Sequence record: OQ708376.1
Length of the DNA stretch: 64,000 nt
Strand: one strand, 5' to 3'
Source of the DNA: Escherichia phage vB_EcoM_CRJP21
In this document: positions 1 through 64,000 of the stretch, piece after piece
How positions within the stretch are numbered: the first letter of the stretch is position 1
Layout of the letters: each line of letters begins with the position of its first letter
Notes under the pieces: model-generated
The model's input: the letters and a program-made list of their open reading frames with translations, nothing else
Database searches by the model: none
Told to the model about the DNA's origin: nothing
Position numbers and translations under genes: made by a program

Positions 1-227
1 AAGTAGCACCACCCAAGTGGTTCACCAACTTTAAATTGTTCGGAAGGAATTTCAAAACCAATCTCATTAGGATAAAAGTTTTTACCATTCTCGCCATTCT
101 GTCCTACAACAAGACCTAAATCTTGAATTGTGTTATCTGCATAGGTTACAATTAAATGCCCAGCACCATTAATAACTAGACTTTTGATGCCGGAGTTATT
201 ACATGAACCATTAAATGAAATTGTCAT
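1..227 (-). CDS. Hypothetical protein, N-terminal part only (gene continues past window start)
   Basis: Manual translation from ATG (plus-strand CAT at 225-227) gives an open frame to position 1 (MTISFNGSCNNSGIKSLVINGAGHLIV...); not in ORF track because no stop lies within the window. Confidence 0.3.
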   Translation of the reverse strand, partial: MTISFNGSCNNSGIKSLVINGAGHLIVTYADNTIQDLGLVVGQNGENGKNFYPNEIGFEIPSEQFKVGEPLGWCY

Positions 228-337
228 AATATTTCCCTTGTATGAGTTAATGTCATATACCAATATTTATCAGTACAAAATACATTTCGTTATCATTAAT
301 AAATAAATGAAAGTTCACTACTAAAAGGGCTTAAACA

Positions 338-835
338 ATGGCATTAAGATCAAAAGACTTTCTCTTCAGAAGAAAAACAAAAGATGGTTCATGGCAAGAT
401 TTTCCTGAATCTGATAGCTGGTATCCAGCTAACTTGGATTATCACTGGAATGAACAAACGTTACCACTCGCAAGTGGTGGCTACTATGGCTGTACTACAG
501 GTTTACATACTATTTCATTTACACTACGTAATTTTATTGGTAGAATTTATGTATTAGCTACATTAGCTAGTAATCCTACTGATGATGATTGGTTTCCAAT
601 TAAATTCACTGAAAGTTGTAATTATTATCTTGAATTTACTGATATGGTTATTTTAAATCCAAATGGTGGGGATTTAATTAGACAACAAGGAACTACCGGA
701 ACATTTGCTGAAACAGTAACTGGTAATTTTACTTACCTTAAAGTTGGTATAGACCGTGATTATATTAGTAAGTATCCATCAGATGTCCAAAAAAGTTTAG
801 CTGGGAAGTTAGAACAAATTTTAATTAACTACTAA
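338..835 (+). CDS. Hypothetical protein (165 aa)
   Basis: Complete ORF, first of three tightly spaced plus-strand ORFs ending at a terminator; no recognisable motif. Confidence 0.5.
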   Translation: MALRSKDFLFRRKTKDGSWQDFPESDSWYPANLDYHWNEQTLPLASGGYYGCTTGLHTISFTLRNFIGRIYVLATLASNPTDDDWFPIKFTESCNYYLEFTDMVILNPNGGDLIRQQGTTGTFAETVTGNFTYLKVGIDRDYISKYPSDVQKSLAGKLEQILINY

Positions 836-844
836 GGATTAGAA

Positions 845-1453
845 ATGAAATTAGAAACAGAACAACCAAAACTATTTGTTAAAGGTCATGTCCTAATTAC
901 TGACGTTACTGATCCATCAAATCAAAAAATCGTTTTAGATAAATCTAACGCTATTCACCCTGAAAATATGAGTACTGCCATTGCTAATGCGTTAGCATAT
1001 AATCAAGACAGTACTGGTATTCCTATTGGTTCTATTAGCGAGATGCGTTTTGGTAATGGTGGTACAGTAGTTTTAAGTACTGGTCGTGTTACTTATAAAA
1101 AACCACGTGTTACATCATTCGGTGGTTTGTATTCACAAACATATTTGAAAAAAATCAACCCACGAATTACGGCAGGTATTGATTCACAATACAATAATAT
1201 TACAACTGTACATATACCAGGACAGTCCTATACTGATATTGTATGTATTTGTACTCTAGGGTTAGGTGAACCATCCGACCAAGGTGTAAGCTCAGGGACA
1301 AGCATGGATGGAACTTATGTATTTGATGAATTGGGATTGTACACGGATGGCGATAGTGGTATTCCTTTAACCCATATCATTTTTCACCCAGTTGAGAAAA
1401 GTGCAAACCGTGTCTTACAAATTAAATACACAGTTCGTGTACAATTACAATAA
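845..1453 (+). CDS. Hypothetical protein (202 aa), possibly virion-associated
   Basis: ORF starts 10 nt after the previous stop; Gly/Ser/Thr-rich composition; no catalytic motif. Confidence 0.5.
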   Translation: MKLETEQPKLFVKGHVLITDVTDPSNQKIVLDKSNAIHPENMSTAIANALAYNQDSTGIPIGSISEMRFGNGGTVVLSTGRVTYKKPRVTSFGGLYSQTYLKKINPRITAGIDSQYNNITTVHIPGQSYTDIVCICTLGLGEPSDQGVSSGTSMDGTYVFDELGLYTDGDSGIPLTHIIFHPVEKSANRVLQIKYTVRVQLQ

Positions 1454-1465
1454 TGGGGACATATA

Positions 1466-2566
1466 ATGAGTGTTAATTATACAATTTATAGAAGTAATGG
1501 TAGTGTTTATGCTACCATTCCAAATAATGTTATTTTAGGACCAAACCAGCCCGGAAGTAACCCAGTTCCGTTAAATTTAGTTGGTAGAAATAAAGTAAGT
1601 TACGGTCAAGCGTGGAATGAAAACTTTTTACATTTAGTTGAAAATTTCAGTTCAGCATCTGCACCACGTGGCAACGTCAATGGTCAACTTTGGTATAGAA
1701 ACACTGGTAGTACTGGTGAGTTATTGATATCATTAGTTGATAATGCTAGACAACCTGCTGATATGGTAAGTGAAGCTGAATGGGCGTCTATCCCTATGAT
1801 TACTGTTTTTAACACAGTACCTGATGGTGAAAATAGTGTTATGGGTCGTATGGTATTAACTAGTAACGGTGATTCTCTTCGTGTGTTAATGAAAAACAAA
1901 GAATGGCGTGAAATTCAAACATCTAGACCAGAAAACAAAGAGTATTCATCATTATTAGATATTAACTATGATAATGGTAAAAAATATATAGAGTTCACAC
2001 AAAGTAATAGTACTAAACCGATTGCGTATTTTAACTTAGGTGGTACTTCACAAGTAGATACAAATAACTGGACAACATTAACTAATGGTACTGGTGTCTT
2101 TGAATTTGGTAGCAACTATTTCTATGAATTAAAAATTATGATTAGAGAAGTAAATGATTCTTCTGGTGAGATAGTTTCTCTTCCATACAATTCCAAAACC
2201 TTTTTTATAAAAGGGCAATTTTATGTAGATAATCAAGGAACTTTTGTTCCTGGTTCGGTGGGGGCAAGTCAAATGCCAGACCCACGTAGGATTACACAAT
2301 TAGAATCCATTAAAGATGTTATTACCAGTAGTCGCCCAAACTGGGACGTAAATATTGTTATTAATGGTGTAGATCCATCTATCCCAAATCCTAATGGAAC
2401 ATCTAAAGCTGATTATGAAAATTGGGTTATCAATTCTCTAAACTCAAATAAAAATTTAGGTTTTCGAGTTGATGGTAGTATTAGTAATCTAACTGCTGGT
2501 GAATCCGTTAAACTACAAGCATCCGTGTTGTTAAATATTACAGGTATTCCGATTATTGGAGTATAA
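1466..2566 (+). CDS. Hypothetical protein (366 aa), possibly structural/fibre-like
   Basis: ORF followed directly by a hairpin terminator; Asn/Gly/Ser/Thr-rich composition typical of phage fibre-like proteins. Confidence 0.5.
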   Translation: MSVNYTIYRSNGSVYATIPNNVILGPNQPGSNPVPLNLVGRNKVSYGQAWNENFLHLVENFSSASAPRGNVNGQLWYRNTGSTGELLISLVDNARQPADMVSEAEWASIPMITVFNTVPDGENSVMGRMVLTSNGDSLRVLMKNKEWREIQTSRPENKEYSSLLDINYDNGKKYIEFTQSNSTKPIAYFNLGGTSQVDTNNWTTLTNGTGVFEFGSNYFYELKIMIREVNDSSGEIVSLPYNSKTFFIKGQFYVDNQGTFVPGSVGASQMPDPRRITQLESIKDVITSSRPNWDVNIVINGVDPSIPNPNGTSKADYENWVINSLNSNKNLGFRVDGSISNLTAGESVKLQASVLLNITGIPIIGV

Positions 2567-2597
2567 AAAAAGGAGCCACACGGCTCCTTTTTGTTTT
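2565..2597. terminator. Bidirectional rho-independent terminator
   Basis: A-run, stem GGAGCC (2572-2577) / GGCTCC (2582-2587), then T-run; sits between convergent genes. Confidence 0.7.
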
Positions 2598-3060
2598 AAT
2601 ATCTATATGGTAAACTGTTGACAAACTGTGTACCTTCACGTATACTTTCCCATAGTGAGTAAAAATCTTTCATTAAGTTTGTGTTAAGTAAAGTATTTTT
2701 AGCACCAGGGTGTAATGGTTTAGGCCAAGAACCAATTCTAACCCAAGCATAACCAGAGCTTTCATGATTTAAAGTTGGTACAAATTCATTCTCAACTACA
2801 ATAACAAATGAATAATATTTAAATTTACCATTTTTTGTACAAAATACATCAAACGGTATAATATCAATAATGTTAGGTATTGAGTTGCCCAACTCTTCTT
2901 TAATTTCTCGCATCAGACCTTGTAGTGGTGTTTCGTTATGTTCAAGCTTTCCACCAACAAATGCCCAGTTGTTAGAATAGGTACTTCTTTCAGAACGCAA
3001 GTTTAACATCATATGTCCAGTACTTTTTGATAAAAATATAGCACCAACCGCTTCATTCAT
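2596..3060 (-). CDS. NUDIX hydrolase
   Basis: Exact Nudix box G-x5-E-x7-REIKEELG in GGKLEHNETPLQGLMREIKEELG. Confidence 0.85.
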   Translation of the reverse strand: MNEAVGAIFLSKSTGHMMLNLRSERSTYSNNWAFVGGKLEHNETPLQGLMREIKEELGNSIPNIIDIIPFDVFCTKNGKFKYYSFVIVVENEFVPTLNHESSGYAWVRIGSWPKPLHPGAKNTLLNTNLMKDFYSLWESIREGTQFVNSLPYRY

Positions 3061-3073
3061 AACAACACCTCCT

Positions 3074-4417
3074 TTATTTGTCAGTGAAAGTTATTTTCCA
3101 ATATCCCTGACGATACACAGGCATGATACTTTTATGCCATTTAAATTTGTCATTATATCTATAATAACCATTGTCTTCTTTATTATAAATGTAATTTCGT
3201 ACAGTAGATGGATCAATTAATTGTGCACCGTCATTTGTAATTTTAAACAAATAATTTGATGGGATTTCGGTTTCTTTATAAATGATGTTATGTATACTGT
3301 TATTTACATAATATTGTTCAGGTAATGCACTTGAAAGTACTGAATCTTTCTGCACAAACCCATGTATAGTGTAATCAACAGTATAATTGGTATTATCAAG
3401 CTGTACTATAATTTTGTTGGCATCTTCATTTTCACCATACGACGCTATATGACCTTTTAGTGGGTTGTCTTCTTCAATAGATTGTTGAAATTTAATCCCT
3501 ACTTTTTTGTCATCAAAATTTGGTTCTAGATATTTAAGATATTTTTCCCATGAATATATTCCACCGTTGGGAGAAACCGCAGATAGCGATTGGCTAACCA
3601 AGGTAAGTTGGTATGTATCAGGTAAATTATACTTGGAATTAGTAATTTCTTCAACTTTAATGCATAAATTCTTGGGTGTAAAAACATCTGTTATTATATC
3701 TGAATAATTTCCCATTTCAAAATCAAATTCGTCACGAGCACCTTTAATATTTGTAGTAATCTGTTGGATTAATTTTGGTTTTTCAACAATAGCTGGTAAA
3801 GAAAACCATATTGTCGTTTCAAATGTTAAAACCATTATATCCAAATCTGGGTCAGTTCCTTGTGGAAAACCACGAGTAGAAAACTGACAATCTATTAGTT
3901 CAACATCACTAAGCGATGTCCAATCTAACGGGTTATCAGATAATTGAAGTTGTATACTAGGTGCAAACAAAGTTGAGATTTGTTCGAATAATTCCATTTT
4001 AGTTTGAGTTTGAGTTACCCAAATATTCAAATCAAACGTAAAAGTCCAAGGTACTGGGTTATGTCTTACAATTTTGTATTGTGTGTCAAGATCTTTTGTG
4101 TACTCATTAATAGCAGGGGACTTGTTAGACCCCATTACTATAGTTTCGTTGGCATTAGAACGAATATTTTTACGATCCAACTTTAGTTGATTAACACTTA
4201 TGGTCATTATAGGTGCTGATGGGAGAACATTTTCACTATTCCCATTTATAATTGCTGCTGCCATTCTTGAAATATCGGCATAGCGACATGGAACCTTTTT
4301 GTATTTTGGGTTTCCATTAGCATCAATACCATTTTGTACTTGAAATTCACCAAAAACTCTGATAAGATGTTTCAGTACTCTGCGAAATTGACCGTCATAA
4401 TAATAATCTATTTTCAT
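3074..4417 (-). CDS. Hypothetical protein (447 aa), likely virion structural
   Basis: Long ORF whose start overlaps the stop of the upstream 501-aa ORF (4414-4417); no motif recognised. Confidence 0.5.
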   Translation of the reverse strand: MKIDYYYDGQFRRVLKHLIRVFGEFQVQNGIDANGNPKYKKVPCRYADISRMAAAIINGNSENVLPSAPIMTISVNQLKLDRKNIRSNANETIVMGSNKSPAINEYTKDLDTQYKIVRHNPVPWTFTFDLNIWVTQTQTKMELFEQISTLFAPSIQLQLSDNPLDWTSLSDVELIDCQFSTRGFPQGTDPDLDIMVLTFETTIWFSLPAIVEKPKLIQQITTNIKGARDEFDFEMGNYSDIITDVFTPKNLCIKVEEITNSKYNLPDTYQLTLVSQSLSAVSPNGGIYSWEKYLKYLEPNFDDKKVGIKFQQSIEEDNPLKGHIASYGENEDANKIIVQLDNTNYTVDYTIHGFVQKDSVLSSALPEQYYVNNSIHNIIYKETEIPSNYLFKITNDGAQLIDPSTVRNYIYNKEDNGYYRYNDKFKWHKSIMPVYRQGYWKITFTDK

Positions 4418-5919
4418 TCTGTGTCCTTATGTATGCGATAAACAGTATTAGGTTTAACTGCGTCATGTAATGGAACTTTGTTATCACTATTTACAAACTG
4501 TGTAAGTGCTAAGTCTGCACCTTCCCACGGTTTTCTTCCACCATAATCAAAAATAACCCATGAATTCTTAGTTGCATTGAATTCCCATAACGTAACTGGA
4601 GTATAATCGGTGCGATAGAAATAGTCACCATCTACTGCATCAGTTGGGAACATATTTCCTTCAGGGACTGTACCTCGTGCTGGTGGAATTTTAGGACGAT
4701 AATCTTGTTGCGAATCAATATTACCATATACACAATTGGACGTGAATGGTTCATTGACATAAGTTACCTTTGGTTCCCCCCACTTGTCATCATTATACTG
4801 ATAAATGTGTGGTTCTTTATAAAAAATACAAAAATCTTCCACATCTTCTGGTGGAACATCACTGGTAGTATATTCTACATCACAATTTAACCATTTTTTA
4901 GCACTTTTATCATATTGATACAACGTATAACCTGTCACATCTGCGTCATTTTCTTTAAAGAAGAAGTCACCATCCATTGGTTTTCTGGGAAAGATGGTTC
5001 CACGCTTGACTTCCACAGAAATCCATGTATCATTAACAAACTCTTTGAGTACTGGGTATGTTTTTTTCAAAAAATACATTCCATCGGCAGGTTCTTCTGG
5101 AAAATCATAACCGTTAAGCATATATTTTGATAAATCTACTGTATCAGGTCGATCATCATACAAATGTTCGTTTGTATAATGAATATAGGGTACTTCATCA
5201 TCAGCTTGCATGATGATACGGTTCATGATATCCATTTCATTGCCATAGTTACTGTTTTCCGACGAACCATCATCGGTATTTCCATTACCATTATTAGGGT
5301 CATCTGGATTATCAGGATAATTATTGTTACCGAGTAAATCGGAGTACTCAGGTGAGTCGGTTAGCGGTTTAACTCTAAGTTTATAAATGTGATGTTGCCA
5401 CGTAACCGAGTATCCCTCAGATGTACGAAATGCATCTTGGACGACATAGAAGCGGTTTAGACCTGTATCTTTACCCAATACATCAAAATCACGTAAATTT
5501 GGTAGTTCTATCACATCCCCTGGCATGATTTTTCTACCTAAACGCTGCATCATTGTATTATAATGGATTGTGATGTCCATAGTGTTGAAATTAAAGAACA
5601 ATCCTGGGATTTTCAAGTCTGGAGTTGCTTCTTGAACTTGATAGACACAACTAAGTGTGATAGCTTCAAGGTTGTAGTTTCTGTTTGGTGTGTCACCAAA
5701 AATTAAATCGCCAATACTTGACACAACTGATCCTGAAGATGTATAATCACCTCCATAGGATAAGTCAGTGTTGTCAGCAACTTGTTTTGGACCGACATAT
5801 GCATAAAGCCACATGTCAACTCCACCAATGTTGTATTGTTCAGCAATGGCAGAATCAATGAACTTGTAATCATTGGTTCTACCTTTTTTCCACATTCTAT
5901 ATGTCATGATTGTCTCCAA
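4414..5919 (-). CDS. Hypothetical protein (501 aa), likely virion structural
   Basis: Long ORF, first gene of a minus-strand operon ending with the NUDIX gene; no motif recognised. Confidence 0.5.
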   Translation of the reverse strand: METIMTYRMWKKGRTNDYKFIDSAIAEQYNIGGVDMWLYAYVGPKQVADNTDLSYGGDYTSSGSVVSSIGDLIFGDTPNRNYNLEAITLSCVYQVQEATPDLKIPGLFFNFNTMDITIHYNTMMQRLGRKIMPGDVIELPNLRDFDVLGKDTGLNRFYVVQDAFRTSEGYSVTWQHHIYKLRVKPLTDSPEYSDLLGNNNYPDNPDDPNNGNGNTDDGSSENSNYGNEMDIMNRIIMQADDEVPYIHYTNEHLYDDRPDTVDLSKYMLNGYDFPEEPADGMYFLKKTYPVLKEFVNDTWISVEVKRGTIFPRKPMDGDFFFKENDADVTGYTLYQYDKSAKKWLNCDVEYTTSDVPPEDVEDFCIFYKEPHIYQYNDDKWGEPKVTYVNEPFTSNCVYGNIDSQQDYRPKIPPARGTVPEGNMFPTDAVDGDYFYRTDYTPVTLWEFNATKNSWVIFDYGGRKPWEGADLALTQFVNSDNKVPLHDAVKPNTVYRIHKDTE

Positions 5920-5948
5920 AATAAATCGGGTATATCTTTATTTACCTT

Positions 5949-5977
5949 GTAGACAAACCGTAAGAATGTGATATAAT
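5949..5977 (+). promoter_or_regulatory. Promoter: GTAGAC -35-like box, 17-bp spacer, TGaTATAAT extended -10
   Basis: TATAAT at 5972-5977 with TG at 5969-5970; -35-like hexamer at 5949-5954; about 40 nt upstream of the ClpA-like start. Confidence 0.45.
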
Positions 5978-6017
5978 GTTTATTAATTAGAGTGACGTGA
6001 ATCACATAGGAGAATAC

Positions 6018-8306
6018 ATGAATCTTACTCAATTGTTCAAAAAAAGCGACGAACTGGCAACATCTCTAGGTCATACATTCTTGACTATTGACCACGTAAG
6101 TGCCACAGTACTGACTATTGATAGCATCAAGAACGTATTTGAAGATATGAACATTGATGCAGACAAACTGCACAACCGCCTAATGAACTATCTTAAAAAT
6201 ACAACAGTTCCACATGCACCAAAAAGTGTTAAAGATGAAGACGCGAATCGCACTTCACTTCTAGTGAATCGCGTTGTACATGAGCTTTCTAAAAAATCAG
6301 TTATTGAACAACTAAAAAGTGATGATTTTTCGATTGATGCATATTTTGTTCTATTCGAATGTCTGTCTTTCCCTAACACAGCACTAGAAGCTGCGTTAAA
6401 AGAAGAAGGTGTTAGCTGTACTGAAGCTGCACGTGCATTACAGAAACACGTTGAGTCACTTGATAAGGGTATCAACTTACAAAGTATTAATGACGAACCG
6501 ATTGGAGATAAAAAAGTGGCCCAACAGCAGCAATCATCTAAACAAAAAGGTTTGGAAGACTATACAACGAATCTAACTGCTCTTGCAAAAGAAGGCAAAC
6601 TAGATCCTATGATTGGTCGCCAGAAAGAATTGTCTGCATTGATTGAGACTCTTGCTCGCAAAACCAAAAAGAATGCTATTCTCACTGGTGAAGCTGGTGT
6701 AGGTAAAACACAAATCATCGACGGGCTTGCACAAGCTATTGCTGATGGTAACGTACCTGAACACCTAAAAGACGTTGAAATTCTTTCACTAAATGTTGGT
6801 GCATTGACTGCTGGTACTAAGTATCGTGGTGAATTTGAAGAACGCATCGACAATTTGCTAAAAGAACTAAAGAAACGTGAAAATACTATTGTTTTCATTG
6901 ATGAAATTCATATTATGGTTGGGGCTGGTTCCGCAAGTAATGGTTCTATGGACATGAGCAATATGCTTAAGCCAGCACTTTCACGTGGTGAGATTCGTGT
7001 AATTGGTGCAACAACATATGATGAATATCGTAAAAATATCGAGAAAGATAGTGCATTAACTCGTCGTTTTATGAAAATTGACGTAGTTGAGCCGACAATT
7101 GATGAAACTCGTGCAATTGTTAATGGTTTGAAACCAACGTATGAAAAATTCCATAATGTTGAGTTCACATCTGATGCAATGGATGCTGTAATTTCTCTCA
7201 GTGATAAATTCCTGAAGAATAAGCACTTCCCAGATAAAGCAATTGATCTAATGGATGCTGCTGCGGCTAAAGTTCGTTCACGTGACAACAATAGTAAGCT
7301 TATTACTTCCAATTTGATTCAAGAAGTTGTTGCTGGTATTGCCAATTTGGATATCAACGTGGTTGCATGTACTGAAAGTGATCGTATGCGTAATCTACCA
7401 GATGCACTACGCTCACGTGTATACGGTCAAGAGGAAGCTATTCAAAAATTAGTTGATAACGTGATGGTAGCTCGTGCAGGACTGCGTGACAAATCTAGTG
7501 TTCAGGGTGCATTTATGTTTGTTGGACCATCTGGTACTGGTAAAACAGAAATTACCAAAGCATTAGCAGACGCAACTGGTGCGGAACTCATTCGCTTTGA
7601 TATGTCAGAATTTTCTCAAGAACATACTGTTTCTAAACTAATTGGTTCACCTCCAGGTTATGTTGGTCATGATTCTGGTAACGGTTTACTGTTGGATAAA
7701 ATTGAGCAGTTCCCTAATGCAGTACTGTTACTTGATGAAATTGAAAAAGCAGATCGTAAAGTACTACTAACCTTCCTACAGGTTTTGGATGAAGGTCGTC
7801 TGACTGGTTCTCAAGGTAAAACTGTATATTTTAATAACGTAACTGTTATTATGACTACAAACCTTGGTGCGGCTGATTCAACAAAGCGTAGCATTGGTAT
7901 GAGCGGTAGTGACACTGCACAGGACAAGGCAATTAAAGCATTCTTGCCACCAGAGTTTATTAACCGTATTGATAGTATCGTTACGTTTAAAGACCTAAGC
8001 AGTGAAGCTATTGACAGCATCATTGATAAGTTCATGGGTGGTTTGAATGAACAAGTCAAAGACCGTAATGTTAAAGTTACATTGACAAAAGCTGCACGTG
8101 AATGGCTTGCGAAAAATGGGGTAAAAGTTGGTATGGGTGCACGTCCAATGAAACGTACCATTGAACAAAACATTCGTGTACCACTAGCTAAAGAAATGTT
8201 GTGTGGTTCACTTGTGAATGGTGGTAACATTACATTTGATGTTATTGATGGTAAAATCGGTATTAAGCCGAAACGTACCAAAGCTGTAGATAAAGCACTA
8301 GTATAA
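6018..8306 (+). CDS. ClpA/ClpC-type Hsp100 AAA+ ATPase (two nucleotide-binding domains, no ClpB middle domain)
   Basis: Walker A GEAGVGKT and GPSGTGKT, Walker B IVFIDEIH and LLLDEIEKA, Clp-N-like N-terminus, SIGM tripeptide at the position of the ClpA IGL ClpP-docking loop. ORF track start at 5997 is GTG; ATG at 6018 has an AGGAGA RBS. Confidence 0.85.
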
Positions 8307-8343
8307 AAAAAGAAAAGGAGAGCATAATGCTCTCCTTTTTTTA
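8305..8343. terminator. Bidirectional rho-independent terminator
   Basis: A-run, stem GGAGAGC (8317-8323) / GCTCTCC (8329-8335), T-run; between the convergent ClpA-like and giant ORFs. Confidence 0.75.
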
Positions 8344-11300
8344 TTACTTAACTAATAATATATTTTTAATATCATTACCACTAACTTGTAGACTATCAGT
8401 GTATACTGAAAGATCTATAGTGTAACTATTTTGTGTGTAACGTTTTAACATATCATAATTACCTAAATTAATTCCATTGAAAGAATATGTAGTATTAAGT
8501 TTAAAATCATGTTCTGCACTATACATTACACCACGGAGTAAATTATTTGCATTTCTAACTTCAACTTTTTCATATCCAATCGATATAATATCATTCATGT
8601 TTGCGGCTGAACCGGATAAAACATTATTTCTAATACTATAAGGACTTATTGATTTAGGTTGAGAAACATAGGTTGTATTTTCTTCACTAATGGTTGTGAT
8701 GTTAGTAACAGTACCACCAACAACACCGATATACATACCGTCAACCATTGGGAATCCATAAACCCATATCCCTTCATTATTTCTAAACGGTTGAATAACA
8801 CTTGAATCATATTCGATAACGTTGATTTCTAAACTATCAGTCATTTTAGTTCTTGCCAATTCACTAAGAACTCCCGCACCCGTAATTGGTAAGTTATAAC
8901 CGTTATCGATAGTAATTCCATCAACATCAAATATTTCATTAGAGATTATCCAAACGTCAACGTCATCTGGTGTTATTCCGTCATTGTACTTACCACCATT
9001 TAAAGTAGTATCGTAGAAAACATCATAATTAATTACATCAATGGTGTAATTTCTATTTTGTTCATACAATTTAATACCATTCTTGACAAATTCAGGGTCA
9101 GCAAATGTTCTAACACGAACAATGTTCAATGCTAGAGGCTGTACTGGCTCATTTTGTTGTGCAAGAGTGATGTTATCATAACGGAGAACTGCACCAGTAC
9201 TCTCATCAATCAATTCAATCGTTTCCTTACCTGTATTTCTTACAGTGAATAGGATCGGAGTTGTATTGTTTTTGATGTTAGATACACGCAAGATTGTTTC
9301 CCATGTGTGATTTTGATATCTCACAAAATCTTCACCATCAGGAGTGAAAATCATCACCTTATCACCATCAGATAGGTCATTGTCAACTATTTCTGCTTCA
9401 GTTAAGCTATTAATAGATCTCACACGATAGAAATATTTTTCATCAAACTTCGATGTTGTTTTATTAATATCATTTTCAATCTTAGCATATGAAGGAATAC
9501 TTACAATTGCTTCTGTATGTTTATATGGATTGATAATTGCCATACCTTCAGTTTGATATCTGCTGTTATCACGTAATTGTACAAGAGATACATTGTCAAA
9601 CCCATATCCATCAACTGTAAATCTAATTTGACCTACATCACGCCCAGAAGGGTTTATGTCAGATATATCCACAATATAAGGATCAACTTCATCATCTTTA
9701 ACTTCCCATTTTATTGAAGAAGTTTGAGATTCCAATGCTAGGTTATCAAATGCATTCATATCATTGAAGTACTTAGCTTCAGTAATACTATCAAGTATAT
9801 ATTGATAATCAGAATACATTGGATTATTTTGATCTAGTGGTAAATCATCAAGATTTATTTCAGCTAGTTCAACCATTTCACCATTTGTGATAAAATAATC
9901 TTCCATGAAATCATCAATACTTTGTTCATCAGGTATACTTTGATATACACCGTTAACATTTAAGTAAACATATTTTCGTGGAATCATTGTAATTGCATAG
10001 ATATCAATTGGGGTCTTACTAAGAATCTCTTCAGCTTTTTCGTACTTATCAGTAGCGTCTTTGTCGAATAACCCTCTCATACCTGCTAATACGTGAATAG
10101 CATCAGTATAGAAACGGGTATCACCACCTACTTCATCATAACGATAAACATATACACCATACTCAACTTCAAGTTTAACTTTTACTTCATAGTCTGATGC
10201 GTCAGGATTTTTATCTTTAATTAATGAAATGTATTTTTGATACAATTCACTGCTTATTTCAAAATATCCATAGTTATAATCATTACTAGAAGAAAAGCCT
10301 AATGGAAGTCTAGTACTAGGATTGTCATTATAAGTAAGTCCACTAAATCCACATCCAACTTCATCGTGAATTTTCTCATCACTTATATCTTTATAAAGTT
10401 TCAAACGGTTTGCCAATGTGTTATACTGAACATATTGTCTAAGGTCAGTAAACATATCGTTATGCGTTGATTCTTTATAAACACGTTCCAATGTAGCAGT
10501 GAATTCATCAGTTGCTTCTAAATCTTCCGCATGGTCTTTATACCACTGGTTAACGCCATATGCTGTTCCTAGTGTTACATCCAATTCTGGATAGTAGATT
10601 TGCATTTGATAAGCAATAAGAAGATCGAAAGTTTCTTCACTATATTCTGGGAAAGAATATATATAACGTTGTAATTCATAGTTACTAACAGCATCCTTTT
10701 CATTGGATTGATATTTGTTATTAACACTTACTAATTCATTTATGCTTGCCAAATCTTCATTTGGTTTACACTGAATATTATCATAATGCATAATAATATC
10801 AATTTCTTGGAATCTTCTATTTGGTGTAACGAAATCACTTGGTAGTGAACCTACCTGTTCCCATTTTTGGGTAATTTCATTAAATTGAGCGTACTCATAA
10901 TCCCAAATATCTTTTTCAGTTTTGATCCAAGAACCATCAACGAAAATATATCCATTAGGATCTAAATCATTACATAGACCTTTTATTAAATCATCATCAG
11001 ATGTCTTTTGCTCTATTTGTGAACGAATTTTAGTTCTATAAGGTTTAACTTCTTCAAAATATTCAACAATTTGATTAATCAAATTATCGTTTGAATAGTT
11101 TTGAACTAATGATTGTTCCAAACCAACAATATAGATATATGATGTTTTAAATACCCAATCCACAACACTTTGTTCAACATGTACATATTTGACCATATCA
11201 AAAACAATTTCGCTTTGATGTAAATCGAAAGAATTTTTGAGTAAAGCTAGTGCTTTACGAACGTTGATTTCACGATTGCTTAGTGAACCATTATCATTAT

Positions 11301-14300
11301 GAACACTATAATCTGCGTAAAGCATATCATTGAGTTCAACTGTACTGTTTTCACGACCAATCGCTTTCCAATAAATTGAATCGCGTGATTGTGATTTAAT
11401 ATACAATGTCCAAATGTTTTCACTATCGGTAACTCTGATAATATCGCCAACTTGGTAGTTTTTAGTATTAGCATCTTCTAAGCTTGACTCTTGAGTATAA
11501 GTCGTGTTACTATCATATCCAACATCATACCAATCAGCATATGACCAGTACTGAGTCATGTCTAATGAGGTTCCTAGTGATTCAACATAATCAGATTGTT
11601 TAATCATTTTATGTTGTCCCTCACCTTTGTTTTCTAACGTTATAGTAACAACACTACCCGCGTTTGCTGGACTATTCATTAACTGAATATATCCATTTTC
11701 GTCGAAGTGAATAAAATAAACAGCACTAGAAGTTAATGGATTTGGTAGATATCCACTAGTACTTAAAATAACAGCGTCATTTTCTTTAAATTTATCACTT
11801 TCAACTGCAATAACTAATTCATTATTGTAAGACAACACACGGAAAGAAACTTCATTAGGGTTAACTTCAGTGGTTTTAACATTAAACACATCTTCCATAA
11901 CAACACTATTAGTGGTTATGTTTTGTGACCTATAATAATTATTAGCACTTTCTACAAAGTTTCTACGAGCTTCTATAACATTTTGGAACCAAGTTTTGTT
12001 TGATCCTAAACCGTTATCAACATCTGGATATAATAAATTAATCACAGAACCTGATTCAGTTGTTTCTTGACCAATTAGTGAGTTCCACATTGAATCCCAA
12101 ATTAGTGGGTTAAAGTTATAGCTGTCACCTTCTTTACATAGTTGATACTGGTCATGTTTAACAACTTCAGTACTATCCATGTAATAAGAAACAGTTAAAA
12201 TACTGGTATCATCATTCACTTTAAATTGCATATTACTAAGAATAAACGAGTTTTCATTTATTGGAGCGAACCAAGGAATGTTTAGCTGTGTTGGATCTTT
12301 AATAATACGAGCAATGTCAGTACATGATTTCGTTCTGGTATGTAGTGGTGGTACATAAATTGTATCACGTACCCAGAAATAGTATTTTGTTACATAACTA
12401 TCAGTTGAACTATCATATTCCAAAAATGTACTATAATTATCTTCAAGTGCAGTTCCACTTGGTAGATACATAGTATTATTTTTGTTTTTCTTAGCAACAT
12501 CTTTACAGTATTTGTCCCAGTTATATGGCTCAACTGGTGAACAAACCCACTCTAACACATCAATGGTACTATGTGGTAACAAACGGCCCCAGTTGTAACG
12601 TTTGTATTCATTGGTTGCATCAATATCAACATTACCGTCTGCGTCATAAATTGCACGAGTATAATCCAAATAAAATGCAGTGCTAGTGTTCCACCATACT
12701 TGACCAACTTTATCAGCACCCCAAGCCTGGATTAACTCTCCATTACTATTATACTGTGCAGGATCAACTGGTGAAGTATATGTTACGTTTTGCATAGCCG
12801 CACCTGGAATAACACCATTAATTGGGTCATAAACGTTTAGATATAGCTCAGTAATGTTAGTACGTTCATCATATGTCGTTGGACGATCAAATAAAGTACT
12901 TTGTGGTGCTTTAAAACTATATTTCTTGTCAATGTAAGCTTGACGATCATCAGTACTGGCAAAACGTGATACATAACGATACAAACGTGGACGTGTATCT
13001 GGATCAGTAAATTCAATATCAATAGAAGTGTCAAATGGAACTACCATAACTTTAGGATCAGAACCAGCAGTATAATATTGACTTTCTACTGTTAAAGTAT
13101 CTGGCATAAAGTTAGTTTCATCAACAAAATAATAATAATCACCATCTTCAAGTGGTACATTATCAGTTAAAGTTACTTTACAAAATTGTTCAGCATACAC
13201 ATCGGTATTTTCAATAGGTGTTATAGAAACCATTTGTACATTAGTATCAACCAATTCAAAAATGTTCCACAAACCATTACCGTCTTTAAACATCCACACA
13301 GATTCAGGATTTTCACCTTTACCATTAGTATAAGTTATGCGGTCATTATATGCAGTACTGAAATCTTTTGTTGTGTACGATACTTCATCCAATGTTACTG
13401 GACCAATATCTGGAAGTTGGATGTTTTCACTTCTTCCACTACGCATTGGGAATGAGAACTTACCATTTGGACGTGTAATCCAACGAGGATCTTTACCTTG
13501 CTCACCGAAGTATACAATATGATTACCATTACCATTTGAAGTTGCATTTACATCAAAAGAAACCATTTGAGGTTGTTGTTTAAATTGGTCATTGATTAGT
13601 TTAAATTGAAGGTTTTTCTTACCATCAATATTACCATATGTACCAATTTTAAATGCCCATTCTTGTAATGCTTTATATTCATCAGTGTCATATGATTTAG
13701 AAACACGAAGTACACGTTCTAAAACTTGGTTAGTACCTTTATCGTGAATGAATCCTTTATAGAAATCAACACGACTAACATCACTACTAATCATACGCTG
13801 TAGATAATCACGAGATTGATAACCAATCAAATGGTTTGACAACTCTTGTAATTGTACATCACTTACTGGAGTTTCACTATCATAATAATGTTGGAAATCC
13901 GACACTAATTTTTCAAATGATGGTAGTGTTCCAGCTTCCAAGATAATAAATCCAGGAGCTTGTAGGCGACCAGTCCATGAACCAGTAATATATCCATACA
14001 TTTTAATTAGTTCTTGAATAGAACCATATGTTGGCTGATAAATGTAATCACCAAAAATAGTTTTATCATCAAAAATAACAGCATGTTCATATGAACACAA
14101 ACTTAAACGAATCAATGCAATGCGTTTATTAGATTCTAAAGTTCTAACAGTGAAGATATTTCCAATACGAGAAGTTTCAATTTCATATTGGCGAATACCT
14201 TGGTTATTATCATCAAGTAATGACCATACACCACCATTATTTTGCGTAATAGATTGTACTGAACCAAAGTCTGCCCCAAATTTAGCGTTTGCAGCACTTG

Positions 14301-17300
14301 GGGTACAAGAAATAAATTCACCAGTTACTAGAGAATTCTGACTCCAGATCACGAAATCTTTAGCAATAGTGTTCCAATCTTGTTGAGCACCACTATCATT
14401 TACATCTTCAAAAATCCAACCATGTTCTTTAAGATATTCACCATATCCACAAATAAAAGTATAAACTTCTTGGTAACTATTGAAAACTTTACCATATTCA
14501 ATTGAAGCTTCAGACTTCCATTCATTATAATGAACAACATTACGGTTTTCCAATTTAAGAGTTACTTTTCTACCATTTTTTACTGGAAGTTTATATTTAA
14601 ATTTAGCACCAACTAGATCATATCCATCAATCTGATATGCACTACCATTCCAAGTAATTTTGATCGCACTCATTTGCTCATCACGGATATTATTAGAACG
14701 AACAAGACCAATGGTTTGGTTTTCTTGTGAAATAAGACCGAAAGATTTAGCATTGAATGTTAGCTGATCTGCTTTAGTAAATCCTCCAATTTTATGACCA
14801 ACATTTATATAAGAAGAACGAACTACATCCCCATACTTGGTGGTAATATTTTTATTTTGATACATCAAATGGTCACTTACAAACATTTGATAACCAATTG
14901 TTCTTGTGCTATTTTCACCATGAACTACTGTATTTTTATCAAAATTAATACGCTTACGTGTATCACCATAAAGGAATTGTGAACCATCAGTGAATACTTC
15001 TTTTAAGTTATCGTTGCGGGTATCCCAGAAATAGTTAGCAAATTGTGCTGGTTTAGCTTTATACAAAAGCATCATTTGGTCATATGCAAACAATGTAGTG
15101 TTCATGTATGTAAATTCCATGTCACCCATATCACCATATGTCCAAGGTTCTGCTCTATGATTTAAAGATCCAGACACTAAACCTAAAATTTCAGGTGCAA
15201 TATATTCAACCACACAAATATCAATACCAGAAGATGTTTTATTTCCAGTTTTTGTAATTTTGAATGGCTGTACACCAAATCTTTTATATTTGTCATATTG
15301 ACCACGACGATCACCAAATAAAATAGTTCCAGTACTGCTATCTCCAATAGTTCCGTCAATATCCCAAAGACCACTAGGAACTAAATCACCTTGCTCATTC
15401 ATAACAAGTGCTTCATATACATATACAACATCACTATCACGTTCACCAACTTGAACAGCCGTTGGTTCGTATTCTTGGTTCCACCAAGTTGGACGTTGTG
15501 TAAAGCCAAACATTTCCCACGGATGGGTAGCTGGGCGATATGTACCATATTGGTCAGTGTAAATGGCACGCCATGAACCACGTGCAGGAATTTCAGTACT
15601 TTGACCATTAACTACATAATAAGTGCCAGTATAGTTCCAAGTTCTCCAATTGTTAGGATCATAATCATGTGTACTATTACTGATACCATTAGTTGCGGTG
15701 AAGTTAATGTATCCACGTAGTAATAATGTTTGTTTCTCTTCAGCACTATATTCAGTTTTAGTGAAATATGGTGTAGGGAAAAGGTCATCACTATTCAATA
15801 CTGGTACGTAATCAACATCTTTGAATTTATTATCAATACTATTAAAAATTCTATTTTCTAATTCATATACAACATCATCCATTTTATCAACACCATTGAT
15901 AACACGGTATGCTTTGGAAATAATACCAGTATGACTGATGTTATAACAGCTTGGTTTACTACCAGCAGTGAGGAATGTCGCTTTTTCTGGTACATATGCT
16001 TGAAGAATACCTAAGAACTGTGGTGTTGGTGGTATAAATGCACGAATGAATCCAGAAGTACTTCCAACATTATCATAATAGAATGGGAATGAACTATCAC
16101 GTCCCATATTAATAGTAGTTAAAATTGCATCAACAATGTTTGCAGCACTATTTTGTAAAAAGTCTGATGGATTTTCATCATACATACGAAGCATTTGTGT
16201 ATTAAATTTATTAATGAATCTAAAATATTCAGATTGCATAAACATAGTTGCTTCAAACAAATCAATATCTTCATTTGCAGTATGTGCCATCAATGGAAGC
16301 ATAGATGCTTCATTTTGGATAATTTTAGTACCTACGCCATTATTAACCAATCCTTTAGCCAAACGTTCTTCATAGTCATTGAAATCATCAGAAGAACCAC
16401 GTGTAATGTTCTTTTGAATAATATCCTGAAAATGTAAAGTGTAGTCACCTTGGTTAATGTATATAATATTAGAATTATATGGGTTATTTTGTAGGTTGAT
16501 TGGAACTTCATATGCACCTAATTCTTTATTAGGAGTTACAGTACTGCTATAAGTTCTAATTTGAATAACAGAATCTTCATCCAATTCTACAGTACTATCT
16601 AGAGTGATGCTTTGTACTTGACCTTTTGAAACATTTTTGGTATATTTGGACACATCAACACCATCAACCACAACTTCAATAATATCAGAATCATTATCTA
16701 AAACTTTTTGTGCCAATTCGAATGTATGGTCATATTTTACAATCTGAACACCATCACCAGTAATTGGATGCCAATCTAGATAAGTTTCACGGTCAGCTTT
16801 ATAGTACTGATATGTTCTATCAACTTCAATAACATATGCATACATACCATCAACTGGTTCTTTAAAAACTTCCATATCATAAACAGTACTGAATACACGA
16901 TACATATCAGTACGTTGGACTTGTGGAGTTTGTTTTACAAATTGTTTAGAGTACTCTTCTGAACGAACCCAATCGGTTTGAAGATTCATTTCATTATTTT
17001 CATCAATAATGTTATAATAGTATAAACCATCAATTTCAACTTCTTTTCCAAGATGGTCATAGGTATAACGTTGGGATTGTAAAAAGTTTTCATAAATGTA
17101 ATAATTATAATCACCAAGTTCAATGTTATATCCATATACACTATCAGTTGCATAGTTGTAATTTATTTTAAAACCAAACAACTCTGAACCTTTAAAGTTA
17201 CTTGATGGATATGTAGTACTGTTGTCAAGTTTGATACCATTACGATCATAAAGTTGGAATTTAGGGAATACGTTAACACTAGTTTTTGATTGTGCACGAA

Positions 17301-18345
17301 CCCACAAAGATCCATTCCAGTACATAGAACTATTACCATACTCATTACCTTTAGTGATTAGAACAACATCACCATCTTGAGGTTCACCACTTGGGCGTGA
17401 TTCGGTTTCTTCTTCTGGATCTAGTGCTAAACCATAAACACGAGTACCATCTTGCATTTTTTTCACATATACATTATAAATTCTATTGTTTTCACCATTG
17501 TTACCAATACTGGTGAATAGAATACGCATTCCATCTTGCGGAATAATACCATCAATACGTATACCACTATTAATATCTTTTTGAACGATATCTTCAGGTT
17601 TAATAATATCAGAGAACAGATCAACAGTTCCACGGAATTTTGTACCGTAGTTAATTAGCTCAATATTTTTATTATATTCAATAATTGGTGCACGTGCACG
17701 AATAAAACGTGAATCTTGCATTAATTCTTCAGTTAATATTGAGCCATCTTCTAATGTTTCACCTAAAGTATACCAAAAGTTTTGTAGTGACCATGTATTA
17801 CCATTAAGTGCTCCACGTTCCATTACAATGTAATCAGGTGAAGTAATATTATAAGAGTTTTTAGTATCCCAAAGATATGAGCTAAAATTGTTCATTTTAT
17901 TTGGGTTAATAGCTGGAGTCCATGCATAAAACTTACCGTTGAACAAACGGCTTTCATTATCGGTTAGTGCTCCATAATGATTCATGTATCCAACTAGATC
18001 ATCATAAAATTGAATTGAACGAATTGTCGAATCATCATTTTTTGAGACGTAAGCAGTGGACAACTGATAAAGTTGACGTGCTACAGTACTTTCATGTAAG
18101 AAGATATTACCAGCAGCGGCAGGAGAACCCATATCACCAATATAGCCGTCAACTAATTCGTTTTCAGCCGGATTAAACCATTGTTGAATAACATCATCAC
18201 TGACTTTTTGAATATCTTCTAAGCCTTGCATCCACTCAGGCAATCTTTTAATAAAAAGCTTCTTCTGTACTGCTTCAGCCATCTGTGTAGGTTGAAACTT
18301 AAAATTATTAGTCATTTTTGGACTCCATATAATTCGTTCATTCAT
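8344..18345 (-). CDS. Giant virion structural protein (3333 aa), probably baseplate or tail-fibre associated
   Basis: Single uninterrupted 10-kb ORF immediately downstream of the gp6-like gene (the position of gp7 and later wedge/fibre genes in T4); Asn/Tyr/Gly/Thr-rich fibre-like composition. Confidence 0.65.
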   Translation of the reverse strand: MNERIIWSPKMTNNFKFQPTQMAEAVQKKLFIKRLPEWMQGLEDIQKVSDDVIQQWFNPAENELVDGYIGDMGSPAAAGNIFLHESTVARQLYQLSTAYVSKNDDSTIRSIQFYDDLVGYMNHYGALTDNESRLFNGKFYAWTPAINPNKMNNFSSYLWDTKNSYNITSPDYIVMERGALNGNTWSLQNFWYTLGETLEDGSILTEELMQDSRFIRARAPIIEYNKNIELINYGTKFRGTVDLFSDIIKPEDIVQKDINSGIRIDGIIPQDGMRILFTSIGNNGENNRIYNVYVKKMQDGTRVYGLALDPEEETESRPSGEPQDGDVVLITKGNEYGNSSMYWNGSLWVRAQSKTSVNVFPKFQLYDRNGIKLDNSTTYPSSNFKGSELFGFKINYNYATDSVYGYNIELGDYNYYIYENFLQSQRYTYDHLGKEVEIDGLYYYNIIDENNEMNLQTDWVRSEEYSKQFVKQTPQVQRTDMYRVFSTVYDMEVFKEPVDGMYAYVIEVDRTYQYYKADRETYLDWHPITGDGVQIVKYDHTFELAQKVLDNDSDIIEVVVDGVDVSKYTKNVSKGQVQSITLDSTVELDEDSVIQIRTYSSTVTPNKELGAYEVPINLQNNPYNSNIIYINQGDYTLHFQDIIQKNITRGSSDDFNDYEERLAKGLVNNGVGTKIIQNEASMLPLMAHTANEDIDLFEATMFMQSEYFRFINKFNTQMLRMYDENPSDFLQNSAANIVDAILTTINMGRDSSFPFYYDNVGSTSGFIRAFIPPTPQFLGILQAYVPEKATFLTAGSKPSCYNISHTGIISKAYRVINGVDKMDDVVYELENRIFNSIDNKFKDVDYVPVLNSDDLFPTPYFTKTEYSAEEKQTLLLRGYINFTATNGISNSTHDYDPNNWRTWNYTGTYYVVNGQSTEIPARGSWRAIYTDQYGTYRPATHPWEMFGFTQRPTWWNQEYEPTAVQVGERDSDVVYVYEALVMNEQGDLVPSGLWDIDGTIGDSSTGTILFGDRRGQYDKYKRFGVQPFKITKTGNKTSSGIDICVVEYIAPEILGLVSGSLNHRAEPWTYGDMGDMEFTYMNTTLFAYDQMMLLYKAKPAQFANYFWDTRNDNLKEVFTDGSQFLYGDTRKRINFDKNTVVHGENSTRTIGYQMFVSDHLMYQNKNITTKYGDVVRSSYINVGHKIGGFTKADQLTFNAKSFGLISQENQTIGLVRSNNIRDEQMSAIKITWNGSAYQIDGYDLVGAKFKYKLPVKNGRKVTLKLENRNVVHYNEWKSEASIEYGKVFNSYQEVYTFICGYGEYLKEHGWIFEDVNDSGAQQDWNTIAKDFVIWSQNSLVTGEFISCTPSAANAKFGADFGSVQSITQNNGGVWSLLDDNNQGIRQYEIETSRIGNIFTVRTLESNKRIALIRLSLCSYEHAVIFDDKTIFGDYIYQPTYGSIQELIKMYGYITGSWTGRLQAPGFIILEAGTLPSFEKLVSDFQHYYDSETPVSDVQLQELSNHLIGYQSRDYLQRMISSDVSRVDFYKGFIHDKGTNQVLERVLRVSKSYDTDEYKALQEWAFKIGTYGNIDGKKNLQFKLINDQFKQQPQMVSFDVNATSNGNGNHIVYFGEQGKDPRWITRPNGKFSFPMRSGRSENIQLPDIGPVTLDEVSYTTKDFSTAYNDRITYTNGKGENPESVWMFKDGNGLWNIFELVDTNVQMVSITPIENTDVYAEQFCKVTLTDNVPLEDGDYYYFVDETNFMPDTLTVESQYYTAGSDPKVMVVPFDTSIDIEFTDPDTRPRLYRYVSRFASTDDRQAYIDKKYSFKAPQSTLFDRPTTYDERTNITELYLNVYDPINGVIPGAAMQNVTYTSPVDPAQYNSNGELIQAWGADKVGQVWWNTSTAFYLDYTRAIYDADGNVDIDATNEYKRYNWGRLLPHSTIDVLEWVCSPVEPYNWDKYCKDVAKKNKNNTMYLPSGTALEDNYSTFLEYDSSTDSYVTKYYFWVRDTIYVPPLHTRTKSCTDIARIIKDPTQLNIPWFAPINENSFILSNMQFKVNDDTSILTVSYYMDSTEVVKHDQYQLCKEGDSYNFNPLIWDSMWNSLIGQETTESGSVINLLYPDVDNGLGSNKTWFQNVIEARRNFVESANNYYRSQNITTNSVVMEDVFNVKTTEVNPNEVSFRVLSYNNELVIAVESDKFKENDAVILSTSGYLPNPLTSSAVYFIHFDENGYIQLMNSPANAGSVVTITLENKGEGQHKMIKQSDYVESLGTSLDMTQYWSYADWYDVGYDSNTTYTQESSLEDANTKNYQVGDIIRVTDSENIWTLYIKSQSRDSIYWKAIGRENSTVELNDMLYADYSVHNDNGSLSNREINVRKALALLKNSFDLHQSEIVFDMVKYVHVEQSVVDWVFKTSYIYIVGLEQSLVQNYSNDNLINQIVEYFEEVKPYRTKIRSQIEQKTSDDDLIKGLCNDLDPNGYIFVDGSWIKTEKDIWDYEYAQFNEITQKWEQVGSLPSDFVTPNRRFQEIDIIMHYDNIQCKPNEDLASINELVSVNNKYQSNEKDAVSNYELQRYIYSFPEYSEETFDLLIAYQMQIYYPELDVTLGTAYGVNQWYKDHAEDLEATDEFTATLERVYKESTHNDMFTDLRQYVQYNTLANRLKLYKDISDEKIHDEVGCGFSGLTYNDNPSTRLPLGFSSSNDYNYGYFEISSELYQKYISLIKDKNPDASDYEVKVKLEVEYGVYVYRYDEVGGDTRFYTDAIHVLAGMRGLFDKDATDKYEKAEEILSKTPIDIYAITMIPRKYVYLNVNGVYQSIPDEQSIDDFMEDYFITNGEMVELAEINLDDLPLDQNNPMYSDYQYILDSITEAKYFNDMNAFDNLALESQTSSIKWEVKDDEVDPYIVDISDINPSGRDVGQIRFTVDGYGFDNVSLVQLRDNSRYQTEGMAIINPYKHTEAIVSIPSYAKIENDINKTTSKFDEKYFYRVRSINSLTEAEIVDNDLSDGDKVMIFTPDGEDFVRYQNHTWETILRVSNIKNNTTPILFTVRNTGKETIELIDESTGAVLRYDNITLAQQNEPVQPLALNIVRVRTFADPEFVKNGIKLYEQNRNYTIDVINYDVFYDTTLNGGKYNDGITPDDVDVWIISNEIFDVDGITIDNGYNLPITGAGVLSELARTKMTDSLEINVIEYDSSVIQPFRNNEGIWVYGFPMVDGMYIGVVGGTVTNITTISEENTTYVSQPKSISPYSIRNNVLSGSAANMNDIISIGYEKVEVRNANNLLRGVMYSAEHDFKLNTTYSFNGINLGNYDMLKRYTQNSYTIDLSVYTDSLQVSGNDIKNILLVK

Positions 18346-18361
18346 TTGATTTATTTATGAT

Positions 18362-18388
18362 ATAAAAAAGGCGTTCCGAAGAACGCCC
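18362..18388 (-). terminator. Rho-independent terminator (minus strand)
   Basis: Stem GGCGTTC / GAACGCC with CGAA loop (UUCG on the minus-strand RNA) and a minus-strand T-run; between the gp6-like and giant genes. Confidence 0.6.
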
Positions 18389-18394
18389 GTTATA

Positions 18395-21300
18395 TTAAGA
18401 ACCGATATTAATATTACTTTTAGCTAGTGAGTTAACAATTTGAACATTTTCAACAGATGCAGTACTCAAAAATATTTGGTCTGAACGTGAAGGGATTTCA
18501 AATAGAGAGCCAAATTTTGAATTTGGATTTTGTGCAACTATAACAATGGTACTAATATGTCTACCTAACTGTGAGTGTATGTAAGTACACAAATCAGTAT
18601 AATAGAAACTTTCACCGAAATCCCAGTTGTCAACATTGAAGTATTCATTAGTTAATGCTATAACATTTTGACGAATTTCATCGTCACTCATTGTGCTGTT
18701 TGGTAATTTCACTACTTTAAAATCAGCTTTGTAATCTTCAGCAGCACTGTTGCCAAATAAAGGTAAGTACTCAGCACTATGCCAAATAATACTATCACTA
18801 ATGACTATTTTTTGTTCAACATCTTTGAACATATCTTTCAATTCAACCGATGTAGGTGGTTTAGGAATACTACCAACAGCATTATTTTTCAACCAAACGT
18901 CAACTTCAGTTTTATATGAATTGGTTAATACATACATATCAATTAAGTTTGTTCTACTAGGATCAATGCGATTGTCGTCAGGTGCATAGTGTTTCCAATG
19001 GAAGTCTATACTAGTACGTGCATTAGTTTTAACAGTGTACTGTGAAGTAACATCTTTGTATCCATAATAATCTAGCTTCTGATTCTCGTCAGCATTAGTT
19101 CCCATGTTATTAATTGCACGATAAAAAGCCAATTCAGGACTAACAGTGCCAGTATCATCGGAATAAGTTAAATTACTAATTAGCTGTCCTAAACGATCAT
19201 TGTTATTACCAACTGTTTGTTCAATAAAATAATATTTACCATCATAGTTAAAACCAACTAAAAATCCAGAACCTTTACTATATAATCCACTCAATGTGGT
19301 TGAACGAATTGCGTTATTTCTAACAAATTCAGTTCTTTTATATGCATTCGGCTCTGCCAAGGCTTGTTCCATTGTATAAGACCACGATGAATCAAGAAGT
19401 GTGAAGGTATCATTTGGTAACGACAGTACTGATATAGTGAAATCACTATTTTCCTGAAATACCAAAATACCACCATATTTTAATGCATCGGTTCCAGTCC
19501 AAGTAGGAACAATTTCTTTAAATTGGTTTGGTTCCAATGGTATACCATTACTATCTACTTTCCTAGATGTAACAATAACACGAGAACCATCTAGATAGCC
19601 ATTCTCTTGTTGAATTGTGTCATAAATTTGAAAATCTATATTACTTGTCAATCCTGAATTACTACTACTAGTAGTGTTAGATGATAAAATTTCAATCTTA
19701 TCACTTTGAACTGTACCAGTACTAATATCAGTAATTTTTTTAGATGATACAAAGTAAAATCTTACTTTTTCTCCACCCACAAAAATATATTCAATACCGT
19801 TAGCATCAAATTCCCAAGTTTCTGCTGTATATTTTACATTAATTATAATTAAAACTTCATTACCATTATATACAATAGTATCATCATTGGTACTTACTTC
19901 AATAGGAACCCATGATGTCGTTTCTTTGTCATGTACAATAACAAAATCAGTTTTTTTATCTAGCATAGCAGAAATTGCTTGAACTTCAACCGAGTTAAAT
20001 CTAGTTCTATATGGTAAAATGTACTCTATGGCTTGCATTCCACTTGGAACCGATGTACTCAGTACATAAAATCCATTATCCAATACACTAACTACACTAG
20101 CCCATATAGTAGTTCCAGAATTAGAAAATTTAATTAGAGTACCAACCTGATATGAACCATAAACTGTACCAGATGAACCCAAAATTCTACCATATGTGTT
20201 AGTTGTATAATTTGAATTGTATACCGGAGTCCATGCTTGTTGTATTTCAATACCAATTGTATTTGATGGAAACGCTTGGTAACGTTGTATTACCGCATTT
20301 TCACCAATCAATGGTTGAATATTGTCAATAACAATACTAGCATTTGTTTTTGTAGTTGGTAGCAATAATGATCTATTAAATTGTGTGTTTTCTTGATATA
20401 ATGCACCATCATCACTAAAAACATCGGTATTTTGATACTTACCAGTAGGATCATTAATATCAATAAATCTTGATTGTCCACTATAAATTCTATTAATAGC
20501 TTTAGATTTAAGTACAGTATTGCCTAAACTAAGTGGTGCAATATTATAATCTTCACCATTGACAAAACGGTTTTGTGTATAGTACATTTGTGGTGCACGT
20601 GCTTTAATCTGCTCAATAGTCTCTGCACTTTGTGCACGGTCGGACTCATATTGTAATGAAAAACGTATATCCAATGTACTAGATTCATAACTTGACTGTG
20701 TTTTTGTACGATATGTATATTTTACGCTTTTGTTTTGAATTTCAGAAGTTTTAATGTTATATGTTTTACCATTACTAACACGATACCATACGCGGAACGT
20801 CCCACGGGGAACAACACCACTTCTTGAGTCTGGATACTTAATTGTTATTTGATCTTTATCACGAGTAGTAACAGCAAAAATTGTTTTTAATTGACGATTA
20901 ACAGTGTTATATGCAATACTTTCCATTGATGGAACTTTTGTCCATTTGGTACGAACAATACCATCTTCATTTATTTCTTGAACCCATACATCAGTTTCGT
21001 TGATATTATCAACGTTAATATCTTGTATACGGTTCTCTTCACGGATAGCATATTGATAATCTTGATATGTCAATGTACCTTGTACGAAATATACAAAAAA
21101 ACCAGTATTTGGTGAACTAAATCCATTACCATCATTTTGATAAACAATATATTTTTGCTCTTGTGGTTCTGGATGTCGTTCTTCAACACCAACAGACGTA
21201 ATATCAGGATTCACTACTTCAAATGTCATAGATTCACCATTGACAGTTGCAATAAATGGAATACTGGGTGCTGTCATTGGGATGGTGTTCATTCGATATA

Positions 21301-21856
21301 GTTGACGAGAGACACCATTAACATCAATACGCTTGACTGGATTACCAAATTGGTTAGTACTGACAAATGAACTGTTCATTACTAGAATGAAGTTTTCATA
21401 CCAGTTAGCATCCATCGGGTCATTCCAACGAATGATTTTATCTTTTAATGATTCATTAAAACTATTACGAACATCTTGGTTTGTTTTAATTTCGGTTAAT
21501 TTAGCAACTGCACGACCTGGATATGAGCGGCGTGGTGAGTAAGAAATCATTTTAGCTAGTTTTAGTACTGATGCACGACGAGTTGCAGTATCTAAAAAGT
21601 TTTCACGTGTGTTCAAATCCATACGAAATGCCAAGTTCTGCCCTAGCATAGAAATCGTATCTAAAATAAAAATAAACTGGTCGTTTTCGATCCAGTCGTT
21701 GAATGAGTCTGGGTAAGTTGCACGTAGATAATCAATCATACTCTGACGGATAGTATCGAAGTCATAAGCTGTAAGATTGATTTTATAAAAACTTTCATAT
21801 ACTTGAGTCCAATCCTCACCAGCGTATAAATTTGATTGCCTTTTTTGTTGTGACAT
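18395..21856 (-). CDS. Baseplate wedge protein, gp6 / baseplate-J-like (1153 aa)
   Basis: N-terminal region aligns by eye with T4 gp6 (YDF..., L.D.L.A.N block); lies directly downstream of the gp25-like gene, the conserved W-J order. Confidence 0.5.
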   Translation of the reverse strand: MSQQKRQSNLYAGEDWTQVYESFYKINLTAYDFDTIRQSMIDYLRATYPDSFNDWIENDQFIFILDTISMLGQNLAFRMDLNTRENFLDTATRRASVLKLAKMISYSPRRSYPGRAVAKLTEIKTNQDVRNSFNESLKDKIIRWNDPMDANWYENFILVMNSSFVSTNQFGNPVKRIDVNGVSRQLYRMNTIPMTAPSIPFIATVNGESMTFEVVNPDITSVGVEERHPEPQEQKYIVYQNDGNGFSSPNTGFFVYFVQGTLTYQDYQYAIREENRIQDINVDNINETDVWVQEINEDGIVRTKWTKVPSMESIAYNTVNRQLKTIFAVTTRDKDQITIKYPDSRSGVVPRGTFRVWYRVSNGKTYNIKTSEIQNKSVKYTYRTKTQSSYESSTLDIRFSLQYESDRAQSAETIEQIKARAPQMYYTQNRFVNGEDYNIAPLSLGNTVLKSKAINRIYSGQSRFIDINDPTGKYQNTDVFSDDGALYQENTQFNRSLLLPTTKTNASIVIDNIQPLIGENAVIQRYQAFPSNTIGIEIQQAWTPVYNSNYTTNTYGRILGSSGTVYGSYQVGTLIKFSNSGTTIWASVVSVLDNGFYVLSTSVPSGMQAIEYILPYRTRFNSVEVQAISAMLDKKTDFVIVHDKETTSWVPIEVSTNDDTIVYNGNEVLIIINVKYTAETWEFDANGIEYIFVGGEKVRFYFVSSKKITDISTGTVQSDKIEILSSNTTSSSNSGLTSNIDFQIYDTIQQENGYLDGSRVIVTSRKVDSNGIPLEPNQFKEIVPTWTGTDALKYGGILVFQENSDFTISVLSLPNDTFTLLDSSWSYTMEQALAEPNAYKRTEFVRNNAIRSTTLSGLYSKGSGFLVGFNYDGKYYFIEQTVGNNNDRLGQLISNLTYSDDTGTVSPELAFYRAINNMGTNADENQKLDYYGYKDVTSQYTVKTNARTSIDFHWKHYAPDDNRIDPSRTNLIDMYVLTNSYKTEVDVWLKNNAVGSIPKPPTSVELKDMFKDVEQKIVISDSIIWHSAEYLPLFGNSAAEDYKADFKVVKLPNSTMSDDEIRQNVIALTNEYFNVDNWDFGESFYYTDLCTYIHSQLGRHISTIVIVAQNPNSKFGSLFEIPSRSDQIFLSTASVENVQIVNSLAKSNINIGS

Positions 21857-21923
21857 AATTTATTCCTTTAAATCAGTAAAGTACTAGTTCAGTACTGGGA
21901 ATTATATATAGAAATATTTATTC

Positions 21924-21953
21924 AAAAAGAAAAGCACTCCGAAGAGTGCTTTT
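21924..21953 (-). terminator. Rho-independent terminator (minus strand)
   Basis: Stem AAAGCACTC / GAGTGCTTT with CGAA loop, A-run on plus strand (T-run on minus). Confidence 0.6.
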
Positions 21954-21957
21954 GTAA

Positions 21958-22353
21958 TTATAAAGACGATACTGAATATGTTGCCATTCTGTTATTACTT
22001 CTTGCATCGAATACAATAGTAAGTTCTTCTAATGTATCCAATACTACGTACTGTAATACAATATTCATTTGGTATCCATATTCTATTCTTGAAATTTGCA
22101 ATTTCTTAAGATTTAAGCGTGGATCTAAGCTAATTATTCTACGGGCATCTGCTTCCAAAAGGTTGATAGTATTATAACCTTCCAATTCAAACAGCAAATC
22201 CCATGCAATAAAACCATAGTCAGCATCAAATGCTCTTTCGCCTTTTTTTGTATTGAAATGATTCATTAAATCTTGGCGAACCAATTCACTATCATACAAT
22301 GTTTCAGTTCTACCCACTACTGGGGTAGAAAAACCTTTAAAAACAACTGCCAT
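21958..22353 (-). CDS. Baseplate wedge protein, gp25 / GPW-like
   Basis: 131 aa, size and pattern (KGERAFDADYGF...DLLFE) resemble T4 gp25 lysozyme-fold wedge protein. Confidence 0.65.
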   Translation of the reverse strand: MAVVFKGFSTPVVGRTETLYDSELVRQDLMNHFNTKKGERAFDADYGFIAWDLLFELEGYNTINLLEADARRIISLDPRLNLKKLQISRIEYGYQMNIVLQYVVLDTLEELTIVFDARSNNRMATYSVSSL

Positions 22354-22368
22354 TGACTATTTCCTTTA

Positions 22369-22857
22369 TTATACGGATTCAACAATACGTGCCATCTTTT
22401 CCGCTCTTGAAGTGGTTTGTTTATACCATGTACTATCACGCAATTCCTTACCAGCAGTTTTATAATCAGCCTTACCTAATGCGGTCATTGCTTTTTTAAA
22501 TTTTAAAACTTTGGTTTTTCCCATCTGGAATACCATCAACCATAATACACGTTGAACCTGTACAGGTGCGGTCATACCAAATTGTTCATAAATTGATTTT
22601 GCATCATTGTACGCAGTTTGAGCATCTTTAAGAAGAAGTTGGTCAGCTTGTGCTTCTGTTAAACCATTCTTGAAATTTTCACCAGGTAAAACTAGGTGAC
22701 CATAGCCAATAGTATCAAGACCTAAGCTGTCTTTATATACCCAAAACTTATCATTTTTAAAATAACCAAGTTTTTTCTGATAAGCAATAGTTCCTTCAAA
22801 TTCTTTAATTTCCTTAAAAAATTGCTCATCTGTATTTTTAATTTCCCATTTACTCAT
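22369..22857 (-). CDS. e: T4-type lysozyme (likely endolysin)
   Basis: Matches T4 lysozyme by eye: catalytic E...EG and D...TIGYGHL, MVFQMGKT, and the C-terminal W-Y-x-Q-T block. Confidence 0.85.
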   Translation of the reverse strand: MSKWEIKNTDEQFFKEIKEFEGTIAYQKKLGYFKNDKFWVYKDSLGLDTIGYGHLVLPGENFKNGLTEAQADQLLLKDAQTAYNDAKSIYEQFGMTAPVQVQRVLWLMVFQMGKTKVLKFKKAMTALGKADYKTAGKELRDSTWYKQTTSRAEKMARIVESV

Positions 22858-22893
22858 AAAGATATCCTCGTTTTATTTATAGTACTAAAATAT

Positions 22894-25557
22894 TTATTGA
22901 CATGCCTCTAAACGACGAGCCATTAACTCAGCACGGCGAGTAGTTTGGCGATACCAAGCTGAATTACGTATTTGAGCAGCAGCTTGTTTATAATTACCTT
23001 TAGCTAATTCAGACAACATAGTTTTAAATTTAAGTACCCCACCTTTACCCATCTGGAATACCATTTGGCATAGTACTTGTTGAGCCAAATAAGGTGTTTT
23101 CATGTTGTATGAAGCATAAATTGATTTAGCATCATATATAGCTTTACTACTATCACGAACTAACATATCGTTGGCTTGCTGTTCAGTTATTCCATCTGAA
23201 AAGTTTTCACCACTAATAATTAAGTGACCATAACCAATAGTTGGATACCCACGACTATCCAAATAACGCCAGAATTTACCATTACGATAATATCCTTTTG
23301 CTTGTTGGTATTGTAATGTACCTTCATATTCTTTTAATTCAGAAATAAATTGTGCATCACCTGGAACAACTTTCCAATCGATTGCAGTTTTATCAACATT
23401 TCCAATATTATAGGTAGGTTGCTCCACCGGAGTTGTTGAAGCTCCACTTCTCTGTGTTCTTCTCCTACGAGGCACATGACGAGAACCACGTTGAGAATAT
23501 CCAGTACCTATCGTTTTGATTTTTGTTGTAACTACCAATTCATCACTATCAACTGAAGGTTGTACAACTGCTTTTGGAGCAGATTGATTAGTTGCTTGAC
23601 CACCAATTAATGTTTTATTCGCCGCATCAGACCCTGTTCCTGTTTGTGAAGCATAAAATAATCCTGGGTCAACAGAACCACTGAATCCAAGAACATTTGC
23701 TGATGTAACACGAATTTCAAACTGTATGACACCATTTGCTTTTCCAACAACTTGACCTTTTTGAACAACATCTTTGTTTAATAAATCAGATTGAATATTA
23801 TAAAAAATAGATTTATATCCAGACTTATGTTGTATTAAAAGAGCACCATTAGTAATTACTACCACACCACCATCTGGTGCAACTACATCACCTTTACATT
23901 GTATTTCCCAACCTGAACGGTCTGCCTTTCCTCCACTTTGTGTTGGAACACCTTTCCCCCAGTAACCATATTGTCGAATAGTACCGCTACATGGCATTAA
24001 CATATGTAAACCTTCATATGTAATACTATATCCAGTCATCCCAGGATCAGATGTCATCAAATCTTGTGATTGAACTTGTTCAGTTTCTGATGTATAGTTA
24101 ACAAACTGAACAGCTTCAGTGTCTTGTGCTACGGGTAATTCTGGTGATACATCATTTGCTGGTTGTGGTTGTACTGGTGATTCACTAGAACCACTTCCAC
24201 CACCTTGTCTTGGTGGTTCAACATAACTACCATGATTTTCAGCGTTAACCCATGCAGCAATATCATGAATGTGTTCATTAAGACCAGCAGATGGTGTTCT
24301 AAAGTTTGGTGCAGTAAATTCAGCAGTACCGCTATTACCACCACTATTAACTGTTAATGTTTGACCACCACCACTAATAATTGCTGATGATGATCCAATT
24401 AGGTTTGCAGATGTTGCGGCAGAAATAGAAGCATTTGAACCAGCCGTAATATCAGTACTGCTACCACTTTGCATACGTAATGATGCAGCAGTAACTAAAC
24501 GAAGGTCTGCCCCAGAATTAACAACAACTTGTCCACCAACTTTTGCATCAAGAGCACCAATTAGATCTAATTTAGTATTTGCACCAACTCGTGCATTGAA
24601 ATCTTGTCCGGTTTCAATATTATATGAACGTCCAGCAGTAATATTAATATCTTGACCAGCACGAATATTAATATTCTTATCACAGTGCATGTCAATATCA
24701 CCTTCACCAGTGAATTTTATACGTGCAGTGCCATCACGATTAATTAAAAGAACATCACCAGTAGCTTCTGATAAAAGAAGTTGTGCACCACTACGTGTTT
24801 TTATTACGACACCTTCATTTTTACGAGAACCAACACGTGTATCGTTTACTGGGTTATTAAATTGTGTATCTTGATATCCATCTGGGTCTTGATCCCACGT
24901 TGGTGCTGTTAATTCCTCTTCAGTATATCCATCATCAATAATAAAACTATTACCACGTGGCGAAGACATACCATATACAGTACTGGTGGTTTGTCGAGTA
25001 CTACTACGATTCGCCAACCCAGCTTCTTCGTCATATAAAAGGTTTTGCTTTTTAAGACCTGCGATAATTGGAACGTTAGCATATTTGTCTTGCATATCGG
25101 TAGTGATAGTGTTACGATCATAGTCAGTAACAGGAAGTGGCATATCAGTTCCACCATAATTACTTACTTCAGTTGCCATACCTGGAACCATCGTATTCAT
25201 ACGCTGGTCATATACACAACCAATCCAATATGCTTGGAATGTACGGGCTTGTGCAAAAATTACAACAACTGTACACCCTACGTCTGGTGGTACTGCCCAA
25301 AAACCGTATCCTTTTGGATATTGACCATATGCATCAGCACTTGGAATACCTGGTGTTTTACCAGCAAAAGGAGACATGTAAGATGCTTCTATCCATGATT
25401 CTTTTGAGTTTTTATCACTTTGAGAACCTTGTATCCAAACTTTCAGTTTTCCTGATTTAGTTGGATCTCTGTTATCCATAACAGTTGCTAACTGCGGATA
25501 AGATGGGTCAAAACGACCCAACTGCTGTTGTGCATACTTTTTACTTGTATCTGCCAT
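22894..25557 (-). CDS. Baseplate central spike protein, gp5-like, with beta-helix repeats and a C-terminal T4-type lysozyme domain
   Basis: N-terminal gp5/VgrG-like OB segment (KVWIQGSQ..., GYGFWAVPPDVGCTVVVIF), Gly/Ser/Ala-rich beta-helix-like repeats mid-protein, and a C-terminal domain paralogous to the adjacent lysozyme (TIGYGHL, MVFQMGKGGV, W-Y-x-Q-T). Confidence 0.75.
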   Translation of the reverse strand: MADTSKKYAQQQLGRFDPSYPQLATVMDNRDPTKSGKLKVWIQGSQSDKNSKESWIEASYMSPFAGKTPGIPSADAYGQYPKGYGFWAVPPDVGCTVVVIFAQARTFQAYWIGCVYDQRMNTMVPGMATEVSNYGGTDMPLPVTDYDRNTITTDMQDKYANVPIIAGLKKQNLLYDEEAGLANRSSTRQTTSTVYGMSSPRGNSFIIDDGYTEEELTAPTWDQDPDGYQDTQFNNPVNDTRVGSRKNEGVVIKTRSGAQLLLSEATGDVLLINRDGTARIKFTGEGDIDMHCDKNINIRAGQDINITAGRSYNIETGQDFNARVGANTKLDLIGALDAKVGGQVVVNSGADLRLVTAASLRMQSGSSTDITAGSNASISAATSANLIGSSSAIISGGGQTLTVNSGGNSGTAEFTAPNFRTPSAGLNEHIHDIAAWVNAENHGSYVEPPRQGGGSGSSESPVQPQPANDVSPELPVAQDTEAVQFVNYTSETEQVQSQDLMTSDPGMTGYSITYEGLHMLMPCSGTIRQYGYWGKGVPTQSGGKADRSGWEIQCKGDVVAPDGGVVVITNGALLIQHKSGYKSIFYNIQSDLLNKDVVQKGQVVGKANGVIQFEIRVTSANVLGFSGSVDPGLFYASQTGTGSDAANKTLIGGQATNQSAPKAVVQPSVDSDELVVTTKIKTIGTGYSQRGSRHVPRRRRTQRSGASTTPVEQPTYNIGNVDKTAIDWKVVPGDAQFISELKEYEGTLQYQQAKGYYRNGKFWRYLDSRGYPTIGYGHLIISGENFSDGITEQQANDMLVRDSSKAIYDAKSIYASYNMKTPYLAQQVLCQMVFQMGKGGVLKFKTMLSELAKGNYKQAAAQIRNSAWYRQTTRRAELMARRLEACQ

Positions 25558-25570
25558 AATATTTTATTCC

Positions 25571-27820
25571 TTAATCAACTATACTATCGTGACGTTTGAG
25601 TGCACGAATTACAATTGCAGCTTGAATTTGTTGTGTAAAAGAACCACCTGCACCAAAATCATGAACAATTTTATTAACACGATAAATTGTTTGGTTAAAT
25701 GTGGTTGGTGTATTAATATCCAAAACACCAGTGTTATCATTTATTGATATTACTGGTTGTAATTTTAGTAATAGATACGCTTCAGATGTTATATAATTTG
25801 CTACATGATAATCATCTGGGTTAATTTCCATATCTTCACCATTAATTACTTGTTCTAGATATTGTAAGTAAGAGTAATCACTCCACCCTAACCAGTACGG
25901 GTCGCCTACTACACGCATATCGAGTTTACACAAAAAAGGTCTATTGTAATAGTTGTCACGTATTTTACGTCTATCCATTTCATATGTGCTGCTGTTATCG
26001 TTTAACGAAGCGGATAAAGTTGTTTCATTGTTAGTTGCTTCAGTTGGCATTGTGAACACTTCACCATAACGGTGACCAACACCATCAGTACCGCCATCGT
26101 TTTCTTCATAAGTGGTTACATAATCCTCAATATATTGAGGTAAAACATTGACTTGATAGTTATTATAACGGTCTTGTTCTTCTGCGTTACCAACCTGCAT
26201 TTGATTTTTTGCTAAAGTTTCAACTTCAGTTAACAATTGTTGTTGGGCTTGTGTTAACATCCCTCCTAAATCACGAGTTACACGTAAATCACTTGTTTTT
26301 GCCCATGCGTCTGGTATACTATTGTATTGTACACCTTGAATATTGAGTTCTTGGGATGTATGTGTACCTGCATGGTTCGCTACATCTTGTATCGGACCAG
26401 GGTTACGTGTAGTGGCTACGAAAAATTGCTGATCAAATTTCAAATCCAAATCAAGTATCTCACTATTAAGCCCACTAAATTGATAATTATAAGTTTTCAT
26501 GTTTATTTTTGGTTTTTGATCATTAGGATCTACGTATTTTTCTGCGTTCTCAAAAAAGTACTCAAATGTGAAATTTTCAGGTTGTAAATCCGATTCATGA
26601 ACAATATCACCTATTTTAAATCTAACAATATAAAAAATTACTTTATAAACAGAAGTATTACGATAATTATCAAAACCAACGTATTGTTTAACTGGTATAA
26701 TGTTTACAAATTGACGCACACTAGTACTATCATCGGCTTGTACAGTACATGTATCAATAACGTCATCAATAATTCGAGATATAGGAGTACTTGGGTTCCA
26801 TGAAAAGTTTTTAGAACCTTGTGCACCACTTTTAGTTGTTCCGGCCTCTGCCATTTGTTTAGAATCATAGTTTATAAACAAATCTTGCAAATCAGGTGCT
26901 ACTTTAAATTCGAAAAATTTACCTTCGGATAATTCACCAAATTTATATCTAAGATAACCATATTGTTGGTCAGCCATCTGATTTAATTTATCTTCTAAAT
27001 CAAAGCAGAAGTCACCAAAGTTTTCAGCAGTACAATTGAATGGTTCTTTTAAGGTCCATTCAATGTTATCAACTAAAGCTGCTCTATTATGAACTAAGTT
27101 CATAGTATACATCATAGTACTACCACTTTGTGAAGCACTTGCAGTAACACTATTAATTTTAACTGACCAGCGTCTTGTTGTTTCTGGGATAATTTCAGGT
27201 ATTCCATTTTTATTAAAGCCAATAAACTTTAATTCCAAGATCAATGGCAAGTCCATAAATTTATGATATCTAAGTTTGTTACTTAACGAAATTAATTCAT
27301 CATATAGACTCATACTATTATTTTCAGACATATTAAGTACTGCTGTATTAAAACAATAGTTTGTTGTCATTCCTGGTGTTGAAGGTCCAGCTTGTGTCAT
27401 TTGTACACTAGTGATATTATATTTGCCAGTAACACCACTTTCTGATATCACATGTCGTTGCACTTCTGCATCTGGGTAAAGCCAAAAGTTTTTAAAATCA
27501 TCTTTATCTAAGGCAAATAAACAAAAGTGCCAAGTTGGGTTATCATATTTCAATAATTTATTGTCATACGGTATTACAAACTGACTTAAATCGAGATCTT
27601 CATAAACTTGATCAACACTAGCACTTTGTTTTGGTAATGATACTACATTACTTACATTTGCTTTGTAATTATTTTTTGTAATAGTTTTTACATCATTTTG
27701 TAATGTATTTGCTGTAGCTTTCAAACTATCAAGTGCATTAGATGTGGTGGTTTTAGCCTTACCAGTAATACTTGTAATATCATTTTGAAAATTATCAACT
27801 GTACTTCGTAAATCTGCCAT
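25571..27820 (-). CDS. Hypothetical baseplate-associated protein (749 aa)
   Basis: Large ORF directly upstream of the gp5-like spike gene in the same operon; no motif recognised. Confidence 0.45.
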   Translation of the reverse strand: MADLRSTVDNFQNDITSITGKAKTTTSNALDSLKATANTLQNDVKTITKNNYKANVSNVVSLPKQSASVDQVYEDLDLSQFVIPYDNKLLKYDNPTWHFCLFALDKDDFKNFWLYPDAEVQRHVISESGVTGKYNITSVQMTQAGPSTPGMTTNYCFNTAVLNMSENNSMSLYDELISLSNKLRYHKFMDLPLILELKFIGFNKNGIPEIIPETTRRWSVKINSVTASASQSGSTMMYTMNLVHNRAALVDNIEWTLKEPFNCTAENFGDFCFDLEDKLNQMADQQYGYLRYKFGELSEGKFFEFKVAPDLQDLFINYDSKQMAEAGTTKSGAQGSKNFSWNPSTPISRIIDDVIDTCTVQADDSTSVRQFVNIIPVKQYVGFDNYRNTSVYKVIFYIVRFKIGDIVHESDLQPENFTFEYFFENAEKYVDPNDQKPKINMKTYNYQFSGLNSEILDLDLKFDQQFFVATTRNPGPIQDVANHAGTHTSQELNIQGVQYNSIPDAWAKTSDLRVTRDLGGMLTQAQQQLLTEVETLAKNQMQVGNAEEQDRYNNYQVNVLPQYIEDYVTTYEENDGGTDGVGHRYGEVFTMPTEATNNETTLSASLNDNSSTYEMDRRKIRDNYYNRPFLCKLDMRVVGDPYWLGWSDYSYLQYLEQVINGEDMEINPDDYHVANYITSEAYLLLKLQPVISINDNTGVLDINTPTTFNQTIYRVNKIVHDFGAGGSFTQQIQAAIVIRALKRHDSIVD

Positions 27821-27831
27821 ACGTTACTCCA

Positions 27832-28146
27832 TTAGCCTATGTTTCGAGTACCATTAAGATAATTCTGTACTCTTTGATTTGCTGGTATTCTAATTGTTAC
27901 TCCACTTTTAAAATTATATATAGGATCTTCTCCTAGTATGTCTGGATTTAACAATGCGAAAATATAATATAAGCGTTCATTACCATACATTTCGTATGCT
28001 AAACGCCAAGGTTGATATTCATATTTCAATGGGATCTCATAAAAATCATCAGTATCAGCCGGAACAATATCACGTGGTAAATTATACCCAAGATACCATG
28101 TTTGTTTCACCTTAGCGTAAGGTGAGTATTGACTATAGTTGGACAT
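27832..28146 (-). CDS. Hypothetical protein (104 aa)
   Basis: ORF whose start overlaps the stop of the upstream gene, within the baseplate operon. Confidence 0.45.
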   Translation of the reverse strand: MSNYSQYSPYAKVKQTWYLGYNLPRDIVPADTDDFYEIPLKYEYQPWRLAYEMYGNERLYYIFALLNPDILGEDPIYNFKSGVTIRIPANQRVQNYLNGTRNIG

Positions 28147-28877
28147 TAAATGAATCCTCCTTTACGTAATAGTTCACCACGTTTGAATGCATTGAGGTTG
28201 AACGTTTTAGTCATATAATCCGATGTTGGCTGTTCTTCAAGTTGTAACATAACTGAGATTTTTTGTGGAACCCAAACTTCATCTTGTGGGTTCATATATC
28301 CAGTACTTCTAAGTTGTTCGAAGAATTTTCTACTATCCATGTCGGATAAATTAAAAGTACTATCGCTACTATTCAACGGAACTTGAATATAAGAAACATC
28401 ATTTGGGTAAGTAAAATTATAAGATTTTAAAATAACAGGAATATCATTATATGTATAACGACCATATCCACTTAGAAGTAAGATTGGTGGTGGTGCACCT
28501 GCAATTGCGAGTTCGGGGTTATTAGCCGAAGCAGCTTGTCTACCAAAATCCATCAACGAAACAGAACGTATAAAATGAACACATGCCAACGCATACATAG
28601 CTTCTGCTGCTGTATTCGCATAAAATTCACCCTGAATCGTGAAAACTGTATTAGTAGTGTTCTTATAGTTGTTATAGTTACTGTTAGTATGTATAGGGGA
28701 CTGTGTTTCATACTGAATTGACCTTTGTTCAGTAATTGTTGGTGTTACAGTCCAAACCAACCCATTAGTTGGACGCAGAAACGAAAGTAGAGTTGGTTCG
28801 GAGCTATCTCCAAAATCACCATATACATAGTTAGCACCTGCGGCTTTAGGTCGTAATCGAATTCTACGATCAATCAT
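28146..28877 (-). CDS. Hypothetical baseplate-associated protein
   Basis: ORF track gives 28146..28967 with a TTG start; the first ATG (28877) has a GGAG RBS and leaves the divergent gp55 promoter intergenic. Confidence 0.45.
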   Translation of the reverse strand: MIDRRIRLRPKAAGANYVYGDFGDSSEPTLLSFLRPTNGLVWTVTPTITEQRSIQYETQSPIHTNSNYNNYKNTTNTVFTIQGEFYANTAAEAMYALACVHFIRSVSLMDFGRQAASANNPELAIAGAPPPILLLSGYGRYTYNDIPVILKSYNFTYPNDVSYIQVPLNSSDSTFNLSDMDSRKFFEQLRSTGYMNPQDEVWVPQKISVMLQLEEQPTSDYMTKTFNLNAFKRGELLRKGGFI

Positions 28878-28922
28878 CTTTTTGATTCTCCATAATAAGG
28901 GAACATTTGATGTATTTATACG

Positions 28923-28951
28923 TGGGACAAACTGCTTTTTGGTGCTATAAT
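28923..28951 (+). promoter_or_regulatory. Promoter: TGGGAC, 17-bp spacer, TGcTATAAT
   Basis: TGGGAC at 28923-28928, TATAAT at 28946-28951 with TG at 28943-28944; upstream of the gp55-like gene. Confidence 0.5.
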
Positions 28952-29008
28952 AACATTGATGGTACAAGGATTGTACCTATTGGATTTAAACATGGAGAGT
29001 AAAATACA

Positions 29009-29848
29009 ATGACAAATAGACCAAAGCGTAAAAAGTATCTCAATAATGCTGATTTACTTCGTGAAATACAAAAAAGTAAAATTTCATATTGCTGGTTATT
29101 AGACAAATCATATAGTATGTATGATTATATTGTTTTTCATGAGTCAGAAATTACTGCTGAGTTACTAGAAAAAGCTAAGGCAGCACGAATTAAACGACTG
29201 AACAATGAAATGCTTGATAGTATTCGTGAAAAGGAAAATATGAGTGCTAAAAAAGCTAAAGAATATGCAGATGAACACAATTTAGTTATCACTGACGTTC
29301 CAATTGATGAAGTTGTTATTCGTGTTATTACAGATGAACATATTCCACCAGATACTAGAGTTAACTTTGAACCATTCAAGCATTATATTGTAGATAATGA
29401 AGGTATTCTCTATGAAGTTTGTCGTTCTCACTGGAAAGGCGACCTTGAAACTGGTGAATTCAGTACTGTTCATGGTAAAATTACAAATGAACTAGGGAAG
29501 ATGTTCATTAAACTTGCTGAGGAAATCTCTCATAAATCTAATTACAGAAACTATACATACTTAGATGAAATGATGGGTGATGCAAGAATACAATTAGTTA
29601 AAAACGCACTTCTCTTTAAAGAGAGCATTCTTTATAAAAAAGATAAACCAGCAGTTCAGCTAAATCCTTTCTCTTACTATACATCATTCGTAAACAATAG
29701 TTTTCGTTCTATATTGAATAGTGAGAAAAATGTTCGAAATATACGTGATGATTTACTTGAAATGCATGGCTTTACGCCATCACATACACGTCAAATTGAA
29801 ATTGAATTGAACATGATTGAAAGGAAAAATGAAGATGGCTCTGTTTGA
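29009..29848 (+). CDS. Late-transcription sigma factor, gp55-like (with extra internal segment)
   Basis: N-terminus (KKYLNNADLLREI) and C-terminal block (F..YT...DEMMGD..., NPFSYYTSFVNNSF) align by eye with T4 gp55; sits just upstream of gp47 as in T4; 279 aa against 185 aa in T4. Confidence 0.55.
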   Translation: MTNRPKRKKYLNNADLLREIQKSKISYCWLLDKSYSMYDYIVFHESEITAELLEKAKAARIKRLNNEMLDSIREKENMSAKKAKEYADEHNLVITDVPIDEVVIRVITDEHIPPDTRVNFEPFKHYIVDNEGILYEVCRSHWKGDLETGEFSTVHGKITNELGKMFIKLAEEISHKSNYRNYTYLDEMMGDARIQLVKNALLFKESILYKKDKPAVQLNPFSYYTSFVNNSFRSILNSEKNVRNIRDDLLEMHGFTPSHTRQIEIELNMIERKNEDGSV

Positions 29849-30866
29849 TAAAGCAATTACATTCACTGATATTCACTTAGGTTTAAAGAATAACAGCAAG
29901 CAACACAATGAAGATTGTTTAAACTTCATTAAATTCATGATTGATGTAGCTAAAAAAAATAATATCAAAGTTTGTGTTTTTATGGGAGATTATTTTCATA
30001 ATAGAAGTAATATCAATATTCAAACACTAAACTATGGTTTACAAATTCTTCAATTATTAAATGATAATTTTGAAAAAGTATATTTTTTAGTCGGCAACCA
30101 TGATATGTATCATAAAAACAAACGTGATATAACAAGTATCAATATGGCTCAAGTTTATGAAAATATAGAATTCATTAATGAAATTACAACCTTTGATGAT
30201 TGTACTTTCATTCCATTTATGATTGAAGATGAATATAAGTTGTTACCTCAACTAAAAAGTAAGTATGTTTTTGGTCACTTAGAGTTACCAGGTTACTTGC
30301 TTAACAAGATGGTAGAAATGCCCGATCATGGAAAAGAAACAGAAGGTTCTTTTGGTGGATGTGAGTATGTTTTTAGTGGACATTTTCATAAACGACAGTC
30401 AAAAACAACTTCAAAAGGAACTCGTGTAGTTTATACTGGTAATTGTTTTCCACATAATTTTTCCGATACATGGGATGATGCAAGAGGTGTGATGATTCTT
30501 GAACATGGAAAAGAACCTATTTTCAAGTCATGGGATAATGCACCAAAATATAGAACATTCACACTTTCTGAATTGTTGACTGATCCAAGCTATTATCTAC
30601 AAGATAACACAATATCAAAAGTTCAAGTTGATATATCAATAACAACTGATGAGATTAGTTTTATTCGTGATACATTTACTAAACTTTATAACATTAGGGA
30701 GTTTAATGTTGTAACTAGCAAGCAAAGTATTTCAGAATTAATCGAAGATGGTGTTAGTTTTGAAAGTACTGAATCAGTTGATGAGATAGTTTTACAGCAA
30801 ATTATGGAAATTGATTCACCAATGTTTGATAAAAATCTTCTAATCCAAATTTACAGATCGTTATAA
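29835..30866 (+). CDS. Mre11/SbcD-like recombination nuclease, gp47-like
   Basis: Phosphoesterase motifs DIHLG, GDYFH, VGNHD, GHFH; paired with the downstream Rad50-like gene. ATG at 29835 chosen over the track start because of the AAGGA RBS. Confidence 0.8.
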   Translation: MALFDKAITFTDIHLGLKNNSKQHNEDCLNFIKFMIDVAKKNNIKVCVFMGDYFHNRSNINIQTLNYGLQILQLLNDNFEKVYFLVGNHDMYHKNKRDITSINMAQVYENIEFINEITTFDDCTFIPFMIEDEYKLLPQLKSKYVFGHLELPGYLLNKMVEMPDHGKETEGSFGGCEYVFSGHFHKRQSKTTSKGTRVVYTGNCFPHNFSDTWDDARGVMILEHGKEPIFKSWDNAPKYRTFTLSELLTDPSYYLQDNTISKVQVDISITTDEISFIRDTFTKLYNIREFNVVTSKQSISELIEDGVSFESTESVDEIVLQQIMEIDSPMFDKNLLIQIYRSL

Positions 30867-30874
30867 GGGACTAT

Positions 30875-33022
30875 ATGCTAAACATTACACGTATATCTAT
30901 GAGGAACTTCTTTTCATTTGGTAATGCACCACAATCAATTGATTTGAATGGTTCCGACATTTCATTAGTACTGGGTCAAAATAATGATGCAGTTATTGAA
31001 GGTGGTGACAGTACCGGACGTCGAAATGGTGTAGGGAAAAGTGCTATTATTCAAGGATTAGTTTTTGGATTATTTGGTAAAAGTATTGGTAATGATATTA
31101 AAATTCCGAACCTAGTCAATAAAACTAATGGCAAAAATTGTGAAGTAGTTGTAGAGTTTGAAAAAGATGGTGTACAATATCTGGTTGAACGTGGGAGAAG
31201 TCCCACGTATTTCAATTTTGTTACTTTAGGTAAAGATAATAAAATTGAAGATGAATCAAGGGGAGAAAAGAAAGACACACAAGAAGATTTGAATGAAATT
31301 CTTGGTATATCTCAATTATTATTTGAACATATTGTAGTACTGAATGCTAACGTTGAACCTTTCTTAGCTTTATCCACACAAAAACAACGTGATATGATAG
31401 AAGAACTTCTTGGAATAACACAGTTGACGGAAAAAGCTGAAATGCTAAAGGAGATGTATAAGGATACTAAACGTTTAGCCGAACAAGAAAAGTTCAAAAA
31501 TGAAACTGTAGCTGCAAGTAATGAACGTATTCAAAAAAGTATTGAGACACTACAAGAACAGGCAAACCAGTTTGAAATTGATAAAAATAATAGAGTATCT
31601 AAGTTAAATGAAGAGTTGAATATATATAAAACTTTAGACTTTAATGACCTCTATGAAGCTGCTGATATAAAAGAGAAAGCTCTTATTCATAACGCAAAGC
31701 GTGGGGAAATCGAACGCCGTGTACAAGAGTTGGCTTTAAAATTTGATGCATATGACCGTGAACTTGAAAGATCTAAAAGAGCATTAAATCTAAGCATTGA
31801 TAAGCTAAAAACTATTGATATTAGTGCAGAATTGGAAAATCATAATGAGTTGGAGATATGGAAACAGTTAGAGGGTATTCTAAAAGAGAATAATAACCAA
31901 AAACGTTTCAAAGAACAAAAACTAAACTCACTAAAAATAGCTTTAAAAGGATATGAATGTTCAATTAATGCTGAAATTGACAAATTATCAACAGTTGAAA
32001 ACAGCAAATGTCCACTTTGTATGTCTGAATTAGAACATAACGAACATACTTCTTCAATTAAAGACAAAATCCAAAGTACTATTAATGATCTTCAAGCTAA
32101 AATTGATAGTTCTTCTTCTGAAATTGAAACATTACTTCAAGAAATTGATAGTATTGAGATTTTTGATATGCCACCTAAGCCCGTGACATATTATAATACA
32201 CTTTCAGAAGCACAAATGCATGAACATAAGCTTCAAGAATTGGTCAGAAAGAGTGAAGAAGAACAAATAAACATCTATGCAAATGAACTTATGTCATCAT
32301 ATGATGAACTTAACTCATATGAACTAATGGAAGTTCCAGATACATTAAACAAATATGAAGTTAAAGAGTTAGAAATGACTGTAAATTCATTATCACAGCA
32401 ATTAGATCGTGAATTGAAGACTACTAACACATTTATTAGCCAAATTAATACCCTGAAGACTGATTCTTTAGTACCAATTGATTATAGCGACTATAATAAT
32501 CTTGATAAAATGTCAAATCACCAAGATTTCTTGGTTAAATTACTTTTAAACAAGGATTCTTATGTCCGTAAACGTATTATTGAGCAAAATATATCATATT
32601 TGAATACACGACTTCAGTACTATATCGATATGTGCGGTTCTGAGCATAATGTTGTGTTTTTGAATGATTTGAGTGTTGAAATTGAGAAGAGTGGACAGTA
32701 CTTTGACTATAAACAGCTTAGTAGAGGTGAGCGTACAAGGGTAAACATCGCATTATCTTGTGCTTTCCGTGATACATATGAGTCATTATACCAAAGTATT
32801 AATATTCTTATCATTGATGAGATGATTGACCAAGGTCTTGACTCAAGTGGTGTTCTACGTGTGTGGTCTATCTTCCAAGATATGGCTGCTGTACGTGGTA
32901 AGAACGTTTATGCTATTTCCCACAGAGAAGAGTTACTATCTAAGACTGAAAAAATCCTCAAAGTTGTTAAAGAGGACGGTTTCAGTACTGTTGAATATGC
33001 AACCCTTGACGATGTTTTCTAA
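30875..33022 (+). CDS. Rad50/SbcC-like recombination ATPase, gp46-like
   Basis: Walker A GRRNGVGKSA, long coiled-coil middle with CPLC zinc hook, ABC signature LSRGERTRV, Walker B ILIIDE. Confidence 0.85.
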   Translation: MLNITRISMRNFFSFGNAPQSIDLNGSDISLVLGQNNDAVIEGGDSTGRRNGVGKSAIIQGLVFGLFGKSIGNDIKIPNLVNKTNGKNCEVVVEFEKDGVQYLVERGRSPTYFNFVTLGKDNKIEDESRGEKKDTQEDLNEILGISQLLFEHIVVLNANVEPFLALSTQKQRDMIEELLGITQLTEKAEMLKEMYKDTKRLAEQEKFKNETVAASNERIQKSIETLQEQANQFEIDKNNRVSKLNEELNIYKTLDFNDLYEAADIKEKALIHNAKRGEIERRVQELALKFDAYDRELERSKRALNLSIDKLKTIDISAELENHNELEIWKQLEGILKENNNQKRFKEQKLNSLKIALKGYECSINAEIDKLSTVENSKCPLCMSELEHNEHTSSIKDKIQSTINDLQAKIDSSSSEIETLLQEIDSIEIFDMPPKPVTYYNTLSEAQMHEHKLQELVRKSEEEQINIYANELMSSYDELNSYELMEVPDTLNKYEVKELEMTVNSLSQQLDRELKTTNTFISQINTLKTDSLVPIDYSDYNNLDKMSNHQDFLVKLLLNKDSYVRKRIIEQNISYLNTRLQYYIDMCGSEHNVVFLNDLSVEIEKSGQYFDYKQLSRGERTRVNIALSCAFRDTYESLYQSINILIIDEMIDQGLDSSGVLRVWSIFQDMAAVRGKNVYAISHREELLSKTEKILKVVKEDGFSTVEYATLDDVF

Positions 33023-33027
33023 TTAAA

Positions 33028-33058
33028 GATAAAGGGAGCCTTAGCTCCCTTTTTTTAT
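33028..33058. terminator. Bidirectional rho-independent terminator
   Basis: Stem GGGAGC (33034-33039) / GCTCCC (33044-33049), loop CTTA, then T-run; overlaps the stop codon of the minus-strand gene. Confidence 0.7.
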
Positions 33059-33532
33059 ATCAACCATATTTAATTTACCGTCCTTAATCAGCTTTCTAGC
33101 TTGCTTTACACGAGCAGTAGTGTTACTACCAGGGACAACTCCTAACCCTTCCAGAATCGCGTTTTGCTGTGTTGCTGGAAGCCTTTTAAACTTATTAACA
33201 TCCACAGTTAGTGCAGTGTGATGTATAACTTGTTCATCGTCAGGAATGCTGTTATTACGCTCTAAGTAATCAGCAAGATTTCTGAGTACCTCATATAATG
33301 GTTTATCAGTTAAGTGCTTCATATATCGATTGAAGCTGTTTTGTACCTTTCCTTCCCAAGCATTGACTTCATTTTGAAGAACTTGTCTACAATGTTGGTT
33401 ACCATAGTGGTAGTGATCCAGTACTGGTTTAGTTATTGGTTCTTTAATTATAGGATCTATTCCATTTTGTTTCTTTAGTAATTTGTTTCGATAGTTTGCA
33501 GCATCCTTACTATCTTTTAATCTTTTTTTCAT
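33041..33532 (-). CDS. Endonuclease VII-like (gp49-like) junction-resolving nuclease, lacking the zinc cysteines
   Basis: By-eye alignment with T4 endo VII: QNG, LDHYHY (LDHDHE in T4), NAWEG (NAAEG), FNR, L..YLE; the four Zn-ligand Cys positions are not Cys here; TATAAATA late-promoter motif upstream on the minus strand. Confidence 0.45.
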   Translation of the reverse strand: MKKRLKDSKDAANYRNKLLKKQNGIDPIIKEPITKPVLDHYHYGNQHCRQVLQNEVNAWEGKVQNSFNRYMKHLTDKPLYEVLRNLADYLERNNSIPDDEQVIHHTALTVDVNKFKRLPATQQNAILEGLGVVPGSNTTARVKQARKLIKDGKLNMVDIKKGS

Positions 33533-33562
33533 AATTCCTCACCAAACTATTTGTTATCAAAA

Positions 33563-33570
33563 TATTTATA
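33563..33570 (-). promoter_or_regulatory. T4-type late promoter motif TATAAATA (minus strand)
   Basis: Plus-strand TATTTATA at 33563-33570, about 30 nt upstream of the endo VII-like start codon. Confidence 0.4.
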
Positions 33571-33623
33571 GATTAGTTATTTGCAATATTTTAAGTACTT
33601 AATGAATATTTTTATAAAAATAG

Positions 33624-33652
33624 TGAGACAACTTTAAAGTTTGTGCTATAAT
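33624..33652 (+). promoter_or_regulatory. Promoter: TGAGAC, 17-bp spacer, TGcTATAAT
   Basis: TGAGAC at 33624-33629, TATAAT at 33647-33652 with TG at 33644-33645; no protein-coding ORF downstream. Confidence 0.5.
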
Positions 33653-33659
33653 GTTTGTT

Positions 33660-34107
33660 GTAGTAATGACAATCCTGTTGAATGCAGAAATGCATATAAA
33701 TTAGAACCTGATCCTATCGAAAATGTAGATGGCAGATGAGCAGTTCAACAGTGCGATGAGCAAAAGAAACCCGTTAGATGTGGGCATAGTTTGAACCCCT
33801 CACGGCAATGCGGCTCAATAAAGAACTCCGATAAGCATACAGAGAGTTCCTCGATAGACATATAAGGATCGCACCTTACCAGATTTGCTAAGGGAGTTTA
33901 TTAAGTGATTTTAATAAACAGCCTGAAGTTTGATTGTATAGACTTTCAGGTGAGTGTCAGGATGATTAAGACTGACGACCGTTGCACATGACTGCGATAG
34001 AGAGAAACAGAGCAACCCGCTTTCGTTCTTAATATATTTTTAAGAAATTCGCAATACAATAAATGCTGAAACCATCAGCGTCAAGAAATAGAGACTTCAT
34101 TGTCTCT
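33660..34107 (+). ncRNA. Candidate structured non-coding RNA (about 450 nt, unknown class)
   Basis: Bounded by the promoter at 33624-33652 and an intrinsic terminator at 34090-34112; no ORF above about 20 codons on either strand; several internal hairpins; visibly less AT-rich than flanks. Confidence 0.35.
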
Positions 34108-34114
34108 TTTTTAT
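34088..34114 (+). terminator. Rho-independent terminator
   Basis: Stem AGAGAC (34090-34095) / GTCTCT (34102-34107), loop TTCATT, T-run 34108-34112. Confidence 0.7.
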
Positions 34115-34329
34115 TGTCTTCATTCCCCTGCGGGGGGATGAAAATGTCCTCAACAAATCCCGTCAAGTATTAAATCTTTTAAAGTTCTTTATAATTAATT
34201 TAATTAAATGAATATGAGTTACGTAGTAACGAATATTCTTCAGCTAACGAATGAAATGAGTTAGATGAATCCAATAATATTAAAATTAATCCTTTCATAA
34301 TTCAATTCAAATAATTCTGTAGTTTAAAA

Positions 34330-34360
34330 CCAAAAAAAAAACCAGCAACAATGTGCTGGC
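34330..34360 (-). terminator. Rho-independent terminator (minus strand)
   Basis: Stem CCAGCA / TGCTGG (34342-34359) preceded on the plus strand by a 10-A run (T-run on minus), just downstream of the minus-strand operon. Confidence 0.65.
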
Positions 34361-34370
34361 TATATGAAAA

Positions 34371-34580
34371 TTAGTGCTTCTCGTTTTGTTTTTTAATTTT
34401 TTTATTAAAAGACTTAACTAATAAGTCTCTATCTATTAATGGCATATTAAGGAGTGTTCCATAGTCAATGTTATCCATATATACAGAACATTCCATTAGT
34501 GCATTTTTGATTTCTGACTTATTCAGTTCTATCTCCTTCAGTACTTCTTGTATTTCTTCAGGAGATGACTGGAGAAGCAT
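34371..34580 (-). CDS. Hypothetical protein (69 aa)
   Basis: Small ORF overlapping the stop of the upstream gene at 34580; charged, helix-like composition. Confidence 0.4.
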   Translation of the reverse strand: MLLQSSPEEIQEVLKEIELNKSEIKNALMECSVYMDNIDYGTLLNMPLIDRDLLVKSFNKKIKKQNEKH

Positions 34581-35416
34581 TACTCGAAAAAATGACTAGG
34601 ATCATATTTTAGTCCATCAATTTCCCATTGATGATTACATCCATCACATTCTACTTCCATACTATGAGATACACCAATTTCAAGTACTTCATCCATTTTT
34701 TCACGAATTAGTTTAAGTACTCCCTTCGATTGTTGTCCAAGCCATTCATTAATAAATTCTTTTTCAACTACTTCATCACCATCTGGTGTTATAATTTTTG
34801 CAATAACTCCACCAATCATATCGAAGTTAAGTTGAGCCATGTTTTCAAATACTTCAGAAAATATTTTTACTTTTTCATCTTTATCAATATCAGCAGTTTC
34901 AAGAAACTTAGTCTTCTGCTGCTCACTGAACATGCGTTCAGCAAACGATGAATATTCTTTCCATGTCAGTGGTCTAAATTCTAAACGTAGTCCATTATCT
35001 AAATCAATTGATGGGATTTCTTCAAATGCTTGTGCAGTTTCAAGAAGATATGATAGATTACGTTCAAATCGACCTTCTTTTTCACATTCAGGACATACAA
35101 CGTTAATATCATATGTTTCTTCTTTAGAAGCAACTTTAATAGCAATAAGAAGCATTTCAACGTCATTTACATACAACTCATCAGCGTCAATTACATTAGG
35201 AACACAGTTTTCAATAACACGGGATACTGCATCTCCGTTTAGTAACATATCGGGGGTATTAAGTGTCATTTCATCACGTGCACTACGTGCACAAACTCCA
35301 CATTTGACACCTTTTGGACCTAGAACTCCTTCTTTATAAGGAATAACGCCGTTTGTAACTAACTTAGTACTGATCTCTTCAATTTTAGTGTACTTAGCAA
35401 GTGGATTCATAGCCAT
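34580..35416 (-). CDS. Zinc-ribbon protein with three CxxC pairs, unknown function
   Basis: CGVC, CPEC and CDGC motifs in a 278-aa ORF. Confidence 0.5.
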   Translation of the reverse strand: MAMNPLAKYTKIEEISTKLVTNGVIPYKEGVLGPKGVKCGVCARSARDEMTLNTPDMLLNGDAVSRVIENCVPNVIDADELYVNDVEMLLIAIKVASKEETYDINVVCPECEKEGRFERNLSYLLETAQAFEEIPSIDLDNGLRLEFRPLTWKEYSSFAERMFSEQQKTKFLETADIDKDEKVKIFSEVFENMAQLNFDMIGGVIAKIITPDGDEVVEKEFINEWLGQQSKGVLKLIREKMDEVLEIGVSHSMEVECDGCNHQWEIDGLKYDPSHFFE

Positions 35417-35546
35417 TTTATTAAATCTCCATGTAATAAATGTGTTTTAGTATTTATAAGACTAAAAAAGATTAAATTAAACTAATTTTTATATTCTCTA
35501 TAGTTTCATAAATATTTCTATAATACATCTATTAAAAGGGAATGTT

Positions 35547-37751
35547 ATGGCTGGAAATACAAGTGATTACCTACTCCAGCAGTTGGTTAATCAAACTAAA
35601 GATAACAACGATAGTTTGAGTGCTATTCGTGAGTTATTGGCTGAAAATATAAAAAATGATAGAAAGAAATCCGGTTCTAAAAGTGGAAAACGTAATGGAA
35701 GTAATTCATCAAGTACTGGAAACCGTGGCTCTCGAACAAATAACAAAGCTGATGATGGTAAAGAATTTGGAAAAATATTCAAATCATTATCATCTGAAGT
35801 ATCGAATGTCGGCAAAACTATGATGAGTACGTCTGCAAACGTTAGCAATGTTGTAAACTCACTAGGAATGAGTGCATCTTCATTTGCTGGTTCATTAGCA
35901 ATGATCCCAGGTCCAGTTGGTGCAGCAGCATCTGCATTCAAATTGGTCGCTGACGCTGGTTTAGCAGTTTATAATGTGTTAAATGCACAGCTTGAAGTTT
36001 ATAATAGAATAAACAGTGCTGGTGTCGCTCTATCTGAAGGTTACGGCTCCATATTAAAAGGTGCTGGTGCATCAATGATGAGTATTGATGCATTTGGTGA
36101 AGCATTACAAACTCATAGTGCCGTTGTTGCACAATTAGATGGTGCATATGGTGATGGTGTTTCTACATTTGGTAAATTATTGGGTACTGTGCAACAAGCA
36201 CAAAATCAATTAGGTTTATATGGTGTTTCTCAAAAAACATTAACTGATTTAACTGCACGTAATATTAAATTCCAAAAGCAATTTGGTGGAAGAGAAATGT
36301 TACGTAGTATGGATCAAGCAAAAAGTACTGAACAGTTTATCATGAGCATGACTAAGTTCAGTAAAAGCATGGGTGAGTCAGTTGATGCACTATTAAATAA
36401 AACACAAAACTTAGATAAATCATTAGACACACGTTCAATGCAAATCGCATTACAAAACTATTCTGGATTATCTAGTAAAGCAGCAGTTGCAACATCAAAA
36501 GCATTTAACGAAGCGGCTGCCAGTATGGGTGATGCTGGTGCAGATTTTCTACGTTTAATTTCACATCGTTTAACTATTGGTGGAGTACCAGATGATTTAT
36601 TGACTCCAGTACTGAACCAATTTGCTGATTTAGGTGAGAACTTGGTACGTAGTGGTGTTACTGATTCACAAGAAATTCGCCGTCAACAATTGGAATTTGT
36701 TAAAAAGAACAAAGAACTAATAAAGCAAGATTTATTAAATCAGATACAATTAGGAAACACTACAGCAGCAACCTTCAACCAACAGCTACTTGATATGGAA
36801 GCTGCGATTAATGATCCTAAGAGTCAACCAGCAGATAAACTAACACAATTCACGGATAGATTCAATAGATGGATTAGTAAAGAATTTACTGAACCATTTA
36901 ATAAAATGTATGCAGATACACAAAATTCTATTGCGGATTACCTTACTGATATTGCAGACCGTACTGATGGTGCATGGGAATTTATCGGAGAGTTAGCACT
37001 TGATGGTTTTGGTTTGGTTCCTATTGCGAAAGATGCAGTTGCGTATTTGGATAGGATTGGTGGTGAGTTTGAGCAGTGGTTAGAAGGGTTAGGTACTGAA
37101 ATTTTTGGTAGTGGATATAATAAAGTTTCAGAAGCATTTGATAGCTTTATGAATAACCTAATGGATCTTCCTGGTAAACTTTGGGATTCTGTTAAAGGTT
37201 GGTTTGGTGGTTCAGACGACAAAGTAAAAGTAGAAAACAATTCTGTTACCGATGGTGCAGAAAAAGTTAATAATTATTTTGAAGAAAAAATGAATTCATT
37301 TGGTGATTATATTTCTAGTTCATTTGATGGTTTTTTAAAATGGAATTCAAGTAGAAACTTTAAACAACCAAAACCCCTTGATGAATCAGTTGCTGAAAAA
37401 CTTATTAGTAGTGGTCTTGAAAATAAGCCAAGAGCTACTGCGAGAATTGAAAAATCTGAACATGTTGCACCATATGTAACGATAACTCCAAAAACATTTG
37501 ACAAATCAGCATGGGGACCAAATGATCTACCAATTCAAGCTGAACCGGACGATTATGAGTCCATGAAAGCGATGATAAATAGTGGTAGTAGTATGGCAAA
37601 TGCTAATAATAATGCCACAATATCAGAAGACATGAAAGAGTTACTTAAAAAACTTGCTGATGTTAATGAGCAATCTCTATCTGCTGTACAACAGACAAAT
37701 AACTATCTAAGAACTATCTCTGAAAACACTCAAGGTGAGAGAAACAGTTAA
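35547..37751 (+). CDS. Hypothetical protein (734 aa), possible internal virion / tape-measure-like protein
   Basis: Basic Ser/Gly/Lys/Arg-rich N-terminus, then Ala/Gly-rich hydrophobic segment and long helical Q/L/K-rich stretches; immediately upstream of portal. Confidence 0.5.
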   Translation: MAGNTSDYLLQQLVNQTKDNNDSLSAIRELLAENIKNDRKKSGSKSGKRNGSNSSSTGNRGSRTNNKADDGKEFGKIFKSLSSEVSNVGKTMMSTSANVSNVVNSLGMSASSFAGSLAMIPGPVGAAASAFKLVADAGLAVYNVLNAQLEVYNRINSAGVALSEGYGSILKGAGASMMSIDAFGEALQTHSAVVAQLDGAYGDGVSTFGKLLGTVQQAQNQLGLYGVSQKTLTDLTARNIKFQKQFGGREMLRSMDQAKSTEQFIMSMTKFSKSMGESVDALLNKTQNLDKSLDTRSMQIALQNYSGLSSKAAVATSKAFNEAAASMGDAGADFLRLISHRLTIGGVPDDLLTPVLNQFADLGENLVRSGVTDSQEIRRQQLEFVKKNKELIKQDLLNQIQLGNTTAATFNQQLLDMEAAINDPKSQPADKLTQFTDRFNRWISKEFTEPFNKMYADTQNSIADYLTDIADRTDGAWEFIGELALDGFGLVPIAKDAVAYLDRIGGEFEQWLEGLGTEIFGSGYNKVSEAFDSFMNNLMDLPGKLWDSVKGWFGGSDDKVKVENNSVTDGAEKVNNYFEEKMNSFGDYISSSFDGFLKWNSSRNFKQPKPLDESVAEKLISSGLENKPRATARIEKSEHVAPYVTITPKTFDKSAWGPNDLPIQAEPDDYESMKAMINSGSSMANANNNATISEDMKELLKKLADVNEQSLSAVQQTNNYLRTISENTQGERNS

Positions 37752-37762
37752 GGACGAAAATA

Positions 37763-39502
37763 ATGAGTTGGAAACGACATATGACAGTGGGAAGGTCTAA
37801 ACTATCGACCATCCCAAATCAGTCCAGTAATAGCAATAAATCAACAGGAACGAAAACAAATTTCGCTTCCTATCTTCCTGTTGTATATAATGGATTGGCA
37901 AATCGTACTGAGCGTTATAGTCAGTATGAGCAAATGGACCAAGATCCTGAAATTAGAACTGCATTGAATATAATTGCTGACTTTTGTACTCAAAGTACTG
38001 AAGATTTTGGTTTACCATATAAAATCAAATATAAAGATGATATTGGTGATACTGAAGTAACGACTATTGAAGATCGTTTAGATGCATGGACTGAACAAAA
38101 TGATTTTAAAACACGAATGTATGAAATTGTGCGTGGTCTTCTGAAATATGGTGATCAATTTTTCATTCGAGATCCAGAAACATTCGATTGGTATTGGGTA
38201 AGTCCCAAAAATGTTGAGCAAGTATTTGTTAACGAAGCCACTGGTAAAACACCAGTAATTTATTATATACGTGACGTATCATTAAATTTGAAAGATAAAG
38301 TTTTTAGTAACCTTCAAGTAGGATTTGATAAAACCGCTTATCCAGGAGCTATTCCAACAACAATGGGTGGTGGTGGTTCAGTAGCTGCTGGTGGTGCATC
38401 TGGTTTTACAAGTCAAGGAAATACGGCTGACCCATTCAGTACTAACGGTCAATTAGACGTTATTCCTGTTGGTGCAGAACACGTAATTCATCTAACACTA
38501 AATACAGGACAAGATGGGGTATGGCCTTTTGGTACTAGTATACTTGAGGACGTATTTAAAGTCTATAAGCAAAAAGAACTTCTGGAAGATAGTATCATAA
38601 TTTATCGTGTACAACGTGCACCTGAGCGTCGTGTATTTAAAATTGATGTTGGTGATATGCAAGCACACCAAGCGATGGCTTATGTTGAAAGATTTAAAAA
38701 TGAAATCCACCAGCGTAGAATACCTTCAAACAAAGGTGGAAGTACTTCACTAATGGATGCAGCGTATAATCCATTAAGCATTTTAGAAGACTACTTTTTC
38801 CCACAAACTTCTGAAGGTCGTGGTTCAGATGTTCAAACATTACCAGGCGGTGATAACTTAGGACAAATTGATGACTTACGTTATTTCAATAATAAATTGA
38901 TTCGTGGTCTTCAAATACCAGCTTCATATCTACCACAAGGTCCAGATGATGGTGGTGTTTCATTATTTGGTGATGGTGCTACACAAGCTATGGCAAGTGA
39001 ATTGCGATTCAATAATCAATGTATGCGTTATCAACGTTTAGTTGCAAAACATTTTGATGCTGAATTCAAAAGATTTATGGTTAAAAATGGATATAACATT
39101 AGTACTTCATCTTTTGAAGTTATTATGAATCCACCTATTAACTTAGCTTCTTATCGTAAAGCTGAACTAGATGCTAAACTAATTAATACATATCTTCCTC
39201 TTAATGACTTGCCTTATATGGCAAAACAAACAATTCTTGAAAAAATGGGCTTTTCTAAAGCTGATATTGTTAAGAATGAACAAATGTGGTTACAAGAGAA
39301 TCCACAAGATGGTTCCCAACCTTCTGGTGGTGAAGAAGATTCCGCAGGATTGCAGTCTGTTGGTATTGATGCTCCAAATGATCCTGGAATGGATCTTGGT
39401 ATTGATGGAGAAGGTAATTTGGAAAGTGCTGATGCCGAATACCAAGAGCAACAGAGTGGAAGTGGTGGTTTCGACCCTAATAATTTAGGCAATTCTTTTT
39501 AA
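37763..39502 (+). CDS. gp20: Portal protein, gp20-like
   Basis: Strong by-eye match to T4 gp20 core (IIYRVQRAPERRVF vs VVIYRITRAPDRRVW; TLPGGDNLGQIDDLRYF vs TLPGADNTGNMEDIRWF). Confidence 0.85.
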   Translation: MSWKRHMTVGRSKLSTIPNQSSNSNKSTGTKTNFASYLPVVYNGLANRTERYSQYEQMDQDPEIRTALNIIADFCTQSTEDFGLPYKIKYKDDIGDTEVTTIEDRLDAWTEQNDFKTRMYEIVRGLLKYGDQFFIRDPETFDWYWVSPKNVEQVFVNEATGKTPVIYYIRDVSLNLKDKVFSNLQVGFDKTAYPGAIPTTMGGGGSVAAGGASGFTSQGNTADPFSTNGQLDVIPVGAEHVIHLTLNTGQDGVWPFGTSILEDVFKVYKQKELLEDSIIIYRVQRAPERRVFKIDVGDMQAHQAMAYVERFKNEIHQRRIPSNKGGSTSLMDAAYNPLSILEDYFFPQTSEGRGSDVQTLPGGDNLGQIDDLRYFNNKLIRGLQIPASYLPQGPDDGGVSLFGDGATQAMASELRFNNQCMRYQRLVAKHFDAEFKRFMVKNGYNISTSSFEVIMNPPINLASYRKAELDAKLINTYLPLNDLPYMAKQTILEKMGFSKADIVKNEQMWLQENPQDGSQPSGGEEDSAGLQSVGIDAPNDPGMDLGIDGEGNLESADAEYQEQQSGSGGFDPNNLGNSF

Positions 39503-39575
39503 ACATAAATAACAATGTATAAGAATGAGGGTTTATTTTTACCCTCATTTATAATGCATATTTCAAGGAGATCAA

Positions 39576-39803
39576 ATGTTAAAGGACATCTTTGAATCTA
39601 GCAGTGATTCAATGTACGACCCTGAAGATGATCAGAACGTATATAAAATTACTGATTCCAGAAAACCGAAACTAACATTACAAGTATTAAACAACTTAAG
39701 AAAGTACCGTGAATTTAAAGCACATGAAGAACAACGCCGCAAAAATGTGGTTGCAGTTGTTTATGCCGCTGCACCAACAGGTGACGGTTCTGGGTTAATG
39801 TAA
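39576..39803 (+). CDS. Small head-module protein (75 aa), possible prohead core protein
   Basis: Small ORF between portal and the acidic/protease genes, the position of gp67/gp68 in T4; no motif. Confidence 0.35.
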   Translation: MLKDIFESSSDSMYDPEDDQNVYKITDSRKPKLTLQVLNNLRKYREFKAHEEQRRKNVVAVVYAAAPTGDGSGLM

Positions 39804-39904
39804 ACCGAAAATCGCACTTTTTAAAGCTTTTAAAAAAGGCGATTTTATTCAGTACTAAATAATATCATACTTTATACGAATGTAATATATCTATGGAGGA
39901 TATA

Positions 39905-40753
39905 ATGGCGAATTTAAAACTACTACAAGAAGCAATTGCGGCGTTTGCAAATGGCGAACAAGATATTGCTGATAAAAAAATGCGTAAGTATTTCGTTGAG
40001 CAAGCTCAAGAAATTAACAAACAACTAGAAGAAAGCATGGAAGATGAAGACGACGATGAAGATTGTGAAGTCGAAGTTAAAGTCAAAGATGAAGAAAAGC
40101 TTGACGAAGATTTTGATGTACAACCAGACGAAGGTCTAAATGCTGAAATCGAATACACCCTTGGTGAAGAAGATGAAAGTGCAGAAGAAGAAGTTGAATT
40201 CTCTGCTGATGCAGATGGTGACGGTGAAGACGATGTTGACGTTGAAGTGAAAGCTGATGCTGATGTTCCTTCCGAAGACCAATGGGAATCAATCCAAGAT
40301 GCTTTCCGTGGCCTACAACAAATGTTTGATGAAATCGGTGACGGTGAAGTTGATCTAGATTCTGAAGAAGAAGTAGAAGATAGCGAAGAAGAAGTTGGTG
40401 TTGACGGTGACGACGAATTTGCTGATGTTGAATTCGGCGATGAAAAATTCGGTGAATCCTTCAAACTAGAAAAAGTTGCTCCAGTTGATAAGAAAGAAAA
40501 AGCTGGCACTCATTCCAAATCTCCAGTAGCACCAGAAGCTAAATCTCCAGTAGCAGGAGCAGAGCCAGTTAAATTCGCTAAGAAAACTGACCAAGCCCCA
40601 CTACTAGACCTAGATGATAAATCTGTTCTACCAAAAGATAGCCTAGATCTTGGTAAAAATGCTCGCGGTGAAATGAAAGATGTTAAAGCACCAAAAACTA
40701 CTGCATCTAATTCTAAATCACCACTAAGCAAAGCACAACCTAAACTAAAATAA
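39905..40753 (+). CDS. Hyper-acidic protein, candidate prohead core/scaffold component
   Basis: Long Asp/Glu runs (EDEDDDEDCEVEVKVKDEE..., GDGEDDVDVEV...) then Pro/Lys/Ala-rich tail; GGAGG RBS precedes the ATG at 39905 (track start 39893). Confidence 0.55.
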   Translation: MANLKLLQEAIAAFANGEQDIADKKMRKYFVEQAQEINKQLEESMEDEDDDEDCEVEVKVKDEEKLDEDFDVQPDEGLNAEIEYTLGEEDESAEEEVEFSADADGDGEDDVDVEVKADADVPSEDQWESIQDAFRGLQQMFDEIGDGEVDLDSEEEVEDSEEEVGVDGDDEFADVEFGDEKFGESFKLEKVAPVDKKEKAGTHSKSPVAPEAKSPVAGAEPVKFAKKTDQAPLLDLDDKSVLPKDSLDLGKNARGEMKDVKAPKTTASNSKSPLSKAQPKLK

Positions 40754-40773
40754 ATATCTGAAAGGAGATCATT

Positions 40774-41397
40774 ATGAGTAGTATGATTCGTGAATGGTCT
40801 TCATTCAATGATTCTAAAGTTGTTTTGGAACATCGTGATAATGGATTTGGTGGGCGTGACTGCTATCTTCGTGGTATTGCTATTCAAGCCGACCAACGAA
40901 ATTTGAACGAGAGAATTTACCCTTTATCTGAAATTACAAGGGCAGTAAATAACATGAACCAGCGTTTAGCTAAAGGTGAAAGCATTCTTGTTGAATGTGA
41001 CCATCCAGAAACACTAACTATTAACCTAGACCGTGTAGCAGCAATGATTACTAAGGTTTGGATGGAAGGTGCTAATGGTATGGCAGAAATCAAACTACTT
41101 GATACTGCACATGGTCAGAATATCCGTAAAATGCTAGAGGCTGGTGTAAAACTTGGTGTAAGTTCTCGCGGTTCCGGTAACGTTGATTATAATGGAATAG
41201 TTTCTGATTTTGAAATTATCACTATTGATATTGTTGCTCAACCTAGTGCTCCAGAAGCATACCCAACAGCGGTATTTGAATCTCTGATGAGTAAGTACGG
41301 ATCACCTTGTAATAGTTCTAAAAAAATCACTGAATCTAAAAAAGTAAATAATTTAGATTCTGAAATATACGATTTTTTCAAGAAATTAAAAGGTTAA
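40774..41397 (+). CDS. gp21: Prohead core protease, gp21-like
   Basis: Matches T4 gp21 by eye: ERIYP (RLYP), GVSSRGSG (GVSSRGLG), PSAPEAYP (PSAPDAWV). Confidence 0.8.
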   Translation: MSSMIREWSSFNDSKVVLEHRDNGFGGRDCYLRGIAIQADQRNLNERIYPLSEITRAVNNMNQRLAKGESILVECDHPETLTINLDRVAAMITKVWMEGANGMAEIKLLDTAHGQNIRKMLEAGVKLGVSSRGSGNVDYNGIVSDFEIITIDIVAQPSAPEAYPTAVFESLMSKYGSPCNSSKKITESKKVNNLDSEIYDFFKKLKG

Positions 41398-41408
41398 CAT
41401 TTTAAAAA

Positions 41409-41416
41409 TATAAATA
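41409..41416 (+). promoter_or_regulatory. T4-type late promoter motif TATAAATA
   Basis: Exact TATAAATA about 45 nt upstream of the scaffold gene start. Confidence 0.45.
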
Positions 41417-41463
41417 TCTGTATGTTGAAGTACAGATATTTCAGTACTTAAAGGAGAGAACGA

Positions 41464-42579
41464 ATGTCTAAATTAGAAAAGCTTCTAAAAGAATCATCTC
41501 TTTCTGATGAGGCAAAACAGCTAATTCAGGAAGCATGGAATGAAGAAAAGAATACACTAGCCGCAGAGATGCGTGAAGAAATGAAAGGCCGTTATCAGCA
41601 AGATTTGGCTGAACTAACCGAAGGTTTGAACACGATGGTTACTCAAGTCATTGCTGAAGAAATGGGTGCTGTATATGAAGAGAAAAAACGTCTCGTTGAA
41701 GATCGTGTAACTCTACGTAAAACACTAAGCAATTTCTCTGCGTTTTCAAACTCTGTTTTGGCTGAAGAAGTTAAACAAATGCGTAAAGAACGTAAGCATC
41801 TTCATGAATGCATGGGTAAATTCGTTAATTTTTCTAACGGTATCCTAGCAGAAGAGCTAAAAGAATTCCACACTGAAAAACGCCAACTAGTAGAAACTCG
41901 CGTTAAACTACTTGCTGAAGGTTCACGTCAAATTGCTGAAGCTCGTAATAACTTCATCAAACGTACATCTGAAAGTGCTGCTAAATATATTGCAGAAACC
42001 ACTCAGAAGAATCTATATGCGTTGAAACAAGATCTAGTGGAAGCAAAACAAAATATGTTTGGTCGTAAAATCTTTGAAGCATTTGCTCAAGAGTTTAATG
42101 TCAAACAATTTAATGAAAACTCATTGCTACGTTCCCTAACTGAATCAATTAAATCTAAAGAAGATGAAATTGCTCAAGTTAAGCAAGAACTACATGAAAC
42201 TGCTAATGCCGTTAAAGCTGCTAAAACCAAACTACGTATTATGGAAGATGCACAAGCACGTAATGCGATTATGTCTGAACTAGTAAAACCACTAACTGCA
42301 CAGCAAAAACAAATTATGGAATCCCTTCTAGCTACTTCACCTACTGAAAAGCTTAAAGAAGATTTCAGCAAGTACCATAAGTCAGTACTTAACGGTACTA
42401 AAGTAAATGAATCTGCTACCACTCGTCAAGCAGTTCAGTCTTCCGCTAAGAAAACTCTTGCAGAAGGTAAAGTAATCACTGGCAACCGTCAGGCTATTGT
42501 TGAAAGCGAAGAAATGACCGCTGACGATATGGCATTCCTAAAAGAACTCGATGTTCTTTCAGGTATCAATAAAAAATAA
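41464..42579 (+). CDS. Prohead scaffolding protein, gp22-like (coiled-coil)
   Basis: Charged, helical, repeat-rich sequence (repeated EEVKQMRKERKHL / EELKEFHTEKRQL blocks) between protease and major capsid genes. Confidence 0.6.
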   Translation: MSKLEKLLKESSLSDEAKQLIQEAWNEEKNTLAAEMREEMKGRYQQDLAELTEGLNTMVTQVIAEEMGAVYEEKKRLVEDRVTLRKTLSNFSAFSNSVLAEEVKQMRKERKHLHECMGKFVNFSNGILAEELKEFHTEKRQLVETRVKLLAEGSRQIAEARNNFIKRTSESAAKYIAETTQKNLYALKQDLVEAKQNMFGRKIFEAFAQEFNVKQFNENSLLRSLTESIKSKEDEIAQVKQELHETANAVKAAKTKLRIMEDAQARNAIMSELVKPLTAQQKQIMESLLATSPTEKLKEDFSKYHKSVLNGTKVNESATTRQAVQSSAKKTLAEGKVITGNRQAIVESEEMTADDMAFLKELDVLSGINKK

Positions 42580-42617
42580 ACATTTTAAAGCATTTTAATA
42601 ATCAAATTTTTCAGTTC

Positions 42618-42625
42618 TATAAATA
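42618..42625 (+). promoter_or_regulatory. T4-type late promoter motif TATAAATA
   Basis: Exact TATAAATA about 45 nt upstream of the major capsid gene; followed by a leader shared with the acidic-protein gene. Confidence 0.5.
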
Positions 42626-42670
42626 ATATCATACTGAAAAACGAATATAACATCTTTAAGGAGATATATA

Positions 42671-43846
42671 ATGTCACAACTACTAAATGAATCCAAATGG
42701 GTAGCAGTAAAAGAGAAACTAGTTGAAGGTCTACAGGGTACTCGTAAGTCTGTAATGGAAACTGTTCTTGATAACCATCGTAAAGTTATGCTAACTGAAT
42801 CCGCAACTTCTGGTGCAACTACCGCTGGTAACATCGCTACTCTAAACAAAGTGATTCTACCAATTATGCGTCGTGTAATGCCAACCGTTATTGCTAACGA
42901 AATCATCGGTGTTCAACCAATGACTGGTCCAGTTGGTCAGATCCACACCCTACGTGTGCAATATGCTGATAACGCACCTGGTGTTATCGCTGGTGAAGAA
43001 ATGCTTTCTCCATACAAAATCGCTAAATCCTACTCTGGTGATCTAAATGCGGATAATAGCAACCCACAAGCTGCTCCTACTAGCCAACTAGAAGGTACTA
43101 TGGGTCGTCGCGTTAACATCCGTATTCTACGTGAAACTGTTGAAGCGAAATCTCGTCGTCTATCTGCACGTTGGACTGTTGAATCTGCACAAGATGCTCA
43201 ATCCCAACATGGTGTTGACGTTGAAGCAGAACTAATGGCTGCAATCGCTCAAGAAGTTACCGTAGAAATCGACCAAGAGCTACTAAGCCGTCTACGTGCA
43301 CTACCTGGTGCTGCTGCTGTAACTTATGACCAATCTAAAGTTACTGGTGTTGCAACCTTCGTTGGTGATGAGCACGCTGCTCTAGCAACTCTAATTAACC
43401 GTCAAGCAAACGAAGTTGCTCGTCGTACTAAGCGTGGTGCTGCAAACTGGGCTGTTGTTTCCCCAACTGCACTAACCATTCTACAATCTGCTACTACTTC
43501 TAGCTTTGCACGTACCACTGAAGGTACTTTCGAAGCACCAACTAACGTTAAGTTTGTAGGTACTCTAAACAGCACTATGCGTATTTTTGTTGATACTTAT
43601 GCAAGTGATGCAGAAGATATTCTAATTGGTTATAAAGGTAATGCAGAAACTGATGCTGGTGTGTTCTATTGCCCATACATCCCACTAATGGCTTCCGGTA
43701 CTGTAATGGACCCTAACACTGGGGAATTGGTCACAACTTTCTTAACCAGGTATGGTTATGTTCAGTTGACCGATAGCACCAGTTCACTAGGTAACGCTGC
43801 GGACTACTACAGCAAAATCGCTATCAAAAACGTTACTTTCATGTAA
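42671..43846 (+). CDS. gp23: Major capsid protein, gp23-like
   Basis: Last gene of the portal-protease-scaffold module; codon usage like highly expressed genes; strong terminator after the stop; remembered T4 gp23 similarity is approximate. Confidence 0.75.
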   Translation: MSQLLNESKWVAVKEKLVEGLQGTRKSVMETVLDNHRKVMLTESATSGATTAGNIATLNKVILPIMRRVMPTVIANEIIGVQPMTGPVGQIHTLRVQYADNAPGVIAGEEMLSPYKIAKSYSGDLNADNSNPQAAPTSQLEGTMGRRVNIRILRETVEAKSRRLSARWTVESAQDAQSQHGVDVEAELMAAIAQEVTVEIDQELLSRLRALPGAAAVTYDQSKVTGVATFVGDEHAALATLINRQANEVARRTKRGAANWAVVSPTALTILQSATTSSFARTTEGTFEAPTNVKFVGTLNSTMRIFVDTYASDAEDILIGYKGNAETDAGVFYCPYIPLMASGTVMDPNTGELVTTFLTRYGYVQLTDSTSSLGNAADYYSKIAIKNVTFM

Positions 43847-43887
43847 TTGTAATAGATTTAAAAGATTTAATCAAAAAAAATAAAAAC

Positions 43888-43919
43888 AATAGGGACTCTT
43901 CGGAGTCCCTTTTCTTTTT
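43888..43919 (+). terminator. Rho-independent terminator
   Basis: Stem GGGACTC / GAGTCCC with TTCG loop, followed by a T-run. Confidence 0.8.
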
Positions 43920-43931
43920 ATTAAAAAACCC

Positions 43932-43960
43932 TTGACACAATGTTCTGGAATGTATATAAT
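43932..43960 (+). promoter_or_regulatory. Consensus sigma70-type promoter TTGACA-17-TATAAT
   Basis: TTGACA at 43932-43937, exactly 17-bp spacer, TATAAT at 43955-43960; about 30 nt upstream of the 43993 ORF. Confidence 0.65.
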
Positions 43961-43992
43961 ACGCACATACACGAAAATAAAGAGACAAAATT

Positions 43993-45090
43993 ATGCCAAA
44001 CGTAAGTATCACCAAAGAAGAGTTTATCAGCAAAATGACTGCTAAGTATGGTGAATTTGATTTCAGTACTTTAGTATTCAAAGCAAGTAAGACAACAGTG
44101 AAATGTAACAAGTGTGGAAAAGAAAACACCAAACCTGCACTTCGTCACATTGCATGTACATGTGCATCATGTTATTCAAACATGTCACAACGTTCAAACA
44201 ACGACACATTCATCAGTACTGTAGAAACTAAATTTGGAAAAGATAAATTCAAATTTGATAAACTAAATTACACTAATGCTATATCAAAAGTAACAATTTT
44301 CTGCACAGATGAAGATCACAATGATTACTTTGAAATTACACCCAATAAATTTCTTTCTGGTAAAGGATGCCCCGTATGTAATAAAAATGAAGCATACAGT
44401 ACTGAAGAGTTCAAAGAAAAAGTAAAAGATAATTATGGTGATTTATTGGATTTAACTAACACGGTGTATGTAAATCAAAAAACTAAAGTAACTGTGTATT
44501 GTAACGCAGGTAATCATGAATGGACAGTTGATCCAAAAACTTTACTTGTTGGTAAGACTGGATGTGGTACATGCTCCGGTAAAGGCGGTCGAAGTACTGA
44601 ACGTTTCATTGAACTTGTGTCGCCTATCCATAACCATAAGTATGATTATAGCTTGGTGGATTACAAGACTAGTGATGAACATGTGGATATTATTTGTCCT
44701 GAACATGGTGTCTTTAAACAAATACCCAAATCTCATATGGCAGGAAGAGGATGTCCATCATGTGGTGAGTATGGTTATCAACCATCAAAGCCTGGATATT
44801 TCTATGTACAAAAACTATCTAATAACTCAAAAGTCGTTTACAAATACGGAATTACCGGAGACATGAAGAGACGAATTCATGAACAAAGTCGCAATTCTGA
44901 GTTCGAGCATGAAGTACTGGTAGAACGTTACTTTGAGGATGGTAATAAACCATTATTATTGGAAAAGTTTATCAAGCAATACATTGAAAGTGGTGTTGTA
45001 AGTACTGAAGAGTTACCGTCAGGATTTACTGAAACATTTGATGCTAAGTATCTTGAAAGTGTTTTAGAAATTGTAAATACTTTTAAGTAA
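43993..45090 (+). CDS. Multi-zinc-ribbon protein with C-terminal T5orf172 / GIY-YIG-like domain
   Basis: Repeated CxxC pairs (CNKCG, CTCASC, CPVCN, GCGTCSG, CPSCG), then GYFYV...YKYGIT...R...E...SGFTETF resembling the T5orf172 fold. Confidence 0.55.
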   Translation: MPNVSITKEEFISKMTAKYGEFDFSTLVFKASKTTVKCNKCGKENTKPALRHIACTCASCYSNMSQRSNNDTFISTVETKFGKDKFKFDKLNYTNAISKVTIFCTDEDHNDYFEITPNKFLSGKGCPVCNKNEAYSTEEFKEKVKDNYGDLLDLTNTVYVNQKTKVTVYCNAGNHEWTVDPKTLLVGKTGCGTCSGKGGRSTERFIELVSPIHNHKYDYSLVDYKTSDEHVDIICPEHGVFKQIPKSHMAGRGCPSCGEYGYQPSKPGYFYVQKLSNNSKVVYKYGITGDMKRRIHEQSRNSEFEHEVLVERYFEDGNKPLLLEKFIKQYIESGVVSTEELPSGFTETFDAKYLESVLEIVNTFK

Positions 45091-45104
45091 ACAATCTAAA
45101 GGAG

Positions 45105-45464
45105 TTGACACGGATGTTAACTGTATACAAATTTAACAAAGAAGAGTACTTAAAGAGTCAGTACTCAAATATAGAAATAAATGTTCCTTATGGTACGTTA
45201 GTTGGATATGATGAAGCCACTGAAACATTGTATTATAATGATGATAGATTGGATTATAGTTTAGATTCTTTTATAGAAGATATACTAAACACACATACTG
45301 AAGATATGTTATATGAAGAATACATAGATCATTATAGGGAACGTATGTCACAATTACACTCAGACGCTCCAGTACTAAACATTACACAAGAACCTTCTGA
45401 ATTTCAGCCCCATAATCCTTTTCAACGTTTAATAGATATTGGTTTGAAATTCACTATTAGTTGA
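45105..45464 (+). CDS. Hypothetical protein (119 aa)
   Basis: ORF with SD-like GGAG upstream; Tyr/Glu/Asp-rich; no motif. Confidence 0.4.
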   Translation: MTRMLTVYKFNKEEYLKSQYSNIEINVPYGTLVGYDEATETLYYNDDRLDYSLDSFIEDILNTHTEDMLYEEYIDHYRERMSQLHSDAPVLNITQEPSEFQPHNPFQRLIDIGLKFTIS

Positions 45465-45503
45465 TAGATAAATATCTCCATATTAATGATGGAGATTGAA
45501 TCT

Positions 45504-45812
45504 ATGTCACAGATATGTTATGTTATAATAAATTCTGCATGGCCTGAGTATGTTAAAATTGGTTTTACTTCAAAATCAGAAATGACAGAACGTCTAAGAA
45601 CGTATCAGACTGCTACACCATTTCGTGACTTTGAAGTATATCATGAAGTTCATTTTGATGATGCACGTTTGGCTGAAAAAGAAATACATAAAAGGCTTAA
45701 GCAGATGAATGCAACTAGACAACCCAATACCGAGTGGTTTAAAATGTCTAAAAAGATAGCAGCCAACATTATTGATTCCGTATGGGATGATATGGATAAC
45801 GACTTGCTATAG
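45504..45812 (+). CDS. T5orf172 domain protein (GIY-YIG superfamily)
   Basis: CYVIIN...YVKIGFT...R...ELH...TEWF matches the T5orf172 signature; ATG at 45504 has a GGAG RBS (track start 45486). Confidence 0.7.
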   Translation: MSQICYVIINSAWPEYVKIGFTSKSEMTERLRTYQTATPFRDFEVYHEVHFDDARLAEKEIHKRLKQMNATRQPNTEWFKMSKKIAANIIDSVWDDMDNDLL

Positions 45813-45852
45813 GAATAAATATAGTATATATTAATCATAAAGGGATTTATAC

Positions 45853-47463
45853 ATGAGCATAAGTTTTAATAACCCATTGGATACAATGACCAGTACTGGT
45901 GCTAATGGATCTTTAGAACTAATAGTGCTTGGTGGTACACCAACTAACCCAAGACCTATTCGTTTTAACTCGTCATCAGTTATCATACCAGTACAAACTT
46001 TACCAACTGGTGAACAAGGTGCAATGGTCTTTGATAGAAACGAGTTAGTTTTGAAGTATCATAACGGTACTAGTTGGATTGCAGTATACGATACTGATAC
46101 CATTTTAGAACCAATTAGAATTTCACTTGATGAAGTAAATAGAAAACTAAATTTAAAAGTAGAAAGTGTAACTTATAGTAGTAGTACTGTTCCTAGTGCA
46201 AGTATTAGTGGAACAAACTTAAACATTGTATTCCCTACTGCTTCTAGTGGTGGTTCTGGTCCAACTGGTCTTTACACTTCACTTAAACCTGGTGCTATTA
46301 CACAATATTCATTGACTTCTGGTCAATCTGTTGCTAGTATACGTGAACAAATGTCAGGACAATCGAATGGACAAAGTGGGAGAAACGGTTCACAAGGTGC
46401 TCCGTGGAAAACGTCTGACGGTTGGTGTTTTGCTGATGGTATGTGGTGGCAATGGGAGGGGGAAAATGGTACAATTACCAAACAAGTACCAAACCTTAAC
46501 CAAAACGCGTACTTAAAAGGGATATCCACATCAGGTGTAACTAAAACTGATAGTGTTATTGGTAGTAGCGGTAATATTAGCGGCACAGTATTAAGTGTTG
46601 CCCAATTACCATCACACTCATTTAGTTTTAGTGGGACCACAGGGGCTGCTGGTCGTCATGGTCATAGTCAAGCACTAAAAGGTATGGACCGTAGTGGTCT
46701 AAATGCGTTAACTTCAAGTAATGATAACGGTATACCAACTGTAATCAATAACATTAACGAAGCACCAGACCACATTCACTCATTTAGTGGAAACACTAAC
46801 ACACTTGGTGGAAACCAACCACACTATCATGGTATTAGTAACATTGATGTGGAACACTTTAACGTTGCATATCTATATAACATTGCTGAATCTAACGTCG
46901 CATTGAGTGAAAAAGTTGCAAACACTCGTTATGTACTAAAAACTGGTGATACAATGACTGGTTCATTGACTATTGCAAACAGTGCGTCAATTAAGTCAAA
47001 TGATACATCATTAGTTCTATATTTCCGTAACGCAAGCGGTGGTGAGCGTGCGGCAGTGTATCATAACTCTTCAAATAATACATTGAGATTACGTTCCGGT
47101 GGAGCAGAAGTTACTGTAAACTCTTCTGGTACGTTAGCTGCTCCATCATTAACTGTTTCTAACAACTCAGCTACTGTTGGTGGTAAAAATATTGTTCGTT
47201 CAATTAACGGTACTGCTGCTGATGCTAGTGGCAACGTTACTTTGCAAATTAGTACTAATAACGTACAAAGTATTCGTTTGAGTGCACGTATTGAAACAAG
47301 TAAAATACCTGATTCTTCATGGACATATACACCAGAAGGTGCATTTATGGATGGCGTATGGATTTCTGTTAATGGTAGTTCAGGCACTCACTTAGAACGA
47401 ATTAGTTATCGCTATGTTCAAATGCAAATAAATGGTAACTGGGAAACAGTACGTCAACAATAA
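45853..47463 (+). CDS. Tail fibre protein with HxH metal-binding motifs
   Basis: Gly/Ser/Thr/Asn-rich fibre-like sequence with HGH, HIH and HYH motifs like the T4 gp37/gp12 tip; followed by a Tfa-type chaperone gene. Confidence 0.6.
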   Translation: MSISFNNPLDTMTSTGANGSLELIVLGGTPTNPRPIRFNSSSVIIPVQTLPTGEQGAMVFDRNELVLKYHNGTSWIAVYDTDTILEPIRISLDEVNRKLNLKVESVTYSSSTVPSASISGTNLNIVFPTASSGGSGPTGLYTSLKPGAITQYSLTSGQSVASIREQMSGQSNGQSGRNGSQGAPWKTSDGWCFADGMWWQWEGENGTITKQVPNLNQNAYLKGISTSGVTKTDSVIGSSGNISGTVLSVAQLPSHSFSFSGTTGAAGRHGHSQALKGMDRSGLNALTSSNDNGIPTVINNINEAPDHIHSFSGNTNTLGGNQPHYHGISNIDVEHFNVAYLYNIAESNVALSEKVANTRYVLKTGDTMTGSLTIANSASIKSNDTSLVLYFRNASGGERAAVYHNSSNNTLRLRSGGAEVTVNSSGTLAAPSLTVSNNSATVGGKNIVRSINGTAADASGNVTLQISTNNVQSIRLSARIETSKIPDSSWTYTPEGAFMDGVWISVNGSSGTHLERISYRYVQMQINGNWETVRQQ

Positions 47464-47473
47464 GGAATGTGTA

Positions 47474-47989
47474 ATGCAACTAACAAATTTTAAGATGTAT
47501 GAAAAAGAAGGTGGTAATCCTAATTCTTTGTATATGATGTCCGATGAAGGTATGGATTGGTATGAATCTCGTGAATTGTTTGACATTAATAAAGCAAAAT
47601 TTATGTATGATACTAATGGTTTAATTGTTTCAGCATCATATAACATTTATGATCTAGTACCTTTAGGTTTTAGTGTTTCTGAAATTGAATATGATGGTGA
47701 TATTAACAAACTTTATGGTATGGTTTACGATGGAAATACTATTCATGACTATATTGAAACTAAAGAAGAAAAAATTGAACGCCTAAAAAATGAATTATCT
47801 AATTTGAAATACATTGCAATTCAAGAACTTGGACACTTAAAAACTGCTATGGATCTTGAGTTAGCAACTGATGAAGAAGCTGTATTGTTTGTAAAATTGA
47901 AAGATTATGTAACGCAATTGAATTCAATCAAACCAGCAGACATGATCAAGAAAACATTTTCATTTCCAGTTAAACCGGAAAAAAAATGA
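47474..47989 (+). CDS. Tail fibre assembly chaperone (Tfa-like)
   Basis: C-terminal DLELATDEEAVLFVKLKDYVTQLNSIKP resembles lambda Tfa [27 protein letters not shown]; AAGGA RBS before ATG at 47474 (track start 47432 overlaps the fibre gene). Confidence 0.65.
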   Translation: MQLTNFKMYEKEGGNPNSLYMMSDEGMDWYESRELFDINKAKFMYDTNGLIVSASYNIYDLVPLGFSVSEIEYDGDINKLYGMVYDGNTIHDYIETKEEKIERLKNELSNLKYIAIQELGHLKTAMDLELATDEEAVLFVKLKDYVTQLNSIKPADMIKKTFSFPVKPEKK

Positions 47990-48017
47990 GACAACACGTA
48001 AAGACGTGATACAATTA

Positions 48018-48055
48018 AGTCATCTCACCGATTGTGGTGAGGTGACATTTTTTTG
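48018..48055 (+). terminator. Rho-independent terminator
   Basis: Stem TCATCTCACC / GGTGAGGTGA (one mismatch), loop GATTGT, then a 7-T run. Confidence 0.6.
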
Positions 48056-48079
48056 AAAACACACATGGAGAAATACAAA

Positions 48080-48382
48080 ATGGCTAAATCTAAAAAAGAA
48101 GTTAAAGTTGAAATTCGTGATCTAAACGATGAACAACGTAAACGTCTCGGCGATGCACTTAACAACATTGTTGTACAACTAACTTTCATTGATGATACCA
48201 AAGCATCCTTATCTGATTTTGTTTCTAGTGTTTCTGATGAACTTGGTATCGATGCATCTGATATCAAACAAGCTGCACAACGTATGTACAAAGGTGATTA
48301 CTTTGACAAACAAAATAAACTCGATAATATCGAAACTATTCTTAGTGTTACTAATAATCTTCCACAAGCAGATGATTACTAA
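48080..48382 (+). CDS. Hypothetical small protein
   Basis: ORF with GGAG RBS before ATG at 48080 (track start 48053 overlaps the terminator); no motif. Confidence 0.4.
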   Translation: MAKSKKEVKVEIRDLNDEQRKRLGDALNNIVVQLTFIDDTKASLSDFVSSVSDELGIDASDIKQAAQRMYKGDYFDKQNKLDNIETILSVTNNLPQADDY

Positions 48383-48403
48383 TTAGTACTAAAATATATT
48401 AAA

Positions 48404-48431
48404 TAGCCTCCAATGACGGAGGCTTTCTTTT
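48404..48431 (+). terminator. Rho-independent terminator
   Basis: Stem GCCTCC / GGAGGC, loop AATGAC, followed by TTTCTTTTT. Confidence 0.7.
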
Positions 48432-48461
48432 TAACTTAATAAACGTAAGGGAATACAAACG

Positions 48462-51400
48462 ATGTATATCGATGCTTATATGGAACGTAAACGTACTGGT
48501 GATATTCTTCATGTAGTTGAACGTAAGAATGGTAAACGTATTCTACGCGAATTAGAACCAGTATATGAATATTATGTTGAATCCCCACAAGGAACACATA
48601 AAACTGTTTATGGTACAATGGCTAAACATTTTGAGTTTCAAACTCAAGCTCAAATGAATAAAAGTGTAGAGAAACACAAAAGTGAAGGTCTACGTATTTT
48701 TGAAAGTGATTGTAACATTACATTTAAAACATTAGCCAAAGAATATATGGGAAAAGGCTCACCCGATTTGAACATCGTGTTCTTCGATATCGAGACTGAT
48801 TTCCATAAGAAATTTGGTTATGCTCCACCATCAGACCCGTTTAACCGAGTAACCGCTATTTCTCTATATCAATCATGGACTGGAAAGGATTATGTACTTA
48901 CTTTACCACCTGCTGATATGGAAATTTATGAAGCACAAGATATTGTTCGCCAACTAAATGAAGAAACAAACGATCCTAACAGTACTGTAATTTTATATAC
49001 AGACGAAAAGGAAATGTTTATGGAATTCTTTAGTTTAATTGATGATTCTGATGTTATTTCAGGATGGAATAGTGAATTCTTTGATATTCCATATATGATC
49101 AATCGAACTAAAAAAATCTTCAATGAAGCAACAACTGCTCGTTGGTGTTTATGGAATAAAAAACCAAATTCACGTGAAGCAGACAACTTTGGTAAAACTG
49201 TTCAAACATATGATCTGGTAGGTCGCGTCCATCTTGATTATTTGGCTTTGTATAAGAAACATGCTGGTCAAGTTGAACAATCTTATAAACTAGATTATAT
49301 TGCTGAAAAAGTAACTAAAGAAAATAAAGTATCATATGAAGGTTCATTGGATAAACTTTACAGAGAGGATTACATTACTTTCTTGCGTTATTCTAAACAG
49401 GATAGTATTCTTCTTAAAAAGATTGATGCTAAATGTGACTATATCAACCTACACAATCGACTTGCACACAAAGAATGTGTACTTATCAGCACAACAATGG
49501 GTTCAGTAGCACTAATCGACACTGCTATTATCAACTTAGCACATACTCGTGGTGAAGTTGTTTTTAACAAAGCACCTAAAGATGATCTTGAGTTTGATCC
49601 AGAAATGGAATATTATGGTGAAGATGGTGAAGATGAAGATGAGAAAATTAGTGCAAAAGCAGCAGGTGCATGGGTACAAGATCCAGTACTAGGACTTGTA
49701 AGTGACCTTGGGTGTACTGACTTTAACTCTCTTTACCCTACAGTTCTACGCACTTTGGGTATGAGTACTGAATGTATTCTTGGTCAATTACGTCAAGATT
49801 ACACCGATGCGTATCTTGCAGCTAAAATCCAAGAACAGAAGAACAAATCTAAATCTAAATCATTTGAACCAGATTGGACTGCGGCATGGCATGGTTTATT
49901 TGCTGCTGTTGAATTTACAATGGTTCATGAAAAGTCAGAAGAAACATTGATTGTTGATTTAGAAGATGGGAGTTCTTTTAAAGCAACGGGCAAAGAGCTA
50001 TATGATATTATTTTTGCAGAAGATAGTACTATTGTACTTAGTGCAAACGGAACACTTTTTGATAAGTCTAAGTCTGGTGTAATTCCTGACATTCTAACTC
50101 AATGGTATTCTGAACGTAAAGCACAGCAAAAAATGGTCATTGACTACAAACATATGTATACTGATGGTTGGGAGTTTAATGGCTATGAAAAAGTCGAACC
50201 ACTACTATCAAACTATACCCCTGGTACAATGTTTAGAACTAATATTCATGATAATGATCCTGTATACTTACTTCGTAAAGAAATTGGTAAAGGACAATGG
50301 GATGAAGTTGCTAAGTTGATTGTAGAAAATGGTTTAGTACTAAAAGATGGTCGTATTTTCTGTCCTAAAGAAGAAAAAGATTACTTCAAACAACGTAGTG
50401 CTTTCTGGAAACAGAACCAACAGATTCGTAAGATTCTTCTAAACAGTCTATATGGTGCACTATTGAACAAAGGTTCTCGTTTCTTTGACAAACGTTTAGG
50501 TCAATCCGTAACATTAACTGGACGTTCTATGACCAAACATATGGCAAGTCGTATCAATGAGATTACTACTGGTGTATATAATCACCAAGGTGGTTCAGTA
50601 ATTTATGGTGATACTGACTCAGTTTACTTTAGTGTAACGCATTATCTGAAAGAACAAGGTATTCCATATAATCTATCTAAAGAAGAGATTGTTGATATGT
50701 ATATTAAAATTGGTGAAGAAGTTGGTGAATCTTTCCCATCATTTATGCATGAGATGTTCAACACTGGTATTGAAAAAGGTAAGATTGTTGGTGCAGACCT
50801 TGAGATGGTTGGTTCACGTGGCCTATTCTTGAAGAAAAAACGTTATGCAATTCTGAAGTACTGGGAAGATGGGTTCCGTAAAGATATTGATGGTAAACCA
50901 GGTGAAATCAAAGCGATGGGTCTTGAAATTAAACGCTCAGACACGCCAAAATACATCCAGAACTTCCTAGAAGAGACTCTAATCGCATTACTGGTAGGTG
51001 AGAGTGAACAGCAGCTAAAACAGCGTGTACGTGAGTTTAAGGACGTATTTAAGGATATGCCTGTACATGAAAAAGGTTCACCAAAAACTGTAAAAAACTA
51101 CACTAATTTAGAGGCTGAATATCAGCTAACTGGTAAGTGTAAAGTTGGTCACGTTCTTGCTGGTATCCAATGGAACCGTCTACGTGAAGTTTATGATGAT
51201 AAATCTGTTCCAGAAGTAACAGATGGAACAAAAGTAATTGTCTGTAACTTAAAAGATAATCCTATGGGAATTAAAGCTGTTGGATATCCAATTGACTGTG
51301 TTGAGTATCTACCAGAATGGTTCTTGGAACTACCATTTGATACTGAAAAAATGGAAGAGATTGTTCTAACTAAAAAATTAGAGAATATTTTTGGTATTTT

Positions 51401-51467
51401 GGATATGGATATTGGTATTCATGAAAAAAGTACTGCGTCAGTAAACAATGGATTCTTCACTTGGTAA
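48462..51467 (+). CDS. gp43: Family-B DNA polymerase, gp43-like
   Basis: Exo I motif FFDIETDF, polymerase motif A DFNSLYP, motif C YGDTDS; 1001 aa. Confidence 0.9.
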   Translation: MYIDAYMERKRTGDILHVVERKNGKRILRELEPVYEYYVESPQGTHKTVYGTMAKHFEFQTQAQMNKSVEKHKSEGLRIFESDCNITFKTLAKEYMGKGSPDLNIVFFDIETDFHKKFGYAPPSDPFNRVTAISLYQSWTGKDYVLTLPPADMEIYEAQDIVRQLNEETNDPNSTVILYTDEKEMFMEFFSLIDDSDVISGWNSEFFDIPYMINRTKKIFNEATTARWCLWNKKPNSREADNFGKTVQTYDLVGRVHLDYLALYKKHAGQVEQSYKLDYIAEKVTKENKVSYEGSLDKLYREDYITFLRYSKQDSILLKKIDAKCDYINLHNRLAHKECVLISTTMGSVALIDTAIINLAHTRGEVVFNKAPKDDLEFDPEMEYYGEDGEDEDEKISAKAAGAWVQDPVLGLVSDLGCTDFNSLYPTVLRTLGMSTECILGQLRQDYTDAYLAAKIQEQKNKSKSKSFEPDWTAAWHGLFAAVEFTMVHEKSEETLIVDLEDGSSFKATGKELYDIIFAEDSTIVLSANGTLFDKSKSGVIPDILTQWYSERKAQQKMVIDYKHMYTDGWEFNGYEKVEPLLSNYTPGTMFRTNIHDNDPVYLLRKEIGKGQWDEVAKLIVENGLVLKDGRIFCPKEEKDYFKQRSAFWKQNQQIRKILLNSLYGALLNKGSRFFDKRLGQSVTLTGRSMTKHMASRINEITTGVYNHQGGSVIYGDTDSVYFSVTHYLKEQGIPYNLSKEEIVDMYIKIGEEVGESFPSFMHEMFNTGIEKGKIVGADLEMVGSRGLFLKKKRYAILKYWEDGFRKDIDGKPGEIKAMGLEIKRSDTPKYIQNFLEETLIALLVGESEQQLKQRVREFKDVFKDMPVHEKGSPKTVKNYTNLEAEYQLTGKCKVGHVLAGIQWNRLREVYDDKSVPEVTDGTKVIVCNLKDNPMGIKAVGYPIDCVEYLPEWFLELPFDTEKMEEIVLTKKLENIFGILDMDIGIHEKSTASVNNGFFTW

Positions 51468-51478
51468 GGAGTAATAAT

Positions 51479-51628
51479 ATGGTTATTGTAAATGAAATTG
51501 AACTAAACTATGATGAAGTAAACGATACTTTCACTAATGAGATGTTGAATCTTACTGAAGAAAGTGTAAATGAGGCATGGGAAAAATATGTAGAATGGAC
51601 TTCATTACAAGGTAAAAATAATGAGTAA
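51479..51628 (+). CDS. Small acidic ORF (49 aa), possibly translationally coupled
   Basis: Manual reading: ATG at 51479 through a stop overlapping the start of the next gene (ATGAGTAA); below ORF-track size cutoff. Confidence 0.3.
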   Translation: MVIVNEIELNYDEVNDTFTNEMLNLTEESVNEAWEKYVEWTSLQGKNNE

Positions 51629-51917
51629 TATATATAAGCGTATTGGTGAAGTATTAGAAGGTAATGGTATCATTAATTCTGTACTAGCATATGATAATGA
51701 TGAAGAAGTAGTTCTAATTGGTGCGGGTTTTACTCGCACTGGTTCAGTGGAAGTTGACGGAGAGATTGCTGATGTTTACACTCTTGTGAAAAAGCGTAAA
51801 GTTGTTTTTGTCGATGATGTACATACATTAAAAGACTTGAAAAAATTACGCGATAAAATTGGCATGAGTTCTACAATTGATAAGCCTTATCTTCAACGTT
51901 GGAATACAAAATACTGA
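51621..51917 (+). CDS. Hypothetical protein (98 aa)
   Basis: ORF between polymerase and clamp-like genes; no motif. Confidence 0.45.
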   Translation: MSNIYKRIGEVLEGNGIINSVLAYDNDEEVVLIGAGFTRTGSVEVDGEIADVYTLVKKRKVVFVDDVHTLKDLKKLRDKIGMSSTIDKPYLQRWNTKY

Positions 51918-51925
51918 TAAAAAAT

Positions 51926-51954
51926 TGAGACAAGCATCATTTTTGAGATATAAT
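51926..51954 (+). promoter_or_regulatory. Promoter: TGAGAC, 17-bp spacer, TATAAT
   Basis: TGAGAC at 51926-51931, TATAAT at 51949-51954; upstream of the clamp-like gene. Confidence 0.5.
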
Positions 51955-52018
51955 GGTGCTTGTAGTAATCTTACATAAAAACATTTTTTGATTAACAAAT
52001 AAAACGGAGAATTATATA

Positions 52019-52750
52019 ATGGATCTACGCAACGTACTACGTGACCTCGTAAACACAACCAGTGGTATTGACTTCTCTTGTATTGCAGTAAGCAGTGAAG
52101 ACCGTGGTGAAGGACAACGTGTATATCTAGAAGCGTACACAGATGACCGAACTCTTGTAATGCGAGCATATACTAAAGAAGATGTTCCTGAAGTTCAGGG
52201 TCGTTTTGGCTTAGGTAATCTAGGTCTTCTTCAGGGTCTAATGTCTCTAAAAACATACAGTACCGAAGGAACCACAATCACATCAAATGTTAAAGATGGT
52301 TCAGTTAAAAGTCTGGCATTTAAATCTGAAGATGCAAGCACTACATTTATGGTACAAGCTGAAAAACTTATTCCAGTTCAACCACGTTTTCATGAACAAC
52401 CATATGACGTACAGGTTATTCCTAGTGCAGCAAAAGTTCAGGAACTAAAGAGTTTTTCTGGTGTATTTAAATCTTTTAGTTCTCTTGTAACTCCGTATAC
52501 TGAAGGCGACACCCTATACTTTCACGTTGGTGAGAAAAACAAAAGTAACCACGTTGGTTCTCTAGCTTTTTCTAAAACTGAAGGTGAATTAGGTCTTGGT
52601 TTTGGTTATAATATTGATCGCGTACTTCAAGCATTATCTCGCGTATCTAATGCCGAATCAGTATCACTTGGTATTACTAAAACTGGTATGCTAAATGTAA
52701 CACTAGATACTGGAATTGCAGTATACAAATTTTACGTAACAGGCTGCTAA
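52019..52750 (+). CDS. Sliding clamp, gp45-like (putative)
   Basis: By-eye similarity to T4 gp45 (N-terminal L..N.TSGI; LGNLGLLQGL vs LNGFLGILSL; DASTTFMV vs DARSTIFW); similar size; downstream of the polymerase. Confidence 0.5.
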   Translation: MDLRNVLRDLVNTTSGIDFSCIAVSSEDRGEGQRVYLEAYTDDRTLVMRAYTKEDVPEVQGRFGLGNLGLLQGLMSLKTYSTEGTTITSNVKDGSVKSLAFKSEDASTTFMVQAEKLIPVQPRFHEQPYDVQVIPSAAKVQELKSFSGVFKSFSSLVTPYTEGDTLYFHVGEKNKSNHVGSLAFSKTEGELGLGFGYNIDRVLQALSRVSNAESVSLGITKTGMLNVTLDTGIAVYKFYVTGC

Positions 52751-52814
52751 TATAAATAACGGGGAACACTATGTTCCCCAAATTAGTTTGATTTAAAAAG
52801 TAAAGGAATACAAA

Positions 52815-53021
52815 ATGCCATTATATACATATCGTTGTGAAAAAGAAGAATGCAAACATAGCATGGAAAAAATTGTTAAAATTGCAAATCGTGATGAACC
52901 TCATGATTGTCCTAAATGTAATGGTGAAAAAACTATGAAGTTGGAAGTGTTCACTCCAGGTGATAAGGGTGCTAATCTTTATTTCCGTGGAAAATGGTTT
53001 GCAAATACTGGAGGTTACTGA
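52815..53021 (+). CDS. Small zinc-ribbon protein (68 aa)
   Basis: C-x5-C ... C-x2-C arrangement (CEKEEC ... CPKC); stop lies 2 nt before the GroES-like start. Confidence 0.45.
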   Translation: MPLYTYRCEKEECKHSMEKIVKIANRDEPHDCPKCNGEKTMKLEVFTPGDKGANLYFRGKWFANTGGY

Positions 53022-53022
53022 T

Positions 53023-53322
53023 ATGAAAATTAAAATGATTAATGATTACGTTCTTGTTCGACAAATTGAAGCACAGAATAAAAGTACTGGTGGTATTATT
53101 CTAGGTAATGTTGAACCACCATGTATTGGGATGGTAATTTCCGTTGGTCCAGGTAAAATTCTTCCGAACGGACAACTAGCAGAACATAATATTAAAGAAG
53201 GTGATATGGTTGTGTTTGGTCGTTCATCTTTGAACACACCACTGACTGAAGATCTTGGTGGGGGCGAAGATACATATTATGTAATGAAAATCGAAGAGAT
53301 TTTTGGTAAGAAAAATGGCTAA
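53023..53322 (+). CDS. GroES-type co-chaperonin (gp31-like)
   Basis: MKIKMINDYVLVRQIE...STGGIILG...GDMVVF parallels GroES; GGAGG RBS 8 nt upstream. The track ORF 52960..53322 shares this reading frame, but its first 21 codons run through the stop of the zinc-ribbon gene, so the ATG at 53023 (just behind the RBS) is taken as the start. Confidence 0.75.
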   Translation: MKIKMINDYVLVRQIEAQNKSTGGIILGNVEPPCIGMVISVGPGKILPNGQLAEHNIKEGDMVVFGRSSLNTPLTEDLGGGEDTYYVMKIEEIFGKKNG

Positions 53323-54040
53323 AAAGAAATTTATTCCATTTTGGATGGTCCCTGCTCACTGGGGACTTTCTGGAAAGGCAAAAGAGATAGCTAAAGCATA
53401 CTACTACAATGATGATTATGAAGCTGATATGAAAGTTGCTGAATTGACATATCTAACTCCATATGAAGTTGAAGTGGCCCAATTGGATATTAAAAAGAAA
53501 TATAGCGTAATTGGAGATTTGGAATATCTAATTGCTGTACTTGATGTTGAACTAAAATATTCTAAAATTACTCGTGAACAGTATGATGTTAAAGTTCTTG
53601 ATGCAAAACTAAGTATTGGAGTTATTACAGAAAAAGAATATGATATGGAAATCATTGAGTTAATGCCAGAAGGTGATGAAAAAAGGCTTAAGGCTATTGA
53701 ATTTGCATATCGTTACGATGAAATCACACAAAGTGAATATTCTAAGGAAATATACACACTTCGTAAAGAACCTTGGATTGATTTGGATGTTGTTCTTGAT
53801 CCTGAAACTAATGAAGTTGAGTTTGTATTTGACTATAATGAATATTTCTGGAAAAAGTTGAAAGCTGAAGGTCATCCAGGAAATGATGAAGAAGAAATTA
53901 TCGATAACTTTGTGAGAGACTTGGGGCGTAAACTTGCTACGGATGATTTCAGTGATGATTACGACACAAAGCTGGTGAGTGCGAACGAAGGATTAGACAA
54001 GCTACCTGGTTTGCCTGAAGGATTTCGTTCATATAGATAA
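53303..54040 (+). CDS. Hypothetical protein (245 aa) with internal repeats
   Basis: ORF overlapping the GroES-like stop; repeated I/E-I-T-x-E/Q-Y motifs; acidic. Confidence 0.45.
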   Translation: MVRKMAKKKFIPFWMVPAHWGLSGKAKEIAKAYYYNDDYEADMKVAELTYLTPYEVEVAQLDIKKKYSVIGDLEYLIAVLDVELKYSKITREQYDVKVLDAKLSIGVITEKEYDMEIIELMPEGDEKRLKAIEFAYRYDEITQSEYSKEIYTLRKEPWIDLDVVLDPETNEVEFVFDYNEYFWKKLKAEGHPGNDEEEIIDNFVRDLGRKLATDDFSDDYDTKLVSANEGLDKLPGLPEGFRSYR

Positions 54041-54043
54041 CAT

Positions 54044-54082
54044 ATAAAAAAAAAGGAGAGCAAATGCTCTCCTTTTCTTTTG
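54044..54082. terminator. Bidirectional rho-independent terminator
   Basis: A-run, stem GGAGAGC (54055-54061) / GCTCTCC (54066-54072), T-run; stem nearly identical to the terminator at 8317-8335. Confidence 0.75.
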
Positions 54083-54089
54083 AAAAATA

Positions 54090-54779
54090 TTAAACCAATG
54101 CTGGGATGTATTGGAAAAGTTTAACACCGAAATCACCTGCTGCATCAGCAGATTGGGAACGTAGGTAAACTTCGGTAACACCATCTTTAGCAAGTAGTGG
54201 AACACCAGTTAGATCATCAATTAGTAGACGGCCTTCTTCGGATTCAGTACTTGGTACACCTTGTGGTGATTTAAGATCTTTGTTAAAGACACCAGCACGT
54301 TCAACTAGGAAGGTTACAACGGAAGCATCAGCAATACTAACTGAACCTGCACTCAATACACCATCAGGTGCGTTGGTGAAACCAGTAACTGGAAATACTT
54401 CAAGACCATTACCTGCGATGTTAGAGGTAGCGATGATAACCGCACGTTGTTGAACAACATCGACAATACGTTTAACGTTAGTTTGTGCTGCATAAGATGC
54501 ATTGTAATCAGCTTCTAGTGTGCCAAGAACAAATGCAGTTCCATCAATACGTTTGATACCTTTATCATTTAGATATGCTAGAATTTCTTCTGGAATATCA
54601 GTGTTTAGAAAACGTTGTAGACCAGCATAAGAAGAAACTGCACCAGTAACTAGAACGTTTACGTTTCCTAGCTTACTGATAGCAATGGATGCTAGGGCGT
54701 TAGTGCCACAAAAGTAACCTAGAATACGTTCAAAGGAATAACCATTGATACGTTCAAAAGAAGTATTAGTATATGACAT
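54090..54779 (-). CDS. Putative virion protein (229 aa), paralogue of 54794..55393
   Basis: Shares blocks with the neighbour (QQRAVIIATS vs QQRAVLVTTS; FLVERAGVFNKD vs FICERQDVFNKQ); high-expression-like codon usage. Confidence 0.55.
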   Translation of the reverse strand: MSYTNTSFERINGYSFERILGYFCGTNALASIAISKLGNVNVLVTGAVSSYAGLQRFLNTDIPEEILAYLNDKGIKRIDGTAFVLGTLEADYNASYAAQTNVKRIVDVVQQRAVIIATSNIAGNGLEVFPVTGFTNAPDGVLSAGSVSIADASVVTFLVERAGVFNKDLKSPQGVPSTESEEGRLLIDDLTGVPLLAKDGVTEVYLRSQSADAAGDFGVKLFQYIPALV

Positions 54780-54793
54780 AATCTATCCTCCTA

Positions 54794-55393
54794 TTATAGT
54801 TGAACAGGAAGAGCAGCACGTACTTTAATTGCTACAGCAGTAGATGCACCTGCATCACCAACACCATCAGTACCTTGACTTACGAAAGTTTTGGTACGGA
54901 AAACTTTAGCTTGAGCGATAGACTTAGCTAGGTCAACAGTTGGATCAACTGGAGCAGGACATGCTGAACCAGGACGAACTTCTTGCTTGTTAAATACGTC
55001 TTGACGTTCACAGATGAAAGTCAATGCAACAGAATTAGCACCACCTGCTACATCAGCACCACTAGTGCCGAACGCAACTACGTTTGGATTAGCATTTTTG
55101 AAATCAGCAGGAATAACAACTTCTGAATCAAGAGCTAGTAGAGAGGTAGTCACTAGAACTGCACGTTGTTGTAGTAGTTGGGTAACCATGAATAGGTTAT
55201 ATTGAGCATTACTTAGAGCAGTTTGATACGCTTCAGCTTGAACATCAGAACCGTCAGAAGTAACTTTGGTAGTACCTAGTTCAACATCAGTTGGTAGATC
55301 GATTACGATGGTAACGAAACCGTTATTACCACCCCACCATTCGCGAGCAACGCTAGACATACCATAGTTACGGTTAAAAGAATTAAGACTCAT
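54794..55393 (-). CDS. Putative virion protein (199 aa), paralogue of 54090..54779
   Basis: Paralogue blocks as above; AAGGAG RBS upstream of the ATG at 55393. Confidence 0.55.
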   Translation of the reverse strand: MSLNSFNRNYGMSSVAREWWGGNNGFVTIVIDLPTDVELGTTKVTSDGSDVQAEAYQTALSNAQYNLFMVTQLLQQRAVLVTTSLLALDSEVVIPADFKNANPNVVAFGTSGADVAGGANSVALTFICERQDVFNKQEVRPGSACPAPVDPTVDLAKSIAQAKVFRTKTFVSQGTDGVGDAGASTAVAIKVRAALPVQL

Positions 55394-55515
55394 GAAAATC
55401 TCCTTGTCAAATTTTGTGCAGGTATATCCTGCTTAAAGTTATTTATCAAAAAATATCACTAGCATTTAAATTTACTGAGATATTTAATGAATTTCTATGA
55501 TATTATTTATCAAAT

Positions 55516-55544
55516 CTGGGAAAGTGATTCAAGATGTGCTATAA
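55516..55544 (+). promoter_or_regulatory. Promoter: TGGGAA, 17-bp spacer, TGcTATAAT
   Basis: TGGGAA at 55516-55521, TATAAT at 55539-55544 with TG at 55536-55537; upstream of RNase H. Confidence 0.45.
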
Positions 55545-55554
55545 TTATTAATGA

Positions 55555-60812
<5,258 letters not shown>

Positions 60813-60822
60813 TTAAAAAATA

Positions 60823-60851
60823 TGGGACAGTATAAAAACCTGTGCTATAAT
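60823..60851 (+). promoter_or_regulatory. Promoter P2: TGGGAC, 17-bp spacer, TGcTATAAT
   Basis: TGGGAC at 60823-60828, TATAAT at 60846-60851 with TG at 60843-60844; about 90 nt upstream of the gp32-like start. Confidence 0.5.
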
Positions 60852-60938
60852 GTAAAACGTTGAAGGAACAATGAAGTTTCTGAAACATTGAAGCCAATTA
60901 ACAAATAACAAAGAAACCCAAAATCAAGGAAGATATAT

Positions 60939-61991
60939 ATGAAATCTCTAGCTGAAATTCGTGCACACCTAAAAGCAGAACAAGAAAAAGCAGAAGCTCA
61001 AAAGAATGGTACATTTACTGGCGAGCGTAAAGCTGATTCGTTCTTAGCTTTCTGGAACGTACCTTATAACGAACCACTAAACCTACGTTTTCTACCAGAT
61101 GCAGATGAGTCTAACCCATTCTTCTGGCGTGAACGTGACATGATTAACCTAACTTTCAATGGTGTAGTCGGTATGCACACTGATAAAGTTACCGTTCAAG
61201 TACCTTGTAACGAAATGTGGGTTCCTAAATCCTGTCCGGTTCTGAAAGAAGTACGTCAATGGTTCCAAAGTGCGAATGAAACAGGGAACGAAGAACTAAA
61301 AGCAATGGCTGGTCGTTACTGGAAGAAGAAAACCTATCTAATGCAATGTTTTATTGCTCCTGATAGCGTTGCAGTAAAAGACGACATTGCACCAGAAAAT
61401 CCAATTCGTCGTATTCTGGCTAACAAAGATATCTTTGATAAAGTTAAATCCATCCTGCTAAACCCAGGCATCAAAGAGTCTCCAACTCACTACGTTCAAG
61501 GTCGTGATTTTGGTATTGTTAAAACTAAGAATGGTGGTGGTTATAATAGCTACGACATGTCTCAATTCTCCATGTCTGAGCGTCCACTAAACGAAGAAGA
61601 ACTAGCAGCAATTGAAAAATATGGCCTATACAATCTAAATGATTTTATGCCAAAACAACCAACTCCAGAAGAGTTGAAAGCAATTGAAGAAATGTTCGAA
61701 GCATCAGTAAATGGTGAAGCATATGATCCAGCACGTTGGGCATTTGCATATCGTCCAGCAGGTGTACCAAAACCTAACTCTGGAACTGTTACTGAATCAA
61801 AACCAACTCCTGCTCCAGTACAACAAGAGTCAGAACCTGCACCAGTAGCACCTACTGCTCCAGTTACACCAGCCCCACAAGCTGCTCCAGTAACTCCAGT
61901 CGCTACCCCAGCAGCAACCACTCCTGAAGCACCAAAAGAACAACTATCTGCATCTGCACTAGTTGCTCGTTTGAAACAACAAGGTAAGTAA
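60939..61991 (+). CDS. gp32: Single-stranded DNA-binding protein, gp32-like
   Basis: N-terminal region with LRFLP and Cys-containing core aligns with T4 gp32 by eye; acidic/Pro-Ala-rich C-terminal tail; adjacent to uvsX. Confidence 0.75.
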   Translation: MKSLAEIRAHLKAEQEKAEAQKNGTFTGERKADSFLAFWNVPYNEPLNLRFLPDADESNPFFWRERDMINLTFNGVVGMHTDKVTVQVPCNEMWVPKSCPVLKEVRQWFQSANETGNEELKAMAGRYWKKKTYLMQCFIAPDSVAVKDDIAPENPIRRILANKDIFDKVKSILLNPGIKESPTHYVQGRDFGIVKTKNGGGYNSYDMSQFSMSERPLNEEELAAIEKYGLYNLNDFMPKQPTPEELKAIEEMFEASVNGEAYDPARWAFAYRPAGVPKPNSGTVTESKPTPAPVQQESEPAPVAPTAPVTPAPQAAPVTPVATPAATTPEAPKEQLSASALVARLKQQGK

Positions 61992-62007
61992 TAGTTTTTG
62001 AAAAGTT

Positions 62008-62038
62008 AAGGGGCAACGGAGTTTGCCCCGTTTTATTT
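62008..62038 (+). terminator. Rho-independent terminator
   Basis: Stem GGGGCAA / TTGCCCC, loop CGGAGT, followed by TTTTATTT. Confidence 0.75.
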
Positions 62039-62060
62039 CATAAAATTCAAGGAGCGAATT

Positions 62061-63179
62061 ATGAAAATGACAAGTGGTTTTGCGAACATTCTTAAAAACA
62101 GTACTGGTAGTGTTAAAAAGAATACTGGTGTTAGTGTTGGTTTTCATGATCCAGATACATGGGTTAGTACTGGTAACTACGCACTAAATTATCGCATCAG
62201 TGGCTATTTTGACCGTGGTATCCCACTAGGCAAAGTAACTATGTTTGCTGGTGAATCAGGTAGTGGTAAATCTTTTATCGTATCTGGTAATATTGCACGT
62301 GAAGCTCAAAAACAAGGCATCTTTGTTGTTATGATTGACTCAGAGAACGCATTGGATTCAGATTGGCTTCAAGCACTTGGTGTTGACACTTCTGAAGAAA
62401 AACTTTTGAAAGTCAATATGGGTATGATTGGTGACGTTGCAAAATTCACCTATGAGTTCATTGAAGGATATCGTAAAGAATACGAAAATACACCTAAAGA
62501 TGAACGTCAAAAAGTATTGTTTATTATTGATTCAATTGGTATGCTAAACACTGAAGTAGCCAATGATCAAATGAAAGCGGGTAACCTTAAAGGTGACATG
62601 GGTCATAAACCCAAACAGCTTAAAGCATATATCACAAACTGTGTAAACTCTATTGGTTCATTGAACATTGGTATGGTTTGCGTTAACCACAGTTATGAAT
62701 CTCAGGACATGTTTAACCCAGATCCTAAAGTTTCAGGTGGTAGTGGTTTGATTTATGCTTCATCTATGGTTATCGCAATGGGTAAATTAAAACTTAAAGA
62801 AGATGAAGACGGAAATAAAACTTCCGAAGTAAATGGTATTCGTGCTAAATGTAAAGTCATGAAGACTCGTTACAACAAGCCGTTTGAAGATGTAGAAATT
62901 AAAATTCCTTGGGATAAAGGTATGGACCCACGTAGTGGTCTACTAGATATGTTTGAAAAATACGGTCTAATCACTAAATCAGGTAACCGTCTATTGTATG
63001 TTGATATTGTAACTGGCGAACAGATTCTAAAATATCGCAAAGAGTGGATGCGTAATGAAGATTCATGTCTTGATTTGGTAATGCATCAATTTAAAAATCA
63101 TCCTTTGATTGAAGAAGTTAAAGAAGAAGAAAAAGGTGATGAAACTTTTGGTACTGATGTGGATATTAGTGAGGAATAA
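62061..63179 (+). CDS. uvsX: UvsX recombinase (RecA-like)
   Basis: Walker A GESGSGKS; C-terminal DPRSGLLDMFEKYGLITKSGNRL matches T4 UvsX DPYSGLLDMALELGFVVKPKNGW. Confidence 0.85.
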   Translation: MKMTSGFANILKNSTGSVKKNTGVSVGFHDPDTWVSTGNYALNYRISGYFDRGIPLGKVTMFAGESGSGKSFIVSGNIAREAQKQGIFVVMIDSENALDSDWLQALGVDTSEEKLLKVNMGMIGDVAKFTYEFIEGYRKEYENTPKDERQKVLFIIDSIGMLNTEVANDQMKAGNLKGDMGHKPKQLKAYITNCVNSIGSLNIGMVCVNHSYESQDMFNPDPKVSGGSGLIYASSMVIAMGKLKLKEDEDGNKTSEVNGIRAKCKVMKTRYNKPFEDVEIKIPWDKGMDPRSGLLDMFEKYGLITKSGNRLLYVDIVTGEQILKYRKEWMRNEDSCLDLVMHQFKNHPLIEEVKEEEKGDETFGTDVDISEE

Positions 63180-63640
63180 TGAAACCTTGGCATTGGATTA
63201 TCAAAGATGATAAATCTAAAATTATTGAAATGATTGAGTTCTTTAACAAAGAAGTTGAAGAAGCTCGTCGTGAAGTAAAGAAGATTGGCATCATTGAAAA
63301 AATTGCTCAAGAGATTCCTGGCTGGCATGAGACGCGTCTAAGCCAGCTTCAAGAACTTGAAGCAGTATTGGAAATGTTAGAAATTGAAATGCGTCAGGTA
63401 CAAGCCGAGAAGTTCAAATACTTTCTCGAAGGATACCGCCGTGCACTATCTTCATCTGACTGTAAAAAGTATGTTGAAGGTGATAAAGATGTTTGTGAGT
63501 TAGCAGAACTTATAAACGAGGTATCTTATATAAGAAATACATATTCAAGTATTGTTAAATCCTTAGAGATGAAAGCTTTTCAGTTAAACAATATTGTGAG
63601 ACTACGTGCCGCTGGTATTGAGGATGCACGTTTAGAATAA
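63179..63640 (+). CDS. UvsY-like recombination mediator (putative)
   Basis: Directly downstream of uvsX, overlapping its stop; C-terminus KAFQLNNIVRLRAAG resembles T4 UvsY RGFAIKHIQDMRAFEAG; similar size. Confidence 0.4.
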   Translation: MKPWHWIIKDDKSKIIEMIEFFNKEVEEARREVKKIGIIEKIAQEIPGWHETRLSQLQELEAVLEMLEIEMRQVQAEKFKYFLEGYRRALSSSDCKKYVEGDKDVCELAELINEVSYIRNTYSSIVKSLEMKAFQLNNIVRLRAAGIEDARLE

Positions 63641-63647
63641 TTATCAT

Positions 63648-63674
63648 TAAGGACGCATATCGCGTCCTTTTTCT
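63648..63674 (+). terminator. Rho-independent terminator
   Basis: Stem GGACGC / GCGTCC with ATATC loop, then T-run. Confidence 0.7.
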
Positions 63675-63687
63675 ATGCGAGAATAAA

Positions 63688-64000
63688 ATGACAAAATTAA
63701 ATGAGTTTTTATCAAATGTAGCAGTTCTAGATACTGAAACTACTGGGGTTGAGAGTGAAGATGATATTATTGAATTTAGTATCTCGTATCCACATACTTC
63801 ACATGAAAACATTGATACTATTGATAACTATACATTGAGATACAAACCCTTGAAAGATATTCCACCAGAGGCATCTGCTGTACACTTTATCAGTACTGAG
63901 GATGTAGCTAATTGTGTTGGGTATAAAGATGATTTAGATAACATTGATGCACTTATGGGATGCCGTAAGTATTTTGTTGGTCATAATGTACAATTTGACC
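63688..64000 (+). CDS. DnaQ-like 3'-5' exonuclease (DexA-like), N-terminal part only
   Basis: Manual translation MTKLNEFLSNVAVLDTETTGVE... with the DEDD exonuclease motif I (LDTETTG) and later GHNVQFD; open to the window end. Confidence 0.6.
   Translation, partial: MTKLNEFLSNVAVLDTETTGVESEDDIIEFSISYPHTSHENIDTIDNYTLRYKPLKDIPPEASAVHFISTEDVANCVGYKDDLDNIDALMGCRKYFVGHNVQFD

Follow-up and report, generated by a model that had tools for sequence, protein, structure and literature searches.

The region at positions 28923–28951 (+ strand) carries a promoter placed upstream of the gene for a gp55-like late sigma factor, annotated at 29009–29848 (+ strand), whose product matched the T4-type gp55 proteins of cyanophages and others in tblastn searches. 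This promoter, a member of a recurrent class termed here class M, obtained a PWM score of 26.3, has conserved orthologues, and is composed of the box TGGGACAA (28923–28930), an extended –10 element GTGC (28942–28945) and the –10 hexamer TATAAT (28946–28951), with transcription predicted to start near position 28958. Placed back-to-back with it, 2 bp from the box, a late-type promoter, TATAAATA, is found on the – strand (28913–28920) and belongs to a divergent structural operon; the complementary GTATTTATA was kept upstream of the class M box before gp55 in all lineages. The leader of the gp55-like mRNA is predicted to begin with a hairpin, GGTAC-AAGGATT-GTACC (28961–28977, + strand), for which 100% of the cells were paired and three of the five pairs presented changes on both sides, against at most 53% pairing at slid control positions. 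This predicted hairpin is conserved and supported by covariation.

The window, i.e., the whole 64-kb stretch of DNA analysed, was 99.2–99.7% identical to Escherichia phage SHEFM2K and other 121Q/PBECO4-type jumbo phages, its source being of this type (Asteriusvirus, with a genome of ~348–350 kb), and, in reverse complement, it matches SHEFM2K 206.5–270.5 kb. The complete annotated SHEFM2K genome, the closest full genome, was used with its PHROG-based annotation for the genome-wide motif work. According to the annotation, genes for the baseplate and head are found in the window together with a replication/recombination module, including the genes for the gp55-like sigma factor, SbcCD, endonuclease VII, portal, major head protein, DNA polymerase, an RNase H-like exonuclease, terminase, SSB, and UvsX. 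Its GC content is 34%, and the hexamer TATAAT occurs in more than 140 copies. At 43919–45083 the window carries an endonuclease cassette that has a perfect σ70 promoter of its own, and unrelated DNA is found at this place in SHEFM2K.

Class M promoters in the window

The PWM scan of the window retrieved eight sites, which are all on the + strand and outside ORFs; for seven of them a + strand ORF begins 16–163 nt downstream, and the one at 33624 precedes a non-coding region. These sites have a common form, consisting of an A-tract, TG(G/A)GACAA, N11, (G/A)TGn and TATAAT, with (A/G)TGn directly upstream of the –10 hexamer in 7 of the 8. The preliminary description of this DNA had listed seven + strand sites with the architecture hexamer-N17-TATAAT, and all were found again with that architecture, six at the coordinates given and the one with the hexamer TGGGAA beginning at 55517 instead of 55516. 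The additional site, at 47987–48015, is upstream of the DNA polymerase operon and was absent from that list.

Apart from the gp55 promoter, the sites precede genes of diverse functions. The first, GTAGACAA...GTGA TATAAT (5949–5977), is located 20 nt upstream of ORF 5997–8306, annotated as an ATP-dependent protease (labelled earlier as ClpA-like), and a classical TTGACA-N18-TATAAT promoter is found upstream of it at 5718–5747. The site at 33624–33652, TGAGACAA...GTGC TATAAT, whose PWM score of 41.0 was among the top scores, precedes a non-coding RNA; a late-type element (33563–33570) is located ~50 bp upstream, and an orthologous promoter plus RNA matching this locus is present in Hallingskeid and EJP2. 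The site at 47987–48015, TGAGACAA...GTGA TACAAT, is followed by ORF 48053–48382 and the DNA polymerase gene (48462–51467). The promoter at 51926–51954, TGAGACAA...GAGA TATAAT, the sole window site without TGn, precedes the hypothetical ORF 52019–52750, which had been labelled clamp-like and for which a PDB sequence search returned no match. The site at 55517–55545, TGGGAAAG...GTGC TATAAT, is back-to-back with a late-type element (55504–55511, – strand) and precedes ORF 55561–56598, annotated as RNase H/5′-3′ exonuclease-like, whose RaK2 orthologue is annotated as rnh. Finally, the SSB gene (60939–61991) is preceded by a tandem pair, composed of a distal promoter, CGGGACAA...GTGA TATAAT (60748–60776), and a proximal one, TGGGACAG...GTGC TATAAT (60823–60851), and this pair was kept in many related genomes.

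The exact 17-bp spacer of the preliminary description proved accurate, since RGACA-N16-TATAAT, which is the hexamer-N17-TATAAT pattern shifted by one base, occurred six times on the + strand and had no + strand hit when the spacer was given any different length between 10 and 23. When the sequence was shuffled 300 times with dinucleotides preserved, the degenerate hexamer-N17-TATAAT pattern, observed seven times, had a mean of 0.53 and a maximum of 4; RGACA-N16-TATAAT was observed 6 times against 0.21, and RGAC-N14-TGnTATAAT 5 times against 0.04. A separate shuffle comparison for the window pattern gave 7 observed versus 1.36. The hexamer alone was found 13 times on the + strand and 6 times on the – strand, with ~17 per strand estimated from base composition; as it is not enriched by itself, what carries the signal is the composite with its fixed spacing (7 versus 0.5 expected). 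The promoter class is real and recurring; the original observation is confirmed and extended, and the motif is longer than first described.

Promoter classes across the genome

The genome-wide motif search suggested in the preliminary description was carried out with an iterated PWM on SHEFM2K, and it revealed 34 sites, every one of them on the coding strand, with no hit on the opposite strand or in shuffled sequences. The class M consensus consists of an A-rich tract from –45 to –38, the box T-G-G/a-G-A-C-A-A from –35 to –28, a weak AA at about –24, and then t-G/a-T-G-a/c-TATAAT-g. The –10 hexamer was TATAAT in 32 of the 34 sites and TACAAT in two, preceded by G at –14 in all 34, T at –15 in 31, and R at –16. 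The positions equivalent to the TT of TTGACA were occupied by G (25/34) and then by G/A, the non-consensus bases T-G-G-G being conserved in 23–29 of the sites, and the spacer was fixed at 16 from xxGACA. These promoters were placed upstream of the gp55-like gene, the DNA polymerase operon, primase/helicase, SSB (the tandem pair), two exonucleases, the DprA/thymidylate-synthase operon, the ATP-dependent protease, Nudix genes, tRNA-Ser, and several non-coding regions.

Two other classes were recognized in the same genome. Classical TTGACA promoters with TATAAT, allowing at most one mismatch, amounted to ~99 coding-strand sites, and the exact sites had spacers of 16 (19 sites), 17 (16 sites) or 18 bp (7 sites). 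They were concentrated at 50–165 kb among small genes without known function, a zone presumed to be the early region, and have the TATAATg context in common with class M. Late-type TATAAATA elements stand before structural genes and form a class separate from class M. A crude k-mer enrichment of upstream regions recovered Shine-Dalgarno, late and early/M elements only; no fourth promoter class emerged from this approach, which a weak class could escape.

The 34 class M sites have neither the canonical σ70 –35 hexamer TTGACA with a 17 ± 1 bp spacer nor the T4-type late arrangement, in which TATAAATA occupies the –10 position with no –35 element. It had been proposed that the box differs from the host TTGACA, and the fixed spacer, as opposed to 16–18 bp, together with the different positions and targets, agrees with a distinct class. 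Similarly, the suspected dissimilarity to the T4 MotA box was corroborated: the MotA-box core TGCTT was absent from the aligned sites, in which TGrGACAA occupies –35 to –28, and neither a MotA box nor a MotA/AsiA homologue was found. The placement before replication genes and the conservation across the clade support the suggested phage-specific early/middle class, and we infer that its timing would be middle rather than early. The assignment of the candidate non-coding RNA of the window to the same class was also sustained, as this RNA and its three paralogues are all located behind class M promoters.

T4 middle promoters, which combine a MotA box, (a/t)(a/t)(a/t)TGCTT(t/c)A, centred at about –30, with a σ70 –10 element and are activated by MotA with the co-activator AsiA, offer a close parallel. 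Both systems have a σ70-type –10, often with TGn, a phage-specific element replacing the –35, and a regulon of replication genes that also includes the late sigma gene. However, the box described here is unrelated in sequence and occupies –35 to –28 instead of being centred at –30; moreover, the phage encodes a full RpoD-like sigma factor, which T4 does not, and homologues of MotA and AsiA were not found.

Conservation and lineage drift of the box

The orthologue of the gp55 promoter was kept in 19 IMG/VR loci and five GenBank phages, and among the IMG/VR and GenBank relatives the positional conservation reached down to ~73% protein identity for gp55 and ~63% for SSB. The gp55 and tandem SSB promoters aligned positionally with those of CBB, GAP32, BF, Yen9-04, and others. 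In these orthologous promoters the geometry is constant and the box differs by lineage: it is TGGGACAA in the 121Q type (34 sites), TGGGACA in Munch/7t3-like phages, TGAGAC in EJP2 (5/9 sites), TGGGAT in Hallingskeid (6/8 sites), TG(A/G)AACG in GAP32, CBB, BF, Yen9-04, and XbC2, and TGAAC(A/G)A in RaK2, where spacers are 16–17 and TGn is often missing. At box position 4, G was present in 29 of the 34 SHEFM2K sites versus A in all 15 visible CBB sites (p = 1e-8), and at position 6 the C of SHEFM2K contrasted with the T of Hallingskeid (p = 6e-4), the contrast between EJP2 and Hallingskeid being a trend only. More distant SSB homologues had plain TTGACA-type promoters at the corresponding positions, and Paride (PA5oct-like) had a plain TTGACT-N17-TAAAAT promoter before gp55.

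A related motif had been reported for CBB by Buttimer et al. (2017, PMC5259590, Table S6), who detected with MEME 18 “divergent RpoD-like” promoters (“Promoter 1”, 29-mers) of the form TG(A/G)AAC(G)...(A/G)TGnTATAAT, with the architecture TGAAAC-N17-TATAAT. Eleven of the 18 were placed before DNA-synthesis genes and one before a gp55-like gene, and, in the words of that paper, the same motif occurs in GAP32 (Abbasifar et al. 2014, as cited in PMC5259590). CBB also has TTGACA early and ATAAATA late classes, as well as an early RpoD-like sigma factor, CBB_513, to which the paper drew no connection from the motif (PMC5259590). The resemblance to the promoters described here extends to hexamer-N17-TATAAT (TGrrAy) in all 8 window and 34 genome sites, to the (A/G)TGn that mostly precedes the –10, to the orthologous positions before gp55-like and DNA-synthesis genes, and to the coexistence with TTGACA and late classes. 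The difference lies in the box, TG(G/A)GAC(A)(A) here versus TG(A/G)AAC(G) there, so that the present sites do not fit the consensus TGAAACG. TG(G/A)GAC is a lineage variant of the CBB/GAP32 box within the same architecture.

The promoter class is therefore one already predicted in relatives, found here in its 121Q-lineage form. The CBB work was a MEME prediction that named no recognizing factor and made no comparison across lineages, and the papers that could be searched report nothing of the kind for 121Q-type phages. What is new, on the comparative evidence, is the drift of the box across lineages with its apparent match to the –35-reading residues of a phage sigma factor, and the orthology of individual promoters. 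Start-site, transcriptome, timing or biochemical data for the Rak2-like clade were not found in the searchable literature, and the searches returned nothing usable on the transcriptomics of Asteriusvirus, Alcyoneusvirus, and Mimasvirus; the RaK2 genome paper makes no mention of promoters or sigma factors. Reviews state only that the sigma factors of such jumbo phages “likely” direct the host RNA polymerase to phage promoters (PMC7824862, PMC7598289, PMC13282480).

Candidate readers of the box and the proposed regulon

The phage RpoD-like sigma factor (SHEFM2K M2K_0334; 121Q gene 167) has 321 aa and comprises regions 1.2–4, with Pfam regions 2, 3, and 4 and greatest similarity to RpoD/SigA structures (E = 7e-17). 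Its gene sits in an operon behind TTGACA promoters and was kept in the Rak2-like phages examined, with 31–60% identity between lineages, i.e., it is fast-evolving. In IMG/VR, a search with a single sequence gave just a near-identical copy, and an alignment-based query found more; no Pseudomonas phage was among the organisms named in the sigma search. To look for an HTH or anti-sigma partner, the five genes preceding the sigma gene and three candidate regulators were scanned against Pfam; the result was not informative, the sole matches being a DksA-type zinc finger and a DUF5856/ferritin-like protein, both encoded elsewhere in the genome.

When the recognition helix was aligned by hand to that of σ70, a 7-residue insertion fell in the turn of the helix-turn-helix of region 4.2. 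Across this insertion, the residues equivalent to σ70 584/585/588 were R/S/H in 121Q and WPEC5 and R/T/H in Munch-like phages (box TGGGAC in both cases), R/C/H in EJP2 (TGAGAC), H/S/H in Hallingskeid (TGGGAT), K/A/S in GAP32, CBB, BF, Yen9-04, XbC2, and four metagenomic genomes (TG(A/G)AACG), and R/G/H in RaK2 (TGAACA). Box position 6 (–31) was C where residue 584 is R or K and T where it is H; position 4 (–33) was G where residue 585 is S, T or C and A where that residue is A or G. In σ70, R584 reads –31, the substitution R584A shifting the preference to A:T, and E585/R588 determine –33 (PMC2613000). The coincidence of the changing box positions with these contacts supports the phage sigma factor as the reader, in a co-variation that spans ~4–5 lineage transitions and is uncorrected for phylogeny. 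Moreover, the Munch-like sigmas, only 35–37% identical to that of 121Q and as far from it as the GAP32 sigma, nevertheless retained the contact residues and the box, and for WPEC5, 7t3, and XbC2 the boxes agreed with those that the sigma helix had predicted. RaK2, with its relaxed spacer of 16/17 and TGn often absent, fits no simple sigma-box code. Taken together, the sequences indicate that the phage's own sigma factor probably reads the class M box.

The –10 side of the promoter is what gives weight to another reading, in which the host σ70 would occupy TRTGnTATAAT and another fast-evolving phage protein would bind TGrGACAA and/or remodel region 4, leaving some other role to the phage RpoD-like sigma. 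In the latter, W433/W434 of σ70 are replaced by S/S or T/T, Q437 by M and T440 by Y in the 121Q type, and H455 by Y/H, and E458 is V in all lineages; these are the residues that read TGn and T-12 and wedge at –12/–11, and class M nonetheless carries a perfect σ70 extended –10. The loss of E458, of W433/W434 and, in some lineages, of Q437 would be easily accommodated if σ70 itself did the reading, as would the exact match of the –10 and extended –10 to its consensus (the G at –14 and T at –15 described above) and the TATAATg context of the early TTGACA promoters. The box also occupies, at –35 to –28, the region of the T4 activator site, and the many early genes without recognizable function could hide a candidate factor. 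However, searches of the T4 MotA and AsiA proteins against SHEFM2K by tblastn and phmmer --max, covering all six-frame ORFs, found no sequence homologue (best E = 0.09), though structural analogues may exist, and the PHROG-based annotation names neither protein. The search for a MotA/AsiA-like activator proposed in the preliminary description thus returned no significant match, and a MotA/AsiA mechanism by homologous proteins is rejected for this genome. Under such an appropriation of σ70, the conserved phage sigma would be left without a promoter class and the match of the box changes to residues 584/585/588 would become a coincidence; we consider it unlikely, though still a credible reading.

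It could also be supposed that σ70 needs no phage factor at all, class M being plain extended –10 promoters with a weak –35 (GACA, 16-bp spacer) that are active from the start of infection, in which the conserved box merely tunes strength or acts as an UP-like element. E. coli extended –10 promoters are defined by a TRTGn motif, and TGnTATAAT is generally enough for σ70 initiation without a –35 (PMC2613000). Class M promoters likewise have a consensus TATAAT immediately preceded by the motif with T at –15 and G at –14, GGGACA retains four of the six consensus bases, the RaK2 version (TTGAACA, spacer 16–17) is near TTGACA, and at some genes TTGACA and class M promoters stand in tandem (5718 and 5949). 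On the other hand, the host type has no conserved non-TTGACA element at a fixed distance at –35. Tuning of strength leaves the conserved T-G-G-G bases unexplained, as it does the fixed spacer, given the 16–18 bp of the phage's own TTGACA promoters, and the coherent genome-wide shifts of the box between lineages of Enterobacterales phages (the p values given above). To our knowledge, region 4.2 of σ70 is essentially invariant across Enterobacterales, and, if this is so, lineage-specific boxes argue against a host-only reader. The σ70-only reading is accordingly less likely than that of σ70 with another phage protein, and we regard it as improbable.

A host-factor or σ54-type promoter was also rejected, as TGGGAC resembles the TGGCAC of –24 elements but no TTGC follows 4–5 nt downstream, the position is that of a –35 element, and the box changes from one phage lineage to another. 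An origin by chance or from the AT-rich composition of the genome, which the abundance of TATAAT and the unenriched hexamer might suggest, has practically no probability left, being refuted by the shuffles (7 versus 0.5 in the window, 34 versus 0 genome-wide), by the restriction to one strand, one spacer and intergenic positions, and by the conservation of orthologous positions down to ~73% protein identity.

Recognition of class M by the phage sigma factor would make these promoters the middle promoters of the phage and the second step of a three-sigma cascade leading from σ70 to the phage sigma and then to the gp55-like factor, a proposal that we modestly favour. In the first step, the host σ70 holoenzyme would read the early region, including the phage RpoD-like sigma gene, from TTGACA promoters. 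In the second, suggested by the co-variation, the phage sigma with the host core RNA polymerase would recognize TGrGACAA at –35 to –28 through its modified region 4.2, with (T)RTGnTATAAT at a fixed distance, and would turn on the replication/recombination and nucleotide-metabolism genes, the tRNA, four structured RNAs, and the gp55-like sigma gene. In the third, by homology with T4 gp55, the gp55-like factor would drive the TATAAATA late promoters, and late in infection the back-to-back late promoters could interfere with class M promoters. The complete reading, in which region 4.2 is altered by the 7-residue insertion so as to read the box, the clade represents a matched series of sigma factors and –35 boxes, and the regulon of this cascade includes a four-copy RNA family of ~450 nt, is tentative and somewhat more open to doubt.

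Sigma cascades are known from other phages, such as Bacillus phage SPO1 (gp28, then gp33/34), phiEco32 (gp36), and the phiEco32-like phage 7-11, whose sigma factors, in SPO1 and phiEco32, recognize –10 elements unlike those of the host. The cascade proposed here would be similar in that an early phage protein of the σ70 family redirects the host core polymerase. It would differ in that the –10 is the exact host consensus, only the element at the –35 position being distinct, and in that it would finish in a T4-type gp55. Rak2-like jumbo phages (121Q, PBECO4, RaK2, GAP32, CBB, and many therapy candidates) have ~550–700 genes, and a concrete promoter class can now be proposed for their sigma factor, with 34 sites defining a putative middle regulon that includes the late sigma gene. 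If the co-variation holds, the clade would represent a natural specificity-swap series for –35 recognition by region 4.2 and a source of orthogonal sigma/promoter pairs.

Among the candidate members of this regulon, the structured non-coding RNA at 33657–34185 (+ strand) is predicted to be driven by the class M promoter at 33624. It has a length of ~460 nt and no ORF; an intrinsic-terminator-like hairpin is located at ~34090–34116, and conservation runs on to ~34185. Searches with Rfam and ARAGORN assigned this region to no family on the + strand, and neither a tRNA nor a tmRNA was found. The syntenic regions in Hallingskeid and EJP2 share 74% identity with this RNA. The same genome has three paralogues, each of them immediately following a class M promoter, and the consensus fold of six sequences comprised 102 pairs, 39 of them with compensatory double changes; by this predicted fold, the four paralogues constitute a structured RNA family not previously described. 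Knowledge of the promoter class also helps annotation, several mini-ORFs labelled “hypothetical” in published genomes falling inside promoter-flanked RNA genes.

A non-coding RNA family and the RpoD-like sigma factor

Four paralogous copies of a non-coding RNA were identified in the 121Q-type genome, each with a class M promoter (the proposed middle class) immediately upstream. One copy lies at 33657-34185 (+) of the window, and its paralogues were located on the minus strand in segments of SHEFM2K, the closest complete genome (L002:21440-21905, L004:25880-26365 and L008:15010-15560). Orthologues were found at syntenic positions in Hallingskeid and EJP2 (loci L086:41470-41975, minus strand, and L089:5160-5665, plus strand). 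The members of this family, of about 430-460 nt and with no entry in Rfam, had long invariant blocks in common and variable hairpins, and the consensus fold obtained with RNAalifold comprised 102 pairs, 39 of which presented compensatory double changes. In published annotations, these regions carry tiny 'hypothetical' ORFs.

One of the RNA copies is placed immediately downstream of the gene for the phage RpoD-like sigma, the proposed reader of class M promoters, which is encoded outside the window (L004:26458-27423, minus strand). Comparison of region 4.2 with σ70, aligned by hand across the insertion, revealed a 7-residue insertion in the turn of the helix-turn-helix, in the context GF-VDDNGKYVKS-RSSIHRKY, whose G, D and G were invariant in all lineages. 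Moreover, region 2.3 of the phage protein presented small residues in place of the σ70 tryptophan pair.

The gp55-like leader and neighboring late-type promoters

The leader of the gp55-like mRNA, which encodes the putative late sigma, carries a conserved hairpin, GGTAC-AAGGATT-GTACC (28961-28977, +), starting about 3 nt downstream of the predicted transcription start and with a Shine-Dalgarno-like A(A/C)GGAU in its loop. The comparison of 13 distinct sequences revealed that the stem was 100% paired and covarying, with both sides changed in three of the five pairs. This hairpin could serve as a 5′ stabilizer, or it could control translation of the late sigma.

Late-type TATAAATA/GATAAATA promoters, oriented toward divergent structural genes on the minus strand, were found beside three class M promoters. 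Those at 28913-28920 and 55504-55511 are only 2-5 bp from the class M boxes at 28923 and 55517, and the one at 33563-33570 is placed about 50 bp upstream of the box at 33624. At the gp55 gene, the arrangement of GTATTTATA immediately upstream of the class M box was kept in all lineages. Such a placement could allow late transcription complexes to shut off the middle promoters, among them the late sigma's own.

Upstream regions of the protease and SSB genes

The ATP-dependent protease gene appears to have early-type and class M promoters in tandem, since a consensus TTGACA-N18-TATAAT (5718-5747, +), within the 3′ part of the ORF at 4414-5919 (-), precedes the class M promoter at 5949 by about 200 bp. 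In the SSB 5′ leader (about 60880-60935, +), repeated AACAAAGAA(A/G)C(A/C)AA elements were observed and were kept across lineages in the equivalent region of related loci (L029-L043). T4 gp32 represses its own translation via an unstructured operator, which these repeats recall.

Early promoter subclasses and the endonuclease segment

In SHEFM2K, an early promoter subclass was found within a terminator-like hairpin, aaaaGGGTTGACTTCGGTCAGCCCTTTTTGCTATAAT, on the minus strand of segments L003/L004 (104190, 105911, 106836, 111834, 114539, 114721, 117963, 70404, 66728 and 61747). Since the -35 hexamer forms part of the GC-rich stem and a T-run follows the stem, terminator and promoter appear to be combined in a single compact element. 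Additionally, about 17 copies of a recurring early-promoter cassette, aaaaaGTACTTGCA-N16-gTATAATgttttacatc, precede small genes at 61-78 kb (L003, minus strand), with TTGCA as the -35 element and not TTGACA.

The sole window segment non-collinear with SHEFM2K, 43919-45083, is flanked by the major head gene on one side and by downstream late genes on the other, and its counterpart consists of about 1.06 kb of unrelated sequence, with both flanks more than 99% identical. A perfect TTGACA-N17-TATAAT promoter (43932-43960) precedes the endonuclease ORF (43993-45090), and the segment looks like an inserted mobile homing-endonuclease cassette with its own host-type promoter.

Follow-up and report, generated by a model that had tools for sequence, protein, structure and literature searches.

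The window, i.e., the whole stretch of 64,000 nucleotides that was analysed, comes from an Asteriusvirus (121Q/PBECO4-like) jumbo coliphage. As the earlier note had claimed, the interval 33533–34370 (838 bp) is the largest one in which neither strand has an ORF of 60 codons or more; the next-largest interior gap of this kind in the window measures 167 bp. The neighbours of the gap are complete genes, namely a 163-aa endonuclease VII homologue and a 69-aa ORF, and the element lodged between them, hereafter copy A, meets, beyond a terminator, a late baseplate operon of convergent orientation. Regarding base composition, GC is 39.5% at 33660–34175, against 34.5% for the window and 20–24% for the flanks, in agreement with the lower AT content noticed earlier; the DNA downstream is AT-rich, with 23.6% GC at 34176–34370. 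A hairpin with A-run and T-run flanks, at 34340–34361, is also that of the convergent 69-aa gene and of the baseplate-hub operon. It is placed here on neither strand; the terminator scan calls it on the − strand, and existing annotations give a − strand terminator for phage G17 and a + strand one for UE-S1. The hairpin might also be the outermost 3′ end of a read-through RNA of ~700 nt.

As for the promoter, a consensus scan found the predicted sigma-70-type site on the + strand at 33624–33652, with a −35-like TGAGAC, a 17-nt spacer and the extended −10 TGcTATAAT (TGAGAC-N17-TGCTATAAT). The recurrence of this promoter class was also borne out, with TGAGAC-N15-19-TATAAT seen twice in the window versus 0.19 expected. 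Of 32 aligned family members, 31 have TATAAT at the corresponding place and 29 have the upstream TG as well, and each copy of the RNA has its own TGnTATAAT promoter; transcription would start near 33659–33660.

Coding potential is absent: the longest ORF of the window copy has 45 codons, and its counterparts in related phages measure 31–90 codons, no ORF being conserved. Variable columns are even across the codon phases (91/115, 80/114 and 82/110), hence without periodicity, and the substitutions in related phages track base-pair covariation, not codon periodicity.

Judged by its pairing pattern, the element is a structured RNA gene. In 36 homologues, which share 59–96% identity with the window copy, 71 base pairs distributed over 14 helices, including three pseudoknots, are paired in 96.6% of the cells, against just 37–45% in the control with slid partners; compensatory changes occur at 46 of the 71 pairs, and the observed values were reached by none of 500 shuffles. 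For the 3′ core, alignment A4, made of 42 sequences with the divergent subfamily included, has 98.1% of cells paired, versus 39–50% with slid partners, and double changes at 23 of 31 pairs; the covariance model built from it (R1, a 129-position core) has the RNA site as its sole match in the window (128 bits, E about 3e-28). The folding energy beats that of shuffled sequences on the + strand (z = −4.3) and on the − strand as well (z = −3.1), so that the strand is not identifiable from folding energy alone; the invariant G-U of P13 and the U-G pairs of P17 are compatible with the + strand only. Three hairpins that had been picked out by eye correspond to P1 (33682–33695, GAAA loop), P10 (33922–33950) and P11 (33955–33977), and they are kept as hairpins, with differing sequences, in 35–36 of the 36 homologues; the three pseudoknots to which the covariation points had been missed.

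The 5′ domain (33660–33888; this and all the following elements are on the + strand) was delineated from the pair counts of alignment A2 and from the folding of homologues. It includes P1, a hairpin in 35 of the 36 homologues, and P2 (33708–18/33728–35), with the conserved loop CGAAAAUGUAG. P3 (33740–42/33752–54), P4 (33757–61/33813–17) and P5 (33771–74/33802–05) are 99–100% paired in A2; the first two have compensatory changes and P5, being invariant, has none. P5a is variable; P6 (33823–28/33844–49; 97.6% paired in A2) and the pseudoknot PKo (33808–10/33859–61; 98.1%) both have compensatory changes, and P7 (33863–67/33874–78) is a hairpin in 35 of the 36 homologues. In the divergent subfamily another sequence stands in place of this domain, and the pseudoknotted 3′ core alone is kept. 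The 5′ domain is joined to the 3′ core by a nearly invariant single-stranded junction, UAAGGGAG (33889–33896), whose AAgGGA is invariant in the 42 sequences, those of the divergent subfamily included. This junction is Shine-Dalgarno-like, with no conserved ORF downstream; a 28-codon ORF that starts at GTG 33905, 9 nt after it, was considered and rejected because it is not conserved.

The universally conserved 3′ core (33896–34085), defined by alignment A4 and model R1, contains the variable P9 (33896–33919), P10 (33922–29/33942–50), whose loop is engaged in the pseudoknot PKb (33933–39/34054–60), P11 (33955–59/33973–77), the pseudoknot PKf (33981–85/34012–16), a three-way junction formed by P12 (33993–97/34049–53), P13 (34000–04/34020–24) and P14 (34026–32/34040–46), then P15 (34063–69/34075–81) and the first of two CGUCAAG motifs (34079–85). 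Two other pairings were left out of the model: a long-range one given by RNAalifold, 33738–40 with 34163–65, is uninformative either way because all three pairs are invariant, and that of the U-run or G-run with A-rich or C-rich conserved segments is complementary without covariation.

Regarding the 3′ end, the intrinsic terminator proposed at 34090–34112 is present, and a terminator scan finds the hairpin P16 (stem 34090–95/34102–07, AGAGAC/GTCTCT in the DNA) followed by T6, U6 in the RNA; however, the conserved element does not finish there as had been claimed, but continues to at least 34167. The P16 stem covaries, with double changes at four of its six pairs, and it is absent (a gap) in 10–11 of the 36 aligned homologues; the sequence on both its sides is conserved whether P16 is present or not. 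By this alignment pattern P16 is an optional module, and it is probably a partial 3′ end, that of an isoform of roughly 450 nt. The optional module UACAAUAUAGAUCCGUC was also considered as a dispersed repeat or MITE and discarded, its matches with up to two mismatches being confined to the RNA copies, with two further matches with three mismatches elsewhere in the genome; its role as a competitor for the P10 loop was rejected because the module does not covary with that loop.

Conserved sequence extends about 55 nt past the terminator and is followed by a looser 3′ tail. The first portion, as conserved as the core, comprises the hairpin P17 (34119–34142), with a nearly invariant G-run (UUCAUUCCCC-UGCG-GGGGGGAUGAA), and a single-stranded segment recognised in the alignments (34143–34167), which ends in CCCGTCAAG and carries the second CGUCAAG motif at 34161–67. 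P17 has 91% of its cells paired, with changes that are mostly C-G to U-G on the pyrimidine strand, and it occurs in all paralogues, in the bacterial copies and in the divergent subfamily. The twin motifs shift together by lineage, being CGUCAAG twice, CGUCAG twice or, in the divergent subfamily, ACGAAG twice. Comparison of the downstream sequences delimits an AT-rich 3′ tail (34168–34335) of degenerate short hairpin units (TGAATATGAGTTACGTAGTAACGA...), which may or may not be part of the mature RNA; its counterpart in other genera closes with a covarying hairpin, AAATTCTTTGACATTCGAAGAATGGCAAATC, with stem variants, by direct reading, CATTC/GAATG, CATAC/GTATG, CAATC/GATTG and CTAAC/GTTAG. The RNA would accordingly measure about 450 nt if it stops at the internal hairpin-U6 and about 510 nt if the conserved tail is included, and read-through could extend it to at most about 700 nt.

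The covariance model confirmed four diverged paralogues per Asteriusvirus genome, at 18, 129, 208 and 262 kb of 352 kb, and 4–5 per phage genome in the family, which is hosted by Enterobacterales jumbo myoviruses. Paralogue types cluster across genomes and genera and, as read from their sequences, they are ancient paralogues of one RNA kept by these phages, with several copies under long-term selection. In Asteriusvirus, Mimasvirus, Eneladusvirus, phage 7t3 and a distant metagenomic relative alike, a convergent operon lies opposite copy A, which leaves it with no downstream gene to regulate; the copies of Serratia fonticola and of a MAG likewise face convergent genes. Copies B, C and D, three of the four in Asteriusvirus, have co-oriented genes 60–140 nt downstream, and some paralogues of other genera have an RBS directly after the 3′ hairpin, so that these copies may have a role in cis; the downstream genes are not the same among paralogues.

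Among bacteria, E. coli and Serratia have single copies of the RNA within integrated islands, and the bacterial copies are all moron-like, at the edges of integrated elements and with their own promoter. In E. coli LR-29-1, the island is of roughly 10 kb, is integrated beside ffs, and also holds recombinases and the candidate defence trio PDC-M45 (DuOB, DUF488, DUF4326/mSLOG); the trio was not found at the Serratia and MAG loci in the 8 kb available. The Serratia fonticola copy adjoins two ParB/RepB-like genes. The islands have no protein in common, and they share with the phage just a DUF4326 domain protein; the recombinases near the RNA in three islands are from either the serine or the tyrosine family and vary in distance and orientation. 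No protein is consistently beside the RNA across the islands and the four phage loci, and retron msr-msd, DRT, omega RNA and bridge RNA were discarded, there being no common adjacent protein at these loci. The RNA was found in none of 72,556 plasmids, and a pattern match in Pseudomonas agarici (L047) was dismissed as chance, unconfirmed by nhmmer or the covariance model. Both the paralogues and the occurrence in bacterial islands had escaped the earlier reading.

As for known RNA classes, the 4227 models of Rfam 15, including GOLLD, ROOL, OLE, raiA, HEARO, 6S, RNase P, tmRNA, introns, ribozymes and riboswitches, gave zero matches at the gathering threshold in the 64-kb window. At E ≤ 10, the region 33500–34400 returned only terminator-/promoter-like noise, the best match on the body being tmRNA with 5.5 bits versus the 47 needed; on ten diverse homologue loci nothing recurred on the RNA body, and no family had E < 0.05, window body included. 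Neither tRNAs nor a tmRNA were called by ARAGORN in the window, and the group I/II intron models had no match in the RNA region or at the ten homologue loci, as the inspection by eye had suggested; with both neighbouring genes intact, splicing would have no exons to join. In hammerhead ribozymes, CUGANGA and GAAA cores join three helices, and the cleavage site leads into helix I. Here, CAGAUGAG (33733–40) has A instead of the essential U4, Rfam returned no hammerhead match, and the segment 5′ of CAGAUGAG is the self-contained hairpin P2, so helix I cannot form; strings resembling hammerheads or the TPP riboswitch by eye (CAGAUGAG, CGAAA, AACCUGAUCC) were set aside, with helices that misfit and covariance models that are silent. 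The literature searched had no description of this RNA and no relevant transcriptome of Rak2-like phages, and the motifs listed in the IMG/VR catalogue of candidate structured RNAs are of 29–151 nt only. The element is therefore a large non-coding RNA outside the families covered by Rfam 15, ARAGORN and the searched literature, and the proposal of a structured RNA of unplaced class with an early-type promoter is supported by covariation, by the lack of coding potential and by the lack of a known family.

Among the known systems, GOLLD and ROOL are RNAs of phages and prophages with multiple pseudoknots and no known function, and they form RNA-only homo-oligomeric assemblies, or nanocages (PMC12286853). 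GOLLD is a large phage-/prophage-encoded ncRNA with extensive covarying structure and function unknown (PMC12286853); the present RNA has the same two-domain conservation pattern and a distribution over phages and integrated elements, but it does not match the Rfam GOLLD model, it is about 0.5 kb versus >0.8 kb, and it occurs as 4–5 diverged paralogues per genome, with their own promoters, in Enterobacterales jumbo myoviruses. ROOL resembles it in size (about 500–660 nt), in its multiple pseudoknots, in being found in phages and prophages, and in having no known protein partner and no known function (PMC12286853); however, the present RNA has no match to the Rfam ROOL model, has other helices and conserved motifs, and is multi-copy without an adjacent tRNA island. 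Its location in phage and integrated-element DNA agrees with that of GOLLD and ROOL; these are typically beside tRNA genes, whereas the window has no tRNA and the tRNA island is 12 kb from the nearest copy (C), a difference that weighs somewhat against a GOLLD/ROOL-like reading. Abundant long ncRNAs are known to be produced by phages of this kind from PA5oct, a distantly related jumbo phage with affinity to 121Q and RaK2, whose ncRNA001–004 are highly transcribed ORF-free regions of 236–619 nt defined by RNA-seq (PMC7318152). The ncRNA001/ncRNA002 region, source of the sole published lncRNAs of jumbo phages in this wider clade, had no similarity to the present RNA by nhmmer, the core covariance model or eye, with ncRNA003 and ncRNA004 outside the comparison.

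On balance, the element is probably an "ornate" RNA of the sort of GOLLD and ROOL, autonomous, expressed early and acting in trans, a reading to which we give somewhat better than even confidence and which proposes a putative function. Its transcription, abundance, 3′ ends, trans action and the nature of its partner are what we infer. The host sigma-70 RNA polymerase would transcribe it from the conserved extended −10 promoter, and the RNA is proposed to appear early in infection because of this promoter and polymerase; the bacterial-island copies would be made constitutively. The RNA is predicted to fold by itself into two domains, a lineage-variable 5′ one and the universally conserved 3′ core, where the P12/P13/P14 three-way junction would be locked by PKf and stacked on the loop-to-tail pseudoknot PKb. 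It would act in trans as an abundant particle, with the 4–5 gene copies per phage genome providing dosage. The functional centre would be the 3′ core with the invariant single-stranded motifs (UAAGGGAG, GACCGU, GAAAC-G, ACCCGC, the G-run and the twin CGUCAAG), which may engage a partner that every enterobacterial cell provides; this could be a host macromolecule, or the RNA could bind further copies of itself, as GOLLD and ROOL do in their assemblies. It should be noted that, if P16 terminates efficiently, the conserved G-run hairpin and tail would seldom be transcribed, which is odd and counts against the autonomous RNA.

Other explanations were weighed against this one. A known RNA class diverged past recognition (group I/II intron, RNase P, tmRNA, hammerhead-type ribozyme) or a decayed protein gene is extremely unlikely: short strings reminiscent of ribozyme cores can be read directly (CAGAUGAG, CGAAA, GUC) and some GenBank records have 'hypothetical proteins' annotated across the RNA, but the Rfam and ARAGORN searches gave no family for the RNA body, an intron is at odds with the intact flanking genes, the hammerhead-like strings, when set against the structure, do not surround three helices that include a helix I, and the annotated small ORFs are neither conserved nor periodic. 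The element could instead be a cis-acting leader, whose co-transcriptional fold heads early units and controls read-through of P16 and later terminators, either by attenuation or as a riboswitch, or else by processive antitermination in the manner of HK022 put/EAR RNA, which are promoter-proximal structured RNAs of phages or bacteria, encoded ahead of terminators and genes. The order promoter, structured RNA, terminator-like hairpin and co-oriented genes is indeed seen in copies B, C and D and in several paralogues of other genera, conservation persists 3′ of the terminator, and multiple copies per genome would suit multiple early operons. Nevertheless, copy A in every genus examined and two bacterial copies have no co-oriented gene, thus nothing to antiterminate downstream, and the differing genes after the other paralogues imply no common regulated function; moreover, P16 is self-contained, it is missing from part of the homologues with the sequence around it unaltered, and, unlike a riboswitch expression platform, it shares no strand with the core helices, and a riboswitch or attenuator was rejected on these grounds. 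HK022 put and EAR RNA are about 70–120 nt, without such a pseudoknotted core, and the present RNA, with about 500 nt and three pseudoknots, is far above this size; a cis leader is, overall, unlikely.

A trans-acting RNA with a role in conflict, antitoxin-like or a decoy against a host defence or nuclease, which islands would have captured as immunity to their own effector or as a dominant-negative against phages, is quite unlikely. It would suit the LR-29-1 island, where the RNA is accompanied by PDC-M45 and recombinases next to ffs, and the moron-like copies at the edges of integrated elements; phages are also known to copy RNA antitoxins, as exemplified by pseudo-ToxI. Against it stand the absence of a protein consistently adjoining the RNA in islands or phages, that of PDC-M45 at the Serratia and MAG loci, and a size and fold that far exceed those of known RNA antitoxins, with no tandem-repeat organisation. 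Very unlikely is a replication-origin transcript, i.e., an R-loop or primer at dispersed origins, with satellite-like islands bearing the same origin so as to exploit the phage replisome. Like ColE1 RNA II and T4 oriF/oriG, the elements are promoter-driven, non-coding, several hundred nt long, at dispersed loci, and followed by very AT-rich DNA; their invariant G-run recalls ColE1 RNA II, which holds its hybrid via a G-rich segment, and the Serratia fonticola copy has its two ParB/RepB-like genes. However, selection here acts on a far stronger and more complex scale, on an intricate strand-specific fold with three pseudoknots that T4-type origin transcripts do not need; no plasmid carries the RNA, the ORFs scanned in the E. 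coli island and at the bacterial loci of 8 kb included no replication initiator, and the cumulative GC skew, which here mostly follows transcription, does not turn at copies B, C or D, three of the four. Transcripts of the ColE1 RNA II type have an antisense RNA I partner and are processed by RNase H; in the present RNA, the sole antisense promoter-like site (33960–33933) lies in a non-conserved stretch.

Returning to the autonomous trans-acting RNA, a bolder form of it is put forward tentatively, as a possibility well short of even odds: a new large functional RNA class, either a ribozyme or an RNA-only multimer akin to the GOLLD/ROOL cages, made in bulk from 4–5 genes at the start of infection, that captures or modifies a universal host component (ribosome, RNA polymerase or RNase), with islands having stolen single copies as decoys or immunity. 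If true, the twin motif (CGUCAAG, CGUCAG or ACGAAG, each in two copies) would mark two equivalent recognition or processing sites.

In conclusion, what the alignments add to the earlier description is the paralogues with their own promoters, the conservation past the terminator, the core-only subfamily and the copies in bacterial islands. GOLLD, ROOL, OLE and raiA are among the few big conserved RNAs of still-unknown function, most of them in hosts that are hard to manipulate; the present family is comparably complex, packing at least 17 helices and three pseudoknots into about 0.5 kb, and, since its carriers 121Q, PBECO4, G17 and phAPEC6 are lytic and grow on laboratory E. coli, and E. coli chromosomes have a natural single copy, knock-outs, antisense knock-down, pull-downs and cryo-EM are feasible. 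The family fills the largest unannotated gap of these ~350-kb phage genomes, plus three more gaps per genome, and, by linking phage RNA genes to bacterial defence and mobile islands, it hints at an arms race at the RNA level.

The window comes from an Asteriusvirus jumbo myovirus, and its interval 33533-34370 is 99-100% identical to DNA of Escherichia phages 121Q, PBECO4, G17, SHEFM2K and others (genome sizes ~310-385 kb). In agreement with the earlier note, this 838-bp gap is the sole interior stretch longer than 170 bp with no ORF of at least 60 codons on either strand, and it is less AT-rich than its surroundings (39.5% GC inside vs 20-24% in the flanks); the careful genome annotations of G17 and UE-S1 leave it empty, and some automatic ones place small "hypothetical proteins" across it. 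The promoter is present on the plus strand at 33624-33652, TGAGAC-N17-TGCTATAAT, and its class is indeed recurrent, with 2 occurrences in the window against 0.19 expected. The second exact TGAGAC-N17-TATAAT promoter lies at 51926-51954, and two adjacent promoter-like repeats resembling the promoter region of the RNA were found by local BLAST at 60740-60853. A perfect bidirectional terminator hairpin, AAAGGGAGC-TTAG-GCTCCCTTT, occupies 33031-33052 between the convergent genes for a 715-aa recombination endonuclease subunit and a 163-aa endonuclease VII homologue, and overlaps the endonuclease VII ORF at its 3' end.

Regarding its anatomy, the plus-strand RNA consists of a 5' domain (33660-33888; helices P1-P7 and pseudoknot PKo), the invariant junction UAAGGGAG (33889-33896), a 3' core (33896-34085; P9-P15 and pseudoknots PKb and PKf), the optional hairpin-U6 P16 (34090-34112), the G-run hairpin P17 (34119-34142) and a conserved tail to 34167; past this point there is a looser AT-rich tail of short hairpin units, ending in other genera in a covarying hairpin, and a shared terminator hairpin lies at 34340-34361. 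The unit had been proposed to end at 34090-34112: a hairpin followed by T6 does occur there, but it does not close the conserved element, which runs on to 34167, so that the intrinsic-terminator-like P16 sits within conserved sequence. The motif CGUCAAG appears twice, 82 nt apart (34079-34085 and 34161-34167); both copies are CGUCAG in other lineages and both ACGAAG in the divergent metagenomic subfamily, so the twin motifs change together. A constant module, UACAAUAUAGAUCCGUC, occurs in 0, 1 or 2 copies at two sites on the periphery of the fold, P9 and the loop of P14, in many members, for instance at L011 ~640-670, in L007 and at L001 2870-2900 (L-numbers denote loci), and its close matches fall inside these RNAs only; the window copy is without it, and it lies outside the 'repeat_region' that the UE-S1 annotation places across the 5' portion of the RNA (~33669-33826 in window coordinates). 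In the XbC2/GAP32-type lineage (L013, L017, L019, L027, L031, L087), the first ~60 nt contain a GC-rich hairpin plus T6, e.g. AGGACGGTGCTACGGCATCGTCCTTTTTT, positioned after the TATAAT box and ahead of the conserved body of the RNA; a promoter and a terminator would not usually be expected in this order.

The fold was assessed on 36 sequences, at most 96% identical pairwise and sharing 59-96% identity with the copy in the window; the helices were taken from a covariation scan and RNAalifold. Over 71 pairs in 14 helices, 96.6% of cells hold standard pairs vs 37.5-45.5% when the 3' partners are slid by 1-3 columns, a control that preserves the relatedness by which the cell counts are inflated (there are at least 16 sequence clusters). 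Compensatory changes on both sides affect 46 of the 71 pairs vs 12-19 when slid, the covariation score is 0.465 vs 0.05-0.09, and none of 500 shuffles reached the observed values. With six members of the divergent subfamily added, the core alignment has 98.1% paired cells (39-50% slid) and double changes in 23 of 31 pairs. Three helices are pseudoknots: PKo joins 33808-33810 to 33859-33861 (pair types AUG/CAU, AUA/UAU and ACA/UGU); PKb joins 33933-33939, in the P10 loop, to 34054-34060 through 7 pairs, 6 of them double-changed, and has a wholly different sequence, CUCAUAU/AUAUGAG, in the divergent subfamily; PKf joins 33981-33985 to 34012-34016, in the P13 loop, and is 100% paired. P1, whose loop is often GNRA, P7, P11 and P15 are displaced by alignment indels, yet they fold in 33-36 of the 36 homologues with differing sequences; the three hairpins named in the earlier note are also real. 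G-U pairs, such as the invariant G34002-U34022, are compatible with the plus strand only. The element is a promoter-equipped, non-coding, strand-specific RNA with a heavily constrained fold.

As for coding, a conserved protein gene with codon periodicity in relatives had been named as what would speak against an RNA; in the 36 homologues, whose longest ORFs span 31-90 codons, neither a conserved ORF nor codon periodicity among the variable columns was seen. A 28-codon GTG ORF (33905-33991) begins 9 nt past the Shine-Dalgarno-like UAAGGGAG; it is probably not translated, because it is unconserved in the homologues, although UAAGGGAG itself is invariant. No tRNA or tmRNA was detected, in keeping with the earlier note; the Rfam scan gave no match at the gathering score and only noise at E ≤ 10, no family recurred on the RNA body of 10 diverse homologues, and it is scarcely credible that the element is an unrecognised known ribozyme or intron, or a decayed gene. 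Neither Rfam 15 nor the literature searched contains the family, and the candidate structured RNAs catalogued across IMG/VR are motifs of 29-151 nt only. Its closest counterparts are GOLLD and ROOL, two large RNAs of phages and prophages that contain pseudoknots, have no known function and form cages made of RNA alone; in GOLLD, too, the 3' region is conserved and the 5' region variable (PMC12286853). The likeness is one of kind only, and the present RNA is placed outside both families because their models do not match it. In the distant relative PA5oct, the RNA-seq-supported lncRNAs that have been published as ncRNA001 and ncRNA002 occupy the terminal repeat (L094, PA5oct 7500-23500); they show no similarity to this RNA, are unrelated to it, and may represent a separate unexplored class of jumbo-phage RNAs. 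The phage-encoded structured RNA of unplaced class suggested earlier is supported by its paired fold, lack of coding and lack of an Rfam family, and the reading is extended here; the element is very probably a real structured ncRNA gene of a family that Rfam does not contain.

By BLAST, the RNA has matches at four to five sites in each phage genome. OR844650.1, a relative with 99% identity, was examined over its full genome and has four copies on the same strand, at ~18.5, 128.6 (copy A, that of the window), 208.3 and 261.8 kb, 70-85% identical over alignable parts; the core covariance model recovers exactly these four, and one in the window. The three paralogues outside the window (18328-18724, 208104-208486 and 261623-261991; L003, L007 and L008) each have their own promoter, the TGnTATAAT element being present separately at all four copies, and conservation extends from ~33700 through the terminator hairpin, found in copies A and D only, to CCCGTCAAG at 34167. 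Comparison of their neighbour genes gave nothing in common. The location of copy A is the same in four genera: it follows the endonuclease VII gene and precedes the baseplate-hub operon, with which it is convergent. Outside Asteriusvirus, the paralogue types cluster separately from one another and across genomes. The P6 hairpin of Asteriusvirus is the same in A and D, nearly so in B, and different in other genera, which suggests partial gene conversion between the Asteriusvirus copies.

Only 70-72 of 50,697 cultured phage records contain the RNA, all of them Rak2-like jumbo phages of Escherichia, Salmonella, Klebsiella, Cronobacter, Pectobacterium, Erwinia, Serratia, Yersinia and Xanthomonas. 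Scanning for the conserved motifs yielded 29 stretches from IMG/VR and 45 from metagenomes, of which many are on ~350-kb contigs. The divergent subfamily (L058, L063, L067, L080, L082, L085, L086) has the 3' half in common and a different 5' half; one copy is again the neighbour of a T4-type baseplate gene, and the contig of another contains a T4-type portal gene. In one paralogue lineage (L044, L033), an ADP-ribosylglycohydrolase-like gene (MSNNLDRSIGALVGLAVGDALG...) begins at most ~20 nt past the terminal hairpin.

The RNA also occurs in bacteria. In Serratia fonticola and Serratia sp. chromosomes it adjoins large serine recombinases, with two ParB/RepB-like genes near the S. fonticola copy; in an Enterobacteriaceae MAG it lies between thiM and a CI-like repressor gene. 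Two of 5,426 complete E. coli genomes carry it, and in LR-29-1 (NZ_AP027515.1; L095 15950-26400) it belongs to a ~10-kb island integrated beside ffs, together with an IS3-disrupted tyrosine integrase, several hypothetical genes, a resolvase and the candidate defence trio PDC-M45 (DuOB, DUF488, DUF4326/mSLOG). In this island ~700 nt downstream of the RNA are also ORF-free and include iteron-like repeats, TTATCGATCGTT, at ~20975-21030. No protein shared among the islands was found, and only a DUF4326 domain protein is common to islands and phage. Several paralogue lineages of ancient origin have preserved the fold, and horizontal transfer has brought it into bacterial islands.

The RNA would be autonomous, acting in trans and made early by host RNA polymerase, because its promoter is of the host extended -10 type in phages and islands alike, because no co-oriented gene lies downstream of copy A, whatever the genus, or of two bacterial copies, and because the downstream genes of the remaining copies are unrelated. 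A cis-acting leader or antiterminator would suit copies B-D and their promoter-RNA-terminator-gene layout, but copy A does not fit, P16 is an optional module and the downstream genes are heterogeneous, which makes it unlikely. Slightly less likely still is the antitoxin or decoy role suggested by the defence-island context, against which stands the want of any consistent neighbour. An origin or primer transcript would account for the dispersal, the AT-rich DNA downstream, the G-run and the ParB neighbours; it is nevertheless improbable, as it explains neither the elaborate fold nor the skew profile, nor the absence of the RNA from the plasmids of PLSDB.

The trans-acting particle, as formulated here, is considered reasonably probable. 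Since no candidate protein partner is common to the islands and the phages, the RNA would probably have as its partner a component that hosts across the Enterobacterales possess, or else itself. In conclusion, the RNA can be counted among the large ornate phage RNAs, a known kind, but its architecture is its own and its occurrence in several copies is unusual; the phage-host pair is experimentally tractable.

Follow-up and report, generated by a model that had tools for sequence, protein, structure and literature searches.

Large, highly structured RNAs are rare in bacteria and phages, and GOLLD, ROOL and OLE are structurally remarkable examples. GOLLD and ROOL are associated with tRNA genes. 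In the early region of phage T7, RNase III processing hairpins such as R1.1 are found, and ColE1 RNA II is a structured primer transcript of about 500 nt which is made from a constitutive promoter and has a G-run near its 3' end. Phages and prophages carry GOLLD and ROOL, which belong to the large structured RNAs called 'ornate' (PMC12286853). In the distantly related jumbo phage PA5oct, ncRNA004 was defined by RNA-seq as a 'putative lncRNA' of about 620 nt (619 nt) (PMC7318152). While large structured RNAs of phages are a known kind, the RNA family of the element at positions 33623 to 34269 of the DNA analysed here appears to be undescribed.

The window analysed is a stretch of 64,000 nt from Escherichia phage vB_EcoM_CRJP21 (OQ708376.1), and positions refer to this window unless stated otherwise. 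In BLAST comparisons, window 33000–35500 was 99.8% identical to the Escherichia phages JP4, UB and PBECO4 and 99.5% identical to 121Q, and on these identities the window is assigned to a jumbo phage of the genus Asteriusvirus (PBECO4/121Q type). The studied interval, 34115–34370, lies in a gene-free gap of 838 bp (33533–34370). Curated records show no annotated genes in this gap, and some automatic annotations (JP4, fEgEco12) call short "hypothetical proteins" there. The features of the region are as follows.

33041–33532, minus strand: endonuclease VII gene, flanking the gap on one side
33623–33652, plus strand: sigma-70 type promoter with extended -10 (10 of 12 matches; TG at 33644–33645, TATAAT at 33647–33652)
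33663–34089, plus strand: structured RNA core (nhmmer, covariance model R1, RNAalifold)
34090–34112, plus strand: internal intrinsic terminator (6-bp stem AGAGAC/GUCUCU, loop UUCAUU, U6)
34119–34142, plus strand: GC-clamp hairpin UUCAUUCCCC-UGCG-GGGGGAUGAA (10 pairs, dG -16.9 kcal/mol, z -4.1)
34148–34167, plus strand: conserved unpaired 3' motif CCUCAAC-AAAUCCCGUCAAG (the family profile match ends at 34173–34180)
34168–34207, no strand: AT-rich, poorly conserved linker (9% GC over 34174–34207)
34209–34238, plus strand: trailer hairpin A (outer stem GAAUAU/AUAUUC, GA/GA internal loop, inner stem GUUAC-GUA-GUAAC)
34239–34269, plus strand: trailer hairpin B (UUCAgCUAAC-GAAUGAAAUGA-GUUAGaUGAA, with a purine-purine mismatch five pairs below the loop)
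34270–34329, no strand: AT-rich, non-conserved filler (17% GC over 34271–34329)
34330–34361, minus strand: intrinsic terminator of the operon of the 69-aa ORF and the baseplate hub gene (consensus scan; dG -10.9 kcal/mol, z -3.1)
34371–34580, minus strand: 69-aa ORF, flanking the gap on the other side
34580–35416, minus strand: baseplate hub gene, beyond the 69-aa ORF

Sequence comparison places 34113–34173 and 34209–34269 in one conserved element that begins at the sigma-70 promoter, and the interval is probably, for its main part, the conserved 3' end and the two-hairpin trailer of a large folded phage RNA present in multiple copies. The original prediction had described the interval as an AT-rich spacer between two terminators. 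Both terminators were confirmed by consensus matches, one on the plus strand (34090–34112) and one on the minus strand, the latter with a stem at 34361–34340 and a T-run to about 34332; it is annotated in the record of phage G17 by an ARNold-based annotation, and its position is kept in all syntenic phages. Altogether, a scan listed 6 terminator-like sites in the region versus 1.2 expected. The AT-richness holds only for 34174–34207 and 34271–34329, but not for 34113–34173 (44% GC) or 34208–34270 (30% GC), the window average being 34.5%. The filler is 80–93% identical in the closest relatives and 31–64% in A4, EJP2, Munch, GAP32 and CBB, and for 34167–34207 identities of 37–71% were found in the more distant syntenic phages. 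It had also been stated that the interval has no obvious role for the flanking genes, and this agrees with its belonging to the RNA element and not to the endonuclease VII or baseplate genes. Likewise, the expectation that the interval is not inert and most likely holds an RNA-level feature is borne out by the conserved RNA element.

The order of promoter, core, terminator, GC hairpin with CAAAUCCCGUCA, AT-rich linker and two adjacent hairpins recurs in the paralogs. Of 24 unique copies, 23 have a TGnTATAAT-type box (pattern T[GA]nTA[TC]AAT) 295–410 nt 5' of the core motif, and in 23 of the 24 the GC hairpin with CAAAnCnCGTCA ends 129–199 nt 3' of this motif. The 5' start of the RNA is predicted to lie near 33659. 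The same promoter type is present at 51917–51969 (ATAAAAAATTGAGACAA ... TGAGATATAAT, with a transcript beginning GCTTGTAGTAAT), where it resembles 33614–33667 and precedes a protein-coding gene (ATG at 52029). This site and the promoter of the element look like members of a shared early-promoter class with a shared initial transcribed sequence.

A sensitive BLAST search of the gap against phage genomes returned 70 records. In the distant phages Munch, GAP32, CBB, Serratia BF, Yersinia fHe-Yen9-04 and Xanthomonas XbC2, the match comprised gap positions 157–650, corresponding to window 33689–34183, so that conservation extends past the plus-strand terminator and through the GC hairpin. Each related jumbo-phage genome contained 4–5 matching places by BLAST. 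PBECO4 has four copies, all on the same strand (about 38.0–38.6, 93.7–94.2, 195.0–195.5 and 304.7–305.6 kb), the fourth of which corresponds to the copy in the window; the first three are referred to as c1, c2 and c3 below. Exact-motif scans identified 19 loci in viral contigs and another 19 in metagenomes, mostly on contigs of jumbo-phage size, and a profile built from the copies gave 50 matches in the loci collected (nhmmer). In the window, the nhmmer family match runs from 33663/33668 to 34173/34180, with E 9e-139 for 33668–34173. The related jumbo phages carrying the whole layout span at least nine host genera. No copies were found in the plasmids searched, and a match to Lewinella from the genome scan was dismissed as chance as it had no profile match. 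In the Klebsiella phages RaK2 (NC_019526.1, about 191.65 kb) and K64-1 (AB897757.1, about 191.76 kb), the BLAST match covers only 50 nt of the core motif (GAGAGAAAC ... ACCCGCUUUCG), and their version of the RNA may be far more divergent.

Among 5,426 genomes, the element matched two complete E. coli chromosomes. E. coli LR-29-1 (NZ_AP027515.1; L057 7960–8551) carries a full copy (427 bits) with promoter, core, internal terminator, GC hairpin, CAAAUCUCGUCA and the two trailer hairpins; the other chromosome is NZ_CM130020.1. The LR-29-1 island adjoins ffs, contains a tyrosine integrase split by IS3 and encodes the candidate defence system PDC-M45 (DuOB, DUF488 and mSLOG-DUF4326 domains). This E. 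coli copy is 80.6% identical to the copy of Serratia phage BF. A second full copy (346 bits), with the same order of terminator, hairpin, motif and trailer, was found in Citrobacter amalonaticus P55 (L058 3507–4129). By eye, the Citrobacter copy lies directly after a large ORF with a serine recombinase-like N-terminus and precedes ORFs resembling a CI-type repressor and a Ner-type regulator. Since full copies are present in phages as well as in islands, jumbo phages and integrative elements appear to exchange the whole unit, including the studied interval, as a single cassette.

The covarying RNA core is about 430 nt long and is marked by the motifs GACCGU ... UAGAGAGAAAC ... ACCCGCUUUCG. The window copy matches both the family profile and the covariance model; covariance model R1 found 33923–34063 with 129.5 bits (E 8e-29) as its sole match in the window. 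RNAalifold applied to 25 non-redundant copies predicted 73 pairs, 46 of them with compensatory changes (for instance, AUUGUAU/AUACAAU is changed to GGUCGAAU/AUUCGAC), where the aligned copies are orthologs and paralogs of one family and not independent, and shuffle controls therefore overstate the significance. G-U pairs made up 10% of the paired cells, and pairing was 96.3% on the plus strand versus 87.3% on the minus strand; the G-U pairs in the core thus indicate a fold specific for the plus strand. An insertion of about 40 nt that forms a hairpin module (AAUUUUG ... UACAAUAUAG ... GAUCCGUCCAAAAUU) occupies two different sites of the RNA, depending on the copy (alignment A3, columns 350–400 and 523–560). 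UE-S1 carries it (L002, about 2560–2600, equivalent to window 34026–34050) where the window copy has just a short hairpin, and the module may be a modular peripheral RNA motif.

Rfam 15 gave no family match in the whole window at gathering scores, only weak matches at chance level for 33450–34450 at E up to 10, and no match within the element for six diverse copies. GOLLD, ROOL, HEARO, OLE, RNase P, tmRNA, group I/II introns and riboswitches were all covered by this search, and none was found. ARAGORN detected no tRNA or tmRNA in the window. No description of the RNA element was found in the papers searched on PBECO4, 121Q, GAP32, CBB and RaK2.

The core is followed by the plus-strand terminator, with a hairpin at 34090–34107 and a T-run to 34112 (dG -7.9 kcal/mol, z -3.6). 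Five of the six pairs of its stem covary in 22 copies. It was not called in the ARNold-based annotation of phage G17, and from this and the folding energy its strength is estimated to be modest. The terminator hairpin is missing from the PBECO4 paralogs c2 and c3, which keep the GC hairpin and both CGUCAA motifs; in c2 and c3 the GC hairpin is thus contiguous with the core. While the terminator stem varies freely in sequence, the GC hairpin is nearly fixed. Such variation suggests that the terminator stem is selected for shape only, as expected of a terminator.

A hairpin with CCCCTGCGGGGGG at 34125–34137 had been noted in the original prediction. This sequence is present, but the extent described was too small, as it forms the centre of a longer hairpin which spans 34119–34142. 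A 20-nt probe for this hairpin gave 1 match in the window within 3 mismatches versus 0 expected, and in 264 kb scanned the motif was confined to four copies of the element. In 22 copies, 93% of the cells were paired and both-side changes were seen in 1 of the 10 pairs, so that the evidence for pairing comes chiefly from conservation, from wobble changes and from a small number of divergent copies, with few compensatory changes. The U-G pair 34124/34137 is kept in 18 of the 22 copies and replaced by C-G in 3; on the other strand it would be an A-C mismatch. An assignment of this hairpin as an intrinsic terminator was rejected because a U-run is lacking (AAAAUGUCC follows on the plus strand and GACAAUAAAAAA precedes on the minus strand), and the terminator scan did not list it.

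The GC hairpin and CAAAUCYCGUCA (window 34119–34165) are found directly 3' of the core or terminator in 22 of 22 copies in alignment A4 and in both the E. coli and the Citrobacter copy. Within the motif, all 22 copies agree at the AAAnCnCGTCA positions. With identities of 93% in EJP2, 87% in Munch and 76% in GAP32, 34113–34166 is the best conserved segment of the gap, compared to 71% for the RNA core and 57–63% for the neighbouring 69-aa ORF. It had been considered that the interval might be the remnant of a decayed gene, and the position of the 3' domain as the best conserved gap segment speaks against this. In the most divergent metagenomic copies, L049 and L046 (the latter cut at the contig end), the hairpin is kept and the CGUCA motif is lost. 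No covarying pairing partner was found for CAAAUCCCGUCA, the candidates being only invariant or wobble-compatible. A late promoter of the T4 type (TATAAATA) was also considered for the linker that follows CGUCA and rejected, since by eye only a minority of copies come near to it.

Another suggestion was that the interval harbours a second small RNA or a micropeptide gene, and such an independent gene between the two terminators is very improbable. It is true that an 11-codon ORF (34138–34173) and an 18-codon ORF (34208–34264) exist, that short hypothetical proteins were annotated automatically in JP4 and fEgEco12, and that the trailer folds well. The ribosome-binding sites proposed for the ORFs were, however, not credible: the ATG of the 11-codon ORF at 34138 abuts GGGGGG with zero spacing, and no Shine-Dalgarno sequence lies upstream of the 18-codon ORF at 34208 (TTAATTTAATTAAATG). 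All five ORFs tested on both strands (11, 18 and 36 codons on the plus strand, 32 and 45 codons on the minus strand) are interrupted by a frameshift or a stop in A4, EJP2, Munch, GAP32 or CBB while the DNA stays conserved. In addition, fEgEco12 and ph0011 each break one of these ORFs. When the conservation of the micro-ORFs in relatives was checked, as had been proposed, the reading frames turned out not to be kept within the genus. The short "hypothetical proteins" called by annotation pipelines in the 838-bp gap are spurious. With regard to a separate small RNA, no plus-strand promoter was found in 34090–34208 at a scan threshold of 9 of 12, and the best candidate by eye (TAGAGA-17-TATTGT) had 8 of 12 matches, was not conserved and was rejected. 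The scan detected no plus-strand terminator after 34112, including the region after the trailer. Furthermore, there is no break in conservation between the upstream RNA, the terminator and the GC hairpin, and the stretch always accompanies the upstream core.

The trailer of the element is located 3' of the linker. Two short direct repeats had been reported here, and both AGTAACGAAT (34225–34234) and GCTAACGAAT (34243–34252) are present; they are, however, not repeats in their own right. The former is the 3' arm of hairpin A and the latter the 5' arm of hairpin B, and each is followed by GAAU. A trailer module, UGAAUUGAG ... CGAAAAUUCUU followed by the second hairpin, is recognisable in most copies, and window 34209–34269 shows the pattern UGAAUUGAG ... 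GAAAAUUCUU together with a hairpin B containing a purine-purine mismatch. Trailers were extracted from 20 of 24 copies with a pattern that skipped the other three PBECO4 paralogs, whose trailers have diverged, and when folded singly all 20 formed the same two adjacent hairpins. For the window trailer (34205–34272), a z of -4.3 was obtained.

Across the trailers, the outer stem of hairpin A is GAAUU/AAUUC, its internal loop is small (GA/GAA) and its inner stem varies, and in the lineage of the window an inserted A is paired with an A-to-U change on the opposite arm. Hairpin B comprises four pairs, one mismatch and five pairs. In 14 copies of hairpin B, 9 of 10 stem positions pair in 12–14 of the 14, and at 5 positions different Watson-Crick pairs occur. 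At the mismatch, 11 copies have A-G, 2 have A-U and the window copy has G-A. The window version of hairpin B has a larger loop and altered pairs. The TTGACA of hairpin B was also considered as a -35 box and rejected because, by eye, the spacing and the -10 were inconsistent and the stem covaries. In place of the trailer, the PBECO4 paralog c3 (about 195.0 kb; L012, about 45000–45050) has a near-consensus sigma-70 promoter (TTGACA, 17 nt, TAGAAT), which follows CGTCAATATTAAAAGTCC directly. The upstream neighbour of c3 is a gene annotated as RNA polymerase sigma factor (gp356).

In the paralogous loci, hairpin B ends 10–25 nt 5' of the ribosome-binding site of a plus-strand gene, and in roughly half of the copies a start codon follows 71–121 nt past the family match, directly after the trailer. 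This gene arrangement could mean that the element as a whole acts in cis, as a leader or attenuator cassette, and that the copy in the window is an orphan which lost its gene. Paralogs c2 and c3, lacking the terminator, run straight into a gene, and riboswitches and attenuators usually consist of a structured RNA with a terminator after it. However, the next feature after the element here and at the syntenic loci of Munch, GAP32, CBB and EJP2 is a convergent minus-strand terminator and no gene, and this gene-less copy between the endonuclease VII and baseplate genes has been kept and is well conserved in Asteriusvirus phages, Munch, GAP32 and CBB. The genes 3' of different paralogs are unrelated to one another, and a conserved protein partner downstream was rejected on these grounds; in the bacterial islands, the next ORF is about 210 and about 700 nt away. 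Moreover, the most conserved sequence of the element sits after the terminator, where it is unable to influence termination. A role as leader cassette is thus regarded as unlikely. One paralog class in Serratia BF-type and related phages (L031, L023) lies directly 5' of an ADP-ribosylglycohydrolase-like gene, as judged by eye from the N-terminal sequence, and in XbC2 a gene annotated as ADP-ribosylglycohydrolase is the second gene downstream of an RNA copy.

The region might also act at the level of DNA, as a replication origin primed by a long structured transcript, comparable to ColE1 RNA II or to the R-loop origins of phage T4. The G-run would then anchor the RNA-DNA hybrid, and the AT-rich stretch 3' of it would be unwound. 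The dispersal of the four PBECO4 copies (about 38, 94, 195 and 305 kb) would suit this explanation, as would a strong promoter about 480 nt 5' of the G-run with DNA of 9% GC thereafter, and a GC hairpin that is conserved in sequence and not only in structure. The island copy could be replicated by a helper phage, and ATCGATCG repeats lie about 400 nt downstream of the copy in the LR-29-1 island. Yet covariation is seen in the trailer hairpins beyond the G-run, a sign that selection acts on RNA rather than on the unwinding of DNA, and G-U pairs, one of them inside the GC hairpin, are tolerated only in a plus-strand RNA. Gene orientation does not switch at the PBECO4 copies c1–c3, and the GC skew near 34.1 kb simply tracks the direction of transcription, with no change beyond this effect. 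Taken together, we consider an origin of this type improbable.

The interval is likely best explained as the 3' part of one conserved RNA element, the longer form of which would arise from read-through of the terminator. Both this read-through and the true 3' end are predicted from sequence features. In such a scheme, the element would be transcribed early by the host RNA polymerase, and most transcripts would end at 34112, as RNAs of about 455 nt. The GC hairpin, the 3' motif and the trailer would be present in those transcripts that read through and, in the paralogs lacking a terminator, in every transcript; this longer form would be under selection. A U-run after a covarying stem has the look of a working terminator, and with efficient termination the RNA from this locus would seldom contain the GC hairpin. 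Because it is conserved in sequence, the GC hairpin is a putative recognition site, either for a protein or for another part of the RNA that docks with it, and it may additionally serve as a stable 3' cap and not as a terminator. In the paralogous loci, where the stable RNA adjoins an mRNA, the trailer probably insulates this junction or serves in its processing. As no gene follows the convergent copy in the window, the trailer would have no mRNA to serve here.

We tentatively propose that the element represents an undescribed class of large (0.5–0.6 kb) structured RNAs with 4–5 dispersed, early-transcribed copies, which moved between giant enterobacterial phages and integrative or defence islands of E. 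coli and Citrobacter. This would fit a role in conflicts between phage and host or phage and satellite, possibly as a decoy, counter-defence or hijacking RNA, in which the GC hairpin might be the recognition site. The element is present in multiple copies per genome and more conserved than the surrounding genes, and the phage infects laboratory E. coli, making it experimentally tractable. The copies in bacterial islands, one of them together with candidate defence genes, offer a concrete handle on the function of the RNA. For annotation, the 838-bp gap should be recorded as a single RNA gene with an internal terminator.

Several features of the element resemble known systems only in part. Like other intrinsic terminators, those at 34090–34112 and at 34361–34332 (minus strand) consist of a stem-loop and a U-run, whereas the GC-clamp hairpin at 34119–34142 is followed by AAAAUG and is conserved in sequence. 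Trailer hairpin A resembles the RNase III hairpins of T7 in being long and irregular, in its internal loop and in its location between a stable RNA and the ribosome-binding site of the next gene, but no gene follows hairpin A at the locus in the window, and the suggested likeness is one of shape and position. In common with ColE1 RNA II, the element is predicted to be a structured transcript of about 500 nt that starts at a constitutive promoter and has a G-run near the 3' end. It differs in that the structures 3' of this G-run covary, and no origin, RNase H site or antisense regulator was identified for the element.

The 3' end of PA5oct ncRNA004 weakly matches the 3' domain of the element (7.6 bits, E 0.0026 in a 19-kb search), but the covariance model of the core finds nothing in PA5oct, and the neighbouring genes are unrelated. 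A homology to the PA5oct lncRNAs was therefore dropped to a lead, with only a weak 3' match, no core match and no synteny. At the 3' end of ncRNA004 (L056 1117–1735), a small hairpin precedes a U-rich stretch, which is followed by a GC hairpin (UUUCCUUCCC-AAAC-GGGGAGGAAA). This order is also that of window 34090–34142, and the annotated 3' end of ncRNA004 lies just past its GC hairpin.

As with GOLLD and ROOL, the element is a large (0.5–0.6 kb) structured non-coding RNA with many covarying helices that is found in phages and integrated mobile elements. It has no match in sequence or structure to either of the two Rfam models, and an association with tRNA genes was not seen, ARAGORN having found no tRNA in the window. 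In contrast to both, it is present in 4–5 copies per genome, has its own sigma-70 promoter and contains an internal terminator which is followed by a conserved 3' domain and a trailer.

Follow-up and report, generated by a model that had tools for sequence, protein, structure and literature searches.

The stretch between the major capsid gene and a fibre-like gene of an Asteriusvirus-type (121Q/PBECO4-like) E. coli jumbo phage probably consists of two unrelated parts: an insertion at 43911-45113, which carries a homing-endonuclease-like gene (ORF1) with its own promoter, and two backbone genes, ORF2 and ORF3. We analyzed a window of 64,000 nucleotides from this phage, in which the plus strand reads, in order, capsid gene, terminator, promoter, ORF1, ORF2, ORF3, and fibre-like gene. 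A first-pass annotation, made from the letters alone, had listed a terminator, a promoter, ORF1, the small ORF2, ORF3, and an inverted repeat, all of which were located, and had interpreted them as a mobile or selfish cassette of three genes, possibly resembling a homing endonuclease. That interpretation was supported for ORF1 with its promoter, as judged by variable presence, mosaic flanks, and domain content, and was not supported for ORF2 and ORF3. Evidence for a host-takeover module, its other suggestion, was not found. A tblastn search within the window detected no paralogues of ORF1, ORF2, or ORF3, and an NCBIfam search gave no useful match. Rfam returned no match to an intron or any other RNA family over 42000-48600, and ORF1 is therefore regarded as free-standing.

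The left edge of the insertion is the intrinsic terminator of the major capsid gene (42671-43846, plus strand; Pfam Gp23, E=1e-89). As had been annotated, the terminator lies upstream of the promoter; it consists of an 8-bp G+C stem with a 4-nt loop at 43891-43910, followed by the T-run TTTTCTTTTT. All relatives have kept it, and alignments of occupied with empty alleles lose similarity right after the T-run. In PBECO4, the terminator is followed, after about 47 nt, directly by the ATG of ORF2. ORF1 is missing from PBECO4, six other close relatives, and most other genera. A probe for the empty site was contiguous in eight records (seven phages) and was split at two identical points in about 28 other Asteriusvirus records. 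We then compared 26 related loci, including Mimasvirus GAP32, Eneladusvirus BF, Salmonella SE_PL, and metagenomic jumbo contigs. The slot was empty (116-231 nt) in 15 of the 26 and held an ORF1-like gene in eight; one locus had another nuclease, and the remaining two, both from GAP32, retained a 77-aa remnant of an ORF1-like C-terminus. Among near-identical phages, the slot is empty in PBECO4 and fEgEco12 and holds an ORF1-type gene in 121Q. Other endonuclease genes occupy it in Sharanji, SHEFM2K, and UE-S1, the last being a different, REase-like nuclease, and ORF1-type genes found in the slot elsewhere encode 303-383 aa. The synteny comparison that the first-pass annotation had proposed thus gave a divided answer, with ORF1 variably present and ORF2 and ORF3 present at this position throughout.

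At the right end of the occupied alleles lies a 23-nt spacer (45091-45113, plus strand) containing the Shine-Dalgarno sequence of ORF2, AAGGAG. This spacer is identical in the window, 121Q, Sharanji, and SHEFM2K, though SHEFM2K carries another endonuclease, and it differs from the ORF2 leader at the empty site of PBECO4. The self-contained unit at 43911-45113 comprises a sigma-70 consensus promoter, ORF1 with the ribosome-binding site ahead of it, and a new ribosome-binding site that replaces the one of ORF2; it is placed in the short intergenic slot that reaches from the capsid-gene terminator to ORF2.

ORF1 (43993-45090, plus strand; 365 aa) matched phrog_681, annotated as 'endonuclease' (E=9e-77), and is a free-standing gene of the T5orf172 homing-endonuclease type with putative nuclease activity. 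Its N-terminal part is made of four zinc-finger repeats in tandem, each about 63 aa long (44014-44766, plus strand; aa 8-62, 70-130, 136-195, and 201-258), recognized by CxxC/Cys/His spacing and predicted to form a DNA-binding array. Module 1 has two CxxC motifs, and the remaining modules have the form C-x4-H...CxxC or C-x2-H...CxxC, so that the five CxxC motifs reported previously are present and make up four modules rather than five. In the AF2 model (pLDDT about 85), a helix, a beta-hairpin, and a knuckle are repeated four times. The zinc-finger Cys residues are invariant among 40 ORF1 homologues. In Pfam searches, DUF4379 scored 26.4 bits (cut-off 24.5), and T5orf172, CapR, and DUF723 gave matches under their cut-offs; DUF723 is precomputed for essentially all of the ORF1 homologues listed. 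The C-terminus (aa 266-363; 44788-45081, plus strand) is a T5orf172 domain with the GIY-YIG fold, in agreement with the fusion proposed from the letters alone, and contains a candidate catalytic Arg and Glu (E347), both invariant in ORF1 homologues. The reading frame is intact. With ORF1 as the query, tblastn found 1675 places in 960 phage records, often in multiple copies per genome, and family members in ICP1 carry the annotation 'putative homing endonucleases'.

Upstream of ORF1, a perfect TTGACA-17-TATAAT sigma-70 promoter (12/12 matches) was confirmed at 43932-43960 on the plus strand as part of the insertion; the shuffled window gave a mean of 0.13 matches to this full consensus. It had been described as the only full host consensus, which is not strictly so: a second sequence, at 5718-5747, also scores 12/12 with a spacer of 18 nt, but it falls within a gene on the opposite strand. 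The promoter hexamers are also 12/12 in EcMJ and A4, despite differing spacers (three alleles including that of the window), and 11/12 in 121Q and Sharanji. Empty sites of relatives have no comparable sigma-70 promoter. A good sigma-70 promoter is also absent from the slot occupants of SHEFM2K and UE-S1, and it is therefore not universal to such insertions. RpoD-like promoters are regarded as early promoters in Rak2-like phages (PMC5259590), and we predict that the ORF1 promoter is an early promoter read by host RNA polymerase.

The sequence flanking the slot is mosaic. Divergence from near-identical relatives is concentrated at 43600-45800, and the 3 kb on each side are about 100% identical. 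In comparison with PBECO4 and SHEFM2K, the capsid gene is identical over nt 1-900 and differs at 31 positions within nt 901-1176, the last 276 nt (43571-43846, plus strand), which adjoin the insertion. All 31 differences are synonymous, and they form patches common to different relatives. ORF1 itself is a mosaic of segments, some 121Q-like and some Sharanji-like. We also looked for a target site among flank polymorphisms that separate ORF1-carrying from ORF1-lacking genomes; which patches a genome carries does not cleanly follow the occupant of its slot.

These observations support the reading of ORF1 and its promoter as a selfish, homing-endonuclease-like insertion. ORF1 would be transcribed by host RNA polymerase in the early phase of infection. 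In a mixed infection, its zinc-finger array would bind a relative without ORF1 at the empty slot or close to it, ORF1 would cut there, and recombinational repair templated by the ORF1-carrying genome would bring in ORF1 together with flanking stretches. Homing of this kind would account for the patchy presence of ORF1, the varied endonuclease genes in the slot, and the decayed remnant, as well as for a synonymous patchwork limited to the slot-facing end of the capsid gene. The mosaic flanks could also arise by ordinary recombination at a variable slot, and mosaicism by itself is no proof of cleavage. Taken further, the slot might be a hypervariable 'moron' site past a terminator, shaped by ordinary recombination with no nuclease-driven gene conversion, in keeping with its position directly after the terminator and with occupants from different families. 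We consider this very unlikely: every slot occupant with a detectable domain is of nuclease type (T5orf172, or REase-like in UE-S1) rather than one of assorted accessory genes, and divergence is limited to a few hundred bases flanking the slot in otherwise about 100% identical genomes, the pattern reported around phage homing endonuclease genes.

The features of ORF1 fit a published class of T5orf172 homing endonuclease genes, PHROG 681, and its homing is proposed here on the same footing as for the rest of the class. Barth, Dunham & Seed (2023) described genes with the same architecture, in which repeated zinc fingers of the CapR/DUF723/DUF4379 type at one end are joined to a T5orf172 nuclease at the other (PMC10448857). 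ORF1 likewise has a terminal T5orf172/GIY-YIG-fold domain with zinc-finger modules at the opposite terminus. It also resembles the class in standing free beside an essential gene, in its variable presence and decayed copies, in domain shuffling between alleles, and in its position at a boundary of genetic exchange; that neighbour is here the capsid gene, and capsid genes occur in 31% of T5orf172 homing endonuclease gene neighbourhoods (PMC10448857). It differs in residing in Rak2-like/Asteriusvirus jumbo phages and in an allele that comes with a perfect sigma-70 promoter and also furnishes ORF2 with a replacement ribosome-binding site. The ORF1 family has been described before, and neither this assignment nor the other findings on the region alter current concepts. 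T5orf172 genes are abundant in phages, and experimental homing has been demonstrated for none of them (PMC10448857); near-identical E. coli jumbo phages with empty, ORF1-type, and other-endonuclease slots therefore provide a natural test system for homing.

Alternatively, ORF1 may no longer be, or may never have been, a homing element, and may instead be a domesticated sequence-specific DNA binder or nuclease, for example one that regulates the neighbouring capsid operon in the manner of PLE CapR, or one that attacks satellites or rival phages as ICP1 Odn does. Its domain families are known to have been co-opted in these ways (PMC10448857 and works cited therein), and the gene adjoins the capsid gene, has an intact frame, and has a strong promoter of its own with hexamers under visible selection. 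The molecular likeness is partial: ORF1 has the CapR-type zinc-finger DNA-binding module in common with PLE CapR and the T5orf172 nuclease domain in common with Odn, whose DNA-binding domain is RepA_N, but unlike either protein it retains both zinc fingers and nuclease domain. The layout of a CapR-like repressor, zinc fingers without a nuclease, was not found, as the C-terminal T5orf172 domain is complete, with conserved Arg and Glu. Moreover, ORF1 is dispensable, being lacking from seven close relatives, is replaced in the slot by unrelated nucleases, and has a counterpart decayed to a remnant in GAP32. Domestication of ORF1 is thus unlikely, and we favor a homing-endonuclease-like insertion.

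ORF1 also shares features with the T4 Seg proteins and I-TevI, namely the GIY-YIG catalytic fold, a modular design of nuclease and DNA-binding parts, insertion as a free-standing gene between other genes close to essential ones, and, for ORF1 putatively, co-conversion of flanking DNA. In contrast to these proteins, the domain order is reversed, the nuclease of ORF1 being C-terminal rather than in the canonical N-terminal PF01541 layout, and binding is predicted to occur through a zinc-finger array rather than a NUMOD, a helix-turn-helix, or a single Zn finger. Pfam GIY-YIG (PF01541) gave no match here, and the matches belong to the T5orf172/MUG113 branch only. In T4, many of the seg and mob genes form cassettes that lack a promoter (PMC2988022), whereas ORF1 has its own.

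ORF2 (45114-45464, plus strand; phrog_15724), the small ORF that had been noticed after ORF1, encodes an acidic protein of 116 aa, most likely starting at ATG 45114, with no Pfam match and no recognizable domain. It was found in all loci with coverage of the region, with positional homologues in GAP32, BF, and SE_PL at about 30% identity, and its homologues are confined to the Rak2-like clade. ORF3 (45504-45812, plus strand; 102 aa) is, as had been recognized, a stand-alone T5orf172/GIY-YIG-fold protein (Pfam T5orf172, E=7e-13). It scored 49.5 bits against PF10544 (cut-off 20) over profile positions 2-98 of 101, fits the T5orf172 motifs Y...KIG.T...R...E..H...EWF, and has the invariant residues Y6, K18, G20, T22, R30, E58, E60, E77, and W78. 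An additional invariant Asn (N88) has no invariant equivalent in ORF1. PDB sequence searches with ORF1 and ORF3 gave no significant match. Alignment by hhalign of the ORF1 C-terminus, or of the ORF1 family profile, with the ORF3 profile gave a weak match of 36-38 columns; the domain link between the two proteins is therefore based on Pfam, phrog_681, and the shared fold. The start of ORF3 is most likely ATG 45504 rather than 45486, given that the N-terminus M-S-Q-I-C-Y is conserved in all genera and that a GGAG precedes this ATG by 9 nt.

In each of the 26 related loci, the capsid and fibre genes enclose both ORF2 and ORF3. Universal presence in relatives was what the first-pass annotation had itself named as speaking against an insertion, and both genes are therefore assigned to the backbone. 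Its model, in which promoter, ORF1, ORF2, and ORF3 form one mobile block between the capsid and fibre genes, could draw on the common strand of the three genes and the lack of a predicted terminator separating them (none was predicted on the plus strand from 43910 to 47214) and on the T5orf172 domain in both ORF1 and ORF3. Against this, the order of ORF2 and ORF3 is kept in all related loci, including empty-slot genomes and other genera, ORF3 proteins of the clade share 63-93% identity, ORF2 has homologues in other genera, and similarity breaks at the ATG of ORF2, not past ORF3. We regard a three-gene mobile block as exceedingly improbable, and the annotation is corrected to place ORF2 and ORF3 outside the mobile unit and to start ORF3 at 45504.

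Upstream of ORF3, a T4-type late promoter box, GATAAATA, lies at 45467-45474 on the plus strand. Within the window, 17 of 21 copies of ATAAATA precede a gene start on their own strand by no more than 70 nt (p=2e-23). All seven copies of TATAAATA do so as well, including those of the capsid, scaffold, protease, and fibre genes. Both the late motif ATAAATA and a gp55-like sigma factor have been reported for CBB and GAP32. Among 16 distinct variants of the ORF3 upstream region, TAAATA is present in all and the full ATAAATA in 13. The inverted repeat that had been noted over the ribosome-binding site of the last gene was confirmed as an RNA hairpin, ATCTCCAT/ATGGAGAT with a 7-nt loop, at 45474-45496 on the plus strand (dG -8.0 kcal/mol, z=-3), whose 3' arm contains the ORF3 Shine-Dalgarno GGAG (45491-45494). 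It starts at base 1 or 2 after TAAATA in all 16 ortholog variants and shows compensatory pairs (U-A/C-G/A-U at pair 1 and U-A/C-G at pair 3). The inverted repeat is therefore read not as an insertion scar but as an RNA hairpin that is conserved and linked to a late promoter. Further hairpins stand behind the late-promoter boxes at 41409, 52751, and 55446, where no Shine-Dalgarno sequence is covered.

On the strength of these motifs, we predict that ORF3 is translated only late in infection. Any upstream transcript, including one from the ORF1 promoter, would fold the hairpin and pair the ORF3 Shine-Dalgarno, whereas the late promoter abutting the hairpin would start transcripts within the 5' arm, so that the Shine-Dalgarno would be largely freed. 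In modelled transcripts beginning at or before 45475, GGAG had P(unpaired)=0.00; in those beginning at 45478-45482, it was about 40% unpaired, a partial freeing. T4 spacing would place the late start at about 45480. In empty-slot genomes, we saw no strong early promoter upstream of ORF3, so the hairpin would act there only on transcripts from ORF2.

The inverted repeat might instead serve ORF2, as a terminator or as an RNA-stability or processing element, rather than gate translation. It lies 10 nt beyond the ORF2 stop codon, a terminator scan found it terminator-like on the minus strand, and the three hairpins elsewhere follow late boxes with the Shine-Dalgarno left uncovered. Yet a T-run is absent on the plus strand, no minus-strand genes occur around the hairpin, and in every one of the 16 variants the Shine-Dalgarno itself forms the 3' arm while the 5' arm directly follows TAAATA, with compensatory changes; the arrangement also agrees with the documented T4 design. 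A role confined to ORF2 is quite unlikely, and a translation gate is preferred. Control by a hairpin and a late promoter is documented for T4 I-TevI, I-TevII, I-TevIII, and segB, for Aeh1 mobE, and for T4 soc and e (PMC2988022). As in those cases, the Shine-Dalgarno of ORF3 is within the 3' arm of a hairpin predicted for long transcripts, a predicted late promoter of the TATAAATA type sits where the transcripts it starts would be without the 5' arm, and the gene is of nuclease type. ORF3 differs in being part of the conserved backbone, not a mobile gene, and in belonging to a distant relative of T4, with start sites that are putative. The 'hairpin plus late promoter' control of T4 thus appears to reach distantly related Rak2-like jumbo phages.

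What ORF3 does late in infection can be framed only speculatively. ORF3 might be a domesticated, catalytically competent GIY-YIG nuclease without a DNA-binding domain, needed late by Rak2-like jumbo phages and toxic when expressed early, which would be why a late-only switch exists. Possible late jobs would be DNA processing before packaging or the destruction of competitor or host DNA. The slot would then be a hotspot for successive homing endonuclease genes, with ORF3 as a fixed relic, and the ORF1 promoter would shift ORF2 to early expression in carriers. We hold this combined proposal to be possible, though on balance improbable. ORF3 as a substitute for T4 endonuclease VII was weakened as a candidate by the endonuclease VII homologue that the related phage CBB has of its own. 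In PADLOC, ORF3 matched PDC-S57 and PD-Lambda-1 at the level of domains only, and nothing pointed to a defence system. Immediately downstream, the fibre-like gene (45853-47463, plus strand; phrog_13229) is preceded by a late promoter box of its own, (A)ATAAATA, at 45815-45821 on the plus strand.

The region 42600-48000 matched Asteriusvirus Escherichia jumbo phages at the nucleotide level: 121Q (96% identity, full length), G17, Sharanji and slurp01 (98.6% identity, 88% covered) and PBECO4 (97% identity, 78% covered). Genes for a prohead protease, a scaffold and a Gp23-family major capsid protein (42671-43846) precede the flagged stretch, and an intrinsic terminator (43891-43910) ends the capsid gene. 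ORF1 (43993-45090), ORF2 (45114-45464) and ORF3 (45504-45812) follow on the plus strand, and then a fibre-like gene (45853-47463), a tail-fibre assembly protein, a small protein and a family-B DNA polymerase. Elsewhere, 8344-18345 on the minus strand is one 3333-aa ORF. The terminator, promoter, ORFs and inverted repeat described by the first-pass annotation were all present, with small corrections.

That annotation had read the promoter and all three genes as one mobile or selfish insertion. In PBECO4, ORF1 and its promoter are both absent, and the terminator is followed after about 47 nt by the ORF2 start codon. A probe made from this empty junction was unbroken in eight records representing seven phages (PBECO4, four Salmonella SD phages, fEgEco12 and CMSTMSU), and in some 28 further Asteriusvirus records was split at two identical points, one immediately 3' of the T-run of the terminator and the other at the ORF2 ATG. 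The slot is occupied by an ORF1-type gene of 365 aa in the window, 121Q and EcMJ and of 368 aa in A4, by a 305-aa protein in Sharanji and G17 (C-terminal half nearly identical to that of the window, N-terminal half only ~50% similar), and by a 332-aa T5orf172 protein of ~30-34% identity in SHEFM2K. In UE-S1, the occupant is a 552-aa ORF (1839-3497 of its locus) with DUF7487 and a weak match to REase_MTES_1575 (restriction-endonuclease-like); the slot there is therefore filled by a nuclease gene from another family.

We extended the synteny comparison to 26 related loci, including GAP32 (Mimasvirus), Serratia BF (Eneladusvirus), Salmonella SE_PL and IMG/VR jumbo contigs. The slot was empty (116-231 nt) in 15 loci, held an ORF1-like gene in eight and a different nuclease in one, and contained a 77-aa remnant of an ORF1-like C-terminus in two, both GAP32. 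The GAP32 ORF (5288-5521 of its locus) shares 40% identity with ORF1 residues 313-364 and seems to be what is left of an ORF1-like endonuclease gene that decayed in this slot. By contrast, ORF2 and ORF3 were both present, and in unchanged order, in essentially all 26 loci, with 63-93% identity across the clade for ORF3 and ~30% between genera for ORF2. Because ORF2 and ORF3 are conserved in order while the slot content varies, we take the insertion to consist only of ORF1, its promoter and a 23-nt spacer with a new ORF2 Shine-Dalgarno, and ORF2 and ORF3 to be backbone genes. The earlier interpretation was thus partly right: on these comparisons, the selfish, homing-endonuclease-type insertion is ORF1 alone.

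ORF1 encodes 365 aa. Its five CxxC motifs, previously described as five zinc-ribbon modules, lie in four repeats of ~63 aa, and the AF2 model likewise contains a helix, beta-hairpin and zinc-knuckle unit four times. The T5orf172 assignment made for both proteins held for ORF3 (Pfam T5orf172, 49.5 bits), but was weak for the ORF1 C-terminus (E=0.008); whole ORF1 matched phrog_681 'endonuclease' (E=9e-77). The family comprises 1838 database proteins and 1675 places in 960 phage records, commonly with several copies per genome, and those of ICP1 carry the annotation 'putative homing endonuclease'. Barth, Dunham and Seed (2023, PMC10448857) defined a class in which a T5orf172 nuclease domain is joined to repeated CapR/DUF723/DUF4379 zinc-finger DNA-binding modules, and which is characterized by patchy occurrence in related genomes, decayed copies and shuffled domains; capsid genes occur in 31% of its gene neighbourhoods. 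According to these authors, nuclease activity dependent on a conserved Glu was shown in one case, Odn, and homing is without experimental verification. Judged by its sequence, ORF1 belongs to this class on every criterion, and we infer nuclease activity, a target site and homing for it. ORF1 is not of the I-TevI/Seg type, because its domain order is reversed and PF01541 is not matched. The class is already described, and some records already annotate ORF1 as 'endonuclease'.

The surroundings of the insertion bear marks of recombination. Comparison with 121Q, Sharanji and PBECO4 in 100-nt bins revealed that the window is essentially identical to them from 40600 to ~43500 and from ~46700 to 50000, and that differences accumulate at 43600-46200. 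Over nt 1-900, the capsid genes of PBECO4 and SHEFM2K match that of the window exactly, but nt 901-1176 contain 31 differences, all synonymous; these are grouped in patches, each common to different relatives. ORF1 is a mosaic of 121Q-like segments, Sharanji-like segments and one unique segment.

The promoter TTGACA-17-TATAAT (43932-43960) is a 12/12 match, as first reported, but not the only one: with spacers of 16-18 nt allowed, two perfect matches were found in the whole window (0.13 expected), the second being TTGACA-18-TATAAT at 5718-5747 (+), inside a minus-strand gene (4414-5919). A phage gene for a ClpB-like AAA+ ATPase (5997 or ATG 6019 to 8306) starts ~270 nt downstream of this match, and a nearer TAGACA-16-TATAAT preceded by TG is found just upstream of that gene (5951-5978, +). 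The ORF1 hexamers are 12/12 in the window, EcMJ and A4 despite diverged 17-nt spacers, and 11/12 in 121Q and Sharanji; no promoter better than 9/12 was present in empty slots or in the SHEFM2K and UE-S1 occupants. The hexamers therefore look to be under selection, and the promoter travels with the ORF1 family of alleles. RpoD-like promoters of Rak2-like phages are regarded as early (PMC5259590), and early expression of ORF1 would be expected.

The ORF1 leader (43958-43992) is ~79% similar to the empty-slot ORF2 leader of PBECO4 (3330-3365 of its locus), with the TATAAT box aligned to PBECO4 CTAAATA. The insertion may have captured the original ORF2 leader and start codon and supplied a new ORF2 Shine-Dalgarno. 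Inside the ORF1 3' end, 45 nt 5' of the ORF2 start, lies GTAAATA (45062-45068), which both the 365-aa and the 305-aa alleles retain. This box may act as a weak late promoter of ORF2 located within the endonuclease gene, an arrangement also seen in T4 seg and mob genes.

Of the 21 ATAAATA copies in the window, 17 are no more than 70 nt 5' of the start of a gene on that strand (binomial p=2e-23). The same holds for all seven copies of TATAAATA, among them those before the capsid, scaffold, protease and fibre genes. For other words with this base composition, the share is at most ~21% of copies, overlapping TAAATAA excepted, and most have 30-58 copies; ATAAATA is thus depleted, and almost confined to stretches upstream of gene starts. 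Because of this placement, and because the motif and a gp55-like sigma factor are reported for CBB and GAP32, we conclude that ATAAATA is the T4-type late promoter of the clade. Each structural gene appears to have its own.

TAAATA stands unchanged upstream of ORF3 in each of the 16 distinct ortholog variants, 13 of which read ATAAATA. The inverted repeat previously noticed over the ORF3 ribosome-binding site was confirmed (ATCTCCAT/ATGGAGAT, 45474-45496); in the 16 variants, the hairpin starts at the first or second base after TAAATA, and its 3' arm is the Shine-Dalgarno. The arms differ by lineage (TCTCC/GGAGA, CCTCC/GGAGG, CTCCC/GGGGG, CCCC/GGGG and ACCC/GGGU), and therefore carry double-sided compensatory changes at two stem positions. 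In modelled transcripts starting at or before 45475, GGAG was 0% unpaired, versus ~40% on average in those starting at 45478-45482, where a T4-type late start would fall; long transcripts form a second, outer stem (ATAGAT/ATCTAT) that encloses the sequence as far as the AUG. On the plus strand, the hairpin is not followed by a T-run. Because no plus-strand terminator was predicted within 43910-47214, RNA initiated at the ORF1 promoter is expected to extend through ORF3, the ORF3 Shine-Dalgarno being masked. The same arrangement of hairpin and late promoter is known for T4 I-TevI, I-TevII, I-TevIII and segB, Aeh1 mobE, and T4 soc and e (PMC2988022). We regard the repeat as a putative gate on translation, conserved and coupled to a late promoter, which would set the timing of ORF3 expression. 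Hairpins also lie directly 3' of (T/G)ATAAATA boxes at 41409-41445 and 52751-52785 (+) and at 55446 (-), in front of the scaffold gene and of two further genes; in contrast to the ORF3 hairpin, they leave the Shine-Dalgarno uncovered.

ORF3 is a 102-aa stand-alone T5orf172 domain whose AF2 model (pLDDT 89) has the beta-beta-alpha-beta-alpha topology also modelled for the ORF1 C-terminus. Y6, K18, G20, R30, Y34, E58, E60, E77, W78 and N88 are invariant, and the conserved Arg, Glu and Asn residues point to an active nuclease. Mass spectrometry of phAPEC6 virions (PMC7247149) did not detect gp220-224, which are homologous to the products of the ORF1-like endonuclease gene, ORF2, ORF3 and the fibre-like gene and to the assembly protein. 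The phAPEC6 homologue of the annotated tail fibre (45853-47463) should, by position, be gp221.
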